DNA from: an uncultured Clostridia bacterium
Lineage (GTDB): Bacteria; Bacillota; Clostridia; Christensenellales; UBA1242
Assembly: GCA_934747775.1 (NCBI GenBank)
Contig: CAKVHA010000002.1
Coordinates: forward strand, 6,361 to 70,360
Length of the DNA stretch: 64,000 bases
Reading direction: 5' to 3'
Every line of letters begins with the position of its first letter. Position 1 is the first letter of the stretch. This document shows positions 1-64,000 of this stretch, piece by piece. The notes beneath the pieces were generated by a model. It did not search any database and had not been told where the DNA came from. It saw only the letters and a list, made by a program, of their open reading frames with translations. Both the position numbers and the translations under genes were made by a program.

Positions 1-3000
1 AACAATGTTGTAACAGTTGCCGAACCATTTTTAATTGCCACCGATTTGCCACCAACATTTACGCTTGTAAGCACATAATCGTTGTTGGAATATCCTAAAA
101 CAATATCGGCATCGGCAGTAGTTTTAAACACATTATTACCAGCAACAACTGCCGAGTATTTTACAACATTTTGTGTATAGTCTGTAATATGATTGCCAGT
201 TTTAACTGGGGTGTAATAAATTATTTCGTATTCGCCGTAATTTGCTACACTTCCGCTGTGAGTAACTGTAATTTGTTTTTCTGGAATTGTTGCATCTAAC
301 GACACTTCATCGGCAACTAATGTATTAATAGTTGTTTCATAAATTTTGCTATCATTAATTTGATATGGTGTGTTGGTTAGATCTATTTTAATTAAAGCGC
401 CATATCCTTTTCTTAGTTTTACTAAAATGCTTGTAATGTCAAAATTGTTGTTTAGTGTAATAGTTTTTGATGATGAAACCTTATTTATTTCACCTAGACT
501 ACCATTAATTGTAGCAATTGCAACTTTTTCTAGGGTCGATAAATTAGAAGATAAATCTATAAAGTTATATGTAACTACAATTGAGTAATCTACTTGCGCT
601 TTGTTTTCGCCACCAAGCGAACCATAGCTACTCCCCTTAACTTTATCTTTAAACAACGCGTCCCAAGTTAGGTTTATGGTGTGATTTACATAACTGCCCC
701 AACATTCTAGTTTTACAACACCATCGGACGTAATTAAAACCAAATCATCAAGATAAATCACAGAACCATTTAATAGCCAATTTTTAAACTCATAGTTGTT
801 TGCTGCGTTGTTTTCGGCAATCAAGCGACCTTTAATATTATTGTTGTAATCTAAAACAATTAGCGCATATTTTGTGGTTTCGCCGTCTAAAATAGCCTGA
901 TGTTTTAATGTGTCGCGATAGTTAAAATTAATTGTGCCATCAATATAACTAGAACCATTGTAAATCTGCTCGGTAATGCTGCCCATAGAACTATCATATT
1001 CTAATGTGATATTTATATCTTTTGGTGTCCACTGCGCTTGAAGGATAATTTCAAACGAGTTTAGTGCGGTGGAATTTAATTGACCACTTGTTAATAGTTG
1101 TGTAAGTTTTAACGCGTCTGCGACAATGTCGTTTGTATCCACTGCCACTTCGTTTCCGCTTTCATCTACCAATTTTTCAAACTTTCCACCAATGTAATTA
1201 AGCGTGTAAGTTGTTCCATCAAAAACATAAACATAACCAGCAAAATTGAATCCGTTTTGGGTTGGAATTGAGCCAATATTTAGTGTGTCAGACAACACAA
1301 TATTGTTTACATCGCTTGGCAAATTGTTTACACCGCTTGCGTTTGGCTGGAACTTAACGGAATACAAATCACTCCAACTTCCAAACAAATGCAAGTTTCC
1401 ATTTGCCAAATTGAATGTGTAACTAAGGCTAGTAATCTCTTTTAATTTACTAAAATCAACCGTACCGCTAGCTAGGTCTGTTTCATAATTTCCGCTGTAA
1501 TATAACCAGCCGTCTAGTCTGTAATTTCTGCCATTTTCGCTAAACGCGTTGTTTATGCTTACAAAGTCACTTGCACTAAACGAATAGGTTTCACCAAAGT
1601 TAAACTTAGAGCTTGGGTTTATAGTGCCGCCACTCAATTCACTTGTGCCAAACTCTAACCCGCTAGGTTTATGGAACGCAACTCGCATTTCCACAAACTT
1701 AACTTCTATGCATATGCTTATATCTGTCGCACTATCGCCGCCAATATATGTAACAAGCTGGTTGTTTGCCGCGTCAAAACTTGCAAATCTACAAGTTTTT
1801 GTAGGATAAACCATATTAGACGAGTTGTTTATGTATATTTTGTCTATATAGAAATATTTTGAATTTGGCAATATTTTAATCACTAATTCGTTTCTAAATG
1901 CGCCAGAACTTACAACTTCAGCCACAAACGGAACAGTATTGTTGGCGTTTGATAATCCATAATAAGCAAATGTTTCGCCGCTAGATTTTAAGTTTGCGTA
2001 CAATGTATCTTGCTCATCGCTACTTTGTGAACTTTCAACCAATTGGATACTAACATTGTAGTTTGATTTTTTAATAACCACATTAATATCAACATCAAAT
2101 ATTGCGTTGTTTATAATTATTGAACCTGTGCTTTCTGTAATGTTTAGGCCGTTTGCTAAAGCAAATTCTTTAAGTGTAGAATAATTAGAACTTACGTTGC
2201 CATTATAAGTGATTATGTAATTTACAAATTCAAATCCGCTAAATACAGAGTAAGTAAGCGTAATTTCGTTTGCTGTTTTTGTAGTAACTCTTAAAATATC
2301 GTTTAAGTTTGAGTAATAATATGTTGTTTTTGGCTCGGAATTTATGTAGAACTCTACAACCTTGTAATCTTCCACATTTTTAGAATCTTTGCCATTAAAA
2401 TCACTAATTGTTGCTTTAACACACATATCGCCAGCTTCAACTACCCCTGCAATTTCAGTGTCCGAAGCAACAACAAACGATGTAATGGTTGTTGTTCCAC
2501 TCACCCAGCCACTAAACACATATGAGCCAATTGGAGTAAGTGTAACATTAACTTCTGTTATGCCGCTCATATCAATGTCGCCATTTTCATCTAGGGTAAT
2601 TCTTCCAGATTGTAGCGTTATTGTGTTTTCGCTAACAGCAACGTTGCTGTTGTATGGAACACTAAACACTTTTGATGTTTCGCCATTTACAAGCGCTTTT
2701 CCTGCTTCGGCTTTTATGGTAATGTTAAGCGAATTGTAATAATACACTGGAGTTAAAACCAAAGTGTAAGTGTCAGATTCGACTTGTGTTGTATCTAAAA
2801 TTAACACATCGGAATTTACTGATTTTGCACTTGTAATAAAGGTTGCAAAATTTGTGTTGTCGCTACTAAATCCGCCACCCACTTTGTATCCGCCAAAAGT
2901 CATATTTTCTTTTTCAGTTGACGCAGGATAAGGAAGTGAAATTTGATTTTCAATCACTGCCGCTGGGCTAATAATTGAAACTGTTCCGCTACTATCTGCC

Positions 3001-6000
3001 ACCCCTATTTGAACTTTGCGGTTTGCTAATTCAATTGTAAATAATGGTGCTAAGCCAACCGAAATGTCACTAATCATATATGTGTTGGATGTTGTGTTGT
3101 TGGAACTACCAGTAACAACAATAGACTTAACAAAATATTTTACGCTATTTAGTTCTGCCACAATTTTTACTCGCGTGCCATTAGGAACAGTGTTTGAAAG
3201 TGCTGTAACACTTTGTAGTGAATTTAGCGAAACTTCTTGCAACAATCTCCAAGAATAATTGTCGTTGTAATACACCTTAACTGTGCCGTCAATGTTTGCT
3301 ATATCAAGATTGCTAACACCGCTAGTGTTCAAAACAAATTTTAATTTAACATTAGCATTAGGTGCAACAACAAGATATAAGTTTAAATTGCTAGTAGCTC
3401 TAAAACTAACTGTAATTTCATTTCCAGATGCTGTAATTGTTGCTTTAAAACTTGAAACCGCCAAGTTTTCATCTAGCAATGTCCCAGTAAATTCGTAACC
3501 GTCTTTAACATTAATTTTAACCGACACAACTTGACCAGCTTTTGAAACTAGTGAATAAGTAAATGTTTCGGTTTCGCCGCTTACAAAACCTGCACGGCTT
3601 GTGTTGTAAATAATGCGGTTGTTTTCGTCCGCCAAGCCAAGAGTTATGTTTACATCGTTTGCTGTTGGCGTGTTGGCAGTGATAACTGTGTTGGCTTTAA
3701 ATGTGAAGCTTGCACCAACTTTTATTAAGCCTGGATAGTAGAACCAGCCGTCGTTTAGCGTATACGCTTCGTATCCTTCGGTTAACTTTCTACCTATTGT
3801 AACAATGCTTCTTACTGCGTTGTAGTTTTCAACAACAACATCACCTTTTGCGTCTAACAAATACGCTTCGAATATAATGTTTGTGTTGTTGGAACTTGCA
3901 GCGGCATCGTTTAGAACTGCAAACACAAAGTTGTTGTCGGAATTTGTTGTGTAATATGTTCTGCCATCACTAGCAGAAATAGTGTATGTAATTGCATCAT
4001 ACACATTTGCCAAAACAAAGTTTATGGTGTGATATTTAAATATTGGAACAAGACCATATGTTTTGTTTTCTGGGTCTAAGCCAATTGAAATAAGGTCGTT
4101 TACGGTTAGCGTATCGCCAAAACTGTACACTTTTCGGGTTGCTCCGTTCATCACAAATTTTGATGTACCATAATTATTTATATACCAGCCAGTAATCGTA
4201 AAATTGTTGCGGTTGTAGGTTACATCGGTTTCATCTGGAAGTGTGATTTGCGATTTTGGAGTAAGTTTGTTTTGATTCCAGCCACTTACTCGCCTATCGG
4301 AATCGTCCAACTGAATTGCATAAAAAGGCATTGCTTTTGCTAGCAGCACAACTGGTTTTGTGATTGGCTCGTTGTTGTATAGCGCGCCATTTATGTACCA
4401 CTCGTCTAGATAGTAGTCATCGTTTAGTACCACTCCAACAGTAGGTGCAACATCGCCCATTGAAATGTACTGCTCTGCTTTAATATCACTAACCACATCT
4501 ACCGCATAACTTACTTTAACCTGTATTACTGGATATGCGTAAACTGCGCTTCCTTCGCCCACAAGGTCATCGTTAAGTTCTGCTTGCATTTTAAGATTAG
4601 TTGCATTAAAGTTGTAAACATAACTAGGGTTTGAAGTAACAACCCAACCTTTTGTTTTGTAGTCGCCACCTAAAATGTATCCGTTTAGGTCTACAGTGTC
4701 GCCTTTAATTAGGTTACTAATTTCTGTTTTTGTGCTTTCATCAAACGTAAACACATTTTCGTTGTAATTTATGTTTTTGTAAATATTTAAGGTTAATAAT
4801 TTTTCTACAACACCTTCAAATGTTATTGATTTATCAACCAAAACACTACTATTCCAAGCAGCATAGTTGTTGCCGTTTTGTCCACTTGTTAGGTTGGAAT
4901 AATACAATCCATCTGCCACCCAACCAATAAGTTTTGTGCCAGATAAGGTGCTGTTGTATGTATTAACTGCAGTCACTAAATCTGTGTTGTTAAAACTAAA
5001 TACACTTCCGTTTAGGTAGGCATCGGTAGAGAAAACAACTTGCGAGCCACACATAAATTTAAGCTCAAACACCGCTTTGTACACTGGTGTGAATGTGTGG
5101 TTTTTAGTAAAGTTAATAACAACCGAATTTGTATAAGATTTTCCGTTTTCATCAACCCAATTACCTGTAAACTTGTATGTTACGCCTTCCACTAAGTACT
5201 CACTAGCGGTTGACGGGAATGTGAATGTGTAATCGGTTTCGTCGTACTCGTACTGAGTAAGAGTGTCAACAAATGTTGTTGGCGAACCAATTTTTCCGTA
5301 CAAGGTGGAAGTTTGACCAATTGCATCGTAGGTTGTAAACTGTGCCGAGAAATATGAAATATCCCAAACGGCGTAGATTTTAATGTTGTAGTCGGTTTCG
5401 GAATCCATAGTTATTGTGTCGACATCTAAGTAAACCATATTCCCTGTGCGCGAGTTAATCGTAAAACTTACAACAGGAATAACCGTAGCCGAATTTAAAC
5501 TCCAGCAATTAAACACGCTTGCTTTTCGTGCTGGCATTGCTGTTTCTATAAATGTTTTTAAATTATATTGTTCGCCAGCAATTATTTTTTCGCCAAAGGT
5601 TGCGCTATCGCCCAACCCATTAAAATATGTAATTGTATAATATCGTACCCAAACAGCGTAAATGCTAATTTCTTCTTCCGACGATGCTGTATAGTTAGAA
5701 CCCGCCATAAACTTTGCGTCGTCGCTGTTAATTACATCTGTCCAGCCGCTTAAAATAAAGCCTTCGTTTGTAATATCGTTTGGCAACATAACAACATCGC
5801 CAAAGTTTACATCAATTTTTCTGTATTCAACCGAGCCGTCGTTGTTAAAGTATTTTATAGTTACTGGTTTTGCTTGCCATACTGGATACAATTTTGTAAA
5901 CTGACCCGAATATGTAATGCGCTCGCCATTTGTAAAGTCAATATTTGCAGAAGCTAATGTTTTTGACCAACCCATAAATGTGTAGCCATATTTTGTAGGA

Positions 6001-9000
6001 ATAATATCCGCTGCTGTGCCAGTCATACTGCTTGCACCAACAACATATTCCACGCCGTCGGCTATGCCAACCTCGGTTATACTGGCTGTTGTATCACGAT
6101 CTAAGTAATACTCTATTGTGGAATACTTTCTTAAATCCATATATACTTTAAAACTGTACCCCTCGGCTAAAGCAAGCATCTCGGCGTTTGTTGCAAAGTC
6201 AAACACACTGCCCATTGCAAGTAGCTTGCTTGCATCTTTGTTTTCAAATGCAGTTTGTCCTAAATACAAAGCCACACAATCATATCCGGCAATTGTGTAA
6301 TCGCGGTTTATGAATGTTGCAAGTTCTTCGTGAGTGCGAAGTGTAAGCGGTGTATCGTAGTCTATTCGTATTTGCTGATCGGCAACATAAAATCTGTTGT
6401 ACGCTCCTGAAAAACGATAATAATATTCTATTGTATAAGTTTCGGCTTCAAAAACTGGTTTTAGCGTAGTGTGTTTTGTCATTTCAATAAATGTTGATGT
6501 TAAATATGCATCATACTCGTTGCCGTCTTCGTCCGCCCATCTTCCTGTAAACACACCCAAGCCACTGTCGCGCTTTACTTGACCACTGGTTAGTTTTGAA
6601 ATGCCTTCAATATCTTTAAAGTAAATTTTTTCGCCTTTTTCCACAATTAGTGGTTGTGGAATAATTCCGCCTGTTATTGTAACACCTGTTAGGTCAAACG
6701 ACAACTGAACCGCATCCCGCCAAATTCCTTCTAGGTTTAGAATGTAGTACTTTTGAGCGTCCACATATCTTTCGTCCACAAAGCCATAAATGTTTACGAT
6801 GTTAAGATTTACATAGCTATTTTCTGTGTACATCGACTGACCGTTGTCGTATGTCCAGCCAACCAACAATTTATCATTTTTTAAAGGTTTTACTTTAAAT
6901 CCGCTCGTATCAATTAGGTAGTAGTATCCCACTTTTACAACTACTCTATATTCTTCAATCTTGCCTGGATTTGTAGAATTTTCACTATAATACTTGTAAA
7001 CAATTTCAAGGTCTGCAGCACGATAGTTTGGTGTAATTTCTAGCGGAGATGATACAATTATGGAATCAATATTTTCCATAGTTTCTACTGTGCCATTTCC
7101 TGAAACACGCCAGTCATAAAAGTTGTAACCCATAAAGGTGTTTAGCCCATAATTTGCATTTATATCGTACACAACATCTGCTAAAGTGTCGCCGTATTTT
7201 ACATCGTAAATTTTAGTAACTTCGTCTAGATATGTTGTAGGGTTTGTTAACACAAACTTAACCGAGAATGTTCTAATTTTTGCTGTAAGTGAAACTACTA
7301 AATTTGATTTAACAGTAAGGTTGCTATTAGGAATATCTAAGTAATAATCTTCCCTAATTGTTCCATCTTGATTACGGTCGCCCCTAACAAGCCAAGCGTT
7401 GTATTCATATCCGTTTTTAAAACCCGGAACAGCAACTGTAGCAAGCAAATCTCTTACACTTTGCCCGTATTTTAGGTCATTAATAGTGGTTGATGTGTGT
7501 TCAACAACGCCTTCTTCATCAAACTTAAATGTTACACTATACTTTAACTCGTTAAATTTAGGATACACATTTGTGTAAAAATCGGAAACATCGCTTGGAT
7601 ATTTTTTAAACAACCCATTAACATCATCTTTAACCGAAATAACATATCCAAGTGCTGATTTTACAAGTTCTTTTTCGCCAGAACCTGCTTTAATTGTCCA
7701 ACCAGCTAGTCCATACCCTGGGGTTAAACTTGTGTTTAACACAATTGTACCAGCGCTGCCATCGGCGTATTCAAATGTTACTATTTCACCAGACAACAAT
7801 ATTTCGTCGGTAATTTTTCTGCCATTTATTTCAAATTTTTCTTTAGAAACAAGCACTGTACCAGCACTATAGTTGGCGGAACTTGTTTGTCTTAATTGGT
7901 TTATGTTGATAGTAAAGATTACTGGACGCCATACAGCATACAATGTTTTGTCGGTTTCAAATACTGGATATCTGCCACCAGCTTCGTAGATTGTATTTTC
8001 TGCCACAAACTGGTGATAGTAACCAGAATATGTTTCGCGATTAACATCGCTCCAACCCACAAATTCATAGAATGGACGTTTTGCTACACTTGCGGGCAAT
8101 TGCGGCATTGTAATATTTATTCCGCTTACACCCAGCATTGTAAGTTCGCTTGCACTATGTCCACCTACCCACTCAACATCGGCAGCACCACCATCAAAAG
8201 TAATGGTTACGTTTTCACGCCATATAGCTTCAAAAACTAGCAATTGTGCTGGCAATTTTAAGTACAAATACGACCTATCATTTTGTTCGTCGTACTGAGT
8301 GCAATATGTTTCGGTGTCAAGTTCTACATTTCCAGCTAAGTACACCCTTGTTGCTACAAGGCGTGCCTTTTCTTTATAACTAACAAGTGAATACACAAAG
8401 TCAGAGCGGTTTGCATTAAATTCTATTTTAATCGAACTTGAACCAGCAATTGTTGTACCGTTTTTGGTTTTCCAGCCCCACATAACGTGGTCTTTGCCGT
8501 TTTCGGTTTTTGTAATATAATATTTTTCGGCTTTTGTGTTCATTGTTATAATTGTGCTGGCGCCCAATGTTTGGTCATACTTATACACAATTGGTTTATC
8601 TTCTGCATCAAACAAACTAGACTTTATTTTACTATTTTCATCAAATGAAGCGTTGGTAACATCGCCCAAGTCATAGGTGTAATAGTTTTCGTTTGCAAGC
8701 CAAACCGTATACAAATTTGCACCCTGTGCGTTTAGAAAAATTCCTTCTTCATCTGCCACATTTCCTATGTTGTATGTGTATTCTGGAATGTACAATTTTG
8801 ATGTGCTTATAAACACCGTGCTAGAATTTGTCCAACCAGCGAATGAGCGATTTAGCGGAAGCGAATATGCACGAGTGATGTTGTTAATTCTAATTTGGTC
8901 GGCAGTAAATAATACCCTGTTTGCATCTCCCACTCCAGCAATCAAGTCATAAAAACTTGGCAGCGTCATAGTATTTTTTTCTATGTTAACCGTAGCCAAC

Positions 9001-10535
9001 AAAACTTGCGTGTTTGTGTCTGGGCGGAAATAATAGTTTAGCCTTCTATAACTTCGCCACTGTGCGTAAAGCGTAATCTCGCCGTTTCTAATTTGGAAAT
9101 TTGATTTATCAAAAAAGTCGTTTTCGTTGTAATTTAGCGTATAGCCTGTGCCGTCGCGGAATGTATTCCACGAAATTAAGGTGTACATTGGAAGCCCTGT
9201 CATATCGGACTCATTATACACAACATCTTTAAAGTAGTTTTGATGATACACTATACCTTTTATATTTTCGTCGCCAAACAACATATCTCCTTGGCTAGCT
9301 TTAGAATATCTAATATTTTCGCCATTATCAGTTTTTAAAATCTCTGGAACATTGTTGTTTAGAATATCCGCCATTCCAAGTGTGTTTACATAGTTTCTGC
9401 CGCTTGGAAGATTTAGGTTGAACTTAACCTTATATTCTATTAGAGTCCACTTAGCAAAAAGTGTTATGTATGAGTTGTTTTCATCGGTTGACGAATAACT
9501 TTGAATTTCTGCTCTCTCCTCATCGGTTAGTTCTATCGACCCTAGATACATAGGGTCGTACAAAATATTCTCGTTTCTATCACGGCTCATTGTGAAAAAG
9601 CCATTTTTTACAAACAACTGACTAGGTTTTAATGGAACTTTAAAGTTTTTATCTAAGTACCAGCCCATAAATTGAAAGTTACGAAATTCATCGGACGGCG
9701 ACGGAATAGTGTAAACACTGCTATTAAACTCTGAAAGCAATGTCATATATGTTTTGTAATTATTGCCGTCGTATGTAAGTCCGCCATTTTCTGTGTTAAT
9801 GCGACCCTTTATTTGCGAAATGCGCGATCCAGTGAAGTCAAGGTTTTGCGACTCGTATCTAAGCTCTACTTGTATTGGTCGCCACACCGAATAAAGCGTA
9901 ATGTTTTGAGCCTTCATTTGATAGTGGTCGGTTGCGGTGGTGGCTGCCGTACTAGACTCGCCCCAACCTTGGAATGTGTAGCCATATTTGTTTTGCAACC
10001 TATAGTCGCTAATTGTAACAATTGTGCCGTCACTAAGCTCCACTTCATCACGCAAGCGTGGCAACTTTATTGTATCTTCAATTGTGTAAGGTGTGGTGTA
10101 ATCTATATTTAGGGTGTTGTTTTTTAAAACCTTTTTGTTTCCATCCAACACAAGTTCCACCGTATACTCCACTAGGTCAAACTTTCCATAAACCTGCATA
10201 TGCGAGTTTAATTGTTCGTTGTAGTCAAATGGCTCGGCGTAATCAATATCTTTATACCAGCCTTTAAAAACATAACCTTCAATATAAGGTGATGGAAGCG
10301 AAGACAGGTTTCTGCCCTTTTTAACATCTATCGTTTCGTACATACTAACATTCTTTATATCGCCAGATTTATAGCGACTAACTGTGGTTAGCACCACTCG
10401 CACGCGCGTATAAAAATTAATATATAGTAAAATTGCGACCAAGCAAAAAACAACCGCTATACTTATTAGCAGTACATTAAGTAGTAGCTTGTTTCGCTTA
10501 CTCATTTTTACATTTTCATTTTTTCCAGATTTCAT
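1..10535 (-). CDS. Giant cell-surface protein with >20 Listeria-Bacteroides (InlB B-repeat / Flg_new-type) modules and an N-terminal membrane anchor; partial, C-terminus lies beyond the window start
   Basis: The minus-strand frame opens at ATG 10535 (GGGTG 6 nt upstream; alternative ATG 10505). Translated by hand it stays open to base 1, so the stop is off-window and the ORF track omits it. The track shows only short plus-strand shadow ORFs across 370-10267. N-terminus is MKSGKNENVKMSKRNK followed by the hydrophobic helix LLLNVLLISIAVVFCLVAILLY. It is followed by repeated ~70-80 aa modules with an aromatic-x-G-W ... LYAxW signature: GYVFKGWYKD, YTFQGWGES..ITLYSVWRP, FQFMGWYLD..ITLFAKWTL, YTFMGWSKT..KLYPVWQA, FILSGWTDV..ISIYAVWVR, ITGWYINN. 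Confidence 0.75.
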   Translation of the reverse strand, partial: MKSGKNENVKMSKRNKLLLNVLLISIAVVFCLVAILLYINFYTRVRVVLTTVSRYKSGDIKNVSMYETIDVKKGRNLSSLPSPYIEGYVFKGWYKDIDYAEPFDYNEQLNSHMQVYGKFDLVEYTVELVLDGNKKVLKNNTLNIDYTTPYTIEDTIKLPRLRDEVELSDGTIVTISDYRLQNKYGYTFQGWGESSTAATTATDHYQMKAQNITLYSVWRPIQVELRYESQNLDFTGSRISQIKGRINTENGGLTYDGNNYKTYMTLLSEFNSSVYTIPSPSDEFRNFQFMGWYLDKNFKVPLKPSQLFVKNGFFTMSRDRNENILYDPMYLGSIELTDEERAEIQSYSSTDENNSYITLFAKWTLIEYKVKFNLNLPSGRNYVNTLGMADILNNNVPEILKTDNGENIRYSKASQGDMLFGDENIKGIVYHQNYFKDVVYNESDMTGLPMYTLISWNTFRDGTGYTLNYNENDFFDKSNFQIRNGEITLYAQWRSYRRLNYYFRPDTNTQVLLATVNIEKNTMTLPSFYDLIAGVGDANRVLFTADQIRINNITRAYSLPLNRSFAGWTNSSTVFISTSKLYIPEYTYNIGNVADEEGIFLNAQGANLYTVWLANENYYTYDLGDVTNASFDENSKIKSSLFDAEDKPIVYKYDQTLGASTIITMNTKAEKYYITKTENGKDHVMWGWKTKNGTTIAGSSSIKIEFNANRSDFVYSLVSYKEKARLVATRVYLAGNVELDTETYCTQYDEQNDRSYLYLKLPAQLLVFEAIWRENVTITFDGGAADVEWVGGHSASELTMLGVSGINITMPQLPASVAKRPFYEFVGWSDVNRETYSGYYHQFVAENTIYEAGGRYPVFETDKTLYAVWRPVIFTININQLRQTSSANYSAGTVLVSKEKFEINGRKITDEILLSGEIVTFEYADGSAGTIVLNTSLTPGYGLAGWTIKAGSGEKELVKSALGYVISVKDDVNGLFKKYPSDVSDFYTNVYPKFNELKYSVTFKFDEEGVVEHTSTTINDLKYGQSVRDLLATVAVPGFKNGYEYNAWLVRGDRNQDGTIREDYYLDIPNSNLTVKSNLVVSLTAKIRTFSVKFVLTNPTTYLDEVTKIYDVKYGDTLADVVYDINANYGLNTFMGYNFYDWRVSGNGTVETMENIDSIIVSSPLEITPNYRAADLEIVYKYYSENSTNPGKIEEYRVVVKVGYYYLIDTSGFKVKPLKNDKLLVGWTYDNGQSMYTENSYVNLNIVNIYGFVDERYVDAQKYYILNLEGIWRDAVQLSFDLTGVTITGGIIPQPLIVEKGEKIYFKDIEGISKLTSGQVKRDSGLGVFTGRWADEDGNEYDAYLTSTFIEMTKHTTLKPVFEAETYTIEYYYRFSGAYNRFYVADQQIRIDYDTPLTLRTHEELATFINRDYTIAGYDCVALYLGQTAFENKDASKLLAMGSVFDFATNAEMLALAEGYSFKVYMDLRKYSTIEYYLDRDTTASITEVGIADGVEYVVGASSMTGTAADIIPTKYGYTFMGWSKTLASANIDFTNGERITYSGQFTKLYPVWQAKPVTIKYFNNDGSVEYRKIDVNFGDVVMLPNDITNEGFILSGWTDVINSDDAKFMAGSNYTASSEEEISIYAVWVRYYTITYFNGLGDSATFGEKIIAGEQYNLKTFIETAMPARKASVFNCWSLNSATVIPVVSFTINSRTGNMVYLDVDTITMDSETDYNIKIYAVWDISYFSAQFTTYDAIGQTSTLYGKIGSPTTFVDTLTQYEYDETDYTFTFPSTASEYLVEGVTYKFTGNWVDENGKSYTNSVVINFTKNHTFTPVYKAVFELKFMCGSQVVFSTDAYLNGSVFSFNNTDLVTAVNTYNSTLSGTKLIGWVADGLYYSNLTSGQNGNNYAAWNSSVLVDKSITFEGVVEKLLTLNIYKNINYNENVFTFDESTKTEISNLIKGDTVDLNGYILGGDYKTKGWVVTSNPSYVYNFNATNLKMQAELNDDLVGEGSAVYAYPVIQVKVSYAVDVVSDIKAEQYISMGDVAPTVGVVLNDDYYLDEWYINGALYNNEPITKPVVLLAKAMPFYAIQLDDSDRRVSGWNQNKLTPKSQITLPDETDVTYNRNNFTITGWYINNYGTSKFVMNGATRKVYSFGDTLTVNDLISIGLDPENKTYGLVPIFKYHTINFVLANVYDAITYTISASDGRTYYTTNSDNNFVFAVLNDAAASSNNTNIIFEAYLLDAKGDVVVENYNAVRSIVTIGRKLTEGYEAYTLNDGWFYYPGLIKVGASFTFKANTVITANTPTANDVNITLGLADENNRIIYNTSRAGFVSGETETFTYSLVSKAGQVVSVKINVKDGYEFTGTLLDENLAVSSFKATITASGNEITVSFRATSNLNLYLVVAPNANVKLKFVLNTSGVSNLDIANIDGTVKVYYNDNYSWRLLQEVSLNSLQSVTALSNTVPNGTRVKIVAELNSVKYFVKSIVVTGSSNNTTSNTYMISDISVGLAPLFTIELANRKVQIGVADSSGTVSIISPAAVIENQISLPYPASTEKENMTFGGYKVGGGFSSDNTNFATFITSAKSVNSDVLILDTTQVESDTYTLVLTPVYYYNSLNITIKAEAGKALVNGETSKVFSVPYNSNVAVSENTITLQSGRITLDENGDIDMSGITEVNVTLTPIGSYVFSGWVSGTTTITSFVVASDTEIAGVVEAGDMCVKATISDFNGKDSKNVEDYKVVEFYINSEPKTTYYYSNLNDILRVTTKTANEITLTYSVFSGFEFVNYIITYNGNVSSNYSTLKEFALANGLNITESTGSIIINNAIFDVDINVVIKKSNYNVSIQLVESSQSSDEQDTLYANLKSSGETFAYYGLSNANNTVPFVAEVVSSGAFRNELVIKILPNSKYFYIDKIYINNSSNMVYPTKTCRFASFDAANNQLVTYIGGDSATDISICIEVKFVEMRVAFHKPSGLEFGTSELSGGTINPSSKFNFGETYSFSASDFVSINNAFSENGRNYRLDGWLYYSGNYETDLASGTVDFSKLKEITSLSYTFNLANGNLHLFGSWSDLYSVKFQPNASGVNNLPSDVNNIVLSDTLNIGSIPTQNGFNFAGYVYVFDGTTYTLNYIGGKFEKLVDESGNEVAVDTNDIVADALKLTQLLTSGQLNSTALNSFEIILQAQWTPKDINITLEYDSSMGSITEQIYNGSSYIDGTINFNYRDTLKHQAILDGETTKYALIVLDYNNNIKGRLIAENNAANNYEFKNWLLNGSVIYLDDLVLITSDGVVKLECWGSYVNHTINLTWDALFKDKVKGSSYGSLGGENKAQVDYSIVVTYNFIDLSSNLSTLEKVAIATINGSLGEINKVSSSKTITLNNNFDITSILVKLRKGYGALIKIDLTNTPYQINDSKIYETTINTLVADEVSLDATIPEKQITVTHSGSVANYGEYEIIYYTPVKTGNHITDYTQNVVKYSAVVAGNNVFKTTADADIVLGYSNNDYVLTSVNVGGKSVAIKNGSATVTTL

Positions 10536-10616
10536 TCATCGCACCCTTTTTATATATATTATTATAATATATATAAACAAAAGCCACAATCAATTTTTAC
10601 CACATAATTAATTTTT

Positions 10617-11909
10617 TTATAGCTTTGCTTCCACTTTCACATTAAGATTAACAACCGAATTTTCAATAAAATTATTTTGCTGTTCTATGGCGCTAACCTT
10701 TTTTAAATACTCTTTATTTTTAAACTTAAAAAGCCTATCGTTTATAGCAAAAAGGTCGCTATTTGTGCTGTATGCTTTTGCCACAATTTTAGCTAAATTT
10801 TCTTGCAATTTGTTGTTTATTGCGGTTTTAATTGTGTCCGAAATATGTGTTTTTGTAGCATCTAAGTCTTTAATACTTTCGCGAGCTGATTGCATTTCTT
10901 GTAGTGATACAAGAAGTTTTAAATTAATATTTAGCACGGCAACATCGCCATCAAATTTATAATTTACATCGATCTTTTTTTGCACAATAGAAACGCCTAA
11001 ATTCCTTTTTAGTTCTCCATTATCTTCCACATTTTCTAGCAACATAAAGCCGTGTTTTGTATAAGGATTTAATATATTAAACACATTAGCTTCATCACCA
11101 CTAAACTCGGCAACTTTTTTGCCTTTATTGTAAAGCGCAAAATCGCCTTTACACTTAATAATTTTTTCAGGTTGGCTATTGCCGCTTTGGGTTCCGCCCG
11201 AACCGCCGCCACCTTCGGAGCCTCCTTGTTCCGAGCCACCGCCCGAGCTTTCTCCACCTTGCGATGAGTTCAAGCTAGAGCCGTTGTCTTGTTCCTCAAC
11301 CTTTACAATAGTAACCCAAGCGACTGGGCTTTTTGTGAAATATCGTGCATAAAATTCTTCTATGTTCATTTCTGATAATGCAAGGTAATCACTGCCAGTG
11401 CTAACAAGTTTTGAAAAAGTTATACCATTTTCATCTTTGTTTTCAGTGTTTGTTTGAAGCAGCTCTTTCGCTTCCCCTGGACAGTAAACAAGGTTTGTGT
11501 TTTTTGCAAGGTTTGTGGAGCGCACAAAATAATCTAGCACTTCAACAAGATTATCGTCGTCTAGCCCCTTACCAATTACAATACTGTCACAGTGCGCAAG
11601 CCCAATTTCTTTACCGAGCGAAACAGAAAGTTTATACACGGCTTCGGAAATATTTTCGCCTTTACCGCTAACAAGTTTAACATTGCTGGATATTTTAGTG
11701 GGCGATTCTTCCACCACCATTAGCGCACAAAACTCATACTTGTCGTCCTTTTTATCTATGCCAATAGACGTCATAATGGCTTGTTTTTCAAACTCGGATT
11801 TTTGATATATTGCAGTAGGAAAAGTTATTGCAAAAAACAAAAAGAAAACAACAAAAGTTTTGTTTTTAATTAATTTTTTAATTAAGTTTTTCATATTGTT
11901 TTCTCCCAC
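10617..11909 (-). CDS. Ger(x)C-family spore germination receptor C subunit (probable start ATG 11894)
   Basis: Third gene of the A-B-C operon; it overlaps the end of the B gene. The block AIMTSIGIDKK matches the conserved GID block near the N-terminus of GerAC-type proteins. The N-terminus is a hydrophobic anchor with no lipobox Cys. A Gly/Ser-rich insert spans residues ~205-248. Confidence 0.7.
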   Translation of the reverse strand: MGENNMKNLIKKLIKNKTFVVFFLFFAITFPTAIYQKSEFEKQAIMTSIGIDKKDDKYEFCALMVVEESPTKISSNVKLVSGKGENISEAVYKLSVSLGKEIGLAHCDSIVIGKGLDDDNLVEVLDYFVRSTNLAKNTNLVYCPGEAKELLQTNTENKDENGITFSKLVSTGSDYLALSEMNIEEFYARYFTKSPVAWVTIVKVEEQDNGSSLNSSQGGESSGGGSEQGGSEGGGGSGGTQSGNSQPEKIIKCKGDFALYNKGKKVAEFSGDEANVFNILNPYTKHGFMLLENVEDNGELKRNLGVSIVQKKIDVNYKFDGDVAVLNINLKLLVSLQEMQSARESIKDLDATKTHISDTIKTAINNKLQENLAKIVAKAYSTNSDLFAINDRLFKFKNKEYLKKVSAIEQQNNFIENSVVNLNVKVEAKL

Positions 11910-12972
11910 GCGAAGCTATTAATAAAAACAGCATTGTTAAAACCTTAAACGCCATAAAGCTTGACGCAAACACAGCGGAACATACAATTTTTATAGCATC
12001 GGCAAAATTTAAGTAGAACGCATAAAGCAACAAGAAAATAACCACCGACACACCAACCGAAATCCAAAAGCGGCTTTTAATGCTGGTTACATATTCCACA
12101 CATTCTACAGTACAAACAAGCATTAGACCTGTTTGGGAAATTAGCACAATTGTCCAAATAACAATACTAAACCACTCCAACCTACCATTATTAGACGCCA
12201 TATTTGAATACAACGGAACATCACTAACCGCAAGACCTTGATTTACAACCATATCACCAAACAACGCAACAAAAATTACAAAAAACAACATTATAAACAA
12301 ATCGGTTATTAATGTAAACTTAATTATTGTTTTGGGCGTGTCTTTTGTGTATTCAAATCTGCCCATACAAAGCAAAAGCACTAAAAAGTCGCCAAACTGA
12401 AATGTTGTGAAAAACGAACCACTAATTATGGGCTTAGCTCCGTTTGCCATAAACGGTAAAAGGTTGTACAATTTTAATTCCCTAACCGGCAACAAAACCG
12501 ATAGTATTGCACCAGCAACAACTAGATAATAAAAAAATTCCGCAGATCTTGCAAAGGTTCTAAAACTCTTGTTCATAATATAAATTAAAAGTGCAATTAG
12601 TGGAAAAACAAACAGCGACCACTGAATATCTTTAAACAAAAACCGAACAAAATAATTTTGTAATTCCTTAATAGACATTAACGCTTTAAACACAAAAAAC
12701 ACAGCAAGCAAACTTACAATAATTTTACTCATCACCTTTCCAAGCGACCCTTCTAGCACTTCATAAAAAGTTTTATTCGGGTTTTTCTTTATGACATAAA
12801 CTAGCAACATAACAAACATAAAGTCCACACATAATGACAAAAACACCGATAAATAACAATCGTTTAAAGCATAGCTTCCCACAACCGCTGGAAATATTAA
12901 CACCTTTAATGATATTATCGACAAACTTAAAACCACACCCAATTGGTGGTTTGTTATTTGTTTCTCTTTCAT
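11878..12972 (-). CDS. Spore germination receptor B subunit (GerAB/GerKB-type permease)
   Basis: 364 aa and almost entirely hydrophobic, with about 10 TM segments. It sits between the A and C subunits, and its start abuts the stop of the A gene at 12972. Confidence 0.7.
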   Translation of the reverse strand: MKEKQITNHQLGVVLSLSIISLKVLIFPAVVGSYALNDCYLSVFLSLCVDFMFVMLLVYVIKKNPNKTFYEVLEGSLGKVMSKIIVSLLAVFFVFKALMSIKELQNYFVRFLFKDIQWSLFVFPLIALLIYIMNKSFRTFARSAEFFYYLVVAGAILSVLLPVRELKLYNLLPFMANGAKPIISGSFFTTFQFGDFLVLLLCMGRFEYTKDTPKTIIKFTLITDLFIMLFFVIFVALFGDMVVNQGLAVSDVPLYSNMASNNGRLEWFSIVIWTIVLISQTGLMLVCTVECVEYVTSIKSRFWISVGVSVVIFLLLYAFYLNFADAIKIVCSAVFASSFMAFKVLTMLFLLIASRGRKQYEKLN

Positions 12973-14417
12973 TATTTTAATCTCCTTTTGTTTATGTTTT
13001 TAATACTTTCTGGTCGTGTTTTAATATCCACAATATCCTTTTTAATTGCGGCATCTTGAAAGTCGTGTTTAATGTAAGGCGAAAAAGGCGCAAGATAAGC
13101 GCTGCCATAATTATCAAAGTCGTTAAGATAGAATATAAGATAAATGGCAAGCATTATCATTCCGTAAAATCCCAAAACTCCACCTGCAATTGTGAAAGCA
13201 AATCTTAACACAATAAACTGTGGCGACTGGTCTGGAATTGTATATAGTGTAATGCCGCTAAGCGCCACAACCATAACTGCTGGCGGCGATACAATACCCG
13301 CACTAACGGCAGTTTCACCCAAAATTAATGCTCCCACAATAGACAATGCTATTCCCAAATATTTAGGCATTCTTATACTGGCTTCGTACAGTATTTCAAA
13401 CAACAATAATATAAAAAGCGTTTCGGCAAATGGTGAAAATGGTAAGCCCAAAGTTGTGTTTACAATTGTAATAATAAATGTGAGCGGAATTATTTTATAA
13501 TGATAAAGCTGTACTGCAACATACATTCCTGGCAACATTAGCGTAATAAAAATACACACAATTCTTATTAATCTAACAATGCTAGCACGCTTACTATTAC
13601 TATAATAATCGTCGGCACTTTGGATATCTTCTAGCAATATAAATGGCAATGTTAGCACAATTGGCGAACCATTTACAATTATAGCCACTCTGCCCTCTAA
13701 AAGCTTTGACACAACCACGTCTGGCTTTTCGGAGTTTCCAACTTGCTTAAATACACTATATGGTCTACCTTCTAAAAACTGCCCAATATAATATGAATCT
13801 ATAATGCCATCAATTTTAATATTTTCTAATTTTTCTTTTATTTTAAGTGGCAACTTTTTGTCACAAACATTATCTAAATAAACAACAACGATATCAGTAT
13901 TGGTAAGCTCGCCCACTTTTAGATTTATTGTTTTTAAATGTTGTGTTGCTAATATTTCTTTAATTAACGCCAAGTTTGTTTTGTAATTTTCTACAAATCC
14001 GCGTCGTGGACCTTTTAAAACCGCACTTGTAGGCGGCTCAGCAATGGCACGTTCTTTTAACTCGTCTACACCTAGCACCAGCGCGTTTGTTTGACCTTCT
14101 ACAAACACTATCGCCTTACCTTTTGTAATTTGCTCCACAACATCACTCATACTGTTTGTTAGCTGGCTATCGGGAAAGAACAATACATTTTTATCTAAGT
14201 ATTGCATAATGCCGTTTTGAGGCAGCTTTTGGGCGGAAATAAGCGGTTCGAGCACCGACTTACCTATTTGTTCAATATTAACTAATCCATTTGAAAACAC
14301 GCAGCAAGCGTTGTGTTTTTCAATTTTAAATTCTCTAACAATAAAATCACTATTATTGTTAAACTGCGTTTTTAAATAATCAACAATTCGCTTTAAGTTT
14401 TTTGTAATTTTTTTCAT
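12972..14417 (-). CDS. Spore germination receptor A subunit (GerA family)
   Basis: 481 aa with a soluble N-terminal half and a C-terminal multi-TM region. Blocks such as GRVAIIVNGSPIVLTLP and MLPGMYVAVQLYHYKIIP are typical of GerAA/GerKA proteins. AAAGGTGA RBS precedes the ATG. Confidence 0.8.
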   Translation of the reverse strand: MKKITKNLKRIVDYLKTQFNNNSDFIVREFKIEKHNACCVFSNGLVNIEQIGKSVLEPLISAQKLPQNGIMQYLDKNVLFFPDSQLTNSMSDVVEQITKGKAIVFVEGQTNALVLGVDELKERAIAEPPTSAVLKGPRRGFVENYKTNLALIKEILATQHLKTINLKVGELTNTDIVVVYLDNVCDKKLPLKIKEKLENIKIDGIIDSYYIGQFLEGRPYSVFKQVGNSEKPDVVVSKLLEGRVAIIVNGSPIVLTLPFILLEDIQSADDYYSNSKRASIVRLIRIVCIFITLMLPGMYVAVQLYHYKIIPLTFIITIVNTTLGLPFSPFAETLFILLLFEILYEASIRMPKYLGIALSIVGALILGETAVSAGIVSPPAVMVVALSGITLYTIPDQSPQFIVLRFAFTIAGGVLGFYGMIMLAIYLIFYLNDFDNYGSAYLAPFSPYIKHDFQDAAIKKDIVDIKTRPESIKNINKRRLK

Positions 14418-14490
14418 ATTTCACCTTTAAATTATTTTGCGTGGTAGAATAGCAAATTATACAAAAATCAGCCTTTTTAAAAATAATGTA

Positions 14491-14552
14491 TTTACTTTTA
14501 TTAAATTTGTGATACAATATATTTATCACATTTAAAAAGAAGGTTTATCACA
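14491..14552 (+). promoter_or_regulatory. Candidate promoter overlapped by an inverted-repeat operator
   Basis: -35 is TTTACT at 14491-14496; extended -10 is TGaTACAAT at 14510-14518. The inverted repeat is TGTGATA (14508-14514), N9, TATCACA (14524-14530). A third TATCACA half-site lies at 14546-14552, just before ATG 14556. Confidence 0.35.
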
Positions 14553-14555
14553 CTT

Positions 14556-15194
14556 ATGACAAAGAATATTCTTCCACCAGCAGACACACGAAGCCACCAA
14601 GTAGAAACTATGGTTGCTAGCTCCAACAGCGGCGGCACTTGGACAATTGGAAATATCTCTGTTTCCATTCCAGAAAAATTTCGTGACAACAAAAACTTTA
14701 AAAAGCGTATGGTTTTGTATAGCACATATCTTAAAACACAAGACCCTATTATTTGGGATTTATACCTAAACCAACGCAGCAAATTAACAAAGGTAACACT
14801 TGACTGGATTATTTCAAAATATGATATTAGCGGCTTAAACAACGAACTTAAAGAAGAATTTATTCAAGCCTCTAAAATGTATTTAAGTAATATTAAAGCA
14901 GAAATAAAAACACTAGACGAAGAAGCATTAAAGAAAAGAAACGAAAAAAACAGAGAATATCAAAAACAAAAAAGAGAAGCCATTAAAGCAGGCACTTATG
15001 TTAATAAAAACGAAGCAAAGGCTCAAAGAAGAAAAGAAAACGAAACTAGCGAAAGCAATTCAATGTCTTTAGAAGCATTAAAGGAAAAGCTTAACGAAAG
15101 AAAAACAAAGAAAGCAGCAGAAAGAGAACTTGAAGAAAGAAAACAACTATCTCAAAAAATATCTTGGGATACTGGAACAAATTGCAAGTATTAA
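14556..15194 (+). CDS. Hypothetical protein with a Lys/Glu-rich coiled-coil-like C-terminal half
   Basis: 212-aa ORF, divergent from the ger operon and followed by a clean hairpin terminator. I recognise no family motif. The C-terminal 100 aa are K/E/R-rich (KKRNEKNREYQKQKREAIK..ERELEERKQL). The RBS is weak (AGAAGG 13 nt upstream). Confidence 0.5.
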   Translation: MTKNILPPADTRSHQVETMVASSNSGGTWTIGNISVSIPEKFRDNKNFKKRMVLYSTYLKTQDPIIWDLYLNQRSKLTKVTLDWIISKYDISGLNNELKEEFIQASKMYLSNIKAEIKTLDEEALKKRNEKNREYQKQKREAIKAGTYVNKNEAKAQRRKENETSESNSMSLEALKEKLNERKTKKAAERELEERKQLSQKISWDTGTNCKY

Positions 15195-15225
15195 TAGTTG
15201 GATTTTAGTATTAACACAAACAAAA

Positions 15226-15255
15226 AAGCATATTGAATAATCGATATGCTTTTTT
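15226..15255. terminator. Rho-independent terminator (bidirectional) between convergent genes
   Basis: AAGCATAT, 10-nt loop, ATATGCTT. An A-run lies on the left and a T-run on the right. Confidence 0.7.
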
Positions 15256-15332
15256 ATTTTACATTATTAACATTATTTAATCACTTCGCGTTGATAACAT
15301 TTAATTGTTTAGTGGTCTATTATTCACCAACG

Positions 15333-17996
15333 CTATCTGTTGATAAATTTAATATTAAAAGATGCGGTAGTAAATTCTTTTACAAACTCATAAGTTCCAT
15401 CATCTTTTTGAACATTACTAGCAGATGTTGTGTATGCGCCAATTCTTTCAAGCGTTATTGTTTTTCCACTTAATTGCGAATTGATATAACTAGCAAACAA
15501 GGTTTCTTTTTGAGTATCGTCCATTGCTGCAATCTCAGCTGCTGTTTTGCCATTAGCAAGCAAAACATTTTCAATAAAATCTTTAGAAATAGTTACATTA
15601 GACGATTTTTGAATGTTGTTTGCTTCCACAAATGCTAAGTATTTTTGCAAACGTTTTGCGCTAGAAATGCTTGCATTTATTTTAAGCACAGCCAAAACAC
15701 CAACCTTATCTTCGGCGTATTCATAGCCAGCCAAACGTTGTGGAAGGCGGTATTTAATAATTTCACCATTTGCCAATTTAAAATATCCGTCTTCATTATA
15801 TTCCAAATTTACTTGTGTTGCAAACATGCTAATATCATTTTCATCTACTTCATTAGCACTTACAAATTCTATTGAACAAGCACTGTACAAATATTTATTT
15901 TTCTTTAGAGCGTCAAAAATTTCTGTTTGGGTAAGCAAAACCGCTTTACCTGCCCTACTTGCGTTCTTTTTTGCCTCGCTCATATTATTTGAAACATACT
16001 CTTGCGTAAACACAACTTCAATTTCAGAAACATCGGCAGTAAGTGCGTAATCAAACAAAGCCTTAACGTCGGCGTCGGAATTAATTACACGAGTTAAGTT
16101 TGTGGCGCCATTAGAATAAACTGTTTCGCCATAGTAATTGAATCGATTGTTTGCTGGCATCATTTTAAACAACACATCGTTTTCAAAAGGTTTGTGAGTT
16201 GTAATTTCGTTGTCGCTAACCATAAAATATGTATGAAGTGCAACTTCGTTTTCGTTAACATGTCCTTCAACATAATAATTTGCTTTAACATCGCTAGAAT
16301 ATGCAGTATACATTGGATAAATGCTGCCACTTACAGTTTCAGTCCACGTGATATCAACAACATACCACGCGCCGTTTACATAAACCTTGTTCCAAGCATG
16401 ACCGCCACCACTAGCAGTACCCATAACCCTAACAGCATTTATGCCTTCCATATTGCACATAAGCGCAAAAGCCTTACTCATTGCATCACACACAACAAGT
16501 TTGTTTTTGTTAAGAAAAAACCCTTCAAGATAGTAGCACGACATATACATAGGATTAATATCGTTGTTGCTGGTTGCACTTTTATTGTAGGTGTCGTAAT
16601 CGTAAATGCTATTATCCATAATGTAGTCAAAAATTGCTAGTGCTTTTTCATAATCGGTCATACCGTTATAAATAATTTCTTGCAAGGCGGTTTTTGCTGC
16701 GGCATAAATCAAATCCGCACGGCTGCCTTTTACACACACTGGTGTAACGTGATTTGTAACCGCCCAATAAAGCTGTTCGCTGCTGCTAACACTGGTTTTT
16801 AACAACCAACTATCACTTACAAACTTGTCATCGCGAGCAGTGTAACCACTTTTACCGCTTAAAGTTTTGTAATATGGTGTTATTGCCACTTGACTAATGG
16901 TCGACGAACTTGCACCTTCTCCAGTATACGATGGCTCAGTTACTTTTGTACCATTCTTGCTGGAATAGCGGCAAGTTAGTTGGAATAAATAATCACCATT
17001 ATCGCCATATTTGTTAAGTTTTGAAAGAGTTGGAAGCGATGAAAACGCGTAAGTTTCAAAGTACGCATAACTCATAATATAATTGTCTGCGTTGTTTGTT
17101 ACGGTTTCAAAATATGTATCGTTGTAATTAGAATAAAATTTGCTTTCTACCAAAAACTTTTCGCTTTCGCTACGCATTATAAATACGTAGTAATAAAAGT
17201 TTTTAAGTTCGTCTAGATTTTCAATAAAATAATCGTAAACTCCGCCTTTAAAAATGTAATATTTTGTAGTGTATGCTGAGCGCGAGCTATTGTTTACTGG
17301 GTTGTAATACAAAATGTTTGAAACATAATATTTTTCATTATAAACCGAACTAACTCTAGCGGCAATTACATCGTGCGACACAATATAATTGTCTTCTATT
17401 GTGTAGCTGTAGGTGTAATTTAGCTCGTTATCTTCGGTTAAAGTTTCTGGCTTATTTACGGTAAGGTTTACAACGCCAAGAGTGTTGGAAAATAACGAAA
17501 GTTCAAAAGCCGATATACCTTTAAATGGCGATTTCCAAGTTATTGTTTTGTTGTTAATAACCACATCTTTTGGACTATAAACCTTGCTTTCTTCGTACTT
17601 AATGCCACTAAGGTTGTTGTTTAAAATATCTAGCGCAGTGCCATAAGTTATGGCCACAGTGTTTGTTTTTTTGCTGCTAGAATATTGCGAATTACCTATT
17701 GCTTTTACTTGAAAGCGGTATTCGCCTGCCTTTTTTAAATAATCTGTGTAATTAAATGTATAAGTTGATTTATCCTTTTTTTCAACAATTTCGTCAACTT
17801 TTTGTTCGTTTATATAAATTTCATAACTGCTGGCGTTGTGGTTTGCATTAAACGACAGCGTATTTGTTGTTTGGTCTACGCTAATTGTGGGAGTATCAAG
17901 CTTTGCACTGCTAAAAAAGTTGCAGCCGCCAAGCACACACGCGCACATCACAATAACTATTAAAGAACAAACAACGCGTCTAAAATATTTTTTCAT
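15333..17996 (-). CDS. Transglutaminase-like (Cys-His-Asp core) surface lipoprotein
   Basis: Signal peptide ends in the lipobox VLGGC. Core motif is VVCDAMSKAFALMC..GINAVRVMGTASGGGHAWNKVYVNGAWYVVDITW, matching the transglutaminase-like superfamily pattern. The start is 20 nt after the upstream gene's stop and has an AAAGAGG RBS, so the two are likely co-transcribed. Confidence 0.7.
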   Translation of the reverse strand: MKKYFRRVVCSLIVIVMCACVLGGCNFFSSAKLDTPTISVDQTTNTLSFNANHNASSYEIYINEQKVDEIVEKKDKSTYTFNYTDYLKKAGEYRFQVKAIGNSQYSSSKKTNTVAITYGTALDILNNNLSGIKYEESKVYSPKDVVINNKTITWKSPFKGISAFELSLFSNTLGVVNLTVNKPETLTEDNELNYTYSYTIEDNYIVSHDVIAARVSSVYNEKYYVSNILYYNPVNNSSRSAYTTKYYIFKGGVYDYFIENLDELKNFYYYVFIMRSESEKFLVESKFYSNYNDTYFETVTNNADNYIMSYAYFETYAFSSLPTLSKLNKYGDNGDYLFQLTCRYSSKNGTKVTEPSYTGEGASSSTISQVAITPYYKTLSGKSGYTARDDKFVSDSWLLKTSVSSSEQLYWAVTNHVTPVCVKGSRADLIYAAAKTALQEIIYNGMTDYEKALAIFDYIMDNSIYDYDTYNKSATSNNDINPMYMSCYYLEGFFLNKNKLVVCDAMSKAFALMCNMEGINAVRVMGTASGGGHAWNKVYVNGAWYVVDITWTETVSGSIYPMYTAYSSDVKANYYVEGHVNENEVALHTYFMVSDNEITTHKPFENDVLFKMMPANNRFNYYGETVYSNGATNLTRVINSDADVKALFDYALTADVSEIEVVFTQEYVSNNMSEAKKNASRAGKAVLLTQTEIFDALKKNKYLYSACSIEFVSANEVDENDISMFATQVNLEYNEDGYFKLANGEIIKYRLPQRLAGYEYAEDKVGVLAVLKINASISSAKRLQKYLAFVEANNIQKSSNVTISKDFIENVLLANGKTAAEIAAMDDTQKETLFASYINSQLSGKTITLERIGAYTTSASNVQKDDGTYEFVKEFTTASFNIKFINR

Positions 17997-18016
17997 AAAA
18001 CACTAAAAACCTCTTT

Positions 18017-18910
18017 TTAAGACTGCAATTTGTTTCCTTGTTGGTTGTAACCCTGCTCCATATTTTTCAACCAACGACGTGGTGCTGTACTCCACGCGCT
18101 AGATGAGTCTTCGCCAATATTTTTTAAATTAGCTTCAACTGCTTCTATAGTTATTATAATTTCGGCAGATTTTCCGCCAAAAGCATTTACAGAGTTTTCA
18201 TAACTAAACTGAACTTCATTAAAAAGCGTTAGTCTTTGTTGTGGTTTTAGCGAACCATAAAAATAATAGTAGCCGTCCCACTCGTAGTTTTCTGCTTCTT
18301 CGTCTGGATTATAAATGTGCCAGTTTTCTTTTTCAATTTCAGTTAGTGTAGGGTTTAATACATTATAATACTCTACACCGTCTAATACAAGAGCTATTTT
18401 GTATCTTATATATATATTTGTGCCATTAACGTCGGTTTCTTCGTCGCCTTCATACTTGTTTGAGTTTCTAACACCCACAACAACTGGAAATTTATCACCT
18501 GGGTAAATTTCTTTTTTGCGGATGCTAATATCACTAGGACTGCCCTGTTCGGGGTCTATGTTTTCTATCATATTACTACTCAATCTAATTTCTGCACCAC
18601 CAACAATTGTACCTTTGTTTCTGGTGAAAAAGTAGATTGCAACGCCAACGCCAGCAAGCAATAAAATAATTAATAAAATTATTAAAATTCGCTTAAACCA
18701 CACACCAGCCGCTCGTTTTTTGTCGTCATCATCGTCGTCATCATTTCTATTTAGTTGTTCCGAAAGTTTTTTAATGTTTTGGTCATTTTTTTCTTTATCT
18801 AAATTTGCTTTTTGAGTAGGATTTGTAGGTTTTTGGGGTGCATTGGAAGAACCCGAACTTGCGTTCGTGCCAAATGATTTATTTGTTGTATTTAAATTGT
18901 CATTTTCCAT
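18017..18910 (-). CDS. TasA/camelysin-like paralog D: membrane-anchored, with an N-terminal disordered cytoplasmic tail containing a poly-Asp run
   Basis: About 65 aa of low-complexity N-terminus (..NRNDDDDDDDKKRAAGVWFKR), then the TM helix ILIILLIILLLAGVGVAIYFF. The ectodomain shares landmarks with neighbours B and C: YPGDKF, IYIRYKIAL, WDGYYYFYGSLKPQQ, SAEIIITIEAVEAN, AWSTAP. Confidence 0.55.
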   Translation of the reverse strand: MENDNLNTTNKSFGTNASSGSSNAPQKPTNPTQKANLDKEKNDQNIKKLSEQLNRNDDDDDDDKKRAAGVWFKRILIILLIILLLAGVGVAIYFFTRNKGTIVGGAEIRLSSNMIENIDPEQGSPSDISIRKKEIYPGDKFPVVVGVRNSNKYEGDEETDVNGTNIYIRYKIALVLDGVEYYNVLNPTLTEIEKENWHIYNPDEEAENYEWDGYYYFYGSLKPQQRLTLFNEVQFSYENSVNAFGGKSAEIIITIEAVEANLKNIGEDSSSAWSTAPRRWLKNMEQGYNQQGNKLQS

Positions 18911-18959
18911 ATTTTTGCACTCCTTTTATGTTTTATTATGTAGTTATGCGGTTTTATTT

Positions 18960-19075
18960 ACATTGGATATAAGTAAGAGAGTAGAAATATACTAATTTCG
19001 TGTACTTACTGGACTACCCCACCACCGCAAAGCAGTCCCCCGCCCGCTTACAAGGGGCGGATAAATCTCAAATAA
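18960..19075. other. GC-rich structured intergenic element (candidate cis-regulatory RNA or small RNA); strand unresolved
   Basis: Locally GC-rich inside an AT-rich spacer. Nested hairpins are GGACT..(18 nt)..AGTCC and CCGCCC-gcttacaag-GGGCGG. The 14-mer AAATATACTAATTT (18985-18998, plus strand) is identical to the promoter-like part of the 20.6-kb repeat, where it lies on the minus strand. Confidence 0.35.
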
Positions 19076-19172
19076 CAACTTTATTTTACAAGTGAACACG
19101 GGTGTAAGGTTTATTCTTAGAATATGTTATCACAACAACCTGTGTATTACTCCTAGTTTCTTCAATGAGATT

Positions 19173-19883
19173 TTAGGCTGTACCCCACTGTTCGTGAAGT
19201 TTTGCCCCCATAATACCGTTTCCTAATGGGTCTTCAATATTTTCTACCTGTAAGGTTTGAACTTGAAAATTAAAGAAAATATTTTTATTTGCGTACTTAT
19301 TATCTAATTCTTTACTTACGCTTACTGTTCCATACAAGAATGTTAATTCGTCACCCGGATTTAGTATGCGTGTAACCGGTTCGGTGTTACTAGACCCCGC
19401 AAGTTTTAGCACATACCAATAGTCTGGTTTCATAGGGTCGCGGCTGAAATTAACTAGCACCCAATCGGCACTATTAATATCACCAGTGGTCACCGCATCG
19501 GTATTGCTATCCTTAACAGTAACTTCGTGCCAATCGGCTAACACTCCGTTTTCGTCATAAGCGTGTTCAAACTCAATAACAAGTCTTGCCCTAACATACG
19601 CTTTCGACGAGTTGTTTGACATTTTTAAGCCGATGTTAAAGCTCAAATTGTCACCTGGGATAACCGCTTGTGGAGTTCCCACAGCTAGCGGATCCATTTC
19701 AAACTGCGTTGTTATATCAACCACAATTGGCTTAGCAAAAGTGATGTTAAGGTGCTGCGATTCTGTTTTTATGTACCACGCAAAGGTTAGCGAAAAAGCA
19801 GACATCACAACCACAAAGATTGCAATAACAACATAAACCGCTGCAAGCATATTAAGTTTCGATTGTTTTCGCTTTTTCTGCAT
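19173..19883 (-). CDS. TasA/camelysin-like secreted protein, paralog C
   Basis: N-terminus is MQKKRKQSK plus a hydrophobic helix, then TFAWYIKTES..NITFAKPIVVDI, which parallels the CalY/TasA region GGTFAYFSD..NTFAAGTLDL. Later landmarks are VIPGDNL, AYVRARLVIEF, DYWYVLKL, LNPGDELTF, and NKNIFFNFQVQTLQVEN as the terminal alternating strand. Confidence 0.6.
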   Translation of the reverse strand: MQKKRKQSKLNMLAAVYVVIAIFVVVMSAFSLTFAWYIKTESQHLNITFAKPIVVDITTQFEMDPLAVGTPQAVIPGDNLSFNIGLKMSNNSSKAYVRARLVIEFEHAYDENGVLADWHEVTVKDSNTDAVTTGDINSADWVLVNFSRDPMKPDYWYVLKLAGSSNTEPVTRILNPGDELTFLYGTVSVSKELDNKYANKNIFFNFQVQTLQVENIEDPLGNGIMGAKLHEQWGTA

Positions 19884-19946
19884 TTCGTTTCCTTTTTTTT
19901 CGTTTTAATGATTTTTTTATTTATTCTTTATGTTAAAAATATAATT

Positions 19947-20558
19947 TTAGCCGTTTGTATTAAAGTAATTTGTAACTGTTGTTTTAAATGTTTCGGGAGC
20001 ATAAGCCCAGCAGCCTGTGCCCGATTCTATTAACGCTTTACAAGCGCCGCCTTGCGCCTGGATTGCGGTAACGGTAAATTTAATATTTACGCTTTCTGCT
20101 GCGTTTCCTACTGTATTATTAAAGTCCAAGGTTCTAAATGAATTCATAAAGGTTATTGCACCGCTTTTTGAAACAGCGCCATTATAATAATAGTAATTAT
20201 TTTCTGTTCCACCTACCCACATATTGCCATATGGTAAAACGCGGACATAATCGGCGGTTTCCACTTTTACACACACAAAAACCGCTCCGCTTGTGCTGGT
20301 ATTGGTTATTGTAAGAGTGTAATCGTCACCGCTATAATAGTTGTTTGGGTTTAAAACTGGCAAAGCAAATTTGCCGTCGTTGTTCGTTCCGCCGCCAAAC
20401 TTAAAGTCCACAAGTCCTGCGGTAAGCGTATTATCCAAACTATGGGTATCAAACAAGTACGACATTGTTATGGTGGAAATAAAAGTTATTGCAACAATTA
20501 CTGACATTGCAAAAATTGCGATACAAGCTATTTTATCTTTTTTTGTCCAATTTTTCAT
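19947..20558 (-). CDS. TasA/camelysin-like secreted protein, paralog B
   Basis: MKNWTKKDK plus a hydrophobic helix, then TMSYLFDTHSLDNTLTAGLVDFKF. This is the closest match in the window to the SipW-type signal and N-terminal strand of CalY (TFAYFSDKEVSNNTFAAGTLDLTL). Further landmarks are VFVCVKVE, NNYYYYNG, SVNIKFTVTAIQAQG. AAAGGAGGAG RBS. Confidence 0.65.
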   Translation of the reverse strand: MKNWTKKDKIACIAIFAMSVIVAITFISTITMSYLFDTHSLDNTLTAGLVDFKFGGGTNNDGKFALPVLNPNNYYSGDDYTLTITNTSTSGAVFVCVKVETADYVRVLPYGNMWVGGTENNYYYYNGAVSKSGAITFMNSFRTLDFNNTVGNAAESVNIKFTVTAIQAQGGACKALIESGTGCWAYAPETFKTTVTNYFNTNG

Positions 20559-20576
20559 TTATCTCCTCCTTTGCCA

Positions 20577-20759
20577 CTGGTCGTGGCGGACTGTGTCTTA
20601 CTTGCTAAATTAGTATATTTTCTTTGTTCGGTCAATGTTTTAGTCGCACCGATTTTGTCAATATACTTATGTTAAAGCATCAACTCTTTCTATTCTTGTG
20701 CTGGTCGTGGCGGACTGTGTCTTACTTGCTAAATTATTATATCTTCTTTATCCGTTCAA
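20577..20759 (-). repeat. Direct duplication of a ~59-nt promoter/leader-like module (copies at 20577-20635 and 20701-20759, 124-bp period)
   Basis: 36 nt are identical (plus strand CTGGTCGTGGCGGACTGTGTCTTACTTGCTAAATTA), followed by 23 nt with 5 mismatches. Read on the minus strand each copy is TTGA(C/A)C..TATA(C/A)TAATTT-AGCAAGTAAGACACAGTCCGCCACGACCAG. The proximal copy runs straight into the RBS of paralog B. Confidence 0.8.
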
Positions 20760-20783
20760 GGTTTTTGTCACACTAATTCTATC

Positions 20784-22364
20784 TTAAATTTCTTGGAAAC
20801 AAATTGCGTCGATGTATGTAATTGCATTTGCAGGGAAATACACCATTAGTAACAAAGTGCCATTATCAGTTAATGCGGTGGTTTCTTGAGTTATAATTTC
20901 CCAATCACCACTACAAGAATATAATGATTGGTTGTTTCTACCCCAAGCTTGATATGTTCCGCCTGTCTTTTGAATATACACTGTGCGATTGTTAAATGTA
21001 TCCATGTTTTTGGCGGTAGACTTATATGCCAAAGTTATACGATATTTTTTCCCTTTTAAGCCATTAGCATTAAACTGAATAATGTTTGTGTTTTTTGTTA
21101 TATCTCCGCCAGTAATTGTAGCCTTTAAACTTTGGCTGCCTTCAAATGCTGTTGTATTGTCTACACTAAGTGTTCCTGTTATATCAACCGAAAACAAACC
21201 ATCTGCACGAGATTTGCTTGTATATGTTGTGCCAGCAGCATAACTCTCAAAGCCGCCGTCTATTACTTGAATGTTTTTATTTGGATTATATGTATTAGAT
21301 GCTGCTGTAGGTGTTGCACCGCTCCACGTGTACATTAGAAGTTCGGTTTTGCTAACCTTATCGTAAAACTTGCCAGACTTTGATGGAACAAGGTTGTAAA
21401 GCAAATTATTGTCGTGGTTGTAGAATTTAATTCCACCAAACTCAACTTCTTTACTCCAATTAGTATCCCAAATTAAGCCAATATATGATGCGTTTTTTGC
21501 TGTACTATCCACTGCGGATATTGTAAACGTAACCGTATTTAGCGAACCATTTGCAAAAGCTGCTGCTGTCATACTTGCGCTTGCGGTTAGTTTGGAAAAG
21601 TTCCAATTTGTCTTGTTGTTTATGCCAATCCACGCACTGTTATATGTACAAAAGAAAATACTATCATAAGTTGCGGTTGTTTTTGCGGTAAGTTCTATTT
21701 TAGAAATATTTTCCCATTTTAAGTCTAGTTTTGGGCCATATACTGCGCTAGCTGGTTTAGTAAGTGTGTAGCTGTTTGCAAACCAACCTGCTGGAGTGTT
21801 ATCCCAAGGGTCGCGATAGCCTAGGCTAAACGCACCACTTTTTGCGTCCACCATTTCGGCGGTTAGTTTTATTTCAACTGGTCGATTAGCGCCTTCACCT
21901 GTAGGAACTATGCTGGTTATTAGCGAAACACTTTGACCGACTTCTAATGTTGTGTTGTAGTAATAATAGCCGGAATATGTGTTTTTAATATTTTCGTCCG
22001 ATGCTAAAAAGCCGCTATTTATAACCACTTCGCTAAGGTGTTTTGTGGTGCAGATTTCATTGGTTGTGTCAGTGATTGCAATGCAATAATACACGCGCAA
22101 GTACACTGGGGTTGTGCTGTCGTTAGTTATGGTAGAACCGCTGGTTGTTGTGGTGCGGGTTCCTGCAGTGCCAAGGTTGTATTTTGCGGAATTAAACCTG
22201 CTGCCAAGTTCCACTTTTGCTGGATTGGTGCTAGGGGTAGTAACGCTACCTTCCTTAAACAGCCAAGCCAATGTGTAAGAGCACGCAAAGTAAAAAAGAG
22301 TAAGCATAACAAGTATGCCACACAAAAGCACTATTGATGTTTTTTTAGTTTCCCATTTTTTCAT
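20784..22364 (-). CDS. TasA/camelysin-like N-terminal domain fused to a ~340-aa C-terminal extension ending in a CBM4/9-like carbohydrate-binding module, paralog A
   Basis: MKKWETKK plus a hydrophobic helix, then YTLAWLFKEGS. N-domain landmarks are PVYLRVYY, SGYYYYNTTLEVGQS, VEIKLTAEMVDA. The C-terminus IQVIDGGFESYAAGTTY..AFEGSQSLKATITGG..GKKYRITLAYKS resembles the GGFE..G..SL.V..Y pattern of CBM_4_9 domains. Confidence 0.55.
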   Translation of the reverse strand: MKKWETKKTSIVLLCGILVMLTLFYFACSYTLAWLFKEGSVTTPSTNPAKVELGSRFNSAKYNLGTAGTRTTTTSGSTITNDSTTPVYLRVYYCIAITDTTNEICTTKHLSEVVINSGFLASDENIKNTYSGYYYYNTTLEVGQSVSLITSIVPTGEGANRPVEIKLTAEMVDAKSGAFSLGYRDPWDNTPAGWFANSYTLTKPASAVYGPKLDLKWENISKIELTAKTTATYDSIFFCTYNSAWIGINNKTNWNFSKLTASASMTAAAFANGSLNTVTFTISAVDSTAKNASYIGLIWDTNWSKEVEFGGIKFYNHDNNLLYNLVPSKSGKFYDKVSKTELLMYTWSGATPTAASNTYNPNKNIQVIDGGFESYAAGTTYTSKSRADGLFSVDITGTLSVDNTTAFEGSQSLKATITGGDITKNTNIIQFNANGLKGKKYRITLAYKSTAKNMDTFNNRTVYIQKTGGTYQAWGRNNQSLYSCSGDWEIITQETTALTDNGTLLLMVYFPANAITYIDAICFQEI

Positions 22365-22695
22365 TTTTTCAAAAGTACCCTATCAATTTCTTTTTTATTT
22401 TATATTAAAATAAAATTTTAGTAAAGCAAATTTACATAATATTATATATAATATTAGTATTATCAAATCTTTATAAAATACTCGCGGAACAAGCGTAAAG
22501 CAATATGTTGTGTTTTAATTTAATTGCAGCCACAAAACGAAAGTTTAAAAATGCGAATAAAAACCAAACTTAAAATTTTTAAACGCAAAAACCACATAAA
22601 ACATTTATCAAATTAAAACCGATTGAAATATTTACAAAACCAGAACAACCACAACAACACAAAGTTCCATTTTTATATAATTTACAACCGCATTA

Positions 22696-22736
22696 AAAAC
22701 AAAAAATATCCTTGTTTTTAAAAGGATATTTTTTTA
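22696..22736. terminator. Rho-independent terminator downstream of degV (bidirectional hairpin)
   Basis: AATATCCTT, loop, AAGGATATT, with an A-run on the left and a T-run on the right. Confidence 0.65.
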
Positions 22737-22755
22737 TATTAAAATTGATAAAACC

Positions 22756-23652
22756 TTATGGAAGTAGGCGTTTTTCATTGCTAATAAATGTAAATGCAAC
22801 GGCATTTGGACCTACGTGCGCGCCAATAATTGGACCCATAATTCTTAGTTCTGGTTCAATTCCAAACGCGTTTTTAATTTCTTTTTGGAATTCGGTTGCA
22901 AGCGGAACATTATCGGTGTGAACAATGCAGCATTTAAAGTGTTCGGTGTTGAAAGTAAAGTTTTGTTTAACTTCTTCCAAAATACTTTTAATAGCCTTTT
23001 TGCTGCCCATTTCTTTTCTTACAATTTCCAATTTGCCAGTTTGCGTAAACTCTATAATTGGTTTTAGGCGAAGCATTGTGCCAATGGCTGCTTTAACACC
23101 GCCAATCCTGCCTCCGCGTTTTAAGTACATAAGGTCGTCAACCAAAATAAAGTGCTGAATTAAGCCCTTAAGTTTGTTTATTTCATCAAAAGTTTCTTCC
23201 ACAGTTGCACCAGCGTCACGCATTTCGCACGCTACCCTAACCAAAAAACCTTCGGCTGCGGTTGTTGTGGTGCTCTCAAGTGCAAGGTAATTAATATCTG
23301 GATATTTTTCTTTAACAATTTCAATAGCTTTTAGTGCGTTGTCTATTGTTGGGCTTAACCCCTTGCCTTGCGAGATATGAATTGCGTTTTTAACACCATC
23401 TTCCGCCATTTTTGTAAACAAGTCAATGTGAGATTGCAAGTTTAAAATGGATGTTTTTGCAACACTACCTGCACGCAATTTATTGTAGAAATCTACATAT
23501 TCCGATTGCGACTGAAAATTATCAAGATACTCGTTAAGTTCTCCGTTTTTGTCTACCGTAAAAGTTAGTGGCGAAACATACACGTCGTATTTTTTTATTT
23601 CGTCGGCATATAATTCGCAAGTACTATCGCTGCTTACAGCAAAATTTTTCAT
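22756..23652 (-). CDS. DegV family fatty-acid-binding protein
   Basis: 298 aa. Starts MKNFAVSSDSTCELY (DegV proteins begin with an S/TDS..D/L block). LMYLKRGGRIGG is the conserved DegV GGRI motif. Confidence 0.8.
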   Translation of the reverse strand: MKNFAVSSDSTCELYADEIKKYDVYVSPLTFTVDKNGELNEYLDNFQSQSEYVDFYNKLRAGSVAKTSILNLQSHIDLFTKMAEDGVKNAIHISQGKGLSPTIDNALKAIEIVKEKYPDINYLALESTTTTAAEGFLVRVACEMRDAGATVEETFDEINKLKGLIQHFILVDDLMYLKRGGRIGGVKAAIGTMLRLKPIIEFTQTGKLEIVRKEMGSKKAIKSILEEVKQNFTFNTEHFKCCIVHTDNVPLATEFQKEIKNAFGIEPELRIMGPIIGAHVGPNAVAFTFISNEKRLLP

Positions 23653-23710
23653 AAATTACTCCTTAATTGATTTAATGATACAACAAAACTAAGCAGTTTT
23701 CAAAATAAAA

Positions 23711-24976
23711 TTAATCACAAACTCTATTTTTTTTGATTGCTCGTTTTTTCTCTGCTTTTTCTTGCATATAGTTTTCGTGAGTTTGAAGGTAGTTAATTAA
23801 AATTTTACGAGAACGCTCTTCGTTGGCAGGAATCAAGTAGCCCGAAAAACCAATTGCCGCAGCAACCGCAGCGATAACTGGGATCATTGAACCCATAACG
23901 CCAAGCATCATTGGAGCAATCACTCCTATATTTGCCGCAACCTCTCTATTAAACAATGCCCTATTAGCACAGCCCATAATACGCGACTTTGGAATCATTC
24001 GTCTTAAACAAAACATTGAAACACAGCCATACGCAAGACCAACCAAAATGTTGATTACAAACAAAAGCGGAGTGTTTGTTACAAATATTAGCGATCCAAC
24101 ACCAAGCATACAAATCACACAACTAGTCACAAGCAGCGGAGTTGTTTCTTTTTTATTGTCAATTAGTCCAAACACATAACAGCCCACTCCATACATTGCG
24201 TTGTATACAGCGGTTATTGTGCCTGTGATGCCGTAGGACGAAAATAGCAAATACAAATGAATTATATATGCAATACCTACAACATCCATAAAACAGAATA
24301 TAAAGTACACAAACCAATAACCAGATAGCATTTTGTGAACTTGTTTTTCTTGAAGTTTATTCAATTCGGGTTCTTTTGAAAATTCAATAGCCGCATTGCT
24401 AACCGAATCTTTATTAAAACCTTTTTCATTTTTGCTTTTAACATAGTACACAACAAGCGGAATTACAGATATTAGATACAACACAATTGAAATAGTCAAA
24501 ATTATGTTGCGATTTATATCCATTATAAAACCACCCACAATTACAGCAATCAAAACACCCGCTTGTTCCAAAAGGCGTGTAAGTCCCATCGAATTTCCGC
24601 CATCTTCGTTTGCGGACGCATAGTTGTAAATATATTCCATAGGCAAATACTTAAAGGCTTCGCCCATTCCATAAAACACAATAACCCCAATAATGCCAAC
24701 CCACATATTTGTGTCTATTAAAAAAATGCTAAGCGAATAAAGCACAACTGGAACAATTCTAATAATTAAAGCAATTTGCGGTTTTGTTTCAAAAAATTTT
24801 CTAAACACAACAACAGTAGCGAGCTTTAACAAATATTCCGCCGCCACAAGCACACACGCTAGCACAACCGAACCCGTAGCTTGCAATACAATTACAGGAA
24901 TAAATGCCCCTACAAGTTTTGTAGCGACATTACTTAGCACTTTATAAAAATTTAATAGCGACATTTGGTTGTGCAT
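23711..24976 (-). CDS. Multi-pass membrane transporter, probably MFS-type
   Basis: About 12 hydrophobic segments. The likely true start is ATG 24976 (GGGGA RBS), not the upstream ATG 25048 in the track. I saw no diagnostic signature beyond the topology. Confidence 0.45.
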   Translation of the reverse strand: MHNQMSLLNFYKVLSNVATKLVGAFIPVIVLQATGSVVLACVLVAAEYLLKLATVVVFRKFFETKPQIALIIRIVPVVLYSLSIFLIDTNMWVGIIGVIVFYGMGEAFKYLPMEYIYNYASANEDGGNSMGLTRLLEQAGVLIAVIVGGFIMDINRNIILTISIVLYLISVIPLVVYYVKSKNEKGFNKDSVSNAAIEFSKEPELNKLQEKQVHKMLSGYWFVYFIFCFMDVVGIAYIIHLYLLFSSYGITGTITAVYNAMYGVGCYVFGLIDNKKETTPLLVTSCVICMLGVGSLIFVTNTPLLFVINILVGLAYGCVSMFCLRRMIPKSRIMGCANRALFNREVAANIGVIAPMMLGVMGSMIPVIAAVAAAIGFSGYLIPANEERSRKILINYLQTHENYMQEKAEKKRAIKKNRVCD

Positions 24977-25234
24977 TTTATCCCCATTGTAATAAATTCT
25001 AACATATATTAACACAAAACCAAAAAATCTAAAAGTAAAATAAGACACCTTATAAAAGTTTATATTGTTTGCACAAACTTAGTTAGGTGTGTTTTAATTT
25101 AATTCAACAATATTTCACTAAGCCAATATTTCACTAAATTAACTTGTTAAAAAAAAATTTTAAAAGCCGACTAAAAAATAACATTGCAGAAAAAAATAAA
25201 AAAACGGTTTTCAAAGCTAGAAACCGCTTGTAAA

Positions 25235-25263
25235 CAAAAAAAACGAGAGGCGGGTACCTCTCG
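25235..25263 (-). terminator. Rho-independent terminator after the 25390-26277 gene
   Basis: CGAGAGG, 6-nt loop, CCTCTCG. The A-run on the plus strand gives a U-run on the minus strand. Confidence 0.65.
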
Positions 25264-25389
25264 CTACCTAAATATGTGTATGTAAATAGGTAGAATGAAA
25301 AATGGAAAAACATTTTATTTGTTTATAAAATGCATTATAATAATAACATCTAATTAGAGCATTGTCAATACCCAATTTTCAAAAAAATG

Positions 25390-26277
25390 CTATTTTTTTA
25401 GCGATTTTAGTGCTTTTATGACGCCTAAATCGTTAATTAAGCTAATTCTTTGCCCATTACTAAACAAAATTAGTGTGGTTTTGTTCGTTTTTTCACTTAG
25501 CTTTACATCGTTAAGTTTTAAAATAATTTTGTTTTTATCCCAATAATTTATACTAAAATCTACCACACCATATGGCACCACAAACTTAACTTTTGGATTG
25601 TAAAATCCTTCACCATATACAACTAAAATGTTTTTAAATTTAGGTACACAACCAAAACAATTTAGCGTTTGGCTAGGCAGATAATTTGATACTTTTGTTG
25701 TTTTTATTTGAACATTATTTTTTACTTCAACCACACTATTTGGTGGAATGTTTTCTTTAATTACACACCCCATATCAATACTACAATTATCGCCAATATC
25801 TTGATATATTCTTACATCGTCGGCAATTTTTACATTTTTGCCAATATTTATATATTTGTCAAAAACATTATAGTTATTGTCATAAAATCTATTATTGTTG
25901 CCAATAGATATATTGTTATCTAAATTATATCCACCACCAATATAATTATAATTGCCATATATTATAAGTGGAAACCCTATATTTGAAAATGGTGAAATGT
26001 AGTTTGTTGTAGCTGCAATTGTTTGATTTTTAACCCTAATTAAATCATCTAAGTTGTATTCATTACCATTCACCACACTTTTTGACAATAAGTACATCAC
26101 AATTGACTTTAAGCCATTTTGACATTTTACATCCAAGTTGTTTTGAATATAATAATCAATATACTTTTTGCAATCATCAAAAACATCTTTTTCGTTAATG
26201 TTTAGTTCTTTAAAGTATTTGTTTTTAATCTGTTTTAGCTTTTGCAAACTAAACTTTTTAAAATTAATTTTATCCAT
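25390..26277 (-). CDS. Left-handed beta-helix (hexapeptide-repeat) acyltransferase-like protein with an extra beta-rich C-terminal domain
   Basis: Imperfect hexapeptide periodicity runs through ISIGNN..INIGKNVKIADDVRIYQDIGDNCSIDMGCVIKENIPPNSVV. The gene is very AT-rich. The function of the flanking domains is unknown. Confidence 0.4.
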   Translation of the reverse strand: MDKINFKKFSLQKLKQIKNKYFKELNINEKDVFDDCKKYIDYYIQNNLDVKCQNGLKSIVMYLLSKSVVNGNEYNLDDLIRVKNQTIAATTNYISPFSNIGFPLIIYGNYNYIGGGYNLDNNISIGNNNRFYDNNYNVFDKYINIGKNVKIADDVRIYQDIGDNCSIDMGCVIKENIPPNSVVEVKNNVQIKTTKVSNYLPSQTLNCFGCVPKFKNILVVYGEGFYNPKVKFVVPYGVVDFSINYWDKNKIILKLNDVKLSEKTNKTTLILFSNGQRISLINDLGVIKALKSLKK

Positions 26278-26405
26278 AATAATATATATGAAAGTATTTT
26301 AAATTTGGATAACAAAAATTTGTAGCATTTTCCAAAATTATTTTGTAAAATTATTTTACTTTTGTTTGTCACAATGCCATAATAAAACAAAAGGAAGGTG
26401 GATAT

Positions 26406-27026
26406 ATGAAAAAAGGAATTTTTATTAGTTTAGAAGGTGGCGAAGGTGCTGGAAAAAGTGCTCAAATGGATTTTATAAAAAAGTGGTTTGAATACAACGA
26501 AATACCATTTGTGAGTACTCGCGAACCTGGTGGAACAGACTTGGGAGAAGAAGTTAAAAACATTATTAAGTACTCTACCTATAAAATTTGCGACCGTGCT
26601 GAACTTATGCTTTTTAACGCGTGCCGTGCCGAACTTATGGACGATGTAATTATTCCAAATCTTGAAAAGGGCGTATGTGTAATTGCCGACAGATTTTTAG
26701 ATTCCACATATGCATATCAATGTTGTGGGCGCGGTCTTAGCAAAAACGATGTAGAATATATGTGCAACTTTGCCACAAATGGTGTAAAACCAGATTACAC
26801 CTTTTGGCTAGACATCACTCCTGCTGCTGCTTTTGCAAGAAAAAACGGCGCCGACCAAACCGACCGAATTGAAACAGCAGACCTAAGCTTTCACGAACGA
26901 GTTTACGCTGGATACAAAGAGCTCAACGAAAAAGAAAGCCGTTTTATTAGAATTGATGCAACAAAAAATATAGCCGAAGTTAGCAAACAAATTGAAACCC
27001 AGCTAAACAAAATTTTTAATAAATGA
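26406..27026 (+). CDS. tmk: Thymidylate kinase
   Basis: P-loop FISLEGGEGAGKS, plus TREPGGT and DRFLDSTYAYQ motifs. 206 aa. GGAAGGTGG RBS. Confidence 0.9.
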   Translation: MKKGIFISLEGGEGAGKSAQMDFIKKWFEYNEIPFVSTREPGGTDLGEEVKNIIKYSTYKICDRAELMLFNACRAELMDDVIIPNLEKGVCVIADRFLDSTYAYQCCGRGLSKNDVEYMCNFATNGVKPDYTFWLDITPAAAFARKNGADQTDRIETADLSFHERVYAGYKELNEKESRFIRIDATKNIAEVSKQIETQLNKIFNK

Positions 27027-27128
27027 TTGCCATTTAACAACTTATTAAATGAATTAAAAGTTTATTATTTAATTATTATTTAAACACTAAATTAAACTTA
27101 TAATCACCATTATAATTGGTTGCTTAAT

Positions 27129-27157
27129 AAAAAAGACCTTAATTAAGGTCTTTTTTT
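27129..27157. terminator. Bidirectional rho-independent terminator between tmk and whiA
   Basis: AAAAAGACCTTAATTAAGGTCTTTTTTT is a perfect palindromic stem flanked by an A-run and a T-run. Confidence 0.8.
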
Positions 27158-28157
27158 ATAAGGTTGTTATTTTAAATCTGTTTTTTTGAATTTCGTCCGC
27201 TATTTTTATAATCTTTTCCAATCTGTGATTAATGCCGCTTTTAGAAATTTTATAACTATAAAGTTCGCGCAACTTATCTAGCGATTCATCTGGATTGGCA
27301 AGTCTAATTAAACAAAGTTCCATTAATGGCTCGTCTAGATTTTCTAGCCCCATATTATCTTGAATAATTTTAATAGCCTTCATTTGTCTAACAGAAGCAC
27401 TAACTGTTTTGTTTAGGTTTGCATTAATGCAATTTGTTTGCCTATTAACATTATTTCTCACTTCCCTAATTGCTGCTTCGTTTTGCAGCGTTAACACAGC
27501 GTGTGAAGCGCCTACTAGTGCAAGCATATCGCAAATAAGCTGATATTCTTTAATATACACAATTGGCGAATTTTTTCGAATTGTAACTTTGCTTGGAATA
27601 TTAAATAACTCTAATAATTTTACAAAATCATCTGCCAAATTTTCAAAGTTAAACACAAATTCTAGGTGATAGCCACTACTATTGTTGCGCTGTTTGTTGT
27701 CATAGTTTTTAATAACAATATTGCTTGTGGCACAACTAACAAAAGCCCCCATAATATAGCTACGTTTACAACAATCGTCTGCAATTAAAAAGTTAGGAAT
27801 GCCATTGTTAATGGTTTTGCATCCTTCTTCGTTTAGCGATACTATACCTAGATCCACTAGCAATTGCTCGGTTATTTCGCTTGGCAGCGTTATGCGATAG
27901 CGCGTGTTTTTGCTAATTGTGGCAATATCGTCGGAAATTTCCAAATCGCATTCGTAGCCATAATATTGTTTGATAATTGAGTTTATTTTTGGAAACAACT
28001 CTTCTATTTCAGTGAATATTTCCACCATATAATTTTTGTTTGTAATGTTAAGCTGACCACTACACTTTATTACAGCGCTCAAAAAAGCGATAGCACAACA
28101 ATCGTTTGTTATTTCTTGTTTTAATACTTCTAATTTTGCTTCGTACGCAAACGACAT
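27156..28157 (-). CDS. whiA: DNA-binding sporulation/cell-division regulator WhiA
   Basis: Starts MSFAYEAKLEVL, as WhiA proteins do. 333 aa. The C-terminal HTH is KISKSGINHRLEKIIKIA. Confidence 0.8.
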   Translation of the reverse strand: MSFAYEAKLEVLKQEITNDCCAIAFLSAVIKCSGQLNITNKNYMVEIFTEIEELFPKINSIIKQYYGYECDLEISDDIATISKNTRYRITLPSEITEQLLVDLGIVSLNEEGCKTINNGIPNFLIADDCCKRSYIMGAFVSCATSNIVIKNYDNKQRNNSSGYHLEFVFNFENLADDFVKLLELFNIPSKVTIRKNSPIVYIKEYQLICDMLALVGASHAVLTLQNEAAIREVRNNVNRQTNCINANLNKTVSASVRQMKAIKIIQDNMGLENLDEPLMELCLIRLANPDESLDKLRELYSYKISKSGINHRLEKIIKIADEIQKNRFKITTL

Positions 28158-28194
28158 ATTACTATCACCACTCCTTTCTTAAAACTTATTATAT

Positions 28195-28228
28195 CAAAAA
28201 AACAACTAAAAATCTAGTTGTTTTTTTT
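28195..28228. terminator. Rho-independent terminator downstream of the nucleoside phosphorylase gene
   Basis: ACAACTA, loop, TAGTTGT, flanked by an A-run and a T-run. Confidence 0.6.
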
Positions 28229-28271
28229 AAATTCAATAATTAATATTTTTTATTAGTCATTATTTTAAAAA

Positions 28272-29075
28272 CTATTTATTTTTTTCGTCAATATCTTTTG
28301 CTATTTCGTAAGCAAGTTCGGTCATAATCATTTTAAGATTTTTGCGATATTCCTTTGGAAACCTTTCCCAGCTATCGATGCCATTAACCGCATCGGAAAA
28401 ATACAAAAATTGTGCAAATCTTACGCCCAGTTTTTTAGCAACAACACACCACGTTGAGCACTCCATTTCCACAGCGATGCAACCTTCGGCGATACGTTGT
28501 TTTATAAGTTTTTTAGTTTCTCTATAAAATCCATCGGTTGTCCAAGTTTTGCCTACTTCATATCTAATGTTGTGGGTTTCAAACACTTTTTCTATACTTT
28601 CTGTCAAATTCTTATCGGTTTCTGCCAAAACATCAACTGGTGCATACTGATAACTTGCACCTTCGTCACGCACCGCACTTTCTACAACAAGCATTTTTGT
28701 ACTATCGAATGTGTGGTCAATTAATCCTGCCGAACCGCAAGCAATAAAGTTTTTTATACCAAGTGCGGCAATCTCTTCCATAGCGCCAGCTGCGTTTGGA
28801 CCACCAACAAATGGAACAGTAAATAAAATTCCATTTGAAGCATAAAGTGGGTGATAATCTTCACCACTGCAAAGCGATGCAATTATATCATATTCGTCAC
28901 GTTTTTTAAGCCAATCTTCTAGGTCGCCATAGTATGTTAGTACACAGGTTGTTATGTTGTGATCCTTTACATATTCGGGCGCGCTAACAAATCTATCGGA
29001 TGTTAATACACTCTTTTTAGCTGTTAAAAATGGCTTGTCGTCATAAAACTTATCGTCTATTAAAGGGTTTTTCAT
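28272..29075 (-). CDS. Nucleoside phosphorylase family protein (PNP/UDP-1 type)
   Basis: GGPNAAGAMEEIAALG and the EMECSTW block resemble the phosphate-binding and EME motifs of DeoD/Udp-type phosphorylases. The start overlaps the upstream gene's stop. Confidence 0.6.
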   Translation of the reverse strand: MKNPLIDDKFYDDKPFLTAKKSVLTSDRFVSAPEYVKDHNITTCVLTYYGDLEDWLKKRDEYDIIASLCSGEDYHPLYASNGILFTVPFVGGPNAAGAMEEIAALGIKNFIACGSAGLIDHTFDSTKMLVVESAVRDEGASYQYAPVDVLAETDKNLTESIEKVFETHNIRYEVGKTWTTDGFYRETKKLIKQRIAEGCIAVEMECSTWCVVAKKLGVRFAQFLYFSDAVNGIDSWERFPKEYRKNLKMIMTELAYEIAKDIDEKNK

Positions 29076-29851
29076 TAGTATTTTACCCCCTTGTCCAAGT
29101 TGTAAGTTTTAAACATAGGAATTTTGCCTAGGTTTGCAACTTGTTCTACTGGAATATTATATTTTTCCACAAAGTTTAGCCCACGCGGATTTTTGCCAAC
29201 ACGGTCGGAATAATGTGCGTCGCTATCTATTATAAACTTAACACCTGTGGCAATCATATCGCGCATTTGCTCATCGGAAAAGTTTATAACCTTACCGTTT
29301 AGCTCAATGTATGTGTTGTACTCTTTTGCAACTGCAGCAACCTTAACAGGGTCAACCAAACAGCCGTGAGTGTTAAGATGTGAAATAATATCTATTTGAT
29401 TTGTTTTTATTGCGTCTATATACATTTGGGTGTTGCGCTCAATTTGTTTTTTAGAGTGTCTGCCTATTCCTAGTACATTTGGAACCCAAAAATTAAAAAA
29501 CGCTTTTATATTTTTAGGGCGACCCAAATTGTGAAAACCCACAACCAAAATATCTACAATTTTGCGGTTTTCTGGTGGCAAATCAATAGTGCCTTTAAGG
29601 TCTTGCAAATTGCTTTCTAGCCCACACAAAATATCTATTTGACCAGCGTATTTTTTACGCAAACTTTCTATTTCCACACGCATTTCGTTGTACTCTTTTT
29701 TGTTTATGCCGTAAAACATTTGCGAAAAAGAATGTTCGGTTATGGCAATCTGTTTTAATCCGCGTTTTATTGCAACCTTAATGTTGTCTTCAACCGTTCC
29801 ATGTCCGTGAGTGTATATTGTGTGAGTATGATAATCTCCTAATAATACCAT
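29075..29851 (-). CDS. PHP-domain metal-dependent phosphoesterase (histidinol-phosphatase family)
   Basis: N-terminal GDYHTHT..HGHG metal-binding motif, and a late DSDAH motif. The probable start is ATG 29851, preceded by an AAAGGGGA RBS; the track's ATG 29875 lies upstream of that RBS. Confidence 0.7.
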   Translation of the reverse strand: MVLLGDYHTHTIYTHGHGTVEDNIKVAIKRGLKQIAITEHSFSQMFYGINKKEYNEMRVEIESLRKKYAGQIDILCGLESNLQDLKGTIDLPPENRKIVDILVVGFHNLGRPKNIKAFFNFWVPNVLGIGRHSKKQIERNTQMYIDAIKTNQIDIISHLNTHGCLVDPVKVAAVAKEYNTYIELNGKVINFSDEQMRDMIATGVKFIIDSDAHYSDRVGKNPRGLNFVEKYNIPVEQVANLGKIPMFKTYNLDKGVKY

Positions 29852-29877
29852 TTTTATCCCCTTTTGTTTGTGCAAAC

Positions 29878-30783
29878 CTATTCTACATAAATCACTTCGG
29901 TTTGCAAATCTATATTATAATCTTGTTTTATAATCTTTTTAATGTGGTCAATCAAATTTAAAACATCGTCGCTTGTAGCCGAGCCTGCGTTTACAATAAA
30001 GTTGGAGTGTTTTGGGCTGACCATTGCACCGCCAATTGCATAACCTTTTAAACCTGCATCTTCTATGAGTCTTGCCACAGACACGCCGTCTGGATTTTTA
30101 AACACACAGCCTGCACTTGGCTGGTTTAGCGGCTGACGTGACGCCCTTAGCTCTTTTATTTGCGCCATATGCTCTAAAATTTCGCTTTTTTTGCCCTTTT
30201 TAAGCTTAAACTCCACTTTTAACACAATAATGTTTGGATCTTGAAAAATGCTTTTTCGATAACCAAAACCACATTCTGATGCGGTAAACATTGTGATTTT
30301 GCCGTTTTTTATGGCAACCACCGATGTTACCAGGTTTTCCATTTTAAACCCATAGGCGCTGGCGTTCATAACAAGCGCACCTGCCACCGATCCTGGAATG
30401 CCAAAGGCGTCTTCCAATCCGCTTAGCCCAAGCTCGCCAGCTCTGTACGCAAGAGCACTAAGCCCAAGCCCTGCGCTAGCAATTAGCGTTGTACCAAACT
30501 CGTCTAGGTGGCTATACTTTGCACCCAGCCTAACAACAACGCCGTCATATCCGCCGCTACTAAAAAGCAAGTTGGTACAATTGCCCACCACCATATATTT
30601 AATTTGTTTTTCGTTTAAAAAGGTTATAATTCTAACTATTTCTTCCAAGCTTTCTGGTTCTACCCATATTTTACATTTGCCGCCTATTTTAAAAGAGCTA
30701 AATTCTTTTAAATTTACATTTTTTAAAACAAGCCCACACATTTTTTTAAGTTTAGAAAAAACAAAATTAAAATTACTATTCAT
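29878..30783 (-). CDS. murB: UDP-N-acetylenolpyruvoylglucosamine reductase
   Basis: FKIGGKC, VGNCTNLLF, IPGSVAGALVMNASAYG and PSAGCVFKNP blocks are typical of MurB. 301 aa. Confidence 0.9.
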   Translation of the reverse strand: MNSNFNFVFSKLKKMCGLVLKNVNLKEFSSFKIGGKCKIWVEPESLEEIVRIITFLNEKQIKYMVVGNCTNLLFSSGGYDGVVVRLGAKYSHLDEFGTTLIASAGLGLSALAYRAGELGLSGLEDAFGIPGSVAGALVMNASAYGFKMENLVTSVVAIKNGKITMFTASECGFGYRKSIFQDPNIIVLKVEFKLKKGKKSEILEHMAQIKELRASRQPLNQPSAGCVFKNPDGVSVARLIEDAGLKGYAIGGAMVSPKHSNFIVNAGSATSDDVLNLIDHIKKIIKQDYNIDLQTEVIYVE

Positions 30784-30850
30784 ATTTTACCTTAAATTAA
30801 ATTTTTTTTCAATTAATTAGTAAATATATATTCAATTTAAGATAAATAGT

Positions 30851-32653
30851 TTAATTATTTTCAAAAAAATCCTTAATATTTATCGCTTGAGTTTTTGTAA
30901 TTCCGTTTATGCTCATTAATTCTACTAATGATGCAGATGCAATTTTATCGTAACTTTTAAAGTAATCGTACAAGGTTTTTACTGTTGCTTCGCCCACGCC
31001 TTTAATGCTTAAAAGTCGCGATTTTAGCGTGTTTTTGTCACGCGTTTTGCGGTGGAAAGTTATTGCAAAACGGTGACTTTCGTCACGCACATTTTGCAAA
31101 AGTTTTAAGGCATAATTGTTTCGCGACAATATGTGTGGCTCGCTTTCGTGCGGTTTAAAAATTTCTTCTTCGCGCTTTGCTAGCGACACCATATCCACAT
31201 CAAACCCCATACTGGTTATAACTTCGTATGCGTAGCCCAGCTGCCCTTTACCGCCGTCTATTAAAATAAGGTCGGGCTTACTACTAAAACTAACATCACT
31301 GGTTTCCTTATTGTACTCGGTCACGCGGCGAGTTAGTATTTGCTTCATACACTCAAAGTCGTTTGGCTTATCTATATCTATTTTAAACTTTCTATAGTGG
31401 CTTTTAAGCGGTTCGCCATTTACAAACACAACCATACTAGCCACCGTATTTGTGCCACTAATATGCGAAATATCATAACCTTCTATGCGATATGGCAAAC
31501 GCCTTAACCCCAGCTGCTCTTTTAATGTTTTCATTGCACCCATAGTTTTCAACTCGTGCAATTTATCGCTGGAAATACTTTTTTCTAGGTCTTGTTTTGC
31601 ATTTAGGTTGGCTAGGTCTAAAAGTTTTCTAAACTTGCCTTTTTGTGCATAAACCCACTCCACTTTTTGACCTTTTTCTTGCGATAGCCAAGTTTGCAAC
31701 GGGTCGCTTTCAAAAAAGCTGACCACGTTTTTTGGAATAACATTACTGGCGTAATACTGCGGAACAAAAGTTTCAACCGATGCTGCTCCGTCGTCGATGC
31801 CAATAACGTTGTAATTGTTAAGCCCCACCATTTTACCTCCACGAACAACTAGCACAGATATAACCGCACTGCTGCCATTAGAGCAAAATCCAAACACGTC
31901 CACGTCCATAATTGTGCTAAGATTTGCAACTTGCTGGGCATTTATGTTTTCAATAAGCTTTAAATACTGCTTGTACTGAATTGCGCGTTCAAACTGTTCA
32001 AACTGCGCACACTTCATCATTTTATCGGTTAATATTTTTTTAGCTTCGCCCAAATTGCCTTTTAAAAAGTCAATAACTTTTCTAACTTCGGCATCGTACT
32101 CTTCTTTAGTAACCCTGCCAGTGCAAGGTGCAAGACAAGTGCCCATTTCATAATTCAAACATTCGCGTTTTCTGTTTAGCGTGTTGCAATCCCTAAGCTT
32201 GAATGTGCTGTTTATAATGTTGTATAAATCTGTGGCTCTAATGTTGTTGAAAAATGGGCCAAAATACAGAGATTTATCTTTTCTAACGCGACGTGTAATT
32301 TCAATTTTTGGAAACTTTTCGTTTGGATTAATTTTAATGTATGGAAAAGCCTTGCCGTCTTTAAGCAAGATGTTGTAAAACGGCTGAAAAGTGTGTATTA
32401 GGTTGCTTTCCAAGTTAAGCGCTTCAAACTCGCTAGTGACCACAATATAGTCAAAATCGTAAATGTTTTTAACCATTTGCATAACTTTTTCGGGTTTTTG
32501 AGTGTTTACAAAATAGCTGCTAACTCGGTTTTTTAGGTTTTTTGCTTTGCCGATGTAAATAATGTTGCCTTGGGCGTCAAACATTTTGTACACCCCTGGC
32601 ACAAGCGGCAATTTTTTAACCTTATCTTTTAAATAATCAATTCGCGTGTTCAT
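30851..32653 (-). CDS. uvrC: Excinuclease ABC subunit C
   Basis: GIY-YIG block PGVYKMFDAQGNIIYIGKAKNLKNRVSSYF and a C-terminal (HhH)2 region. The start was chosen at the second ATG (MNTRIDYLKDK..) because its N-terminal spacing matches known UvrC; the start remains uncertain. Confidence 0.9.
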   Translation of the reverse strand: MNTRIDYLKDKVKKLPLVPGVYKMFDAQGNIIYIGKAKNLKNRVSSYFVNTQKPEKVMQMVKNIYDFDYIVVTSEFEALNLESNLIHTFQPFYNILLKDGKAFPYIKINPNEKFPKIEITRRVRKDKSLYFGPFFNNIRATDLYNIINSTFKLRDCNTLNRKRECLNYEMGTCLAPCTGRVTKEEYDAEVRKVIDFLKGNLGEAKKILTDKMMKCAQFEQFERAIQYKQYLKLIENINAQQVANLSTIMDVDVFGFCSNGSSAVISVLVVRGGKMVGLNNYNVIGIDDGAASVETFVPQYYASNVIPKNVVSFFESDPLQTWLSQEKGQKVEWVYAQKGKFRKLLDLANLNAKQDLEKSISSDKLHELKTMGAMKTLKEQLGLRRLPYRIEGYDISHISGTNTVASMVVFVNGEPLKSHYRKFKIDIDKPNDFECMKQILTRRVTEYNKETSDVSFSSKPDLILIDGGKGQLGYAYEVITSMGFDVDMVSLAKREEEIFKPHESEPHILSRNNYALKLLQNVRDESHRFAITFHRKTRDKNTLKSRLLSIKGVGEATVKTLYDYFKSYDKIASASLVELMSINGITKTQAINIKDFFENN

Positions 32654-32710
32654 ACTTAAATTATAATGCAAAACTTAAAAAAGTAAAAGGGTTTTTTAGA
32701 ATTTTAGGTA

Positions 32711-32739
32711 TTGAAAACTTTAGCAGTATATGATATAAT
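32711..32739 (+). promoter_or_regulatory. Sigma-A-type promoter for the tandem orphan paralogs
   Basis: TTGAAA (32711-32716), 17 nt spacer, TATAAT (32734-32739), about 29 nt upstream of ATG 32768. Confidence 0.5.
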
Positions 32740-32767
32740 CTTTTAAATCAATTTAGAAGGGAAAATA

Positions 32768-34003
32768 ATGAGCGAAATTATAGATTTTTTTAAAGCAAAA
32801 GAAAAATACGGAAAGAAAAATAAAGAAAACGAGCCTGCATTAGAGCCCACAACAAGCAAAAGCAGCAAACTTATTAGTTTTAACGCCATTGAAAATGAAA
32901 AGACAAAAAATGAAATTGGAAAATTTTCGGACAAAGATGAGCTTAGAGAAAATATTTCAAGCCTTATTCTTAAATCAACTTGCGATAAAATTGCATTGTA
33001 TTTTGACACAATAAAACCAGCAAACCCAAACGAAGATATAGATGAATTTATGGCTTCTAAAAGTGGCGACGACATTGTAAAAGGCGCTCTTGTTATGATG
33101 AACCTAGCTCACGCCTGCCCACAACTTAACAGCATTTTTATAAGCACCGATGCCATTTTTGACAACGCAATGGAAGCAAAGCTAGGCAAAGACGCAGCAA
33201 GCATAGTTATGGATGAAAAGATTAACCAAAAGGCCGACGAAGTTATTTTCAAGTTTGAAAAGCAAGGCAAATATGAACATATTGTAAACGATATTTTTGG
33301 CGATGCAGACAGAATGATTTCCATTTGGGAAAACTGCACCGACGAGAAAAAGCTAATTGAAGAACTTGAAGCAGCTCAAAACATTGTAACCGAAGCCGCA
33401 AAACAAGACCTGACAAGCGAAGAAAGCTATTTAGTTTTAAGCAAAATGTTAGGAAGTTGTCTTGAAAATATTGCGTACACCGAGCGAATTGCATACAGAC
33501 AAGCTGGCGGCAAAAAGCCAATTAGCGAAGAAGACTTTGAAGTTTATTCACACCAATCTATTCCTATGAAAAAAGCAACAATTATGGGGTTAATTAAACA
33601 ATTTGGCAAAAACGACGAAGTACTAAACAAAAGCAATCCAGAATTAAAAGCCGACACTTTAAGTATGTTGCATCCATTTTTAAATCGTTGCAATTCTTGC
33701 GTTAAAAATAAATTTTTTGTAGATACCTATGAACTTGAAACCGACTTTTTATACAACATTGTAAAGCACGCACCACACCAACTAACTGCATTTGGACAGT
33801 TCTTGGCTGAAAACAACATTCAACTTCCGCTTAACATTCAAAAAATGTACACATATATGCCAGCCATAACAAAAGAATTTGATGACAAATTCATAAACAA
33901 GATTTTTGCAATAGAAAATGGCGGCTCGCTACTTAGAAGCGGAACGTTTAATCCTAAAAAATATCGCAAAGAACACGGAATTGTTTTTAAAGAAATCGAG
34001 TAA
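32768..34003 (+). CDS. Hypothetical cytoplasmic protein, orphan paralog 1
   Basis: 411 aa, acidic, helix-rich, with no signal peptide or TM segment. Shares the block NIVKHAPHQLTAFGQFLAENNIQLPLNIQKMYTYMPAI with the downstream gene. GAAGGGA RBS. Confidence 0.7.
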   Translation: MSEIIDFFKAKEKYGKKNKENEPALEPTTSKSSKLISFNAIENEKTKNEIGKFSDKDELRENISSLILKSTCDKIALYFDTIKPANPNEDIDEFMASKSGDDIVKGALVMMNLAHACPQLNSIFISTDAIFDNAMEAKLGKDAASIVMDEKINQKADEVIFKFEKQGKYEHIVNDIFGDADRMISIWENCTDEKKLIEELEAAQNIVTEAAKQDLTSEESYLVLSKMLGSCLENIAYTERIAYRQAGGKKPISEEDFEVYSHQSIPMKKATIMGLIKQFGKNDEVLNKSNPELKADTLSMLHPFLNRCNSCVKNKFFVDTYELETDFLYNIVKHAPHQLTAFGQFLAENNIQLPLNIQKMYTYMPAITKEFDDKFINKIFAIENGGSLLRSGTFNPKKYRKEHGIVFKEIE

Positions 34004-34018
34004 TAAAAGGAAGAAAAT

Positions 34019-35278
34019 ATGGATGATATCATAAACTACATAACCTACGAAAAGGCAAAGCATAATGCAGACATTATTAAAGATGAAGAGAGTTCGGATT
34101 TAGCAAAAGCCAGAATACTAACCAACTCCGATAAAGTTAAAGACTTGTTTTTTTATATGATTCTAAACAATATAGAACACCAAGCCACAGCCGACCGCAC
34201 TATGGCATTAAAAGGTATTATTGACAACAAAATTCCTAATGTTAAAAACAGGGCCATTAATGAATTAACCAAAACAAAAGCCGCTTTAGAAGAATTTAAT
34301 GTTGTTGATTTGGATTTTTATGAGTATTTTGCTGACGAGATTAATCGATGCGAAAGCTTTTTACAGGAACTAATAGAACAAATTAACACAACATATTTTA
34401 GAAACACAACCGCAAGTCTGCAAGAAGCACTAAACGCTGCTGATGTAAATGCAACCGCTGAAAGAGCTTATTTAAAACTTATAACCTGCGCCGACAAAGA
34501 TATATATAATAATTTGTTTAATTGTATCATTGCCGACATGGGCAATATTGGATACGCATTAAGTAAAGATTATTTAGAAATAACCGAAAATGCCGAAATG
34601 TTAAAAGGCACTTTACAAAACCTAGGAATGAAATGCGATGACGAAACAGTATATTTAACCTACTACAAAATGGCAGTTAGATCACTAGAAAGTGTTTTGT
34701 TTGCTGGCAGGTTCTACGATTATTTTACCGATGCTCTTGAAGAAAGAAACAAGGGCGAACATATGATATACTATTTTGATCGCAATAATGTTTTAAAACT
34801 TATTAAAGACTTCAACAAAAATGATAGGAACTTTTCTGATAAAAACAATACTCCTTGTCAATTGTTTAGTAACAGCTTAAAACACATTAAAGAGCGTATT
34901 GCCATAAGTGACGATAAAACACACGAAGTATTAATAGATAGTAAGGAACTTGAAGATGTTATGTATGATATTGTAAACCAAGCTCCACACCAACTAGAAA
35001 CTTTTGCACAATTTTTAGCTGATGAAAAATTACCTTTACCTCTTGCTCCCGATAGATTGTATCTTTATGTACACGCAATTGCCGAATCCAACATAGACAA
35101 AGATGTTGCAGCTGCCGCTTTTTCACAAGAGCACGTTGGAACATTTCCAGACATCGATAAGTACCGCAAATTAAAAGGAATAAAACGAAATTCTGCCGCT
35201 CCAGTTGAACCTAAAAAATGCTCAAACAACAACATTTTACAGTTTGAACAAATTATACAACATTACCCTAGCAAATAA
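34019..35278 (+). CDS. Hypothetical cytoplasmic protein, orphan paralog 2
   Basis: 419 aa. DIVNQAPHQLETFAQFLADEKLPLPLAPDRLYLYVHAI aligns with paralog 1. The N-terminus (DDIINYITYEKAKH vs SEIIDFFKAKEKYG) and the C-terminal KYRK block are also similar. It lies 15 nt downstream of paralog 1 with an AAGGAAGA RBS. Confidence 0.7.
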   Translation: MDDIINYITYEKAKHNADIIKDEESSDLAKARILTNSDKVKDLFFYMILNNIEHQATADRTMALKGIIDNKIPNVKNRAINELTKTKAALEEFNVVDLDFYEYFADEINRCESFLQELIEQINTTYFRNTTASLQEALNAADVNATAERAYLKLITCADKDIYNNLFNCIIADMGNIGYALSKDYLEITENAEMLKGTLQNLGMKCDDETVYLTYYKMAVRSLESVLFAGRFYDYFTDALEERNKGEHMIYYFDRNNVLKLIKDFNKNDRNFSDKNNTPCQLFSNSLKHIKERIAISDDKTHEVLIDSKELEDVMYDIVNQAPHQLETFAQFLADEKLPLPLAPDRLYLYVHAIAESNIDKDVAAAAFSQEHVGTFPDIDKYRKLKGIKRNSAAPVEPKKCSNNNILQFEQIIQHYPSK

Positions 35279-35601
35279 TCTACACCACTTAGCATAATGT
35301 CGTTTATGGCAGGACACGAAAGGCTATAGTACATAATTTTGCCGTTGCGCCTATACTCCACCGCACCGCATTGTTTTAAAAATCTTAGCTGATGACTAAC
35401 GGTGGTCTGGTTTAGTTTTAACATAACCGAAAGATCATTTACGCACATACTTGTAATGCAAAGTGCTGTAAGTATTTTAATGCGGGTTATATCCGAAAAT
35501 ATATCAAAAAAACTAGCTAGTTTTTGCAATGTTTGATCGGTGGGTAAGTACTTTATTACGTCGTTTTGGGTTTTTGGATTTAAAACCAATATTTTAGCCA
35601 T
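35263..35601 (-). CDS. ArsR/SmtB-family transcriptional regulator
   Basis: Winged-HTH block FSDITRIKILTALCITSMCVNDLSVMLKLNQTTVSHQLRFLKQCGAV is typical of ArsR. Start at ATG 35601 with an AAGGAGAG RBS. The 3' end overlaps the convergent paralog 2 by 16 nt. Confidence 0.8.
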   Translation of the reverse strand: MAKILVLNPKTQNDVIKYLPTDQTLQKLASFFDIFSDITRIKILTALCITSMCVNDLSVMLKLNQTTVSHQLRFLKQCGAVEYRRNGKIMYYSLSCPAINDIMLSGVDYLLG

Positions 35602-35617
35602 TACTTCTCTCCTTAAC

Positions 35618-35634
35618 TTACAATTTAATTGTAA
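35618..35634. promoter_or_regulatory. Candidate ArsR operator (perfect inverted repeat)
   Basis: TTACAA-tttaa-TTGTAA, in the divergent spacer between the ArsR gene and the Cys-rich peptide gene. Confidence 0.35.
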
Positions 35635-35716
35635 CAAAATTTGTGACAAATTAACAAAAAAAATTTTTGTATCATAATAGTTATTAATTAATTAATTTGT
35701 AAATTTAGGGGGAAAT

Positions 35717-35917
35717 ATGAATTTTACAAACGACGTTTTGCTTGTGCTGTTGCTATCCATTCTTACTAGCACCGATGGCGAACTAGCAAACAATCAAAAC
35801 TTTTTGTTGTTGTTACTTTTAGTTTTATCCACCGATAGTAGCAACAACCTAAACAACAACTCAGGCTGTTGTTGCGGAAGCTACAGCCGCTGCCGCTGCC
35901 GCGGATTATTTAACTAA
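35717..35917 (+). CDS. Small Leu-rich peptide (66 aa) with a C-terminal cysteine cluster
   Basis: Strong AGGGGGA RBS 5 nt before the ATG and an immediate hairpin terminator. The sequence has two internal half-repeats (VLLVLLLSILTSTDGE / FLLLLLLVLSTDSSN) and ends GCCCGSYSRCRCRGLFN. Confidence 0.6.
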   Translation: MNFTNDVLLVLLLSILTSTDGELANNQNFLLLLLLVLSTDSSNNLNNNSGCCCGSYSRCRCRGLFN

Positions 35918-35950
35918 AAAAAACACTATCAAAATTGATAGTGTTTTTTT
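35916..35950. terminator. Bidirectional rho-independent terminator
   Basis: An A-run, then CACTATCA-aaat-TGATAGTG, then T7. Shared by the peptide gene and the convergent GNAT gene. Confidence 0.8.
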
Positions 35951-36620
35951 AATTGCCAACAACCCTTCCCCACGTACAAATTGTAATAAAGCCCATTTTT
36001 TCGTACATATTTTTAGCTATAGGATTGCAAACAAACAAGTAAACTTCGCCAGCCTCTTCGTGCAAAACTTTTTCTAACGCAATTTTGCCAAAACCTTTGC
36101 CGCGATACTTTTGTGCCGTAGCCACGCCGCCAATAATTACTTTATTATTAACAAAGTTTGCTCGTGCAGTGCCACAAGGTTGGCCATTTAATCTAAAAAG
36201 TGCAATTAAAGTTTTTTTGTTTTTGCAGTCATCAAACAATATATTTACATCTTCATTATCCGCAATTCCCGCTTCTTTACAAATGTTGCTTGCATCGGAT
36301 ATGTCTTTAATATTGTTACAAACAATCGCAGAATTATCGCTATAACTTTTATTTGTGTACATTAGTTCGCCTAGCTCAATTTTGTTTGCAGCAATGCCAA
36401 GTTTTATTAGCGACTGATAGTCACCGCAAATATTTTTTATTGATTTTATTTTTTTAATGTCGTCCGATGTAAAATCTTTTTTGTTGTTAACATACACAAC
36501 AATTTTATCACCCATTTTTACTGCCAAAGACTCGTTTCTTTCAATAACGTTTTCCGCAAAAGGGACGTCACTTAAAACAAATTTTTTACACAAGTTGTCA
36601 ATTCTTGGCACTATATTCAT
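35949..36620 (-). CDS. GNAT-family N-acetyltransferase with an N-terminal domain of unknown function
   Basis: The acetyl-CoA motif A (VATAQKYRGKGFGKIALEKVL) sits in the C-terminal half. 223 aa. Confidence 0.65.
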   Translation of the reverse strand: MNIVPRIDNLCKKFVLSDVPFAENVIERNESLAVKMGDKIVVYVNNKKDFTSDDIKKIKSIKNICGDYQSLIKLGIAANKIELGELMYTNKSYSDNSAIVCNNIKDISDASNICKEAGIADNEDVNILFDDCKNKKTLIALFRLNGQPCGTARANFVNNKVIIGGVATAQKYRGKGFGKIALEKVLHEEAGEVYLFVCNPIAKNMYEKMGFITICTWGRVVGN

Positions 36621-36700
36621 AAAAAGCTCCTTTATGCTACAAATTTAAAAAATGGCTGAAAAACTTTAGCATAGTTTCCCAACCATAAATAATATTAGTG

Positions 36701-37777
36701 TTAATCTTGCTTGTTTTCTTCTAAAAGTTCTTTTTGATGGGCAATTGTAAGGTTGTCTATTAAATCGTCTAAATCGCCATTTAAAAAGCCTTCTAGGTTG
36801 TAAACAGTGTAGTTTATGCGATGGTCTGTAAGGCGGCTTTGTGGGTAGTTGTAGGTTCTAATACGCTCGCTGCGGTCGCCAGTTCCCACTTGATTGCGGC
36901 GATTGTTTGCATATTCTTCGTCCGCTTGCATTTTAAAGTGGTCATAAAGTTTGCTTTTTAAAATAACCATTGCTTTTTCTTTGTTTTTAAGCTGGCTGCG
37001 TTCGTCTTGGCACGCAACAACTATGCCTGTAGGCAAGTGAGTAATACGCACGGCACTATCGGTAGTGTTAACATGTTGACCACCTGCTCCGCCGCTGCGA
37101 TAAACATCTATTTTAAGGTCTTTTTCATTAATTTCAATATCCACATCAACTTGTTCGGGAAGTACCGCTACTGTGGCTGTACTGGTGTGAATACGCCCGC
37201 TGGCTTCGGTTTCGGGAACGCGTTGAACACGATGAACACCGCTTTCGTATTTTAGCCTAGAATACACGCCTTTACCCTTAATTAAAAACGAGCACTCCTT
37301 AATTCCGCCAAGTTCTGTTTCGTTCATATCCAAAACTTCCACTTTCCAACGATTGCGGTCGGCATACATATTGTACATTCTAAACAACACAGCGCCAAAA
37401 AGACACGATTCCTCGCCACCAGCACCACCACGAATTTCCATAATAACGTTTTTGTCGTCGTTTTCATCTTTAGGCAAAAGCATAACTTTAAGTTCTTCTT
37501 CGGCTGCGGCAAGTTTCTTTTCGCAATCTAAAATGTCCGCTTCTGCTAGTTCCTTCATTTCGGGGTCGGTTTCAGTTTTTAACAACTCTTTAGAGTCGTC
37601 CAAATTCTTTTTAACTTGAAGATAATTGTCGTAAGCTTCCACAACAGGTTGAAGATTAGAATACTCCTTGGTTAGTTCGCGATATAGTTTGTTATCGGAA
37701 ATAACTTCAGGATCCATAATTCGTGCTGAAACTTCAATGTATTTTTCTTTAATTTTATCTAATTTATCTACTAACAT
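36701..37777 (-). CDS. prfA: Peptide chain release factor 1
   Basis: GGQ motif (SGGAGGQHVNTTDSAVRITHLPTG) and a P-x-T-type anticodon tripeptide (QRVPETE). 358 aa. Confidence 0.95.
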   Translation of the reverse strand: MLVDKLDKIKEKYIEVSARIMDPEVISDNKLYRELTKEYSNLQPVVEAYDNYLQVKKNLDDSKELLKTETDPEMKELAEADILDCEKKLAAAEEELKVMLLPKDENDDKNVIMEIRGGAGGEESCLFGAVLFRMYNMYADRNRWKVEVLDMNETELGGIKECSFLIKGKGVYSRLKYESGVHRVQRVPETEASGRIHTSTATVAVLPEQVDVDIEINEKDLKIDVYRSGGAGGQHVNTTDSAVRITHLPTGIVVACQDERSQLKNKEKAMVILKSKLYDHFKMQADEEYANNRRNQVGTGDRSERIRTYNYPQSRLTDHRINYTVYNLEGFLNGDLDDLIDNLTIAHQKELLEENKQD

Positions 37778-38589
37778 TTTTCCGCCCTTATAAATCTATT
37801 TATTTTGTTTAGGTCTTTTATTATTATAATGTTTTTAAAGTTGTTTTCCAACAACTTTTTTATTTGTTTTTCCTGATTTAGCCCAATTTCAAGATACAGA
37901 ACACCACCGTCGTTTAAAAAGTCAGCCGCATTGCTGGCTATTATTTTATAAAACTCCAGCCCGTCCACACCGCCGTTCAATGCTAAAATGGGGTCATATT
38001 TTTTTACTTCGGTTTGCAAATTTTTTATTTCGCCACTTTCAATGTATGGCGGATTGCTAACAATTAAATCAAACTTTTCAGATATGTTTTTAAACATATC
38101 GCTTTTTACAAACATAACCGACGAACCATTTAGTTGGGCGTTATTTTTGGCTTGTTTTAGTGCTTTTGAGCTAATATCGGAGCAAACAACATCATTAAAT
38201 CCATTTTTAGATAGCGCAATTCCTATACAGCCCGAGCCACAGCACAAGTCCAGTGTTTTTGCGGCACTACTTTCGTGCGATATTATATAATCCGCTAAAA
38301 ACTCGGTTTCGGGGCGCGGTGTAAGCGTATCCTTATTTTCGTTTATTTTAATATTTAAAAAGTCGCTTTGTTTTAATATTATTTGCAATGGCACACCTTT
38401 TTCGCGTTTTTTTACCGCTCTACTTAGCGTAGCATACTCTTTACGTGTAATGGGTTTATTTAAAATTATGTCATTGCGGCTAAGCCCAATTAACCCTTCA
38501 CACAAAAAAATACACTCATTAGCATAGTTGTCACTATGAGTGGATAATTTTGTATTTAGTTTTGCCAAAACATCTTGAATTTTGTACAT
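37771..38589 (-). CDS. prmC: Release-factor glutamine N5-methyltransferase
   Basis: SAM-binding LDLCCGSGCIG and catalytic NPPY (VSNPPYI). Overlaps prfA by 7 nt. Confidence 0.85.
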   Translation of the reverse strand: MYKIQDVLAKLNTKLSTHSDNYANECIFLCEGLIGLSRNDIILNKPITRKEYATLSRAVKKREKGVPLQIILKQSDFLNIKINENKDTLTPRPETEFLADYIISHESSAAKTLDLCCGSGCIGIALSKNGFNDVVCSDISSKALKQAKNNAQLNGSSVMFVKSDMFKNISEKFDLIVSNPPYIESGEIKNLQTEVKKYDPILALNGGVDGLEFYKIIASNAADFLNDGGVLYLEIGLNQEKQIKKLLENNFKNIIIIKDLNKINRFIRAEKC

Positions 38590-38628
38590 ACGGTTTACAA
38601 TAAAAAATGGACAATATTGCCCATTTAA

Positions 38629-38835
38629 TTAATCTAAATTGTATTTCTTTTTAAACTTCTCAACACGACCAGCAGTATCAACCATTTTCTTTTTGCCACT
38701 ATAAAAAGGGTGACATTTGTCACAAACTTCAATTCTAATTGTGTCGCCAGCGATTGTAGATTTAGTTTTAAATTTAGAACCACAACCACAAATAACTTCT
38801 ACTTCGTGATAGTCAGGATGGATATTTTGTTTCAT
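38629..38835 (-). CDS. rpmE: 50S ribosomal protein L31 (Zn-ribbon type A)
   Basis: [30 protein letters not shown]. Start at ATG 38835 with a GAGGTGA RBS; the track's ORF begins 17 codons too early. Confidence 0.9.
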
Positions 38836-39004
38836 ACCGTTCACCTCATAAATAATTTTGCTTAAATATTGTATAACAAAATGCACTCATAGTCAACACT
38901 TTTTTAAAATTAAGCACAATTATTTTTATATTAATTATAAATAACGATATTTAAACATCACTTTTTGTACCAAAATTTAGTAAACCGCTTATGAATTTAC
39001 TTCA

Positions 39005-40369
39005 CTACCCCTTAATTTTTTCCGACTTTTTTACAATTTTAACAACCTTATTGTAAATATCGCCAGCACCAAGAACCAACACAACATCGCAATCGTGCGG
39101 TTTTATTAACTCTAAATAAAGTTGCTTTTGATTATCGCAATATGTTTTATTTTTAAACTTTAAAGCATTAAAAAGCTCTTTTGCGCTGCCGCCTACAATA
39201 TAGTGTTCGCGTGCGGGATATGTTTTGAAAATCACTAGTTTTTTTACCGCATTAAAACACTCTAAAAACTGCTTTTTTAAGCCCACTGTTCTACTAAAAG
39301 TGTGCGGCTGAAACACACAAAACACTCTTTTAAATGCAGTCGACACACACGCTAGCGAGTTTGCTATTTCGGTGGGGTGATGGGCGTAATCGCAAATTAC
39401 TGGCGTGCCATTAATTTCGCCCACCTTTTCAAGCCTTCGTTTCACGCCCAAAAACGACCTAACAGCGCCATAAATTGTGCCAACATCTTCGCCAACAACC
39501 AAGCCCACCGCTATTGCGCAAAGCGCATTTTTTGCGTTGTGTAGCCCTATTTGATTAGTTTTAAATTTGCCTATGTATCCGCCATAAAACACATCAAACG
39601 AATATGTGCCGTCGGGGTTTAAAACAAGGTTTTTTGCCGCTATATCGTAGTCACCAAAACCAACTTGCACAACATTTATTTTAGCCGTAATTTTGGCAGC
39701 AAATTGCGGATTTTCAAACACAATTACTGAATTTGTTGCACTATTTGCAAAGTGCAAAAATGCCGCTTCCACTTCTGAATAATCCTTATAAAAATCGGTG
39801 TGGTCTAATTCAATATTTGTAATTACACCAATTGTGGGAGTGAGATATTTTATGCTGTTTCGATACTCGCAACCTTCGCTAACAAAAACCGCTTTGTTTC
39901 CCAATTTAAAATTGCCGTATGTAGGAGTTAGTCCGCCCAAATGGATTGTGGGATTTAACCCCGCCCTACTTAACACATCACCTACAAGTGCGGTTGTAGT
40001 GGTTTTGCCGTGAGTGCCAGTTACAACAATACTTTTTTCGTACAGCGAGCATATCATTCCCAAAAACTCGCTACGTTCAATTAATTTTATGCCCAACTCT
40101 TTGGCTTTTTGATACTCCACATTTTCGCTGTGAATAGCGCCCGAATACACCACAATATTGTATTCGTTTGTTATGTGAGCTGCGTTGTGGCCGTGAAAAA
40201 CTTGTGCACCAAGTGCTGTTAGCTTTGCGGTTTGGTCACTTAAAGCCGTGTCGCTGCCCGCAACTTTTGCCCCAAAACACAGGCAAATTTCGGCAAGAGC
40301 GCTCATACTTATGCCGCCAATTCCTATAAAAAAAATGCTATTTTCTTTAAAATTAGTTATTTTTTCCAT
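39005..40369 (-). CDS. murC: UDP-N-acetylmuramate--L-alanine ligase
   Basis: FIGIGGISMSALAE N-terminal motif and P-loop VTGTHGKTTTTAL. 454 aa. Confidence 0.9.
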   Translation of the reverse strand: MEKITNFKENSIFFIGIGGISMSALAEICLCFGAKVAGSDTALSDQTAKLTALGAQVFHGHNAAHITNEYNIVVYSGAIHSENVEYQKAKELGIKLIERSEFLGMICSLYEKSIVVTGTHGKTTTTALVGDVLSRAGLNPTIHLGGLTPTYGNFKLGNKAVFVSEGCEYRNSIKYLTPTIGVITNIELDHTDFYKDYSEVEAAFLHFANSATNSVIVFENPQFAAKITAKINVVQVGFGDYDIAAKNLVLNPDGTYSFDVFYGGYIGKFKTNQIGLHNAKNALCAIAVGLVVGEDVGTIYGAVRSFLGVKRRLEKVGEINGTPVICDYAHHPTEIANSLACVSTAFKRVFCVFQPHTFSRTVGLKKQFLECFNAVKKLVIFKTYPAREHYIVGGSAKELFNALKFKNKTYCDNQKQLYLELIKPHDCDVVLVLGAGDIYNKVVKIVKKSEKIKG

Positions 40370-40472
40370 AAAAATATATATGAAATAGTGTTAAAAAAGT
40401 TGTAACACTCTATTTTTTTATGATATACTTATGTCAAGTAAAAAAATTTGCTTATATAAAGGAAGGTACAAA

Positions 40473-40745
40473 ATGAAAATTTCAGACGTACGCATTAGAT
40501 TAATGCAAAATGACGACACAAAATTAAAAGCAGTAGCAAGTATTACTATTGATGATTGTTTTGTTGTTCACGACATCAAAGTGTTGGAAGGAAATCAAGG
40601 TTACTTTGTAAGTATGCCTAGCAGAAAAACTCCTGATGGACAATATAAAGATGTTGCTCACCCTATCAACACCGATACTAGAGAACAATTAAATAAAGTT
40701 GTTTTGGAAGCTTTCGAAGCAGAAAAAGCAAAACCTAGAGATTAA
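40473..40745 (+). CDS. spoVG: Septation/sporulation regulator SpoVG
   Basis: MKISDVRIRL..LKAVASITIDDCFVVHDIKVLEG..GYFVSMPSRKTPDGQYKDVAHPIN. Start at ATG 40473 with an AAAGGAAGG RBS. Confidence 0.9.
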   Translation: MKISDVRIRLMQNDDTKLKAVASITIDDCFVVHDIKVLEGNQGYFVSMPSRKTPDGQYKDVAHPINTDTREQLNKVVLEAFEAEKAKPRD

Positions 40746-40764
40746 TTTTAGTTTCTAAAAAAAC

Positions 40765-40787
40765 GCCCTACTTGCTAGGGCTTTTTT
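40765..40787 (+). terminator. Rho-independent terminator after spoVG
   Basis: GCCCTA-cttgc-TAGGGC followed by T6. Confidence 0.75.
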
Positions 40788-40809
40788 AATACCTAAATAG
40801 GATACAATT

Positions 40810-41292
40810 ATGAACAAATTTGAAATAGTACAAGTTGTTAAATTAGATGAAAATTTAATAAAGCACAACATAGAGTATGGCACTTATGGCGTGATTTTGG
40901 ACGACAATAGTGACAGCTATAAAATAATGTTTTTAAACATTAAAAATCAAGGCGAATACTGTGTTTTAAACACAAACAAATCTTGCATAAGCAAAAGCAA
41001 TTGTGTTTTGCCAGATGAAATTTCAGGCGAATTAAAACAATTTTTTTACAACCAAAACAATTTAAAACCTACACCTTTTACAAAAAGCAATTTTAAAGAA
41101 TATGACGAAGTGGAGCTAATTTGCGACAGACCCACTTACTTAAGCCGCGGCGTAAAAAAAGCAATGCGCAGAACAATTATGGCGGACTACAAAACATTCA
41201 ATCAATGGTTTGTAATTTTCACAAACCCTGAAACAGGAAAAGATATAGCCGAACTAACAATTTATGAAAAAGACTTAAAATTAATACAATAA
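40810..41292 (+). CDS. Hypothetical protein (two small beta-rich modules, weakly DUF4926-like)
   Basis: 160 aa. The N-terminal half (FEIVQVVKLD..YGTYGVILDD..YKIMF) and the C-terminal half (YDEVELICD..WFVIFTNPETGK) share one pattern. The family assignment is tentative. Confidence 0.4.
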   Translation: MNKFEIVQVVKLDENLIKHNIEYGTYGVILDDNSDSYKIMFLNIKNQGEYCVLNTNKSCISKSNCVLPDEISGELKQFFYNQNNLKPTPFTKSNFKEYDEVELICDRPTYLSRGVKKAMRRTIMADYKTFNQWFVIFTNPETGKDIAELTIYEKDLKLIQ

Positions 41293-41370
41293 TTTATTGA
41301 TATAACTATTGATTATACAAATCAATTTTATATATAAACACAACCAAATGATTATATTATTGCATACAAC

Positions 41371-41402
41371 AAAAAAAGTCCTAATTTCTTAGGGCTTTTT
41401 TT
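41371..41402. terminator. Bidirectional rho-independent terminator
   Basis: A7, then AGTCCTAA-tttc-TTAGGGCT, then T7. Lies between convergent genes. Confidence 0.7.
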
Positions 41403-41443
41403 ATTGTATTAATTTAATACTTTAATTGTATGTTTGTATTTAA

Positions 41444-44400
41444 TTATGCGTTTGCAGTTTCACTGCCTTCAGTTTGTAGTGCTGAAACATTAATTTTTAG
41501 AGATGGGTTTTGACCATCATTTACTGTCCAAACATTACCATTTAAGAATGACCATTTAGATGCTTTTTTAAATTCGCTAGAATCCAAACCAGTTTCATAA
41601 CGATCGTATTCTAGTTTTCCACCCGCAAACCAATTTGCAACACCATAACCCAATTCAGCAAACCAATCGCCTACTTGACGAAGACCAGCAGCATAACCTG
41701 GATTTTTTAAAGTGGAAGATTTTAAATAATGATAATTTACAATGAAACCACAATTACGTTTTTCCAAAGTTGCTTCTTTATGAATATCATTTGCAGAAAC
41801 TGCATAGCTTGTGCCTTTTGTAGCATTTGCTTCGGAAGCGGCATTAAACATAATACCACCAGTTTTGTCTGCAGCTTTGAAGCTTATAGTATAAACCATA
41901 CCAGCATTATAATCACCATTAAGTTCTGCATCGTTGTAAACATTTGCAACAACACCACTTGATAATGTTACAATAAAGCCTGCGGTTGTTTCGCCATAAA
42001 GTTTTGTACCTTTTACTTCTACAACACTAACATTAGCAACAAGTGACGATGTATCTACACCAATTGTGTCAGTAACCATAGCTACAAAGCATTTAAAAAG
42101 ATCTATGCTTGTTTTTTCTGCTGGGATAACAACTTTATAACCTGTGTTAAGACTTGCAGTAATGCCACCAGCGTTAGCACCGGTAATTTCACAGTTTAAT
42201 ACAGAACCGCCTTTAATAGTGTAAGAGTTATCATAAGCTTTTGCATCGGTCTCTGGAGCTTTTTCAAAATAGATACCACCAGCAACACCGCCTACATACA
42301 TATATCCAGTAGCAGGAGCAACAACTTTGCTTTCGTTTACAACAAAGCCTACAATAGAACCGCTTGTTTCACCAGCAATTCCACCTACGTGAACAGTGCT
42401 AATTGCCTTAGATGCATCTACATTTGTTTTGTTGATATTTACAAACGCAACCACGCCATTGTTGTCGCCAACAAGACCGCCAAATAATGCACTTGAACCA
42501 ACAGACACATTGTCGTCGGCGCTTACTTTAACTTCGTTAACAACAACTGTTTTTTCGCTGCTTGCACCAGCAACACGTCCGTTGTTTTGTCCAACAACAC
42601 CACCAATTGCTGTAGATGAAGTTGCAGATAAAATATTTGTTTTTTCTACCATACCCATAAGGGTTACAGTAACTGTATTGTCTTCGTTGTTGTAAGCTCT
42701 AATGTCGCCATGAACAGCGTTAATACCCACAACACCGCCACCAAATCCGTCTGTTTTGATAGTAGAATTTTTAATAGTAAAGTTTGAAATAGTACCTTCG
42801 TTTACACCAGCAACTGCACCAGCGTTTGTACCAGAAATATTTGCATTTTCTATTGTTATGCCGTTAATAACAGCATTTTCGCCAACCCAACCAAATAAGC
42901 CGGCATTTGCTTTATTTTCTACTGTAAGATTTTTAATAATCATACCTTGAGTAAAGTAAATTTTGCCATTAAATTTTTTGGTACTAGTACCAATAGGTTC
43001 CCAGTTTCCAGCGGTTGAGAAATCTATAATTTTGTTTACATCATTATAAACAATGTATGTTCCATTAAGATCATCGTTAATCTTTTTAAATTCTTCTACA
43101 CTACTAATTTTAGAAGCGTTTGTAATTGTTTGATCTGTTGTAGCAGGACTAACAATTCTATCTACATAACTTAAAATTGGATATCCATCGTTTTGACCCA
43201 CTGCTGTTTGCCAAACATCGGTGTTCCAACCATTAATTATATATTGTTTTTGACCATCAACTAAAGTAGGTGTAAATTTATATGTCATACTTGCATTGTC
43301 CCACTCGTAAGTACCTTTTACAACACTTGATGAAACAAGGGTATCTAAAGCTTTTAGACTATTTTTTGATAAATCATCTTCATTAGATGCAACAGCCATA
43401 TAGTCGTTATCTTCACCTGTTGATTTTGCAATACCTTTTATTGACTTACCTTCGTTTGCAACATAATAGTTTCCTGAAATAGTGTTTTTGTTGCTACCAT
43501 TTTCACCAATAATGTAACCTGTATTTGCATTAGATGATGTAAATTTAAGGATTGTATAAGTTTCTTGAATATGGGCACCAATTTCGTTTCCACTAGCGTT
43601 TTGTTTTGCTAGTGAGTTTGCCTTAGCAACAATACCACCAGCCAAAGTTGCAGAACTACAATCCATTGTACCTTTTGAGTAACTAAATACAACTTTGCCA
43701 CCTTGAGAGTAACCAACAACGCCACCAACTGTACCTTTGATACTCTTTGTTGTTTCGCCATCTACTCCGTTAGTGAATTGTGCATTAACGCTTGCTCTAT
43801 CTACTTTAGCAACTTTTTGACTGCTTTCAGTGTTTGTAGATAACAAGTATCCAACAACACCACCAATGTATGCGTTGTCGTTTTCGCCATTAATAATGTT
43901 TGCACTAATAACTTCTATTCTTTCTACTGTGCCGCTATTGATACCAGCAACAACACCAGCTGTAGCACTAGCATTGCCGCTAACTTTAATAACAGCATTG
44001 TTAAACTTAACATTTTTTACTACTGCGGTATTTTCAATTTTACCAAACAAGCCAATATTTGTAAATGCGCCTGAAACGTAAAGGTTTTCAATTGTGTGGC
44101 CATTTCCGTTTAACGACCCTTTAAAGTTTTCAATAGGAGTCCAAGTTTCACCATTTGCAATATCTATAACAGTACCAAGGTCGATGTCGTTTACAAGTTC
44201 GTAACTAGAAGCTAGTGTGTAAGGGCTATCTTTGGCTCCAATGTTTTTAAGGTCTTGCGCGGTAGTAATTCTAAAAGGAACAGTAATACCGTCGCAAACA
44301 ATAACATCGCAAGTAATATTTCTAAATTTTGCGTTGTTTGTTTTGAAGACAATTTTAGCAGAGCCACCGCTAACAGCTTCAAATTGACCTTTAGCAGCTT

Positions 44401-44647
44401 TGTCTTTTATTTCCAATTTTTGTTTTTCTACTTTAATAACGCTTTCGTTGGTGCTATAACACTCAACTGTAGTAGATGAATTTGCGTCGGCAATATCTAC
44501 ACCAAACTCAAATTTATCACCCGCATTTTTGTATAATGATGCGCTTTTTAGACTAATAACTTCGTTATCTTTAACCAAGAAAAACACACCAAAACCCAAC
44601 GATACAGCAACTATAATTACTAGAATGGTTGTTAAAAATTTTTTCAT
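41444..44647 (-). CDS. Large surface protein with an N-terminal signal/anchor, a Big_2-like Ig domain and many GLUG-motif repeats
   Basis: MKKFLTTILVIIVAVSLGFGVFFLV anchor. Repeated G-rich beta-helix units follow: NIGLFGKIEN, AGVVAGINSGTVERI, IGGVVGYLL, VGGVVGYSQGG, AGLFGWVGENAVINGITIEN, GGGVVGINA, IGGVVGQNNGRV, FGGLVGDNNGVV, VGGIAGETSGSI, VGGVAGGIY. Confidence 0.65.
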   Translation of the reverse strand: MKKFLTTILVIIVAVSLGFGVFFLVKDNEVISLKSASLYKNAGDKFEFGVDIADANSSTTVECYSTNESVIKVEKQKLEIKDKAAKGQFEAVSGGSAKIVFKTNNAKFRNITCDVIVCDGITVPFRITTAQDLKNIGAKDSPYTLASSYELVNDIDLGTVIDIANGETWTPIENFKGSLNGNGHTIENLYVSGAFTNIGLFGKIENTAVVKNVKFNNAVIKVSGNASATAGVVAGINSGTVERIEVISANIINGENDNAYIGGVVGYLLSTNTESSQKVAKVDRASVNAQFTNGVDGETTKSIKGTVGGVVGYSQGGKVVFSYSKGTMDCSSATLAGGIVAKANSLAKQNASGNEIGAHIQETYTILKFTSSNANTGYIIGENGSNKNTISGNYYVANEGKSIKGIAKSTGEDNDYMAVASNEDDLSKNSLKALDTLVSSSVVKGTYEWDNASMTYKFTPTLVDGQKQYIINGWNTDVWQTAVGQNDGYPILSYVDRIVSPATTDQTITNASKISSVEEFKKINDDLNGTYIVYNDVNKIIDFSTAGNWEPIGTSTKKFNGKIYFTQGMIIKNLTVENKANAGLFGWVGENAVINGITIENANISGTNAGAVAGVNEGTISNFTIKNSTIKTDGFGGGVVGINAVHGDIRAYNNEDNTVTVTLMGMVEKTNILSATSSTAIGGVVGQNNGRVAGASSEKTVVVNEVKVSADDNVSVGSSALFGGLVGDNNGVVAFVNINKTNVDASKAISTVHVGGIAGETSGSIVGFVVNESKVVAPATGYMYVGGVAGGIYFEKAPETDAKAYDNSYTIKGGSVLNCEITGANAGGITASLNTGYKVVIPAEKTSIDLFKCFVAMVTDTIGVDTSSLVANVSVVEVKGTKLYGETTAGFIVTLSSGVVANVYNDAELNGDYNAGMVYTISFKAADKTGGIMFNAASEANATKGTSYAVSANDIHKEATLEKRNCGFIVNYHYLKSSTLKNPGYAAGLRQVGDWFAELGYGVANWFAGGKLEYDRYETGLDSSEFKKASKWSFLNGNVWTVNDGQNPSLKINVSALQTEGSETANA

Positions 44648-44756
44648 AACTTAAATTTTCCCCCTCATTTTTAAATAGGTCGAATCTTTTTATTGGTAAT
44701 ATTATATTATAAGTGCAGTCAAATGTCAATACCCAATATCTTAAATTTTATCACAA

Positions 44757-44784
44757 ACTCAAAACAACCCCTAATGGGGTTGTT
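44757..44784 (-). terminator. Rho-independent terminator after the CNNM/CorC gene
   Basis: AACAACCCC-taat-GGGGTTGTT, with a short U-run on the minus strand. Confidence 0.55.
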
Positions 44785-44822
44785 TCATAAATTATACTTT
44801 TTTATCAAATTTTACCTAATTC

Positions 44823-46169
44823 TTATTTTATAATTTTAAGCAAAACTTGTCTTATCCTATTATCTTCAACTTTTGTGATTTTAAATATCATTGTTATAGC
44901 ATTGCTAACTAGGTTTGCATCTTCGTCTATAACTTCGTCGATTGTATCAAATTTTAGTTCTTGCCCTTCGTATGGCATACTTTCGGCAAGTTCAAACAAG
45001 AATCCACCAATTGATGTATATTGCGAATCTGGCAAATGCTCTATTTCCAATTTTTCAAACAAATCTTTAATGTCCATTTCGGCGTCAATTAAATACTGGT
45101 CTTCGCCTACTTTCTGAATTTGTTCTTGCACTTCTTCGTCGTCGTGTTCGTCGTAAATCTCGCCAAACATTTCTTCTATTGCGTCTTCTAGGGTAATAAT
45201 TCCGCTTGTGCCGCCGTGCTCATCGGAAATTACAGCCATATGCTTTTTTTCTTTTTGCATTTTTCGAATTGTGTCGTCAAGTTTCATATATTCATTTAGA
45301 AAAAGTGGTTTAACCATAAGCTCTTTAATGTCAATCTTATCGCCTTTTAATAGCGCAGTGAAAAAGTCTTTTTGGCTTAAAATGCCCACAATATGGTCTA
45401 TATCTTCATCATAAATTGGCATACGCGAATATTGGGTGTCCATAAACACCTTTTTAATTTCGTCCAATTTTTCGCCTTGTTCTACTGCCACCACATCAAC
45501 ACGCGGAGTCATAACATCGTAAGCGGTTTTTTCGTTTAATTCAAACACACCTTGCAACAACTGTGCATTTTGCTGGTCGATAACACCTTCTTCTTGCATA
45601 GTGTCTATAATGCTTTCTAGCTCTGTTTCGGTTACGGTAGGTGTTTTTTCTTGAACAGTGCTTTTTCTTAACAACAATTTTTGTAATTTTTGAAACAAAA
45701 ATGTAATAGGAGTAAGCACTTTCATTAGGAAAAACAACACGTTTGCATATTTTAATGCGGTTTTTTCTGGGTTTTGTTTTGACATACACTTTGGAGTGAT
45801 TTCGCCAAAAATCAAAACTATAAGCGTCATAACAACCGTGTTTATAACATTGGCTAGTGTTGGGCTTTTTATTAGTGTAGACAGCACATACGCACAAATT
45901 GTTGTGCTGGCAATGTTAACCAAGTTGTTGCCCACAAGTATTGTTATTAGTGCTTTTTCATAGTGTTCACATATATAAAGCCCTTTTAGAGCACCTTTTC
46001 TTTTCTCTTCGGCATAAGTTTTCATTCTAAGTACGCTCATTGTTGAAAACGCTGTTTCGGCTCCTGAAAAGAAAGCTGAGCAAAACAGCAAAAATACAAT
46101 TACAACTAGCAGCAATATATCAACTTTTATTATATTTGAAATTGCCCCTAAAAACGGGAGTGGTTCCAC
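44823..46169 (-). CDS. CNNM/CorC-HlyC family membrane protein (DUF21 + CBS pair + CorC_HlyC)
   Basis: N-terminal 4-TM DUF21, a CBS pair (AYDVMTPRVDVVAV.., HMAVISDEHGGTSGIITLEDAIEEMFGEIYDEHD), and a C-terminal transporter-associated domain. Confidence 0.8.
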   Translation of the reverse strand: MEPLPFLGAISNIIKVDILLLVVIVFLLFCSAFFSGAETAFSTMSVLRMKTYAEEKRKGALKGLYICEHYEKALITILVGNNLVNIASTTICAYVLSTLIKSPTLANVINTVVMTLIVLIFGEITPKCMSKQNPEKTALKYANVLFFLMKVLTPITFLFQKLQKLLLRKSTVQEKTPTVTETELESIIDTMQEEGVIDQQNAQLLQGVFELNEKTAYDVMTPRVDVVAVEQGEKLDEIKKVFMDTQYSRMPIYDEDIDHIVGILSQKDFFTALLKGDKIDIKELMVKPLFLNEYMKLDDTIRKMQKEKKHMAVISDEHGGTSGIITLEDAIEEMFGEIYDEHDDEEVQEQIQKVGEDQYLIDAEMDIKDLFEKLEIEHLPDSQYTSIGGFLFELAESMPYEGQELKFDTIDEVIDEDANLVSNAITMIFKITKVEDNRIRQVLLKIIK

Positions 46170-46333
46170 GAATTTTATCTCCTTAAAATTATAATGATAT
46201 GTATATAATACTACATTTTTATGAAGTTGTAAAGGGGTTTTGCTACATCACAGCCTATAAGTGGCGCATATCCCAACCTTATTTTAACAGCAATGGCAAC
46301 CATATATACAATTTAGCGCTGGGCAAAAAGTTA

Positions 46334-46362
46334 TTTACAACTTTTAATTATTGCTGTATAAT
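46334..46362 (+). promoter_or_regulatory. Sigma-A-type promoter for the dnaD/dnaB-like and dnaI operon
   Basis: TTTACA (46334-46339), 17 nt spacer, TATAAT (46357-46362). Confidence 0.5.
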
Positions 46363-46386
46363 ATGGTCAAACATAGGAGAAGATTT

Positions 46387-47829
46387 ATGGCATTTTGTAA
46401 TTTTTCGGGCGAATTTATTAAAAACAGCACAATACAAATTGATAGCGACTTTTTTACGCAGTTTTTGCCATATGTTAGCGACACCAGTTTAAAAGTATAT
46501 ATGTTTGGGCTATATTGCTGCAACAATTCGGGGTCTAAGGATAATAGCTTGCAAAAATTTAGCGCTATTTTAAACCTTAGCGAAGAAGACATAATTAGTT
46601 GTTTTTATGAATGGGAAGAACTTGGACTTGTAACCATTGTTTCTAAAAACCCTTTTGAAGTGCGATATTTGCCAATCACAAACGGCTCGGTTAGACTTAA
46701 AAAATATAACACCAAAAAATACACCGCATTTAATACAAAAATGCTAGAGCTTTTAAGCCGCGACATTACACCACTGGAATTTAACGAATATTACACCACC
46801 ATAGAAAGCCTTCACATAGAGCCCGACGCACTTATTATGATAACCAAATATTGTGTTGACCTAAAAGGCAGCGATGTGGGATATCCCTACATACTAAATG
46901 TTGCAAAAAAATGGATTTACGACGGAATTAGAACTTGCGAAGACGTGGAACAAAGACTACTAGAGCAAGAAAAAAACACAAGCGGACTAAACGACGTGTT
47001 AAAGGTTATGGGGATAAAACGCAACCCAAGTGCCGACGAATATCAAAGCTATTTAACTTGGCTAAACAAAATGGACTTATCCAATGAGATAATAATGTAT
47101 GTTGCAAGCAAGGTTGGCAAAAAAGGTGGTTTTGCAAAACTAGACACCACCCTACAAAAATGCTACAACAAAAAACTTTTTAGCGTAAAAGAAATAAACG
47201 ATTATTTTGATATGGAAGCCGAGTACTACGACACCGCAAAAAGTGTATGCAAAAACCTAGGGTTATATTACGCAAATTTAGAGCCTGTTGTGGAAAACTT
47301 TGTATCGCTTTGGATGAGCAAGGGTTTTGATAAGGACACAATTATAAAACTATCCAACTACTGTTTTAAAATGTGCATTAATTCGCTAGACGGAATGAAC
47401 AACAAAATAAATCAACTTGCAGATAAAAATTTACTTAATATTAATGACATTGACAATTCCATTAGCGAACTTATTAAAAAAGATAACGACATTAAAAAAA
47501 TTTTAGTTAGACTTGGCATTGAAAGAAATGTTATTGCTTCCGACCGCCAGTTATTTAAAATTTGGAAAACCGATTGGTTGATGCCAGATGATGTAATAGA
47601 TTACGCCATAAGCTTATCAGCCGACAAATATATGCCAATGCAGTATTTGCACAAAGTGCTAACAAGTTATCACAACAGCGGCATAACCACTGTGGAAGCG
47701 GCAAGCAAAGTAAAAACTTTTGAGCAAAACACAACAAATACAAAACCAAGCAAAAAAGCAGAAGCACGCGACTACTCTCAAAAAGAACTTAACTCGCTAT
47801 TTGACAACATAACGGAGGTGGAACTATAA
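46387..47829 (+). CDS. Replication initiation and membrane attachment protein (DnaB/DnaD-domain family, Firmicute type)
   Basis: The N-terminus FIKNSTIQIDSDFFTQFLPYVSDTSLKVYMFGLY resembles B. subtilis DnaB. Repeated DnaD-like C-terminal modules follow. It lies directly upstream of dnaI. Start at ATG 46387 with an AGGAGA RBS. Confidence 0.65.
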   Translation: MAFCNFSGEFIKNSTIQIDSDFFTQFLPYVSDTSLKVYMFGLYCCNNSGSKDNSLQKFSAILNLSEEDIISCFYEWEELGLVTIVSKNPFEVRYLPITNGSVRLKKYNTKKYTAFNTKMLELLSRDITPLEFNEYYTTIESLHIEPDALIMITKYCVDLKGSDVGYPYILNVAKKWIYDGIRTCEDVEQRLLEQEKNTSGLNDVLKVMGIKRNPSADEYQSYLTWLNKMDLSNEIIMYVASKVGKKGGFAKLDTTLQKCYNKKLFSVKEINDYFDMEAEYYDTAKSVCKNLGLYYANLEPVVENFVSLWMSKGFDKDTIIKLSNYCFKMCINSLDGMNNKINQLADKNLLNINDIDNSISELIKKDNDIKKILVRLGIERNVIASDRQLFKIWKTDWLMPDDVIDYAISLSADKYMPMQYLHKVLTSYHNSGITTVEAASKVKTFEQNTTNTKPSKKAEARDYSQKELNSLFDNITEVEL

Positions 47830-48761
47830 TGAACGCAATTGAAAAAGTACAAAACGATTTTACTCAAAAAAAGATTGATGCTGAATATACTGCAAACATT
47901 AACAAATTTAAAGTTTTAGAAAACCCAGAATACAAAAATTTGTACAACAAATGCAAACTACTTTCACTAGATGTTGCAAAAGCAGAATACAACAATCTTA
48001 ACCCCAAAGCCGCAAGAGAAAGTTTTTTAAAACTAAAAAAAGAACTTTACTCAAAACTAGAAAAAGCAGGAATAGATATTAGTTCGCTTTACCCTAAATA
48101 CGAATGCTCTAAATGTAAAGACACAGGTATTGTAAACGGCGAGTACTGCGACTGCTTTAAAAAGGCATTATCAAAAGAACTTTTAAACGAAAGCGGGCTT
48201 TCTGACAAAAACCTACCAGATTTTGACAATATTAAATACGATATTGTAAAAGACAAAACACAACGCGACAATTATGAAAATGTAGCAAAACTACTTAAGG
48301 AATATATTAATCTTATTCCACACAACTCAAAACACATTATTTCACTTATTGGAAAAGTGGGTGTAGGCAAAACCTATTTATTAAAAGCGTGCGTTAATGA
48401 AGCAATAAAAAAAGATCTTTACTGCTATTACACAACAGCGTTTAATTTAAATAAGGATATGTTAAAATATCACCTTAGCGATTTGGAAGAAAAAGATAGC
48501 ATTATTAGAAAATACTTAGATTGTGACTTACTTTTAATAGACGACCTAGGCACAGAAAACACAATTAAAAACGTTACTGTGGAATACTTATATTTTATTA
48601 TTAACGAAAGATTACAAGCAAACAAAAATATAATAATAACAACCAATCTTACTCCACAACAAATTATGCAAAACTATGACGAGCGCATATTTAGTAGACT
48701 TGCAAACAAAAAAGAGTGTGTGTTACTTAATATGACTGGCGACGATTTAAGATTAAGTTAA
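47829..48761 (+). CDS. dnaI: Primosomal helicase loader DnaI (DnaC/IstB-like AAA+)
   Basis: N-terminal Zn motif CSKCKDTG..GEYCDC, Walker A LIGKVGVGKTYL, Walker B LLLIDDLGTE. The start overlaps the upstream gene's stop. Confidence 0.8.
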   Translation: MNAIEKVQNDFTQKKIDAEYTANINKFKVLENPEYKNLYNKCKLLSLDVAKAEYNNLNPKAARESFLKLKKELYSKLEKAGIDISSLYPKYECSKCKDTGIVNGEYCDCFKKALSKELLNESGLSDKNLPDFDNIKYDIVKDKTQRDNYENVAKLLKEYINLIPHNSKHIISLIGKVGVGKTYLLKACVNEAIKKDLYCYYTTAFNLNKDMLKYHLSDLEEKDSIIRKYLDCDLLLIDDLGTENTIKNVTVEYLYFIINERLQANKNIIITTNLTPQQIMQNYDERIFSRLANKKECVLLNMTGDDLRLS

Positions 48762-48762
48762 T

Positions 48763-48796
48763 AAAAAAACCTTATCGGATAATGATAAGGTTTTTT
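48763..48796. terminator. Bidirectional rho-independent terminator between dnaI and asnS
   Basis: An A-run, then ACCTTATC-ggataat-GATAAGGT, then T6. Confidence 0.75.
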
Positions 48797-48868
48797 ATTG
48801 TTAATATTAAATTATAAGAATATAAGTTTTAACTTTTTATATAAAAACGCACAAAACTTAAGATTTTA

Positions 48869-50260
48869 TTAATAATCGCAATTGTTTGGAGTACGTGGAA
48901 AAGGAATAACATCCCTAATATTTTCAACACCAGTAATGTACATTATTAATCTTTCAAAACCCATTCCAAAGCCAGAGTGAACACAAGTGCCAAACTTACG
49001 CAAGTTTATAAACCACTCTATTGGTTGGGTTTCAACCCCCATTTCTTTGCAACGTTGCAACAATTTTTCGTAATTCTCTTCACGTTGGCTTCCGCCCATA
49101 AGCTCGCCAGCGCCAGGAACTTCCAAGTCGACCGCAGCAACTGTTTTACCGTCGGCATTAACTTTCATATAATACGCCTTAATATCTTTTGGCCAATTTT
49201 TAACAAACACTGGACCATTAAAGTATTCGGTCAAGTATCTCTCGTGTTCTTTTGCAATGTCACCACCTTCTTCTGGTTCGAACTCCCATTTTACTTTTGC
49301 TTCTTTAAGTAGTTTTATAACATCAGCGTGGTCTATACGCACAAAGTTGGAATTAACCACTTTATTTAGTTTTTCAATAAGTCCTTTTTCTACAAAGTTG
49401 TTTAAAAATTCCATTTCTTGTGGACAATGTTCTAGCACATATTTAATAACAAATTTTAGCATATCTTCTTCTACGTCCATAAGTCCGTCTAAGTCACAGA
49501 ACGCCATTTCGGGTTCTATCATCCAAAACTCGTTTGCGTGAGTTTTTGTGTTGCTGTTTTCAGTACGGAAGGTTGGGCCAAAAGTATAAATATTGCTAAA
49601 CGCCATAGCAAAAGCTTCGCCGTGAAGTTGTCCCGTACCAGTAACATACGACTTTTTGCCAAAAAGGTCTTTACTTGTGTCAAGCGCACCACTTTTTGTA
49701 AGTGGTGGGTTTTCAAAACTTAAGGTTGTTATTTTAAACATTTGGTCGCTACCTTCACAATCGGTAGTTGTAATTAATGGAGTGTGAACATACACAAAAC
49801 CGTTGTTTTGAAAATATGTGTGAATTGCCATTGCAGCAACACTTCTTACTCTAAACACCGCATTAAACAAATTTGCACGTGGTCTAAGATATGCTTGTTC
49901 TCTTAAAAATTCTAGGCTGTGACCTTTCTTTTGTAGCGGATATGTGTTGTCGGTTTGATTTATAATTTCAACACTTGTTGCGTGCAACTCAAATGGTTGT
50001 TTCGCTTCTGGAGTTAGCACAAGTTTTCCTTTACAAACAACCGACGATCCCGCGTTTAGTTTTGAAACTTCGGCGTAATTATTTAAATCGTTTGTATTTA
50101 AAACAACTTGAAGTCCTTTAAAACTTGTTCCGTCTGTAAAGTCCATAAAGCCAAAGGTTTTTAAATCTCTTACCGATTTTACCCAACCTGCAACAATTAG
50201 TTCGTTTTCGGTTAGATCCATATATTTATTATAAATTTGTTTTACAGTTGTGCGGTTCAT
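48869..50260 (-). CDS. asnS: Asparagine--tRNA ligase
   Basis: Class IIb synthetase of 463 aa. Motifs include FRTENSNTKTHANEFWMIEPE, GGSQRE, HSGFGMGFERL, and the ending IPFPRTP. Confidence 0.85.
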   Translation of the reverse strand: MNRTTVKQIYNKYMDLTENELIVAGWVKSVRDLKTFGFMDFTDGTSFKGLQVVLNTNDLNNYAEVSKLNAGSSVVCKGKLVLTPEAKQPFELHATSVEIINQTDNTYPLQKKGHSLEFLREQAYLRPRANLFNAVFRVRSVAAMAIHTYFQNNGFVYVHTPLITTTDCEGSDQMFKITTLSFENPPLTKSGALDTSKDLFGKKSYVTGTGQLHGEAFAMAFSNIYTFGPTFRTENSNTKTHANEFWMIEPEMAFCDLDGLMDVEEDMLKFVIKYVLEHCPQEMEFLNNFVEKGLIEKLNKVVNSNFVRIDHADVIKLLKEAKVKWEFEPEEGGDIAKEHERYLTEYFNGPVFVKNWPKDIKAYYMKVNADGKTVAAVDLEVPGAGELMGGSQREENYEKLLQRCKEMGVETQPIEWFINLRKFGTCVHSGFGMGFERLIMYITGVENIRDVIPFPRTPNNCDY

Positions 50261-50263
50261 AAA

Positions 50264-52009
50264 TCAATCTTCCTTTTTAATTAATTGAAGTCCAACATCT
50301 TTAAGTTGTTGTTCGGTTACTCTACTTGGAGCTCCCATCATAAGGTCGCGAGCATTTTTGTTCATAGGGAATGCAATAACTTCTCTAATAATATCTTTTT
50401 GTGTTGCCAACATTAGCAAGCGGTCAAAGCCAAATGCACAGCCTGCGTGTGGTGGCGCACCATATGAAAAAGCGTTATACAATGCTCCAAATTTACTTTT
50501 AACAGTGTCTTCGTTGTAACCAACCATTTCAAAAGCCTTAACCATAAGTTCTTGATCGTGGTTTCTAACAGCACCACTAAGTGATTCGTAGCCATTTATA
50601 ACAAGGTCAAACTGATATGCCAAAACATCTAGCGGATCTTTTTCCAACAACGCTTGCATTCCACCTTGTGGCATACTAAAAGGATTGTGTGCAAAATCAA
50701 GATTTCCAGTGTCTTCATTGATTTCGAAGAATGGGAAGTTGTCCACCCAGCAGAACGCAACCTTATTTTTGTCTATTAACCCCAAGCTTTCGCCAAGCTC
50801 GTTACGCAAAACATTAGCAAGTTTTATTACAAGCGGTTTTTCATCGGCAACAATAAATATACTCTCGCCGCCAACCAAATTAAATTCCTTAATTAAGTCC
50901 GCTTTGTTTTCATCGGTTAAAAACTTAACAATACTGCCGCTAAATTCGCCGTCTACATATTTTAGCCAAGCAAGACCTTTGCCTTCGTACGCAACAATAA
51001 GTTTACCAAGTTCGTCGTAATATTTTCTAGATTTTTCGCCAGCATTTGCAGCAATTGCTTTAATGGTTTTGCCCTTAAATGCGTTAAATTCGGTGTTACT
51101 AAAGATGTTTGTAATATCGTGAACAATAAGCGGATTTCTTAAATCTGGTTTATCGCTACAATATTTTTCAATAGCGTCACGATATGGGATATGCACAAAA
51201 GGTGCTTTTGAAATTTCAAAATCTGTAAATTCTTTAAATAATGCTGTTGCAAATTCTTCGCACGCAGCCATAACATCTTCTTGTGTGGCAAAACTCATTT
51301 CCATATCTATTTGATAAAACTCGCCTGGGGTACGGTCGGCACGCGCAGCTTCGTTTCTAAAGCAAGGCGCAATTTGGAAATACTTATCAAAACCACTAAC
51401 CATTAGCAATTGTTTGAATTGTTGTGGTGCTTGTGGCAAAGCATAAAACTCACCTGGGGCATTAATTGTAGGCACAATATAGTCCCTAGCACCTTCTGGA
51501 CTAGACGAAGTTAAAATTGGGGTTTGAACTTCCAAAAATCCCATTTCGGTTAGTTTGTTTCTTGCAAAGTTAAGCATTTTTGCACGCTTTACAATAAGCT
51601 CGTGTGTGTCGGGATTTCTTAGGTCAAGATATCTGTATTTTAGTCTTAATTCTTCTTTTGTGTTAGGTGCGTCGGCAATTTCAAAAGGCAAAACGCTTTG
51701 ACATTTTCCTAGCACTTTAAGACTTGTTACTTCTACTTCAATATCGCCTGTTGGCATTTTAGGGTTTTTGCTATATCTTTCTAAAACCTTGCCGCAAATA
51801 GAAATTGTACTTTCTTTGTTAACACCGTTTAGCATACTATCGTCGTTTACAACCAACTGGGTTAGCCCAAAGTGATCTCTAAGCGTAACAAAGTTAAGAC
51901 CGCCAAGTTTTCTAATGCTGTTTACCCAGCCAGCAAGCCTAACTTCTTTGTTAACATCTTGCAGGCGAAGTTCTCCACAATTATTTGTTCTGTAAATATT
52001 TTCCTTCAT
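50264..52009 (-). CDS. aspS: Aspartate--tRNA ligase
   Basis: 581 aa. Motifs include FRNEAARADRTPGEFYQIDMEMSF and GAPPHAGCAFGFDRLLML. It carries the bacterial-type insertion domain. Confidence 0.9.
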   Translation of the reverse strand: MKENIYRTNNCGELRLQDVNKEVRLAGWVNSIRKLGGLNFVTLRDHFGLTQLVVNDDSMLNGVNKESTISICGKVLERYSKNPKMPTGDIEVEVTSLKVLGKCQSVLPFEIADAPNTKEELRLKYRYLDLRNPDTHELIVKRAKMLNFARNKLTEMGFLEVQTPILTSSSPEGARDYIVPTINAPGEFYALPQAPQQFKQLLMVSGFDKYFQIAPCFRNEAARADRTPGEFYQIDMEMSFATQEDVMAACEEFATALFKEFTDFEISKAPFVHIPYRDAIEKYCSDKPDLRNPLIVHDITNIFSNTEFNAFKGKTIKAIAANAGEKSRKYYDELGKLIVAYEGKGLAWLKYVDGEFSGSIVKFLTDENKADLIKEFNLVGGESIFIVADEKPLVIKLANVLRNELGESLGLIDKNKVAFCWVDNFPFFEINEDTGNLDFAHNPFSMPQGGMQALLEKDPLDVLAYQFDLVINGYESLSGAVRNHDQELMVKAFEMVGYNEDTVKSKFGALYNAFSYGAPPHAGCAFGFDRLLMLATQKDIIREVIAFPMNKNARDLMMGAPSRVTEQQLKDVGLQLIKKED

Positions 52010-52021
52010 AAGTTCTCCTTA

Positions 52022-52058
52022 AAAATTAAAAACACCCTTGATATTAATTCAAGGGTAT
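52022..52058 (-). terminator. Leader-embedded intrinsic terminator (attenuator) just upstream of the aspS RBS
   Basis: Minus strand reads ACCCTTGA-attaata-TCAAGGGT followed by GTTTTTAATTTTT, and ends about 12 nt before the AAGGAGA RBS of aspS. Confidence 0.55.
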
Positions 52059-52190
52059 AGTTTTTAAAATACATCACTAAATTTAGATTGCACTAAAAAT
52101 TGTACCCATAATTAAAATGTGTATAAGCTATTATCGCAATCATCGTTTAGTTTAATTCTTAACATAAGTATTTCCTTTTGTTATAGCCAA

Positions 52191-52219
52191 ATTTTACACC
52201 AATACGAAAGCGTTGTCAA
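52191..52219 (-). promoter_or_regulatory. Sigma-A-type promoter for the aspS-asnS leader
   Basis: On the minus strand, TTGACA (52219-52214), 17 nt spacer, TAAAAT (52196-52191). This gives a leader of about 180 nt. Confidence 0.5.
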
Positions 52220-52234
52220 TAACTTTACCGTATT

Positions 52235-53035
52235 TTATTCAATTGTGCCGCCGCCCATAAACTTATTTATTATGGCTAGCGACCAACTAGTAGGCAACAC
52301 CTTTACACCAAAATGTAAAAATTTAAACGAACCGCCAACAATCTTAACTGCCGAGCTGTGTTTTTTGTAACTTTGTTTCACAACAACTTTTGCAACCTTT
52401 TCTGGCGGCATACGTTTTCCGGAATCGTGCTTGTCCAAAAACGCAAATGCTCTTTCTACTTGTTTTCCGTAATGCTCGTTGGTTTCTTCTATTCGCACAC
52501 GGTTTTTCATAAATGGTGTTTTTACTTCACCTGGGCAAATTACTGTTACATCTATGCCCGCTTGTTTTAGTTCCATTCGCTGACACAAACCCATCATATA
52601 TACGGCACTTTTTGTAAAACAGTACAAACTTCTAAAAGGCGAAGGCATAAGCCCAGACACGCTAGAAATGTATATGATTTTACAACCTTTTGTCATATAT
52701 TTAAGGGCGTATTTACTCATTAAATAACAACCCACAACATTTACTTCAATTGCCTTTTTCACAACGTCACTTGGCAAAAGTTCCAATGCACCATTTACAC
52801 CCATTCCAGCATTGTTTACTAAAATATCTATGCGTCCTTCCTTTTGACCAATTTCATCTAATACTTCTTTCACTCTTTCTTCGTTAGTTACATCGCAAAC
52901 ATAACTATATTCGGGATATTGTTCGTCTATGGCAATGCTAAGGCAATACACAGTGTCGCCATTTTTTCTAAACATATCCGCTGTGCATTTTCCAATTCCA
53001 CTATTTGCACCTGTTATAACCACAATTTTTTTCAT
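52235..53035 (-). CDS. Short-chain dehydrogenase/reductase (SDR) family oxidoreductase
   Basis: MKKIVVITGANSGIGK (TGxxxGIG), NNAG, and catalytic Y-x-x-x-K (YCFTKSA). Start at ATG 53035 with an AAAGGTGA RBS. Confidence 0.8.
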   Translation of the reverse strand: MKKIVVITGANSGIGKCTADMFRKNGDTVYCLSIAIDEQYPEYSYVCDVTNEERVKEVLDEIGQKEGRIDILVNNAGMGVNGALELLPSDVVKKAIEVNVVGCYLMSKYALKYMTKGCKIIYISSVSGLMPSPFRSLYCFTKSAVYMMGLCQRMELKQAGIDVTVICPGEVKTPFMKNRVRIEETNEHYGKQVERAFAFLDKHDSGKRMPPEKVAKVVVKQSYKKHSSAVKIVGGSFKFLHFGVKVLPTSWSLAIINKFMGGGTIE

Positions 53036-53147
53036 ACTTTCACCTTTAAATAATGATTTAATTCTATTACATATTATATAATATACAATATTAAAACACA
53101 AACAAAATTATCTTAAAAAATAATCACATAAAAAGTTTTATCCACAT

Positions 53148-53424
53148 AATATGAAGTGTATATAGGTTGCATAACATTGCCAACTTATATACCCTCCCCT
53201 TCTTCCAACTTTTTAAGTTGTTTATATAAAAATCCCTTGTTTTGGTGCAAAAACAAGGGATTTTTTGACAAGTGACTAAGTTATCCACAAAGTCACACGC
53301 TAATTTTTATAAATTTTTATGAATAAATATAAATTTTTGAATAAAAACACAGATTTTTGAATTTTTACACACTTTTTCACATAAGTTATCCACTTATCCA
53401 CAGTTAGTCACATAATTATCCACA
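53148..53424 (+). other. DnaA-box cluster (oriC-like element or ectopic DnaA-binding cluster)
   Basis: Perfect TTATCCACA at 53148-53156, 53281-53289, 53394-53402 and 53416-53424. TTATCCACt at 53386-53394. A degenerate TTAgtCACA at 53404-53412. All lie on the plus strand. They flank an AT-rich segment with phased repeats at 53301-53380. Confidence 0.75.
53228..53266. terminator. Strong bidirectional hairpin terminator inside the DnaA-box region
   Basis: AATCCCTTGTTT-tggtgca-AAACAAGGGATT, flanked by an A-run and T6. Confidence 0.7.
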
Positions 53425-53521
53425 AAAAGTTTTCTAAATTTGTTCTAATTTAAGCTAAAATGTGCACAACTGCGAGTAAATTTTGCAAGTTATACACAAT
53501 ACAGCGTGTATTTATGACAGA

Positions 53522-55054
53522 CTATGGGCAAAATGCGGTAGGAATTGCTCCTTGCATATTATCCGCATTTATGCAATTGTTTGCATCTTTAATTATTTCC
53601 ACATCGCTTGGCACTGCTTCTATGCCAGCCGGAGTATCTAGCGCGCCTTCAATAACTATGCCGTTTTGCGGTTTGTAAATTTCGTGCCTAATAAGTTTTT
53701 CGTCCACAAGCTTGCCATCTTTAAAAGTTTGCAAGTAGGCTTTTGCTTCATAACCTTCACGCGGCCAAGTTAGGCGATAGTATTCGCCCTTATATAACAC
53801 CTTATCGGTAAACTCGCCTTTTGCGTCCACTTTAACAACGTCGCCACTATGCGATATAACTTGAGTGGTTACGCTGCGAGTGCCGTAGGTGTAGCCGTCG
53901 TCGTTTGGTTTGCCATACAACTCCACACTAACCGAGTTTTCATCGTAGAAAGTGTGAACAAACATATCCGCATCGGTGTTGTTTGTAAATTTTAAGTCCG
54001 CAATATATTCCGACACCATTGCATCCAATGCAAGCGGAACATATTTTACTGGAAGAGTGTGTTTGTGTACTTCGTTTATGGTTACACCCGCCCTAATAAG
54101 CGCATTATATAGCGTTGTGCTGGCTTGACATATTCCGCCACCAACTCCGTCCACAAATCTGCCGTTTAGTATAATGGTTGCATTTTTATAGCCAGCATCT
54201 AATGTGTGTGGACCCGTAATTTTGTTAAACGACACGGTTTCGCCTTTTCTCAAAACAAAGCCGTCAAATTTGGAAAGTGCCATTTTTACATTGTGTTTTC
54301 TGTTTCCAGTGCTATCTGCTACATTTGTGCTAAAAGTGGCTAGTTTTGTGGTGTTTTTAATATTGTCCACTTTACTAACAGCCGCTTTTTGAACGATTGT
54401 AGGAACTTCAACCACCACTTTAGGCGATGTTAAAAACTGATTGTTAATCATTTCATATAATAGCTCTTTATTTACTTTTAATCCGCTTTTTTCGGTGCTT
54501 ATTTCAAACATTTTGATTTTTTTGGGGTCAAATGTGATTTCACTATCAACCGGGTCGTACTCTATTTGTTTTACAACCGCATCAATTTTTTCGTCCAGTC
54601 CCACAAACATATAGTTAAAGGCAACATTTAAACTTTGACCATCCATTTTTGTAAGATAATCCACTTGCTGGTCATAAGTTCCCACTTGCGACTCGCGGTC
54701 GGTTGCCATATCCAAAATTGTGTGAATGTCGGAGTTAACGGCAAAGTCGGATTTCCCAATATGCCACGATTTTCCATTTGACGTAAGAGTAAGGTCAAAC
54801 TGGTTTGCGTTTTCGTTAAACACCGCCGAAAGATATTCCACCGCCGCGGTTGTTTTCATTCCCGAAAGGTTGTAGCCATTAACTACGGTGCCGTCACTAA
54901 ATGTGCGTTCCGACTTTCCTTCCAACACATAAAACTGCCCCACAACCACCATAACCATTACAAACGCAATAATGGTTAACGCCATAAAAACGCTTGTGGT
55001 GTTGTCTAGCGATTTCTTTTTTGAATATGTATTTTTTAAGTTGTTTTTTGCCAT
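53522..55054 (-). CDS. VanW-family protein with an N-terminal membrane anchor
   Basis: TM helix ALTIIAFVMVMVVVGQF. The VanW core is GGGICQASTTLYNALIRAGVTINEVHKHTLPVKYVPLALDAMVS. Confidence 0.75.
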   Translation of the reverse strand: MAKNNLKNTYSKKKSLDNTTSVFMALTIIAFVMVMVVVGQFYVLEGKSERTFSDGTVVNGYNLSGMKTTAAVEYLSAVFNENANQFDLTLTSNGKSWHIGKSDFAVNSDIHTILDMATDRESQVGTYDQQVDYLTKMDGQSLNVAFNYMFVGLDEKIDAVVKQIEYDPVDSEITFDPKKIKMFEISTEKSGLKVNKELLYEMINNQFLTSPKVVVEVPTIVQKAAVSKVDNIKNTTKLATFSTNVADSTGNRKHNVKMALSKFDGFVLRKGETVSFNKITGPHTLDAGYKNATIILNGRFVDGVGGGICQASTTLYNALIRAGVTINEVHKHTLPVKYVPLALDAMVSEYIADLKFTNNTDADMFVHTFYDENSVSVELYGKPNDDGYTYGTRSVTTQVISHSGDVVKVDAKGEFTDKVLYKGEYYRLTWPREGYEAKAYLQTFKDGKLVDEKLIRHEIYKPQNGIVIEGALDTPAGIEAVPSDVEIIKDANNCINADNMQGAIPTAFCP

Positions 55055-55107
55055 AAAAAAACCTCATACTTTTTAGTTAGTATGAGATTATTTTTGTTAT
55101 ATATTCA

Positions 55108-56364
55108 TTAATTAGAACTTAGCTTTATACTTTTTAATACCTTAATTAATTCGGCATTTTCATTTTTAACTCTGCCAGTTAGGCACATTTCAAAAAGCAA
55201 TTTTAACACTTGCGATGTGCGGTTTTCGGGAACATACTCTTTAATTTCGTCTGGTGTGATGTCAAGCTTGGTTACACTTAGCGGAATGCCGTTTAGTTTT
55301 AATTGCAACAACATTTGACACACCGGTTTTACATCGCAAAAAACATTTATTACAAGTTGCTCTGATTTTGTTAGGTTGTGATATGACACCGCAATGAACT
55401 CGTTAAGTGGTTTGTATTTTAACTGCTGAAGCACCAAGTAAATGTGTGTAAGATTGCTTACCTGGTCTTTTGACAATTTTAAACTATTAAACATATGCAT
55501 AATGTCGCCATTTACTTGACCTTCTTGCATATATTTAAATGCGTAGCGATTAATAAGCACTAGGGTTAAAAAGCCTAGCAATCTTGCCTCTGTTGGCAAT
55601 TTAAAAAATGCTTCGTACTCTTGCCCTTTTGTAGAGATTTGAAATTTGCCAGATATCATATTAAATAAATACGGATAAATATTTAAATAATTAAACACCT
55701 TAATAAAATCGTTTTTAGTAGCGCCATACTTAAAGTCGGCAGTTACAATTTTTGAAAGTTCTTTTAATTTTCGCTCTGCGGAAATATCGTTTAGCTGAAA
55801 CACCATTTCGCTAGCGGTTTTAAAGGTTTTTACATCTATTTTAAAGTTTAGTTCGCTTGCAAAACGCACAAGCCTTAATATTCTAAGCCCATCAGATGAA
55901 AACACAAAAAGCGGAGTTTCCACGCATTTTATAACGCCATTTACCGTGTCTTTTATTCCGCAATATGGGTCAAAAACTTCGGCAGACGATATATTATAAT
56001 ACACCGCATTACATGTAAAGTCGCGACGTTTTGCATCCAACAAAATATTATCCACAAACTCCACTTTGTCTGGAGCGTGATTTCCGCGCAAATAGTTTTC
56101 CTTTCTAAAAGGCGTGTATTCATAATGCTCACCACTGGGCGAAGTTATTATCATTGTGCCAAGTTTTTCATTTACAACTTTGCATTTGTAGCCAATTTCT
56201 TCACATTTTTTAGCCGCTTTGGCGTCATCAAAAGGCGCGCAAATATCAATATCGTCGCACGGATATTTTAACACTGCGTTTCTAACATATCCGCCAACAA
56301 CATACAACTTGTCTTCAAAAGCGGTTGCTAATTTTTTAAGGTCATCACTAATTTTTATTTCCAT
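55108..56364 (-). CDS. cca: CCA-adding tRNA nucleotidyltransferase (poly(A) polymerase head-domain family)
   Basis: LYVVGGYVRNAVL..CDDIDICAP (GGxVRx...DxD) and RRDFTCNAVYY (the RRD motif). 418 aa. Confidence 0.75.
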   Translation of the reverse strand: MEIKISDDLKKLATAFEDKLYVVGGYVRNAVLKYPCDDIDICAPFDDAKAAKKCEEIGYKCKVVNEKLGTMIITSPSGEHYEYTPFRKENYLRGNHAPDKVEFVDNILLDAKRRDFTCNAVYYNISSAEVFDPYCGIKDTVNGVIKCVETPLFVFSSDGLRILRLVRFASELNFKIDVKTFKTASEMVFQLNDISAERKLKELSKIVTADFKYGATKNDFIKVFNYLNIYPYLFNMISGKFQISTKGQEYEAFFKLPTEARLLGFLTLVLINRYAFKYMQEGQVNGDIMHMFNSLKLSKDQVSNLTHIYLVLQQLKYKPLNEFIAVSYHNLTKSEQLVINVFCDVKPVCQMLLQLKLNGIPLSVTKLDITPDEIKEYVPENRTSQVLKLLFEMCLTGRVKNENAELIKVLKSIKLSSN

Positions 56365-56412
56365 ATTTTTATTATATCAACATTATTTTAATATGGCAAA
56401 TTAATTACCAAA

Positions 56413-57276
56413 TTATCGTTTGTTTAAAGTGTAATATAGCGCCAAAGTCCCAGGTCCGCTGTGGGTGGTTACTAGCGGACTAAGTGAAACAACTGTAACA
56501 TCAACATTAAATTGTGACAATATCATATCTTTTAGTGTTTTTGCGTCGTCTTCACAATCGGCTTCGGTTATGATAACACGTTTTGACAACGGAATATATG
56601 TTTCTTTCATAAGGTCAAAAAGCGCTTTAATTGCAGTTTTTCTGCCCATAACTTTTTTAAAAGGAACAATTGTGCCGGTGTCGTCTAGCCTTAAAATAGG
56701 TTTTAATTGAAGCAAATTTCCAATAAAGGCTTTACTGCCAGAAATTCTTCCGCCGCGCGCCAAATACTTTAAGTTGTCTACTGTGAAATAATGCGCAATG
56801 TTAAGCCTAACTTTTTCGGCAAACTTTTTTGCGTCGTAAATATTATTAATATTGCCATTATCAATTTCATCTAAAAGCATTTTTACAAGTACACCCACTC
56901 CGCCCGATTGGCAAAGCGAATCCACAACAACCACCTTATTCTCGTGGGTTTTGTTAAGTTCGGCAGCGGCGTTGTTGAAGTTGTTGTAAGTGTTACTCAT
57001 AGCACTAGAAAAACTAATGTGAATTACATCTAGCCCTTGTTTCATAAGGTCGCCCAAATATTCTTTTGCCGCGTACTCATTAATTTGGGTTGTTTTTGTT
57101 TCAGCGCCTTCACGCATAAATTGCGCAACCTTTTTACTAGAAAAGTCTGGGTCTAATGACGATATAACTGTTCCGTTTATAATAAATTCCATAGGTGCAA
57201 CTTGGATATTATATTTTTCTATTGTTTCCTTATCTAAATCACACGCACATTCTACGCTAATTAAAAATTTTTGCAT
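56413..57276 (-). CDS. DegV family fatty-acid-binding protein (second paralog)
   Basis: Contains LKYLARGGRISG, the DegV GGRI motif. Start at ATG 57276 with a GGAGGA RBS; the track's ORF begins 34 codons too early. Confidence 0.8.
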   Translation of the reverse strand: MQKFLISVECACDLDKETIEKYNIQVAPMEFIINGTVISSLDPDFSSKKVAQFMREGAETKTTQINEYAAKEYLGDLMKQGLDVIHISFSSAMSNTYNNFNNAAAELNKTHENKVVVVDSLCQSGGVGVLVKMLLDEIDNGNINNIYDAKKFAEKVRLNIAHYFTVDNLKYLARGGRISGSKAFIGNLLQLKPILRLDDTGTIVPFKKVMGRKTAIKALFDLMKETYIPLSKRVIITEADCEDDAKTLKDMILSQFNVDVTVVSLSPLVTTHSGPGTLALYYTLNKR

Positions 57277-57476
57277 AAATTTTCCTCCAATTTTTTGTAA
57301 CACCACCATTATATTTGTCAACCGCATTAAACGCAATCTATTATACTTAGTATGCACTATACCATTTTGATGGCACAAAGTATATCTAATTTTTTTACAC
57401 TCTACCGAGAGTAGAAGTGTGTTGAAATAGGCACATTTTAGTTGATTTTATTATAAAAATAATGTAATATAGCAGT

Positions 57477-58091
57477 ATGGAAGATATAAAAAAAGTTATT
57501 GCTAAAAATTTAATATATTTTAGAACACGTGCAAAATACACACAGTTTGAGCTAGCACAAAAACTCAATTATTCCGATAAATCCATATCGAAATGGGAGC
57601 GAGGCGCAGGAGTTCCCGATGTGCTTACCCTAAAACAACTTGCCGATTTGTATGAAATAAAGGTTGATGATTTTTTTACAGAAACCGAGTTTTCTACCGC
57701 ACCAGCACCTGAAAATCACACCAAAACCTTTAGCAAAGTGTTTGTAACCCTACTATCCGTTGGGTTAATTTGGTTTTTAGCTTCTATTGTGTTTGTTGTG
57801 CTTCTTTGGCTTAAAGTTCCGCGCGCATATTTAAGTTTCATAACCGCAATTCCGGTTTCGATGATTGTGCTAATTGTGTTAACGCGCATTTGGTTTAAAC
57901 TTTACATTGTTGGCATTTTCGCTTCGCTATCTATTTGGACAATTGCTCTAACAATATATTTGTTTACAATCAACACACATAGTTATTATTTGTTTTTTAT
58001 TTGCATTCCACTTCAAGTGTTGGTTATTTTATGGTTTGTTTTTAGAGATAAACTAATAAAGAATAAAAACAACAATAGCAATATTGAATAA
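57477..58091 (+). CDS. XRE-family HTH regulator fused to a C-terminal multi-TM domain
   Basis: HTH_3 block YTQFELAQKLNYSDKSISKWERGAGVPDVLTLKQLADLY, followed by about 4 hydrophobic helices. Confidence 0.75.
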   Translation: MEDIKKVIAKNLIYFRTRAKYTQFELAQKLNYSDKSISKWERGAGVPDVLTLKQLADLYEIKVDDFFTETEFSTAPAPENHTKTFSKVFVTLLSVGLIWFLASIVFVVLLWLKVPRAYLSFITAIPVSMIVLIVLTRIWFKLYIVGIFASLSIWTIALTIYLFTINTHSYYLFFICIPLQVLVILWFVFRDKLIKNKNNNSNIE

Positions 58092-58117
58092 TGTATAAAC
58101 AATATCAAATACAGATT

Positions 58118-58151
58118 AAAAAAATCCCATTGATTTTCAATGGGATTTTTT
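58118..58151. terminator. Bidirectional rho-independent terminator
   Basis: An A-run, then ATCCCATTG-atttt-CAATGGGAT, then T6. Confidence 0.8.
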
Positions 58152-58247
58152 ACACCTTATTAAAATAAATATTTGATTTTATTATAAAATTTAAACCTAT
58201 TAACATTTAGTTTAAAAATTAATCATTGTAAGTTGTTTTAAGAATAA

Positions 58248-59585
58248 TTAAAAAGTAATAAAATTTACGCCATATATTTGCGTTGTGGTTTTATCTACTT
58301 TTACTTTGTCGGAAATTTCAACACCAGCAACAACCAAAATTTCATTTCCCACAGCCAGCACTGGCAACACATCTCTAAAACGAGCAGGAACTTTGCGGTC
58401 TATAAAAAATTCGTTAAGCGATTTTGTTCCGCCGCCATATTTTTCAAACTCGTCACCATTTTGTCTAAAACGCCAAACAGCATTTTTATCCACTTTTTTA
58501 GCATCAAACACATTTTGATATGCACTAAAATCTATGTTGTTGGAAATATAAACTTCCAAAACACCAACACCTGGAATATTAAACTTGCCACGTTTTAATT
58601 TTAGCGGTTTAATGCTTGTCTTTAATTTTTTGTTTGTGAATGTTATAAATCCATATTCTTTAATAACAACTACACCGTTAGGTAAATTAATTTTTGCACC
58701 GTTTTCACCATTAACCGCAAGGTCACAAACAAGTTTTAAGTGTTTTCTTTCTATATCCACACTTGCGCCTATTTGTTTTAACGCTTTAAAAATTAAGCGA
58801 CTTGTAAGCGATAAATTGTTTGTAAAGTAACTAGAATATGCCTTAACTGTGTTTTCACTTTCTTTAACAATTGCATTTTTACTAATAAGCGAATTAATAT
58901 AATCGTTATCTTGCTTACAAAGTTTGCCAAACTCACAAATTGTAGAGTCTGCATTTTGCCAGCGATTTCTAATTAGCGGCATAATCATATTGCGAATATA
59001 ATTTCTGGAATAATCATTTTGCAAATTTGTTTCATCTTCAACATAAGGAATATCATTTGCTTCAACATATGCTTGAATTTCGGTTTTTGCCGTATACAAA
59101 AGTGGACGAATATATTTGCCGTCGCGGTTTAATTCCATTCCACACGCACCAGCAACACCAGCACCTCTAAATATATTTAACAAAATTGTTTCGGCTTGGT
59201 CTTGCATATGATGACCTAAAGCAATTTTATCCACAACTCCATCATCTAATAGCTTATTAAACACAGCATAGCGTCCTTCTCTTGCGCCCTGCTCCAAACC
59301 AAGTTTTTTGTTTGCGCAAAGTTTGTTTATATCCAAAACATAACTATATAGTTTTATGTTGTTTTTTTCACAATAGTTTTTAACAAACATACTATCACTT
59401 GCACTGTTTTTTCTTAAACTATGGTCAACATTAATAGCAACCAGATTAAACTTAAGTTTGTTTTTAAGGTGCATTAAAATATTAAGCAAACACATACTGT
59501 CTTGTCCTCCAGAACAAGCAACAGCAACAGTTTCATTAGCATTTATTAATTTGTTGTTTACAATTAATTGTTCAACTTTGTTCAT
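58248..59585 (-). CDS. tilS: tRNA(Ile)-lysidine synthetase
   Basis: PP-loop VAVACSGGQDSMCL and LGHHMQDQAETILLNIFRG. Start at ATG 59585 (AGAGG RBS). Confidence 0.85.
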   Translation of the reverse strand: MNKVEQLIVNNKLINANETVAVACSGGQDSMCLLNILMHLKNKLKFNLVAINVDHSLRKNSASDSMFVKNYCEKNNIKLYSYVLDINKLCANKKLGLEQGAREGRYAVFNKLLDDGVVDKIALGHHMQDQAETILLNIFRGAGVAGACGMELNRDGKYIRPLLYTAKTEIQAYVEANDIPYVEDETNLQNDYSRNYIRNMIMPLIRNRWQNADSTICEFGKLCKQDNDYINSLISKNAIVKESENTVKAYSSYFTNNLSLTSRLIFKALKQIGASVDIERKHLKLVCDLAVNGENGAKINLPNGVVVIKEYGFITFTNKKLKTSIKPLKLKRGKFNIPGVGVLEVYISNNIDFSAYQNVFDAKKVDKNAVWRFRQNGDEFEKYGGGTKSLNEFFIDRKVPARFRDVLPVLAVGNEILVVAGVEISDKVKVDKTTTQIYGVNFITF

Positions 59586-59693
59586 AAAAACCTCTAAAAA
59601 ATTAAAAATTTGTGTTAAAAATATAGTTTTTTTAATACTTTTTAATAGTTTTAGTTTATTATATAACATAATTTTAATTTTTTCAAGATATTT

Positions 59694-61970
59694 TTACACT
59701 GGAAACACTCTTGCAACCAAAACTGTCATATCATCCTTTATTTTTCCGTTGTTTAAATCCACCGCTCTATCTAGTATTTCTTCGCTTATGGTCTGCGGAT
59801 TTGTGGAAGATATATTATATATAAATTCCTGCAAATCTTCTTTTGTGTCAAACGCGTCGGATATTCCGTCAGAAAGTAGTATAATATTGTCAAAAGCCTG
59901 TATTATTCGCTTTGTAATGTGCGGTTTCATTTCTTCCAACACCCCTATTGGCAAGCCACTACTTTCAATCACTTCGGTTTTGTTTTCATTTTTAACAAAT
60001 CCATATGTTGCGCCCAATTTTATAAAATCACTAGTGTTTTTGTTAAAATCTAACACACACAAATCTACTGAAGAAAAATTTTCTTCATTATTCAAGCTTA
60101 GCAGTTTGTTAATACTATTTAATATTGTGTCATTTTCAAAGCCCGCCTTGTAAAAGTTTTCAATTAGTGTTATGGATAAATTGGAAATTTTTTGCGCTTT
60201 TTCACCACTACCAACGCCGTCACATAGCGCAACCATATATCTACCATTGTCCAACTTTACAACACTATGCGCATCACCATTTTTAAGCACGCCATTTTTT
60301 GAAATGCTACTACACCCAAATGCAAGGTCGTAATTGGCGCGGTTTTTTAAATTAACAACCACCGCTCCAGAAATTTGATTGTAGTCTTCGTTTGCAATTG
60401 CCATTTTTATTTTACAAACATTGGATACTATTTTTTCTAATGCGGTTTTGTTGTAGCTGCAATTTTTCAAAACCAGCGACACATTTTTAGATGTAGAATG
60501 TTCTTCGTACACAATTGCTTCGTAGCACAATATGTTTTTATAACTAAGCTCTTCTATAATCTTTTTTTCTTTTTCCACATCAAAAGTTATGTTAAGCCTA
60601 ACTTCGTTTGAAAGTTTTGTTAGCATTTCTTTTACGCCAAGCAGCTGGTCGGCAATTAAAGTGCGGCTAGCGTCCATATTACTTACCAAGTGCGTATAAT
60701 TGCGATAACTTTTTAATGTTTGATTTAGTGTATTTAACAAAAAATTAATTCGTCCGCACTTGTTTGTAAGATATTGCGGAACATCAAGCAAATTTACTCT
60801 GCCGCGTTCGAACCCACATTCCACCAGCATTTCAATAACATCTAGCGTATTGTTGTTGCGGTTGCATTTGTTATGTTCGGGACAATTTGCGCAAACCTTA
60901 TACACCACTTCATCGGTGAGCATATGCTTGCTTTCTTCTTCGGGCAAAACACCCTTTATCATTCCGCGATACACAACATTCATTTCTTCAAACACGTTTG
61001 CAAGTTCGTTCATACGCTTGCAAATGCCAATTTTTGTACGGTTTACAAGGCTTCGCACTGCAAGATTGTCGCGTTTTGTACCAAAAACATCTTTAATTTT
61101 TTCAAACGCACATTTTGGAGTAAACAAAAATATCAAACCAGCAGTACCCACAGAAATTAAGCTAAACCACGAAAAATTTTGATACGCTTTGAAAAACAGT
61201 CCTAGCAAAATTTCCGACAACACAACTGCCACAACACTAAATATTTTGTAGTTGGTTTTAAAAGCAAGTGCCGCAAGGCTGTATGCCACAAACACCGCAA
61301 CATACAACACATTGCCATTGTGGATAGCCGACCCTAGCCCCAAAAGCCCCGCCAGCAAAATTGTGTTTTGCGGTGCAACAAAAGTGCAAACCAGCAAAAA
61401 GTAGATTCCAACAAATTTTGAAAATTCAAAAAATGAAATGTTTATATTGCTAAGCCCCATTCCTATTACAACAAGCATAATACTGCCGCAAATTTTTTCG
61501 TCCAAGTTTAGCGACGAATTAAATCCGCGCGCCACCGCTTTTAAAAAGCAAATTGATATATACATAAATATTAGCGACAATAGTAACGCTAAAGCCACAA
61601 TAAGGTTTTGCTTTATTGCACCCAAGTTGAAATAACAAAACGCCACGTTGGATAACAAAAACGGAATTAAAATTGTGTAGCGATTAAAATGTTTTTTAAT
61701 CCGCTTACAAACCCATAAACACATTATAACAATCCCAGCGGCATTTAGTGATATGTAAAGCGCATTAAGCCCAAAGCCCGCTAGCGTGTTTCCCACTAAA
61801 AAACATATTGCCGCAGCAAAAACATTTTTCTTACAAAACAGCAGCGCAAGCAGCACCGATATTCCAAATGGCGACGCCGTATATCCGCAGTTCGCTTTAC
61901 CAAAAATGTAAAACAGTGTGGTTAGTGCCACAAGTTTTGATGCTTTAATAATAAATAATTTATATTTCAT
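59694..61970 (-). CDS. spoIIE: Stage II sporulation protein E (PP2C-type phosphatase with a 10-TM N-terminal domain)
   Basis: About 330 aa of polytopic membrane domain and a central regulatory region. The C-terminal PP2C has CDGVGSGEKA, ILLSDGISDAF and DDMTVLVARV. Confidence 0.85.
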   Translation of the reverse strand: MKYKLFIIKASKLVALTTLFYIFGKANCGYTASPFGISVLLALLFCKKNVFAAAICFLVGNTLAGFGLNALYISLNAAGIVIMCLWVCKRIKKHFNRYTILIPFLLSNVAFCYFNLGAIKQNLIVALALLLSLIFMYISICFLKAVARGFNSSLNLDEKICGSIMLVVIGMGLSNINISFFEFSKFVGIYFLLVCTFVAPQNTILLAGLLGLGSAIHNGNVLYVAVFVAYSLAALAFKTNYKIFSVVAVVLSEILLGLFFKAYQNFSWFSLISVGTAGLIFLFTPKCAFEKIKDVFGTKRDNLAVRSLVNRTKIGICKRMNELANVFEEMNVVYRGMIKGVLPEEESKHMLTDEVVYKVCANCPEHNKCNRNNNTLDVIEMLVECGFERGRVNLLDVPQYLTNKCGRINFLLNTLNQTLKSYRNYTHLVSNMDASRTLIADQLLGVKEMLTKLSNEVRLNITFDVEKEKKIIEELSYKNILCYEAIVYEEHSTSKNVSLVLKNCSYNKTALEKIVSNVCKIKMAIANEDYNQISGAVVVNLKNRANYDLAFGCSSISKNGVLKNGDAHSVVKLDNGRYMVALCDGVGSGEKAQKISNLSITLIENFYKAGFENDTILNSINKLLSLNNEENFSSVDLCVLDFNKNTSDFIKLGATYGFVKNENKTEVIESSGLPIGVLEEMKPHITKRIIQAFDNIILLSDGISDAFDTKEDLQEFIYNISSTNPQTISEEILDRAVDLNNGKIKDDMTVLVARVFPV

Positions 61971-62100
61971 ATTATCACCTTTTATATAGTTTAACGCCCC
62001 ATATTACAACAACACAATTTTTTTAATTTACTAATTTTGTAACAAAAAGGTGGATATTGTAGATTTTTAAAAATAAAGCTAATTTTTAAAACCATAGCCG

Positions 62101-62108
62101 CATACAAT
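62101..62108 (+). promoter_or_regulatory. Sigma-E-like -10 element upstream of yabP
   Basis: CATACAAT matches the mother-cell sigma-E -10 consensus CATACAnT, 22 nt before ATG 62130. The -35 match is poor. Confidence 0.25.
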
Positions 62109-62129
62109 ATATAAATTTAAGGAGATTAT

Positions 62130-62405
62130 ATGGAAAATTTATTAGTTAACAAACCAGAAGTTTTAAACAACAAAATTACACTAGACAACCGCAATAAAAT
62201 TGCCATTACGGGCGTAACAAAAATGATTAGCAGCAACGACACAATGCTTGTTATGCAAATTAAAAACACCCGACTTAACGTGTGCGGAAAAGCAATTAAA
62301 ATAGAAAAACTGGATATTGAAAACGGCATGCTAGAAGCAAGTGGCGAATTTGACAGCATTAAATACAACGACGCAGGCGGACTATTTAAAAGGATTTTTA
62401 AATGA
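62130..62405 (+). CDS. yabP: Sporulation protein YabP
   Basis: 91 aa. ITLDNRNKIAITGVTKMISSND..LNVCGKAIKIEKLDIENGMLEASGEFDSIKY follows the YabP pattern. Confidence 0.8.
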   Translation: MENLLVNKPEVLNNKITLDNRNKIAITGVTKMISSNDTMLVMQIKNTRLNVCGKAIKIEKLDIENGMLEASGEFDSIKYNDAGGLFKRIFK

Positions 62406-62740
62406 TTTTAAACTACATAATTGGCGGACTAATTTGCGGGGCTTGTTATGGGGCGCTAAGCGCAATCGTTTTTGTGTTTAAAAAAAATATTGTGGTGCAA
62501 ATTATTTGCGACCTTTTGTTTTGCTCCGTGCTTGGCGTGACATACTTGTACATAACCACAATTTTAAATCTAGGGCAATTTAGGCTATATTTAACGCTAA
62601 TTTTTGGGCTAAGTTTTTTAATTGAGCGAAAAACAATTGGAAAATTGTTTGCATTAGTTGGGCTAATGGCGTATAATTGGGGTGTAAAATTAATAAACCG
62701 CTTTAAACTTACAAAAGTAGGTCGCGCGGTTTTTAAATAA
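62402..62740 (+). CDS. yabQ: Spore cortex biosynthesis protein YabQ
   Basis: A 112-aa small polytopic membrane protein. It overlaps the yabP stop by 4 nt, the conserved yabP-yabQ arrangement. Confidence 0.65.
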   Translation: MILNYIIGGLICGACYGALSAIVFVFKKNIVVQIICDLLFCSVLGVTYLYITTILNLGQFRLYLTLIFGLSFLIERKTIGKLFALVGLMAYNWGVKLINRFKLTKVGRAVFK

Positions 62741-62750
62741 AGGAAACCCA

Positions 62751-63044
62751 ATGAGAAACAACAAGCAAGTAGTAAAAATAATAAGCATTATTTCAGCGTG
62801 TTTAACTGCTGTTTTGTTTGTTGTGCTTTTGTTTCAATTTGCAAAAATAATAACACTAAAAAACAAACAAAAAGCCCTTAAAAAAACAATTGAAGTAAAA
62901 CAAGAACAGATTGTGGACTATGACAAACTTATAGACTACATCGATTTTGAAAATGGCGAATACAGCCAAGAATTTTTGGAAAACTACGCTCGTGAAGTAT
63001 ATGGCTGGGGCAAAACCAACCGCACATATTACACAAATAAATAA
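62751..63044 (+). CDS. divIC: Septum formation initiator (DivIC/FtsB family)
   Basis: 97 aa with a single TM (IISIISACLTAVLFVVLLFQF), a coiled coil, and a C-terminal YAREVYGWGK block. It follows yabQ, as in Bacillus. Confidence 0.65.
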   Translation: MRNNKQVVKIISIISACLTAVLFVVLLFQFAKIITLKNKQKALKKTIEVKQEQIVDYDKLIDYIDFENGEYSQEFLENYAREVYGWGKTNRTYYTNK

Positions 63045-63065
63045 AACAAAAAATTAATAAAGTAT

Positions 63066-63096
63066 AAAAAAGACCTTGAAACCCAAGGTCTTTTTT
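63066..63096 (+). terminator. Rho-independent terminator after divIC
   Basis: AGACCTTG-aaacc-CAAGGTCT followed by T6. Confidence 0.8.
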
Positions 63097-63207
63097 ATTG
63101 TAATGATTTAACAATATTATTTAATGTTTAATCAATATTTTTTTAATGTTTTAATTTATAATGTTTCATTATTTACATTAACTATATAGCCTAACGTTCA
63201 ATTAAAT

Positions 63208-64000
63208 TTACGCTGCTAGCAAAACAACATCGCCAACCATAACTAGAACTTTAGAATTGTTTTCGCCATATGTAACAACTGTAACATTGCCAACTTTAAC
63301 ATCAAATTCGCCAAGTTTTGCACCACTAGCACTATAGAAAGTGTACACCAAATTTCCTGCTGTTGTGCTAGCTTTTTCGGTGTGGATTAATGAATATTTT
63401 CCACCAACAGTATGATTTGTAATTCCGTTTACTTTTGTTCCATCTGTAAGGGTGTATTCACCACTTTTCTCTGTTGCAAAAAGTGTTTCTGCGCCAGTTT
63501 TTGTGTTTACGCTATAATAGCGAGTTTCGGTTATTGTCGAGCCGTTTTCGGTTATTGTAACTTCTTTTGCAAGCATTGCATAGTTTCCGTTTACACTAAC
63601 AAAATCATCATATGTGTAATCAGTTACAAGTTTGCCATCAAAGTCAATAATTGCATATTTACTATCATCATTATCAACAACTAAGCCATTTTCAGCAATT
63701 GCTACAGGCTCGTTTCTAAGATTTACTTTTACTTGATAGTTTCCGTCTACAATGTTGTATACATATTCAGCCGAAGAACTGTCACCAACATTACTTGTAG
63801 CGTAATATCTATTTTTTGCAACTTTTTGAACAGGTTTGTCAACAACATTAAAATAATTATAATCTAGTTCACTAATTTTAAGATTTTTATCCACCAACAC
63901 ATTGGTTGTTTTTGTAATAGTTTTATCCTTGTTGATAACAGCTGCTTTTACAACTACTCCATTAATAGCTTCATTTTCTTCAATTTCACTAGCCACAATA
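63208..64000 (-). CDS. Hypothetical beta-rich (probably secreted) protein, C-terminal part; N-terminus lies beyond the window end
   Basis: The frame is open to the window edge; the GTG at 63996 is just the first in-window start. It is Thr/Val/Asn/Gly/Tyr-rich with no recognised motif. AIIDFDGKLVTDYTYDDF is vaguely WG/KWG-repeat-like. Confidence 0.45.
   Translation of the reverse strand, partial: IVASEIEENEAINGVVVKAAVINKDKTITKTTNVLVDKNLKISELDYNYFNVVDKPVQKVAKNRYYATSNVGDSSSAEYVYNIVDGNYQVKVNLRNEPVAIAENGLVVDNDDSKYAIIDFDGKLVTDYTYDDFVSVNGNYAMLAKEVTITENGSTITETRYYSVNTKTGAETLFATEKSGEYTLTDGTKVNGITNHTVGGKYSLIHTEKASTTAGNLVYTFYSASGAKLGEFDVKVGNVTVVTYGENNSKVLVMVGDVVLLAA

Follow-up and report, generated by a model that had tools for sequence, protein, structure and literature searches.

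The closest described relatives of the locus analyzed here are the tapA-sipW-tasA operon of Bacillus subtilis and the sipW-tasA / calY genes of the B. cereus group, which carry one or two paralogs of the same superfamily, a SipW-type peptidase and, in B. subtilis, a minor accessory protein that initiates the fibre and anchors it. TasA polymerises by donor-strand exchange; in the fibre structure the donor is the N-terminal strand exposed by cleavage, and the first strand is supplied by TapA (PMC9674648). The sipW-bsaA-bsaB-bsaC operon of Clostridium perfringens (BsaA family, TIGR04090) is likewise clostridial with several TasA-like paralogs; more than one BsaA-type paralog can occupy one operon, the fibres are reportedly anchored in the membrane, with isopeptide bonds locking them on top of donor-strand exchange, and the paper mentions neither a transglutaminase-like protein nor a lipoprotein (10.1101/2024.11.04.621531). 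The lock of BsaA forms spontaneously at an N-E-K triad, free of any enzyme, and BsaC, for its part, is of the von Willebrand A type. Among Archaea, the ABP pili of Pyrobaculum and AbpX of Pyrodictium are TasA-like donor-strand fibres that depend on cleavage by an archaeal-type signal peptidase. To our knowledge, no accessory transglutaminase-fold enzyme belongs to these archaeal systems.

We have analyzed a 64-kb stretch of DNA from an uncultured Clostridia bacterium (the window, meaning the whole 64,000 nucleotides) in which five minus-strand genes, A to E (Table 1), probably form a single module for cell-surface fibres of the TasA/camelysin kind, SipW-dependent and assembled by donor-strand exchange. 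Probably, too, the module is part of a cluster conserved in Christensenellales-like gut Clostridia, the fuller form of which is giant protein - sipW - A - B - C - D - E. It shares with the Bacillus systems a signal that closes on T-x-A, with an aromatic residue and a donor-strand segment coming next, a proposed accessory protein starting and anchoring the fibre, and a SipW-type peptidase, here found in the orthologous clusters. It differs from them in having four orthogroups, in a transglutaminase-fold lipoprotein of ~800-900 aa as obligatory neighbour, in the lack of sipW at the locus in the lineage of the window, and in that A-D of the window have diverged beyond the reach of PF12389 and TIGR04088. 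All the peptides quoted in the original prediction are present in the translations of A-D, and the 20-nt spacing given there for D and E was again 20 nt when re-measured. The D-E gap carries an AAAGAGG ribosome-binding site, and a search for terminator-like sites in the minus-strand gaps between the five genes found none.

Table 1. Features of the module and its borders, numbered from the first nucleotide of the window.
Feature	Position	Strand	Description
A	20784-22364	minus	526 aa
B	19947-20558	minus	203 aa
C	19173-19883	minus	236 aa
D	18017-18910	minus	297 aa
E	15333-17996	minus	887 aa, lipoprotein
A-B intergenic region	20577..20783	-	two 83-nt unit copies, 86% identical, upstream of B
Terminator-like hairpin, bidirectional	15222..15255	.	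3' of E and of convergent gene 14556-15194

A direct scan with PF12389 and TIGR04088 had been proposed as a check of the family assignment, and A-D fail it. PF12389 gave no match at E<=1 for any of the four, and the orthologues in loci L015 and L018 also fell below threshold (best 14.3 bits against a cut-off of 22.5). TIGR04088 gave no match at E<=10, even when just the first 61-64 residues were scanned, and is passed by one paralog of the L015 cluster (21.2 bits, cut-off 19); matches to TIGR04090 were very weak (E=0.9 for B, E=0.0035 for its L018 orthologue). The kinship of all four with TasA and camelysin was recovered by remote-homology methods only. The B profile found 207 relatives at E<=1e-3 among 1.84 billion proteins, and in the 60-sequence alignment from this search, where the window's B stands with six of its close relatives and 53 remote matches (set A6), 34 of the 60 carry PF12389. 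The window's A-D score 47-102 bits against the A6 HMM, and hhalign aligned A (98.9%, E=3e-17), C (98.9%, E=1e-17) and D (99.5%, E=4e-23) with this PF12389-rich set, and A also with the B family (97.3%, E=2e-11). When a joint profile including B was compared with the PDB, the top matches were the TasA fibre 8aur (E=0.0027), TasA 5of1 and AbpX, aligned on the TasA donor strand and last strand. These comparisons support the membership of A-D in the TasA/camelysin superfamily. Within it the four are distinct orthogroups that separated anciently.

B is a minimal TasA-like subunit, with a signal that ends T-M-S|Y and is followed by LFDTHS and the donor-strand-like LTAGLVDF; TMSYLFDTHSLDNTLTAGLVDF lies at B31 and IKFTVTAIQAQ at B159. 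In the sequence profile alignment FDTHS..LTAGLVDF corresponds to FNDIKSKDATFASGTLDL of TasA, which keeps the donor strand on the mature protein after the predicted T-x-[AS] cleavage, as had been expected. The CalY cleavage site also served to place this predicted cut. The B model is a beta-sandwich (AF2, pLDDT 75) for which Foldseek returned nothing at E<=0.001 among solved structures; in its non-significant list ABP 7ueg stands at rank 4 and the TasA fibre 8aur at rank 21 (E=0.045, TM 0.35). AbpX (9sj2) and ABP (7ueg) are among the weak matches (E=0.14 by sequence, E=0.011 by fold).

The landmarks that A-D had been said to share exceed chance; the consensus of the 53 remote relatives shows the same pattern (TLAYFxD..N.IT.G.VDI, PG, Y.RVK, W, YYYY, N....I..TAEAIQA, W). 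Conservation is highest in the post-cleavage strand and in the last strand, the same TasA segments that the profile matches. Single motifs were less general than described: a literal PGD loop is found in C and D and is missing from A and B, and the W-x-x-A-P tail holds for B (WAYAP) and D (WSTAP), not for A (WDNTP) or C, which has none. A basic N-terminus directly followed by a helix does not describe D, where a polar region of 74 residues precedes both.

In A the signal peptide ends T-L-A|W, the TasA-like domain covers about residues 17-195, and TLAWLFKEG and IKLTAEMVDA are located at A31 and A165. A C-terminal extension of ~330 aa follows, the presence of which differs between lineages (A orthologues measure 204-545 aa, those of L013 and L019 just 204 aa). 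The idea that this region holds a CBM-like domain found no support: no Pfam family matched it at E<=1 and no PDB sequence at E<=5, a search of the A orthologues for carbohydrate-binding families gave zero matches, and some orthologues lack the region altogether. The signal of C ends T-F-A|W, followed by YIKT and ITFAKPIVVDI; TFAWYIKTES is at C33, NITFAKPIVVDI at C46 and FFNFQVQTLQVEN at C203, and T33, A35 and P52 are invariant across 14 orthologues representing all lineages. C was also considered as an Antigen I/II C2 domain (PF17998) and this was rejected (25.6 bits for the window copy, cut-off 27.1, with matches in none of 13 orthologues). D, with IIITIEAVEAN at D251, has a 74-aa low-complexity tail, predicted to be cytoplasmic, with a conserved IKKLSEQL motif, then one transmembrane helix and a TasA-like domain. 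Since the T-x-[AS] cleavage motif is absent and there is a cytoplasmic tail, D looks like a membrane anchor, in agreement with the role first suggested for it, and the architecture is identical across 16 orthologues. D is predicted to be an uncleaved, membrane-anchored base or nucleator; TapA differs from it in that D itself has a predicted TasA fold and combines a transmembrane helix that stays uncleaved with a tail in the cytoplasm.

Over the 64-kb window phmmer, a SipW profile and a regex scan for signal peptidases were all negative, in line with the reported absence of SipW in cis. The phmmer and profile searches, made on stop-to-stop frames of >=50 aa with a profile derived from SipW sequences that related loci encode, were also negative in L001-L014, where 10 kb around the module were covered, and none of the best 120 of 1303 SipW relatives lies on contigs of the window's lineage. 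Related gut bacteria have the same gene set, usually with their own signal peptidase. L018, L020 and L022 have the identical order sipW-A-B-C-D-E, with sipW as first gene; in L015 the same genes are on two divergent strands with sipW on the divergent one; and the L018 peptidase passes TIGR02228 (56 bits, cut-off 51.85). The same four orthogroups and lipoprotein recur in these four loci. As the same cluster has sipW elsewhere, the lineage of the window is a sipW-less derivative of it. A giant protein gene adjoins sipW in all four; in the window a giant protein is also encoded near the module, with four genes in between, and no similarity was found between it and the giants of the sipW-bearing loci. 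Within the window's lineage the whole neighbourhood is syntenic (MFS-DegV ... GerABC), including the gerA-type germination operon that the module adjoins, so gene order there proves little alone. This ger neighbourhood is specific to the lineage, and L015, L018, L020 and L022 have other flanks. The adjacency of D and E is found in every locus, across at least five different and unrelated flanking contexts, and supports E as a real partner rather than a mere neighbour; in L021 only D and E remain. A TasA system of this composition had been held to be undescribed. Our literature searches agree, and are consistent with the set of four TasA relatives plus a transglutaminase-like lipoprotein being new to the literature; the absence of sipW is a trait of this one lineage.

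E was described as a transglutaminase-like lipoprotein with a Cys-His-Asp core, and this description holds. PF01841 matches residues 438-548 (E=3e-11, 43.9 bits against a gathering cut-off of 23), the core is C503, H533 and D548, and there is a lipobox LGGC at residues 22-25 (VLGG-C25); C25, C503, H533 and D548 are invariant in 22 homologues and six distant orthologues. By this lipobox with its invariant Cys after the signal helix E is a predicted bacterial lipoprotein, and the data show a transglutaminase fold, with an apparently intact catalytic site, that always accompanies D. The AF2 model (pLDDT 83, pTM 0.84) has two N-terminal FN3-like domains, the transglutaminase-like core and functionally uncharacterised C-terminal domains. 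Its closest structural match is Streptococcus pyogenes TglA (PDB 9crn), followed by FN3 tandems. TglA is the best solved relative of the catalytic region (sequence E=8e-14, Foldseek E=5e-8) and measures 361-379 aa against the 887 aa of E; a search of the available literature for its function turned up no paper.

From these sequence features we infer that A-D form fibres. A, B and C would leave the cell through Sec, a SipW-type peptidase whose gene lies at another genomic site would cleave them behind the conserved T-x-[AS], and the new N-terminal strand of each subunit would fill the beta-sandwich of the next one, as in TasA. D would keep its signal anchor, with a donor-strand-like segment ~5 residues outside the membrane, and this closeness would make it TapA-like first strand donor and anchor in one protein. 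A, as first gene and with a variable C-terminal extension, may be a minor or terminal subunit; the shaft role first suggested for B and C is likewise putative. E would stand outside the membrane, held there on its FN3 stalk, with its Cys-His-Asp site acting on an amide bond in the fibre or in the fibre base. PF01841 enzymes include both proteases or amidases and cross-linkers. We prefer transamidation, which would provide a covalent lock or attachment as the enzymatic counterpart of the BsaA isopeptide lock, with cleavage nearly as likely. That E is a dedicated fibre enzyme joining donor-strand-exchanged TasA-like subunits covalently to each other, to D or to the wall is proposed tentatively, as a rather unlikely reading in absolute terms. 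If true, Gram-positive gut bacteria would have a way to build covalent surface fibres that is independent of sortase, and the conserved cytoplasmic motif of D could allow control of assembly from inside the cell.

The fibre reading of A-D can be kept and E taken for a release or maturation protease that cuts D or the neighbouring giant protein, freeing or activating surface material, a possibility to be taken seriously even if it falls short of probable. The model would be LapG; this transglutaminase-like cysteine protease acts on LapA, a giant adhesin, by cutting its retention module. The comparison is an analogy only: in both cases a Cys-His-Asp enzyme of this kind acts, or would act, on a surface protein outside the cytoplasm and a giant gene is nearby, whereas LapG/LapA is Gram-negative and periplasmic and its LapD-like receptor is absent here. 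The site of E is that of the papain/transglutaminase fold, E always adjoins D, which is the sole paralog retained in the membrane, and the pair D + E retained alone in L021 fits as well, as do the giant genes, which adjoin sipW in L015, L018, L020 and L022 and in the window lie close to the module. However, E belongs to PF01841 and not to the LapG family, the window's giant is unlike those of the sipW loci and has four genes between it and the module, and no cleavage motif was identified. A cell-wall remodeller, cutting or making peptidoglycan peptide cross-links so that folded subunits pass or the fibre is tied to the wall, in a sortase-like role without LPXTG, seems unlikely for E. The two FN3-like domains after the lipid anchor could raise the catalytic domain off the membrane, A-D contain no LPXTG or other wall-sorting signal, and the cutting of wall isopeptide bonds is known from other enzymes with a transglutaminase fold, such as the pseudomurein endoisopeptidases; yet a search of E for wall-binding domains such as LysM, SH3 and SPOR found none recognisable, and the BsaA fibres are reported as anchored in the membrane, not the wall (10.1101/2024.11.04.621531).

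It is also conceivable, and in our judgement quite improbable, that A-D, as camelysin-like proteins secreted or associated with the wall, form no polymers and belong perhaps to the spore surface or matrix, with E as an unrelated lipoprotein enzyme. TasA itself was first reported as spore-associated (PMC9674648), the module lies beside a gerA-type operon in the window's lineage, and the structure search gave no significant match to any fibre subunit. But that neighbourhood is confined to one lineage, conservation peaks at the post-cleavage and last strands, the N-terminal one being the TasA donor strand, and four orthogroups in fixed order with a membrane-anchored member are a better fit for assembly. 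The fibre module remains our preferred reading of the five genes. The 83-nt repeat between A and B may be a duplicated leader or promoter.

The five genes, coding for four TasA/camelysin-like paralogs (A, B, C and D) and a transglutaminase-like lipoprotein (E), follow one another in the same orientation on the minus strand of the window (see the table), with intergenic gaps of 225 (A-B), 63 (B-C), 262 (C-D) and 20 nt (D-E). A terminator scan found no terminator-like site in any of these gaps and there is a bidirectional hairpin 3' of E, which makes co-transcription of A-E plausible. No known RNA element was detected by an Rfam scan of 14300-23800. The peptides quoted in the original prediction were all found where it placed them.

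Positions of the module and of neighbouring features (window coordinates unless a related locus is named)
Feature	Position	Strand	Length or remark
Paralog A	20784-22364	minus	526 aa
Paralog B	19947-20558	minus	203 aa
Paralog C	19173-19883	minus	236 aa
Paralog D	18017-18910	minus	297 aa
Tail of D	18689-18910	minus	residues 1-74
E	15333-17996	minus	887 aa
Direct repeat, copy 1	20577-20659		83 nt
Direct repeat, copy 2	20701-20783		83 nt
Hairpin CCGCCC..GGGCGG	about 19040-19062	minus	C-D gap
Lysine- and glutamate-rich protein	14556-15194	plus	212 aa
GerA/GerB/GerC-type germination operon	10617-14417		adjoins the module
Giant protein	3-10535	minus	N-terminal 3511 aa, cut by window end
ORFs resembling SpoIIE, TilS, YabP/YabQ/DivIC	59694-63044		by eye, N-terminal sequences only
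Deaminase-family gene, locus L019	9600-9998		132 aa
D-like gene and E, locus L021	609-3914

The assignment of A-D could not be made with existing family models. An hmmscan against Pfam and NCBIfam, proposed beforehand with PF12389 (Peptidase_M73/camelysin-TasA) and TIGR04088 (SipW-cognate signal), matched no TasA, camelysin or SipW-signal family in any of the four, nor did these two models match the N-terminal 61-64 residues alone at E<=10, and pairwise BLAST among the paralogs gave faint similarity only. A match of C to PF17998 was rejected, as it was not reproduced among 13 orthologues. The close clusters of B are 10 among 5.8 billion proteins, all metagenomic, and a profile built from them (A1), searched against 1.84 billion representatives, retrieved 207 proteins at E<=0.001, mostly of 180-230 aa and matching nearly end to end. 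In an alignment of 60 sequences, the window's B plus 59 of these matches (six close relatives and 53 remote), PF12389 was present in 34. Profile-profile comparison against the set of 53 remote matches, rich in PF12389, gave probabilities of 98.9% for A (17-195; E=3e-17), 98.9% for C (19-220; E=1e-17) and 99.5% for D (77-287; E=4e-23), while A against B reached 97.3% (E=2e-11). These comparisons for A, C and D, and the profile relatives for B, bear out the idea of four TasA/camelysin-like paralogs.

The consensus of the 53 remote matches reads TLAYFxD..N.IT.G.VDI ... PG ... Y.RVK ... W ... YYYY ... N....I..TAEAIQA ... W. The landmarks described for A-D appear here too and are thus features of the family, not chance, with the correction that, among the four, a literal PGD occurs in C and D only and W-x-x-A-P in B and D only. 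Against the PDB sequences the profile of the B family alone retrieved nothing relevant; that of B with its remote relatives found the TasA fibre 8aur first (E=0.0027), followed by monomeric TasA (5of1) and AbpX, and the segments of TasA matched were the donor strand (FNDIKSKDATFASGTLDL) and the last strand. AF2 modelled B as a beta-sandwich (pLDDT 75). Foldseek of this model against the PDB gave nothing at E<=0.001; the donor-strand fibres PsaA, ABP pili, cannulae and TasA were among the weak matches only, which we did not count as evidence, and the model and Foldseek provide no independent structural support for TasA-likeness. On the basis of sequence profiles, and not of fold, we place A-D, greatly diverged as they are, in the TasA/camelysin superfamily.

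The signal helices of A, B and C close with T-x-[AS], the next residue being aromatic, and the T and A of this motif are invariant in C (14 orthologues). The site aligns with the cleavage sites of TasA and CalY. A cut there is predicted to keep the donor-strand segment in the mature protein, and not to remove it. In D the site is absent in every lineage. The basic N-terminus and hydrophobic helix attributed to all four paralogs come, in D, after a polar N-terminal region of 74 residues. Across lineages D has a cytoplasmic tail of 45-304 residues, one transmembrane helix and, about five residues later, a donor-strand-like segment. In all lineages (the window's D and its orthologues in the related loci L001-L022) the tail carries a short conserved motif, [DE]x[LI][KR][KR]Lx[EQ]QL, at a distance of 10-25 residues from the membrane helix. 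The tail is of low complexity, rich in Q, N, S and P, with a poly-Asp run; that of locus L015 (304 aa) has two copies of the motif. The C-terminal extension of A, about 330 residues, matches no family or PDB entry and is shorter or missing in several orthologues, leaving the CBM-like domain and the role of tip adhesin originally given to A unsupported, though possible.

The lipoprotein starting 20 nt after D was recognized correctly. E has a lipobox (LGG-C25), matches Pfam Transglut_core (PF01841) over residues 438-548 (E=3e-11) and carries the catalytic residues Cys503, His533 and Asp548; neither this triad nor the lipobox Cys varies among 22 homologues or in any of the distant loci. In its model (pLDDT 83, pTM 0.84), two FN3-like domains come after the lipid anchor, and then the catalytic domain and further domains. 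The closest solved relative is Streptococcus pyogenes TglA, for which a literature search returned nothing relevant and no function.

The lineage of the window is made up of MAGs from the human gut that bear the label uncultured Clostridia or 'Christensenella sp.', and keeps the order MFS-DegV-A-B-C-D-E-GerA/B/C down to about 30% identity. Since the flanks are conserved too, gene order inside this lineage alone does not prove a module, and the argument rests on loci with other flanks. In three of these (L018, L020 and L022) we found the order giant protein, sipW, A, B, C, D, E among unrelated flanks, and in L015 the giant protein, sipW and A-E divided between two divergent strands. Every paralog of L015, L018 and L020 was best matched by the window's orthogroup profile, the A matches being weak in L018 and L020. 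The profile matches of B, C and D also hold in L022, where the A position is taken by a TasA-like gene with no match to the A profile. At every locus D sits next to E, with a single dCMP/cytidine deaminase-family gene exactly in between in L019; in L022 a deaminase gene lies just 3' of E on the opposite strand. Of the module, locus L021 shows just a 241-aa D-like gene and E, the latter with triad and lipobox kept, before GerABC and with RNase III upstream; no more than 608 bp of the contig precede the D-like gene, and A-C could sit elsewhere in the genome. L019 and L021 show that D and E are tightly linked.

The L018 peptidase scored 56 bits against TIGR02228 (archaeal/SipW type; cut-off 51.85) and also matched the SipW model, that of L015 was above the PF10502 cut-off, and one L015 paralog passed TIGR04088. 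The sequence collection has the L022 peptidase in 38 blocks, indicating that the sipW-bearing form is common; in one source this peptidase goes under the name signal peptidase I, from a Clostridiales bacterium. A SipW profile made from the proteins of related loci matched no frame of the 64-kb window, so that the claim of no SipW in cis was correct, and nothing within 10 kb in the relatives L001-L014. None of this lineage's contigs carried any of the best 120 of 1303 SipW relatives. The absence of sipW from the locus is a derived state of the window's lineage.

In TasA, polymerisation proceeds by the N-terminal strand freed by SipW, with which the next subunit's sandwich is made complete, and TapA is thought to donate the first strand and anchor the fibre (PMC9674648). 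The BsaA fibres of Clostridium perfringens have a membrane anchor and are locked through an isopeptide bond that forms spontaneously, and multi-paralog operons have been noted (10.1101/2024.11.04.621531). By analogy, A-C would be cut by a SipW encoded elsewhere and then polymerise via strand exchange, D would be the membrane-anchored starter of the fibre, and E would work on an amide bond in the fibre or its base. For the action of E we favour a putative step of covalent locking or attachment; LapG-like cleavage and remodelling of the wall are both live rivals to it.

TasA-type fibres are the chief protein scaffold of Bacillus biofilms and, to our knowledge, their relatives in strict gut anaerobes are almost unstudied. 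The protein family and the principle were already known. What is new in this conserved cluster, defined here for Christensenellales-like Clostridia, is that four orthogroups (A-D) form a fixed set, that a subunit of TasA fold (D) is itself predicted to be a bitopic membrane protein whose cytoplasmic motif is conserved, that a transglutaminase-fold lipoprotein is obligatory, that a giant protein gene is associated with the cluster and that one lineage has lost sipW at this locus. Our literature search found no report tying camelysin, TasA or SipW to a transglutaminase-like protein, and no TasA system with a membrane-anchored, cytoplasmic-tailed TasA-fold subunit or such an obligatory lipoprotein, in agreement with the original prediction that none of this composition had been described. 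If E locks or releases fibres, this would be a new way to build or shed Gram-positive surface fibres and, if true, a candidate for how these gut bacteria, which are difficult to culture, form aggregates with partners. Ready constructs for expression and cryo-EM are provided by the four orthogroups and by the sipW-bearing and sipW-less versions.

Some further features were observed around the module. The two copies of the direct repeat (86% identical, 124 nt apart) occupy the A-B gap, touching the stop codon of A; this gap is only 18-155 nt in relatives, and the repeat may represent a leader or promoter of B in duplicate. The GC-rich hairpin of the otherwise AT-rich C-D gap has no T run behind it and could have a role in processing or stability, or act as a weak attenuator. 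The lysine- and glutamate-rich protein, convergent to E, belongs to no Pfam family and is found at the same position in loci of the window's lineage (174-221 aa). The giant proteins of L015, L018, L020 and L022 are homologous to one another, and the window's giant protein has no BLAST similarity to those before sipW (L018, L020, L022) or flanking L015. P0020 (4191 aa), which has 21-29 weak matches with B's tail and looked like the neighbouring giant protein, was rejected as an unrelated repeat protein, each match being <=7 bits. The window's own giant protein has a signal anchor and is conserved downstream of GerABC in its lineage, with orthologues of 4139-4182 aa that show faint Flg_new repeats. 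The context is that of a spore-former, with the germination operon beside the module and, at a greater distance, the ORFs whose N-terminal sequences seem by eye to resemble SpoIIE, TilS and YabP/YabQ/DivIC.

Follow-up and report, generated by a model that had tools for sequence, protein, structure and literature searches.

Clusters of DnaA boxes in intergenic DNA away from dnaA could mark a replication origin, control a neighboring gene, or bind DnaA for some other end, and the question raised by the locus described here is which of these applies. The balance of active versus inactive DnaA in Gram-positive bacteria is an unsettled matter on which the locus bears; to our knowledge, these bacteria lack Hda, SeqA, IHF, datA, and DARS. 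In Bacillus subtilis, which has no IHF, the lack of any known element interconverting DnaA-ATP and DnaA-ADP is an acknowledged gap (PMC13220808). Deletion of all six B. subtilis DnaA-box clusters (DBCs) leads to early initiation, and Okumura 2012 found no structural feature that sets functional DBCs apart (PMC3245932). We analyzed a 64,000-nt stretch of DNA from an uncultured Clostridia bacterium (the window, meaning always the whole stretch), in which a module of ~220 bp, 53281–53498, begins directly past the stop of vanW.

DnaA Boxes in the Noncoding Gap between vanW and an SDR Gene

A first-pass annotation of the window had described a noncoding region with four perfect DnaA boxes on one strand, within 277 bp. 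The region is indeed noncoding, a 486-bp gap (53036–53521) extending from the start of a short-chain dehydrogenase (SDR) gene to the vanW stop, and its features are collected in Table 1. Four perfect TTATCCACA boxes are present, all on the + strand, and those placed at 53281, 53394, and 53416 were correctly located, but the first begins at 53138 rather than 53148, a 10-bp coordinate slip, so that the actual span is 287 bp. The one-mismatch box at 53386, sharing one base with the next box, and the degenerate box at 53404 were also found as described, whereas one-mismatch boxes at 53490 and 53559 had been left out of the list. That the clustering is not due to chance was upheld: the window contains six perfect boxes, four of them in this cluster, against an expectation of 0.73 ± 0.81, and none of 100 shuffles reached six. 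Counting boxes with up to one mismatch, the densest 300-bp intervals all fall at the cluster, with five boxes compared with three at most elsewhere in the window.

The perfect box at 53138 had been counted as the first member of the cluster and proved to lie outside the conserved element, being absent at the aligned position in 10 of 10 other SDR-type loci. The 13-nt spacer between boxes A and B, which holds the degenerate box, is not conserved in alignments. Within the 220 bp of the module there are three conserved perfect boxes and about eight weaker ones. Read on the vanW strand, the order is an inverted weak pair, a spacer of ~45 bp, the co-oriented boxes A, B/C, and E, a long AT-rich spacer, the D′/D pair, and a terminator-like hairpin.

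Density was also expressed as the A-value of Ishikawa 2007, for whom A > 0.3 was exclusive to eight stable DnaA-binding regions of B. subtilis, with a maximum of 0.94 (PMC2533591). We applied this threshold, which derives from B. subtilis, to the 64-kb window and to 13 related loci. Positions 53281–53498 are the sole region of the window above 0.3, with a peak A-value of 5.0. The module also has the top A-value in each of the 13 related loci (peaks of 0.56–3.0), where all intervals with A > 0.3 lie inside the module or immediately beside it.

Table 1. Features of the module and its surroundings, in the order in which they are met from vanW
Feature	Position	Strand	Remark
vanW, VanW-domain protein, 510 aa	53522–55054	−	PF04294
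Box −2, TTATACACA, one mismatch, outermost DnaA box	53490–53498	+	~24 nt past vanW stop
Box −1, TTGTGCACA, two mismatches, inverted relative to box −2	53461–53469	−	moderate conservation only
Conserved spacer element, TTAGAACAAATTTAGAAAAC on the vanW strand, not a DnaA box	53429–53448		alignments
Box A, perfect TTATCCACA	53416–53424	+	motif match; alignment
Degenerate box TTAGTCACA, two mismatches	53404–53412	+	specific to this genome
Double box C+B, TTATCCAC-TTATCCACA	53386–53402	+	offset 8 bp, one base common to both
Box B, perfect TTATCCACA	53394–53402	+	
Box C, one-mismatch TTATCCACT	53386–53394	+	overlaps box B by one base
Box E, TTTTTCACA, one mismatch to TTATNCACA	53373–53381	+	
AT-rich spacer with A/T tracts every 10 bp	53298–53372		repeat analysis; alignment
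Three weak boxes in opposite orientation (TTATnCAnA)	53318–53326, 53336–53344, 53356–53364	−	
Nearly invariant 22-mer ATTCATAAAAATTTATAAAAAT (vanW strand)	53303–53324		alignments
Box D, perfect TTATCCACA, then D′	53281–53297	+	D 53281–53289; D′ 53289–53297
Terminator-like hairpin, 16-bp stem, 6-nt loop	53228–53265		arms 53228–53243 / 53250–53265, perfect pairing
Perfect TTATCCACA, outside the conserved module	53138–53146	+	SDR-proximal
SDR (short-chain dehydrogenase) gene, 266 aa	52235–53035	−	downstream of module in this subclade only

Conservation and Fixed Geometry in Related Clostridia

The relatives examined were 15 Clostridia MAG lineages of uncultured gut bacteria (L003–L007 and L195–L204). 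All 15 carry the module after vanW, in one copy per locus, and their VanW proteins are 50–74% identical to that of the window; vanW is the only neighbor conserved in all loci. L203 retains the module even though an inserted gene now separates it from vanW. The module holds the only perfect boxes within 8–18 kb in almost every locus, the sole exception being L195, which has one extra perfect box ~7.7 kb away. A profile built from the core scored 86–177 bits on members of the family, compared with at most 31 bits on generic oriC and box regions. Mean pairwise identity is 0.79 from box A to box C, 0.67 in the AT-rich spacer, and 0.78 from D′ to D, falling to 0.38–0.41 in the flanks, a difference that argues for purifying selection on the module.

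Box A is invariant at nine of nine bases among 13 aligned sequences, and L203, which lies outside that alignment, has TTATTCACA, with one mismatch, at the same position. The double box, TGTGGATAAGTGGATAAC on the vanW strand, is nearly invariant in the 13 sequences and was recovered by repeat analysis as 2.0 copies of period 8. At the aligned position of box −2, the vanW strand reads TGTGnATAAC, with T, G, A, A, A, and C unchanged throughout the 13 sequences, and box −1 is represented in relatives by TTATTCACA, TTATCAACA, or TTATACACA. Box E takes the form TTATTCACA, TTATTCGCA, or TAATTCACA in relatives. D′ is degenerate in the window (AAAGTCACA) and carries about two mismatches in most relatives; L005 and L007 have a full double box at the D/D′ position. 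The distances between the boxes are nearly constant: 21–22 bp between boxes A and B in all loci, 8 bp between boxes B and C, and 113–115 bp between boxes B and D in 14 of the 15 complete loci. The exception, L199 (104 bp), is explained by a deletion of exactly 10 bp, one helical turn, through which box E is lost.

The DNA between box C and box D′ is 87% A+T over 82 bp, and the phased repeats that the first-pass annotation had seen there are real, with periods of 10 bp (AATTTTTATA, 3.7 copies) and ~20 bp. Of 13 sequences, 12 have a spacer of 82–84 bp, and L199 has one of 73 bp. The 10-bp AA/TT periodicity is present in all 13, and in 12 of them no more than 3 of 500 shuffles equal it. The motif TAT.CA is invariant three times within the spacer in the alignment of 13. 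The shorter spacer between boxes −1 and A contains a conserved element (53429–53448) that reads TTCGAACAATTTTCAAAAAC or TTGAAACAAAAATCGAAAAT in relatives; TT..AA.A is invariant in 10 sequences, and most positions are only nearly invariant in 13. A Spo0A box was considered in this TTCGAAC/TTAGAAC element, but the match to TGTCGAA, judged by eye, was inconsistent across loci, and we do not propose one.

The strong hairpin, also noted in the first pass, closes the module and stands between the conserved boxes and the SDR leader. All 16 bases of its arms pair, and the 86-nt minus-strand segment that includes it (53215–53300) folds with −30 kcal/mol (z = −5.95). Given the A-run before it and the T-run after it, the hairpin could act as a terminator in both directions. 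A hairpin is found at this position in relatives too, its stem sequences being wholly different. Between the SDR gene and the terminator, a 19-codon mini-ORF preceded by a strong Shine-Dalgarno sequence had looked conserved in the window, L003, and L004 and was discarded because L197 has in-frame stops.

A metagenome scan for TGTGGATAA-N20-22-GTGGATAACTT returned at least 120 loci, and none of the matches listed has VanW or scores above 31 bits with the family profile, a result that says nothing on the occurrence of the module away from vanW. The matches inspected were ordinary origin regions, with dnaA-dnaN in L096 and L098 and an actinobacterial parA-rsmG in L092. A mobile-element origin of the module was rejected after a scan of viral contigs for TGTGGATAAGTGGATAA gave 67 matches, 0 with the module architecture.

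Origin, Transcription, and RNA Readings of the Module

The first-pass annotation had offered a real origin as one reading of the cluster and had itself set against it the minus-strand bias of the genes on both sides; it had also noted the absence of dnaA and dnaN. Both observations were confirmed, and the origin reading is not supported. On either side of the module, the minus strand carries about 84% of coding bases, and tblastn of the window with DnaA and DnaN returned nothing beyond a weak DnaI match; neither gene occurs for at least 20 kb to the right or 53 kb to the left. GC skew in the window is −0.096 to the left of the module and −0.108 to the right, stays negative for a further 9 kb rightward, and keeps its sign across the module in 14 of 14 related loci with two flanks. 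Since there is no switch in skew or gene orientation and no dnaA or dnaN, the module is not oriC. An active chromosomal oriC, in a lineage whose origin has been separated from dnaA, would also place the genes to the right (spoIIE, tilS, and cca) and the rpmH operon of L204 head-on with replication, and the module is found in both orientations relative to the leading strand. We therefore give this reading a very small chance, even though the module has, by A-value, a higher box density than B. subtilis oriC and L204 has an unusual arrangement ~6 kb from its module: a jag-yidC-yidD-rnpA-rpmH operon, which classically flanks the origin, with neither dnaA nor boxes upstream, which shows that one lineage at least has undergone rearrangement of the classical origin region. 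This operon, and the synteny with spoIIE-tilS-yabPQ, which adjoin in most loci, hint that the module may be origin-proximal, a position that bears on DBC function in B. subtilis; no parS sites, a marker of origin proximity, were found in the window. A quite small probability attaches to an accessory, conditional, or dormant origin-like module, composed of DnaA boxes and an AT-rich unwinding unit, that would recruit DnaD/DnaB or fire only in special conditions such as spore outgrowth, leaving GC skew unmarked. Its build is origin-like, with ~11 strong and weak boxes in 220 bp flanking an AT-rich stretch, and the D/D′ pair is followed at 7–13 nt by three to five NTN triplets, which fits a loose published pattern of origin unwinding (PMC8287927). 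However, that pattern does not rise above background in such AT-rich DNA, where it is uninformative, a run of at least four triplets occurring in 33% of random AT-rich 60-mers from the window. Nor is the duplex stability of the spacer exceptional, as a dozen other intergenic regions of the window are less stable. The helicase-loading operon dnaB(DnaD-like)-dnaI lies 4–6 kb from the module in most loci, but this linkage is not kept in L196, L198, L201, and L203–L204. We also know of no established natural bacterial chromosome with a second DnaA-dependent origin, which counts further against an accessory origin.

Readings in which the module acts through transcription start from its position. 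Downstream of vanW, the first terminator-like structure is the hairpin that closes the module, with no terminator before it; the module, lying upstream of that hairpin, is therefore probably cotranscribed with vanW. Transcription probably running through the module leaves room for a transcription-linked role, which could take the form of a DnaA roadblock to vanW read-out, control of a promoter in the AT-rich spacer (giving a vanW antisense transcript or a short RNA that stops at the terminator), or control of the SDR leader. DnaA-dependent transcriptional control has a precedent in B. subtilis, where DnaA acts on sda, ywlC, yydA, and dnaA via box clusters (PMC2533591), and it is in keeping with the persistence of the module beside vanW while other neighbors change and with the TATAAA contained in the nearly invariant 22-mer. 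We nevertheless consider it unlikely, though not negligibly so. On neither strand does a sigma-A-type −35/−10 pair keep its position, and the top candidates score 8–9 of 12 and occur in at most 4 of 10 sequences; L203 keeps the module despite its inserted gene; and the linkage to vanW is explicable by ancestry, as only about 25–230 bp separate the two. In L005, L007, and L204, the downstream gene is not SDR and converges on the module, which is thus flanked by convergent 3′ ends, and in L198 and L201 other ORFs lie between the module and SDR. The earlier proposal that DnaA controls the SDR gene through its proximal box did not survive these comparisons, the 53138 box being unique to this genome, and a DnaA-regulated promoter of the sda/dnaA/ywlC type is not supported either: no promoter is positionally conserved, the downstream gene varies or converges, and a terminator intervenes. 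Probable transcription with vanW, and the GGA contained in the repeated motif, would suit a further reading, in which the GUGGAUAA repeats act at the RNA level, within the vanW 3′ UTR, as sites for an RNA-binding protein. This is highly improbable, however, as the alignment fold reaches only −2.19 kcal/mol with 0 compensatory pairs, giving neither conserved RNA structure nor covariation, and Rfam gave no match at gathering thresholds in the whole window and only subthreshold noise in a permissive scan of 52950–53600. The repeated 9-mer is, moreover, the exact DnaA-box consensus, and weak copies of it are found in either orientation, an arrangement fitting for a DNA-binding protein but not for a single-stranded RNA motif.

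A Candidate DnaA-Binding Locus and Its Relation to Known Systems

We conclude, with a probability of roughly 0.6, that 53281–53498 is a conserved nonorigin locus, putatively bound by DnaA, of the DBC/datA kind. An ectopic DnaA-box cluster was the remaining reading of the first-pass annotation, and it is supported by the presence of the module in all 15 lineages examined and by an A-value above the threshold nowhere else in the window. The most likely role of the module is that of a DnaA sink or of a regulator of replication initiation. DnaA would occupy the strong boxes A, B/C, and D; B and C, with an offset of just 8 bp, may not both be bound at once. The spacer, of fixed length and predicted to be intrinsically bent, would put the two groups of boxes on the same face of the helix, and a closed DnaA oligomer could form that fills the weak sites too. 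The locus would in this way retain DnaA or alter its nucleotide state and so tune initiation at the true oriC, presumed to lie elsewhere, to the right of the window. Because titration needs neither rigid spacing nor a bent spacer, the activity may be more specific than that of a sink. A stronger version, to which we assign a low probability, makes the module a DnaA-processing site, a Firmicute counterpart of datA/DARS in which the bent spacer replaces IHF and which would catalyze a change in the nucleotide state or oligomeric form of DnaA; a second origin that fires conditionally would be a more daring version yet.

A conserved nonorigin DnaA-box cluster of this form would supply the defining architecture that the six B. 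subtilis DBCs had not yielded: identical boxes, distances within 1–2 bp, and the same helical phasing, apparently kept by selection across a deep clade of gut Clostridia. It offers a concrete 220-bp substrate for DnaA biochemistry. It also concerns genome annotation, as origin predictors based on box density (of the Ori-Finder type) would rank the module above a typical oriC, and in fragmented MAGs such methods could mis-assign the origin to it.

Among known systems, the DBCs of B. subtilis resemble the module in being intergenic, distant from dnaA, made up of clustered high-affinity TTATCCACA boxes, and above the A-value threshold, in a Firmicute host without IHF, Hda, and SeqA. The closest parallel in setting is DBC[gcp-ydiF], which lies at the 3′ ends of convergent genes, is conserved among Bacillus, and has no assigned role (PMC2533591); like the module, it is at gene 3′ ends and poorly suited to promoter control. 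The module is homologous to these DBCs in neither position nor sequence and has other neighbors (vanW). It further differs in its two-part layout, which is fixed and includes a phased AT-rich spacer whose length is conserved, in a conservation that reaches down to 50% VanW identity, far deeper than within Bacillus, and in its peak A-value, computed from the sequence as 5.0 against the B. subtilis maximum of 0.94.

The datA locus of Escherichia coli is likewise a nonorigin cluster with few high-affinity boxes; its activity, datA-dependent hydrolysis of DnaA-ATP, lowers initiation potential and needs a sharp DNA bend between boxes. Both datA and oriC of E. coli are bent by IHF, whereas the module has only intrinsically phased A/T tracts with a predicted bend, and this intrinsic-bend signature takes the position equivalent to the IHF site of datA. 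The two loci have no sequence homology and differ in box number and orientation. [quoted passage not shown] Their core boxes I and II are oppositely oriented, whereas the strong boxes of the module are all co-oriented and inverted sites occur only in its weak outer pair and within its spacer; the loci are not homologous, and the functional outcome could be the opposite. The unwinding module of Firmicute oriC, consisting of DnaA boxes 6/7, DnaA-trios, and an AT-rich DUE, also has a tandem pair with the stronger box upstream (PMC8287927), and in both cases an AT-rich stretch follows ~10 nt after the tandem pair. The module near vanW departs from that plan in having no skew switch, dnaA, or dnaN and triplets no more frequent than background, and its AT-rich stretch has co-oriented boxes on both sides.

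A DnaA-box cluster conserved beside vanW

The window contains six perfect TTATCCACA boxes against 0.73 expected, a number reached in none of 100 shuffles, and among boxes with at most one mismatch all of the densest 300-bp windows in the 64 kb fall in the cluster region, which bears out the claim of the first-pass annotation that the clustering exceeds chance. Its four perfect boxes are present, with the first starting at 53138 rather than 53148 (a 10-bp slip), as are the phased AT-rich repeat (periods of 10 and ~20) and the strong hairpin. The box at 53138, which had been counted as a cluster member, is missing from the aligned position in 10/10 other loci with the same downstream leader and, judged from these alignments, lies outside the conserved module. 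The two remaining perfect boxes, one within cca and one within tilS, have no counterpart in the related loci L003 or L004 and for that reason are probably due to chance or lineage-specific. Over the whole window, boxes with at most one mismatch number 30 on the plus strand and 13 on the minus strand.

Features of the window and of the conserved module (module parts in order on the vanW strand, from alignments)
Feature	Window position	Strand	Remarks
Perfect TTATCCACA boxes	53138, 53281, 53394, 53416	+	sequence search
Box TTATCCACT, one mismatch	53386	+	last base common to box 53394
TTAGTCACA, two mismatches	53404		sequence search
Extra one-mismatch boxes	53490, 53559		
Perfect boxes in cca and tilS	56048-56056, 59227-59235	+	
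Overlapping pair TTATCCAC-TTATCCACA	53386-53402		8-bp offset
Hairpin, 16 bp	53228-53265		
Gap with boxes, 486 bp	53036-53521		SDR start to vanW stop
SDR (short-chain dehydrogenase) gene	52235-53035	-	
vanW	53522-55054	-	
Possible leader element	53124-53225	-	non-coding
DnaB/DnaD-family gene and dnaI	46351-48761	+	operon
Giant ORF	1-10535	-	start ~10535
Box -2, TGTGnATAAC			~24 nt past vanW stop in most loci
Box -1			after box -2; weaker, inverted
Spacer, ~45 bp			after box -1; conserved TTAGAACA...T(C/A)GAAAA element
Box A, TGTGGATAA			invariant in aligned sequences; one mismatch in the L203 version
Double box B/C, TGTGGATAAGTGGATAAC			13 nt after box A; overlapping
Box E			after B/C; weak
AT-rich spacer			three TTATnCA sites, opposite orientation, ~20 bp apart
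ATTCATAAAAATTTATAAAAAT			after the TTATnCA sites; nearly invariant
D'/D			after ATTCATAAAAATTTATAAAAAT; full double box in L005, L007
Hairpin and T-run			module's end; stem sequence entirely different between species

Five related loci from Clostridia MAGs, L003-L007, were found by a VanW protein search with one genome per species (VanW 50-74% identical), and ten more, L195-L204, through VanW homologues from two protein searches and look-up of their contigs, a route that biases the set towards vanW linkage; a DnaA-box pattern scan independent of VanW gave only generic origins among the matches listed. All source organisms are uncultured, and one homologue is labelled Christensenellales (single source). 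Perfect DnaA boxes lie directly 3' of vanW in 15/15 loci and are in almost all of them the sole perfect boxes within 8-18 kb, L195 having one extra ~7.7 kb away. Mean pairwise identity is 0.79 for A to C, 0.67 for the spacer and 0.78 for D' to D, compared with 0.38-0.41 in the adjoining sequence on each side. A core profile scores family members at 86-177 bits with a single match per locus (53280-53498 in the window) and all other DnaA-box regions compared at 31 bits or less. By these sequence comparisons the module is one conserved architecture across the 15 related loci.

Spacing and helical phase

The A-B distance is 21-22 bp in every locus and the B-D distance 113-115 bp in 14 of the 15 complete loci; in L199 (7650-7754) it is 104 bp, owing to an exact 10-bp deletion with loss of box E. 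This deletion amounts to one helical turn, is the sole length change within the module among 15 lineages, and fits selection for helical phase and not for box E. Twelve of 13 sequences have a C-D' spacer of 82-84 bp and L199 one of 73 bp; the 10-bp AA/TT periodicity of the spacer, found in 13/13, was matched by at most 3 of 500 shuffles (11 of 500 for L199). A/T tracts conserved in helical phase are the classic mark of intrinsically curved DNA. The strongest boxes form an overlapping pair with an 8-bp offset, the same in all relatives, and a second such pair occurs at D'/D in L005 and L007; two DnaA domain IV units may be unable to bind both boxes of such a pair simultaneously.

A probable non-origin DnaA-box cluster acting as DNA

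No conserved RNA structure (RNAalifold -2.19 kcal/mol, no compensatory pair) and no Rfam match were found for the module, and weak motif copies occur in both orientations, which argues that the module acts at the DNA level and contradicts an RNA-level element. The A-value, in which the total affinity of four consecutive boxes is divided by their average spacing, was calibrated on ChIP data; in B. subtilis the eight regions of stable DnaA binding, and no others, have values above 0.3, with a maximum of 0.94 (PMC2533591). By this B. subtilis-calibrated criterion only 53281-53498 exceeds 0.3 in the window, with a peak of 5.0, and the module is the top region in 13/13 related loci tested (peaks 0.56-3.0), windows above 0.3 lying within or immediately beside it. 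Of the readings first proposed, an ectopic DnaA-box cluster is the one favored by this conservation and by the sole region above 0.3, and we file the module with the non-origin DnaA-box clusters. Its closest counterparts are E. coli datA and the clusters outside oriC in B. subtilis (DBCs), DBC[gcp-ydiF] above all, but it has no homology to any of them and stands out by its deep conservation and rigid, phased architecture. A full-text literature search found no description of a vanW-linked DnaA-box cluster and, beyond the C. difficile oriC, no DBC described in Clostridia.

DnaA-dependent control of the SDR gene had also been proposed. A positional scan of 10 sequences on both strands found no conserved -35/-10 pair, the best promoter candidates scoring 8-9/12 and being present in at most 4 of the 10. 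The module lies between convergent genes in L005, L007 and L204, and other ORFs stand between it and the SDR gene in L198 and L201. In L203 an inserted 235-aa membrane-protein gene (9564-10271; faint or weak DUF202/DUF3592 matches) splits vanW from an intact module (10495-10714), so the module need not directly follow the vanW stop codon. Because there is no conserved promoter and neighbors converge, change or are inserted, control of one neighboring gene is disfavored, an argument also made for DBC[gcp-ydiF] (Ishikawa et al. 2007; PMC2533591); the lack of conservation of box 53138 likewise speaks against SDR control. A transcription-linked role is a less probable reading; the stretch from the vanW stop to box D has no terminator, and vanW transcription should therefore cross the module.

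The proposal of a real origin does not hold. Each 2-kb window across positions 1-64000 has a plus-strand GC skew that is negative or close to zero, and the skew is unchanged at 53.3 kb (-0.096 left of the cluster, -0.108 right), with minus-strand genes at -0.124 left and -0.141 right and plus-strand genes at +0.003 and +0.067. As the annotation had observed, genes are mostly on the minus strand, which carries ~84% of coding bases on both sides. An identical contig from another assembly adds 9 kb past the window, where skew is still negative, genes are still on the minus strand and no further perfect boxes occur. The replication fork therefore passes the region from right to left, with the origin lying to the right at a distance of over 20 kb. 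The reported lack of dnaA and dnaN also stands: tblastn with one DnaA and one DnaN query found neither gene, whether in the window or among the related loci. An active oriC is contradicted by these observations, and an accessory or dormant origin is very improbable. Origin unwinding systems are described as a box followed, after no more than 16 nt, by three or more NAN triplets (PMC8287927). Box D formally fits, with 3-5 triplets at 7-13 nt, a match to be read against the 33% of random AT-rich 60-mers from the window that reach four, and the module spacer melts no more easily than a dozen other intergenic regions.

From the observed sequence features we infer that the module would be bent and bound by DnaA and might influence initiation. 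DnaA would occupy boxes A, B/C and D, which are strong and invariant, and the bent spacer of fixed length would set both box groups on one helix face. A closed DnaA oligomer could then form and load more DnaA onto E, w1-w3 (inverted spacer sites) and D', all of them weak sites, and the complex might keep DnaA from oriC or change its state. The spacer bend would play the part of IHF at E. coli datA, DARS2 and oriC; IHF is missing from B. subtilis, the Firmicute model.

Genomic neighborhood and a possible leader element

In L204 (13299-16160) the jag-yidC-yidD-rnpA-rpmH operon, the classical origin-flanking operon, lies ~6 kb from the module. Upstream (5') of rpmH, in place of oriC and dnaA, are a 230-bp gap with no boxes, a gene of 203 aa and ftsH, so the classical origin neighborhood is rearranged in at least that lineage. 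In most other loci the module neighbors spoIIE, tilS and yabP/yabQ, genes that lie near the origin in B. subtilis; these locations hint at an origin-proximal position of the module.

A replication-initiation operon of a DnaB/DnaD-family gene (PF07261, 492 aa) and dnaI, encoding a helicase loader (PF00308/PF01695, 310 aa), lies 4.5 kb from the module and is convergent with aspS-asnS. L003, L004, L195, L197, L199 and L202 retain the linkage; L196, L198, L201, L203 and L204 do not. At the left end of the window, no ORF was listed in the first 10.6 kb because a giant ORF exceeding 3,500 codons runs past the window end; its product, with an N-terminal membrane anchor and many F-x-G-W type repeats, is probably a repeat protein of the cell surface.

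A conserved non-coding element, also present in L003, L004 and L195-L202, separates the module's terminator from the SDR gene. It has no Rfam match and could be a leader or cis-regulatory RNA not described before. It begins with a small hairpin with compensatory stem changes (CAACTT/AAGTTG, CAGC/GCTG, CAGCAA/TTGCTG), followed by a GGAGG-rich purine run and a GTATAT...ATATAC stem with a variable 20-100-nt loop, a stem that L198 preserves by compensatory change as GTATGCAT...ATGCATAC, and ends in the nearly invariant ACACTTCATAnTATG. In L198 and L201 the element still adjoins the module although other ORFs precede the SDR gene.
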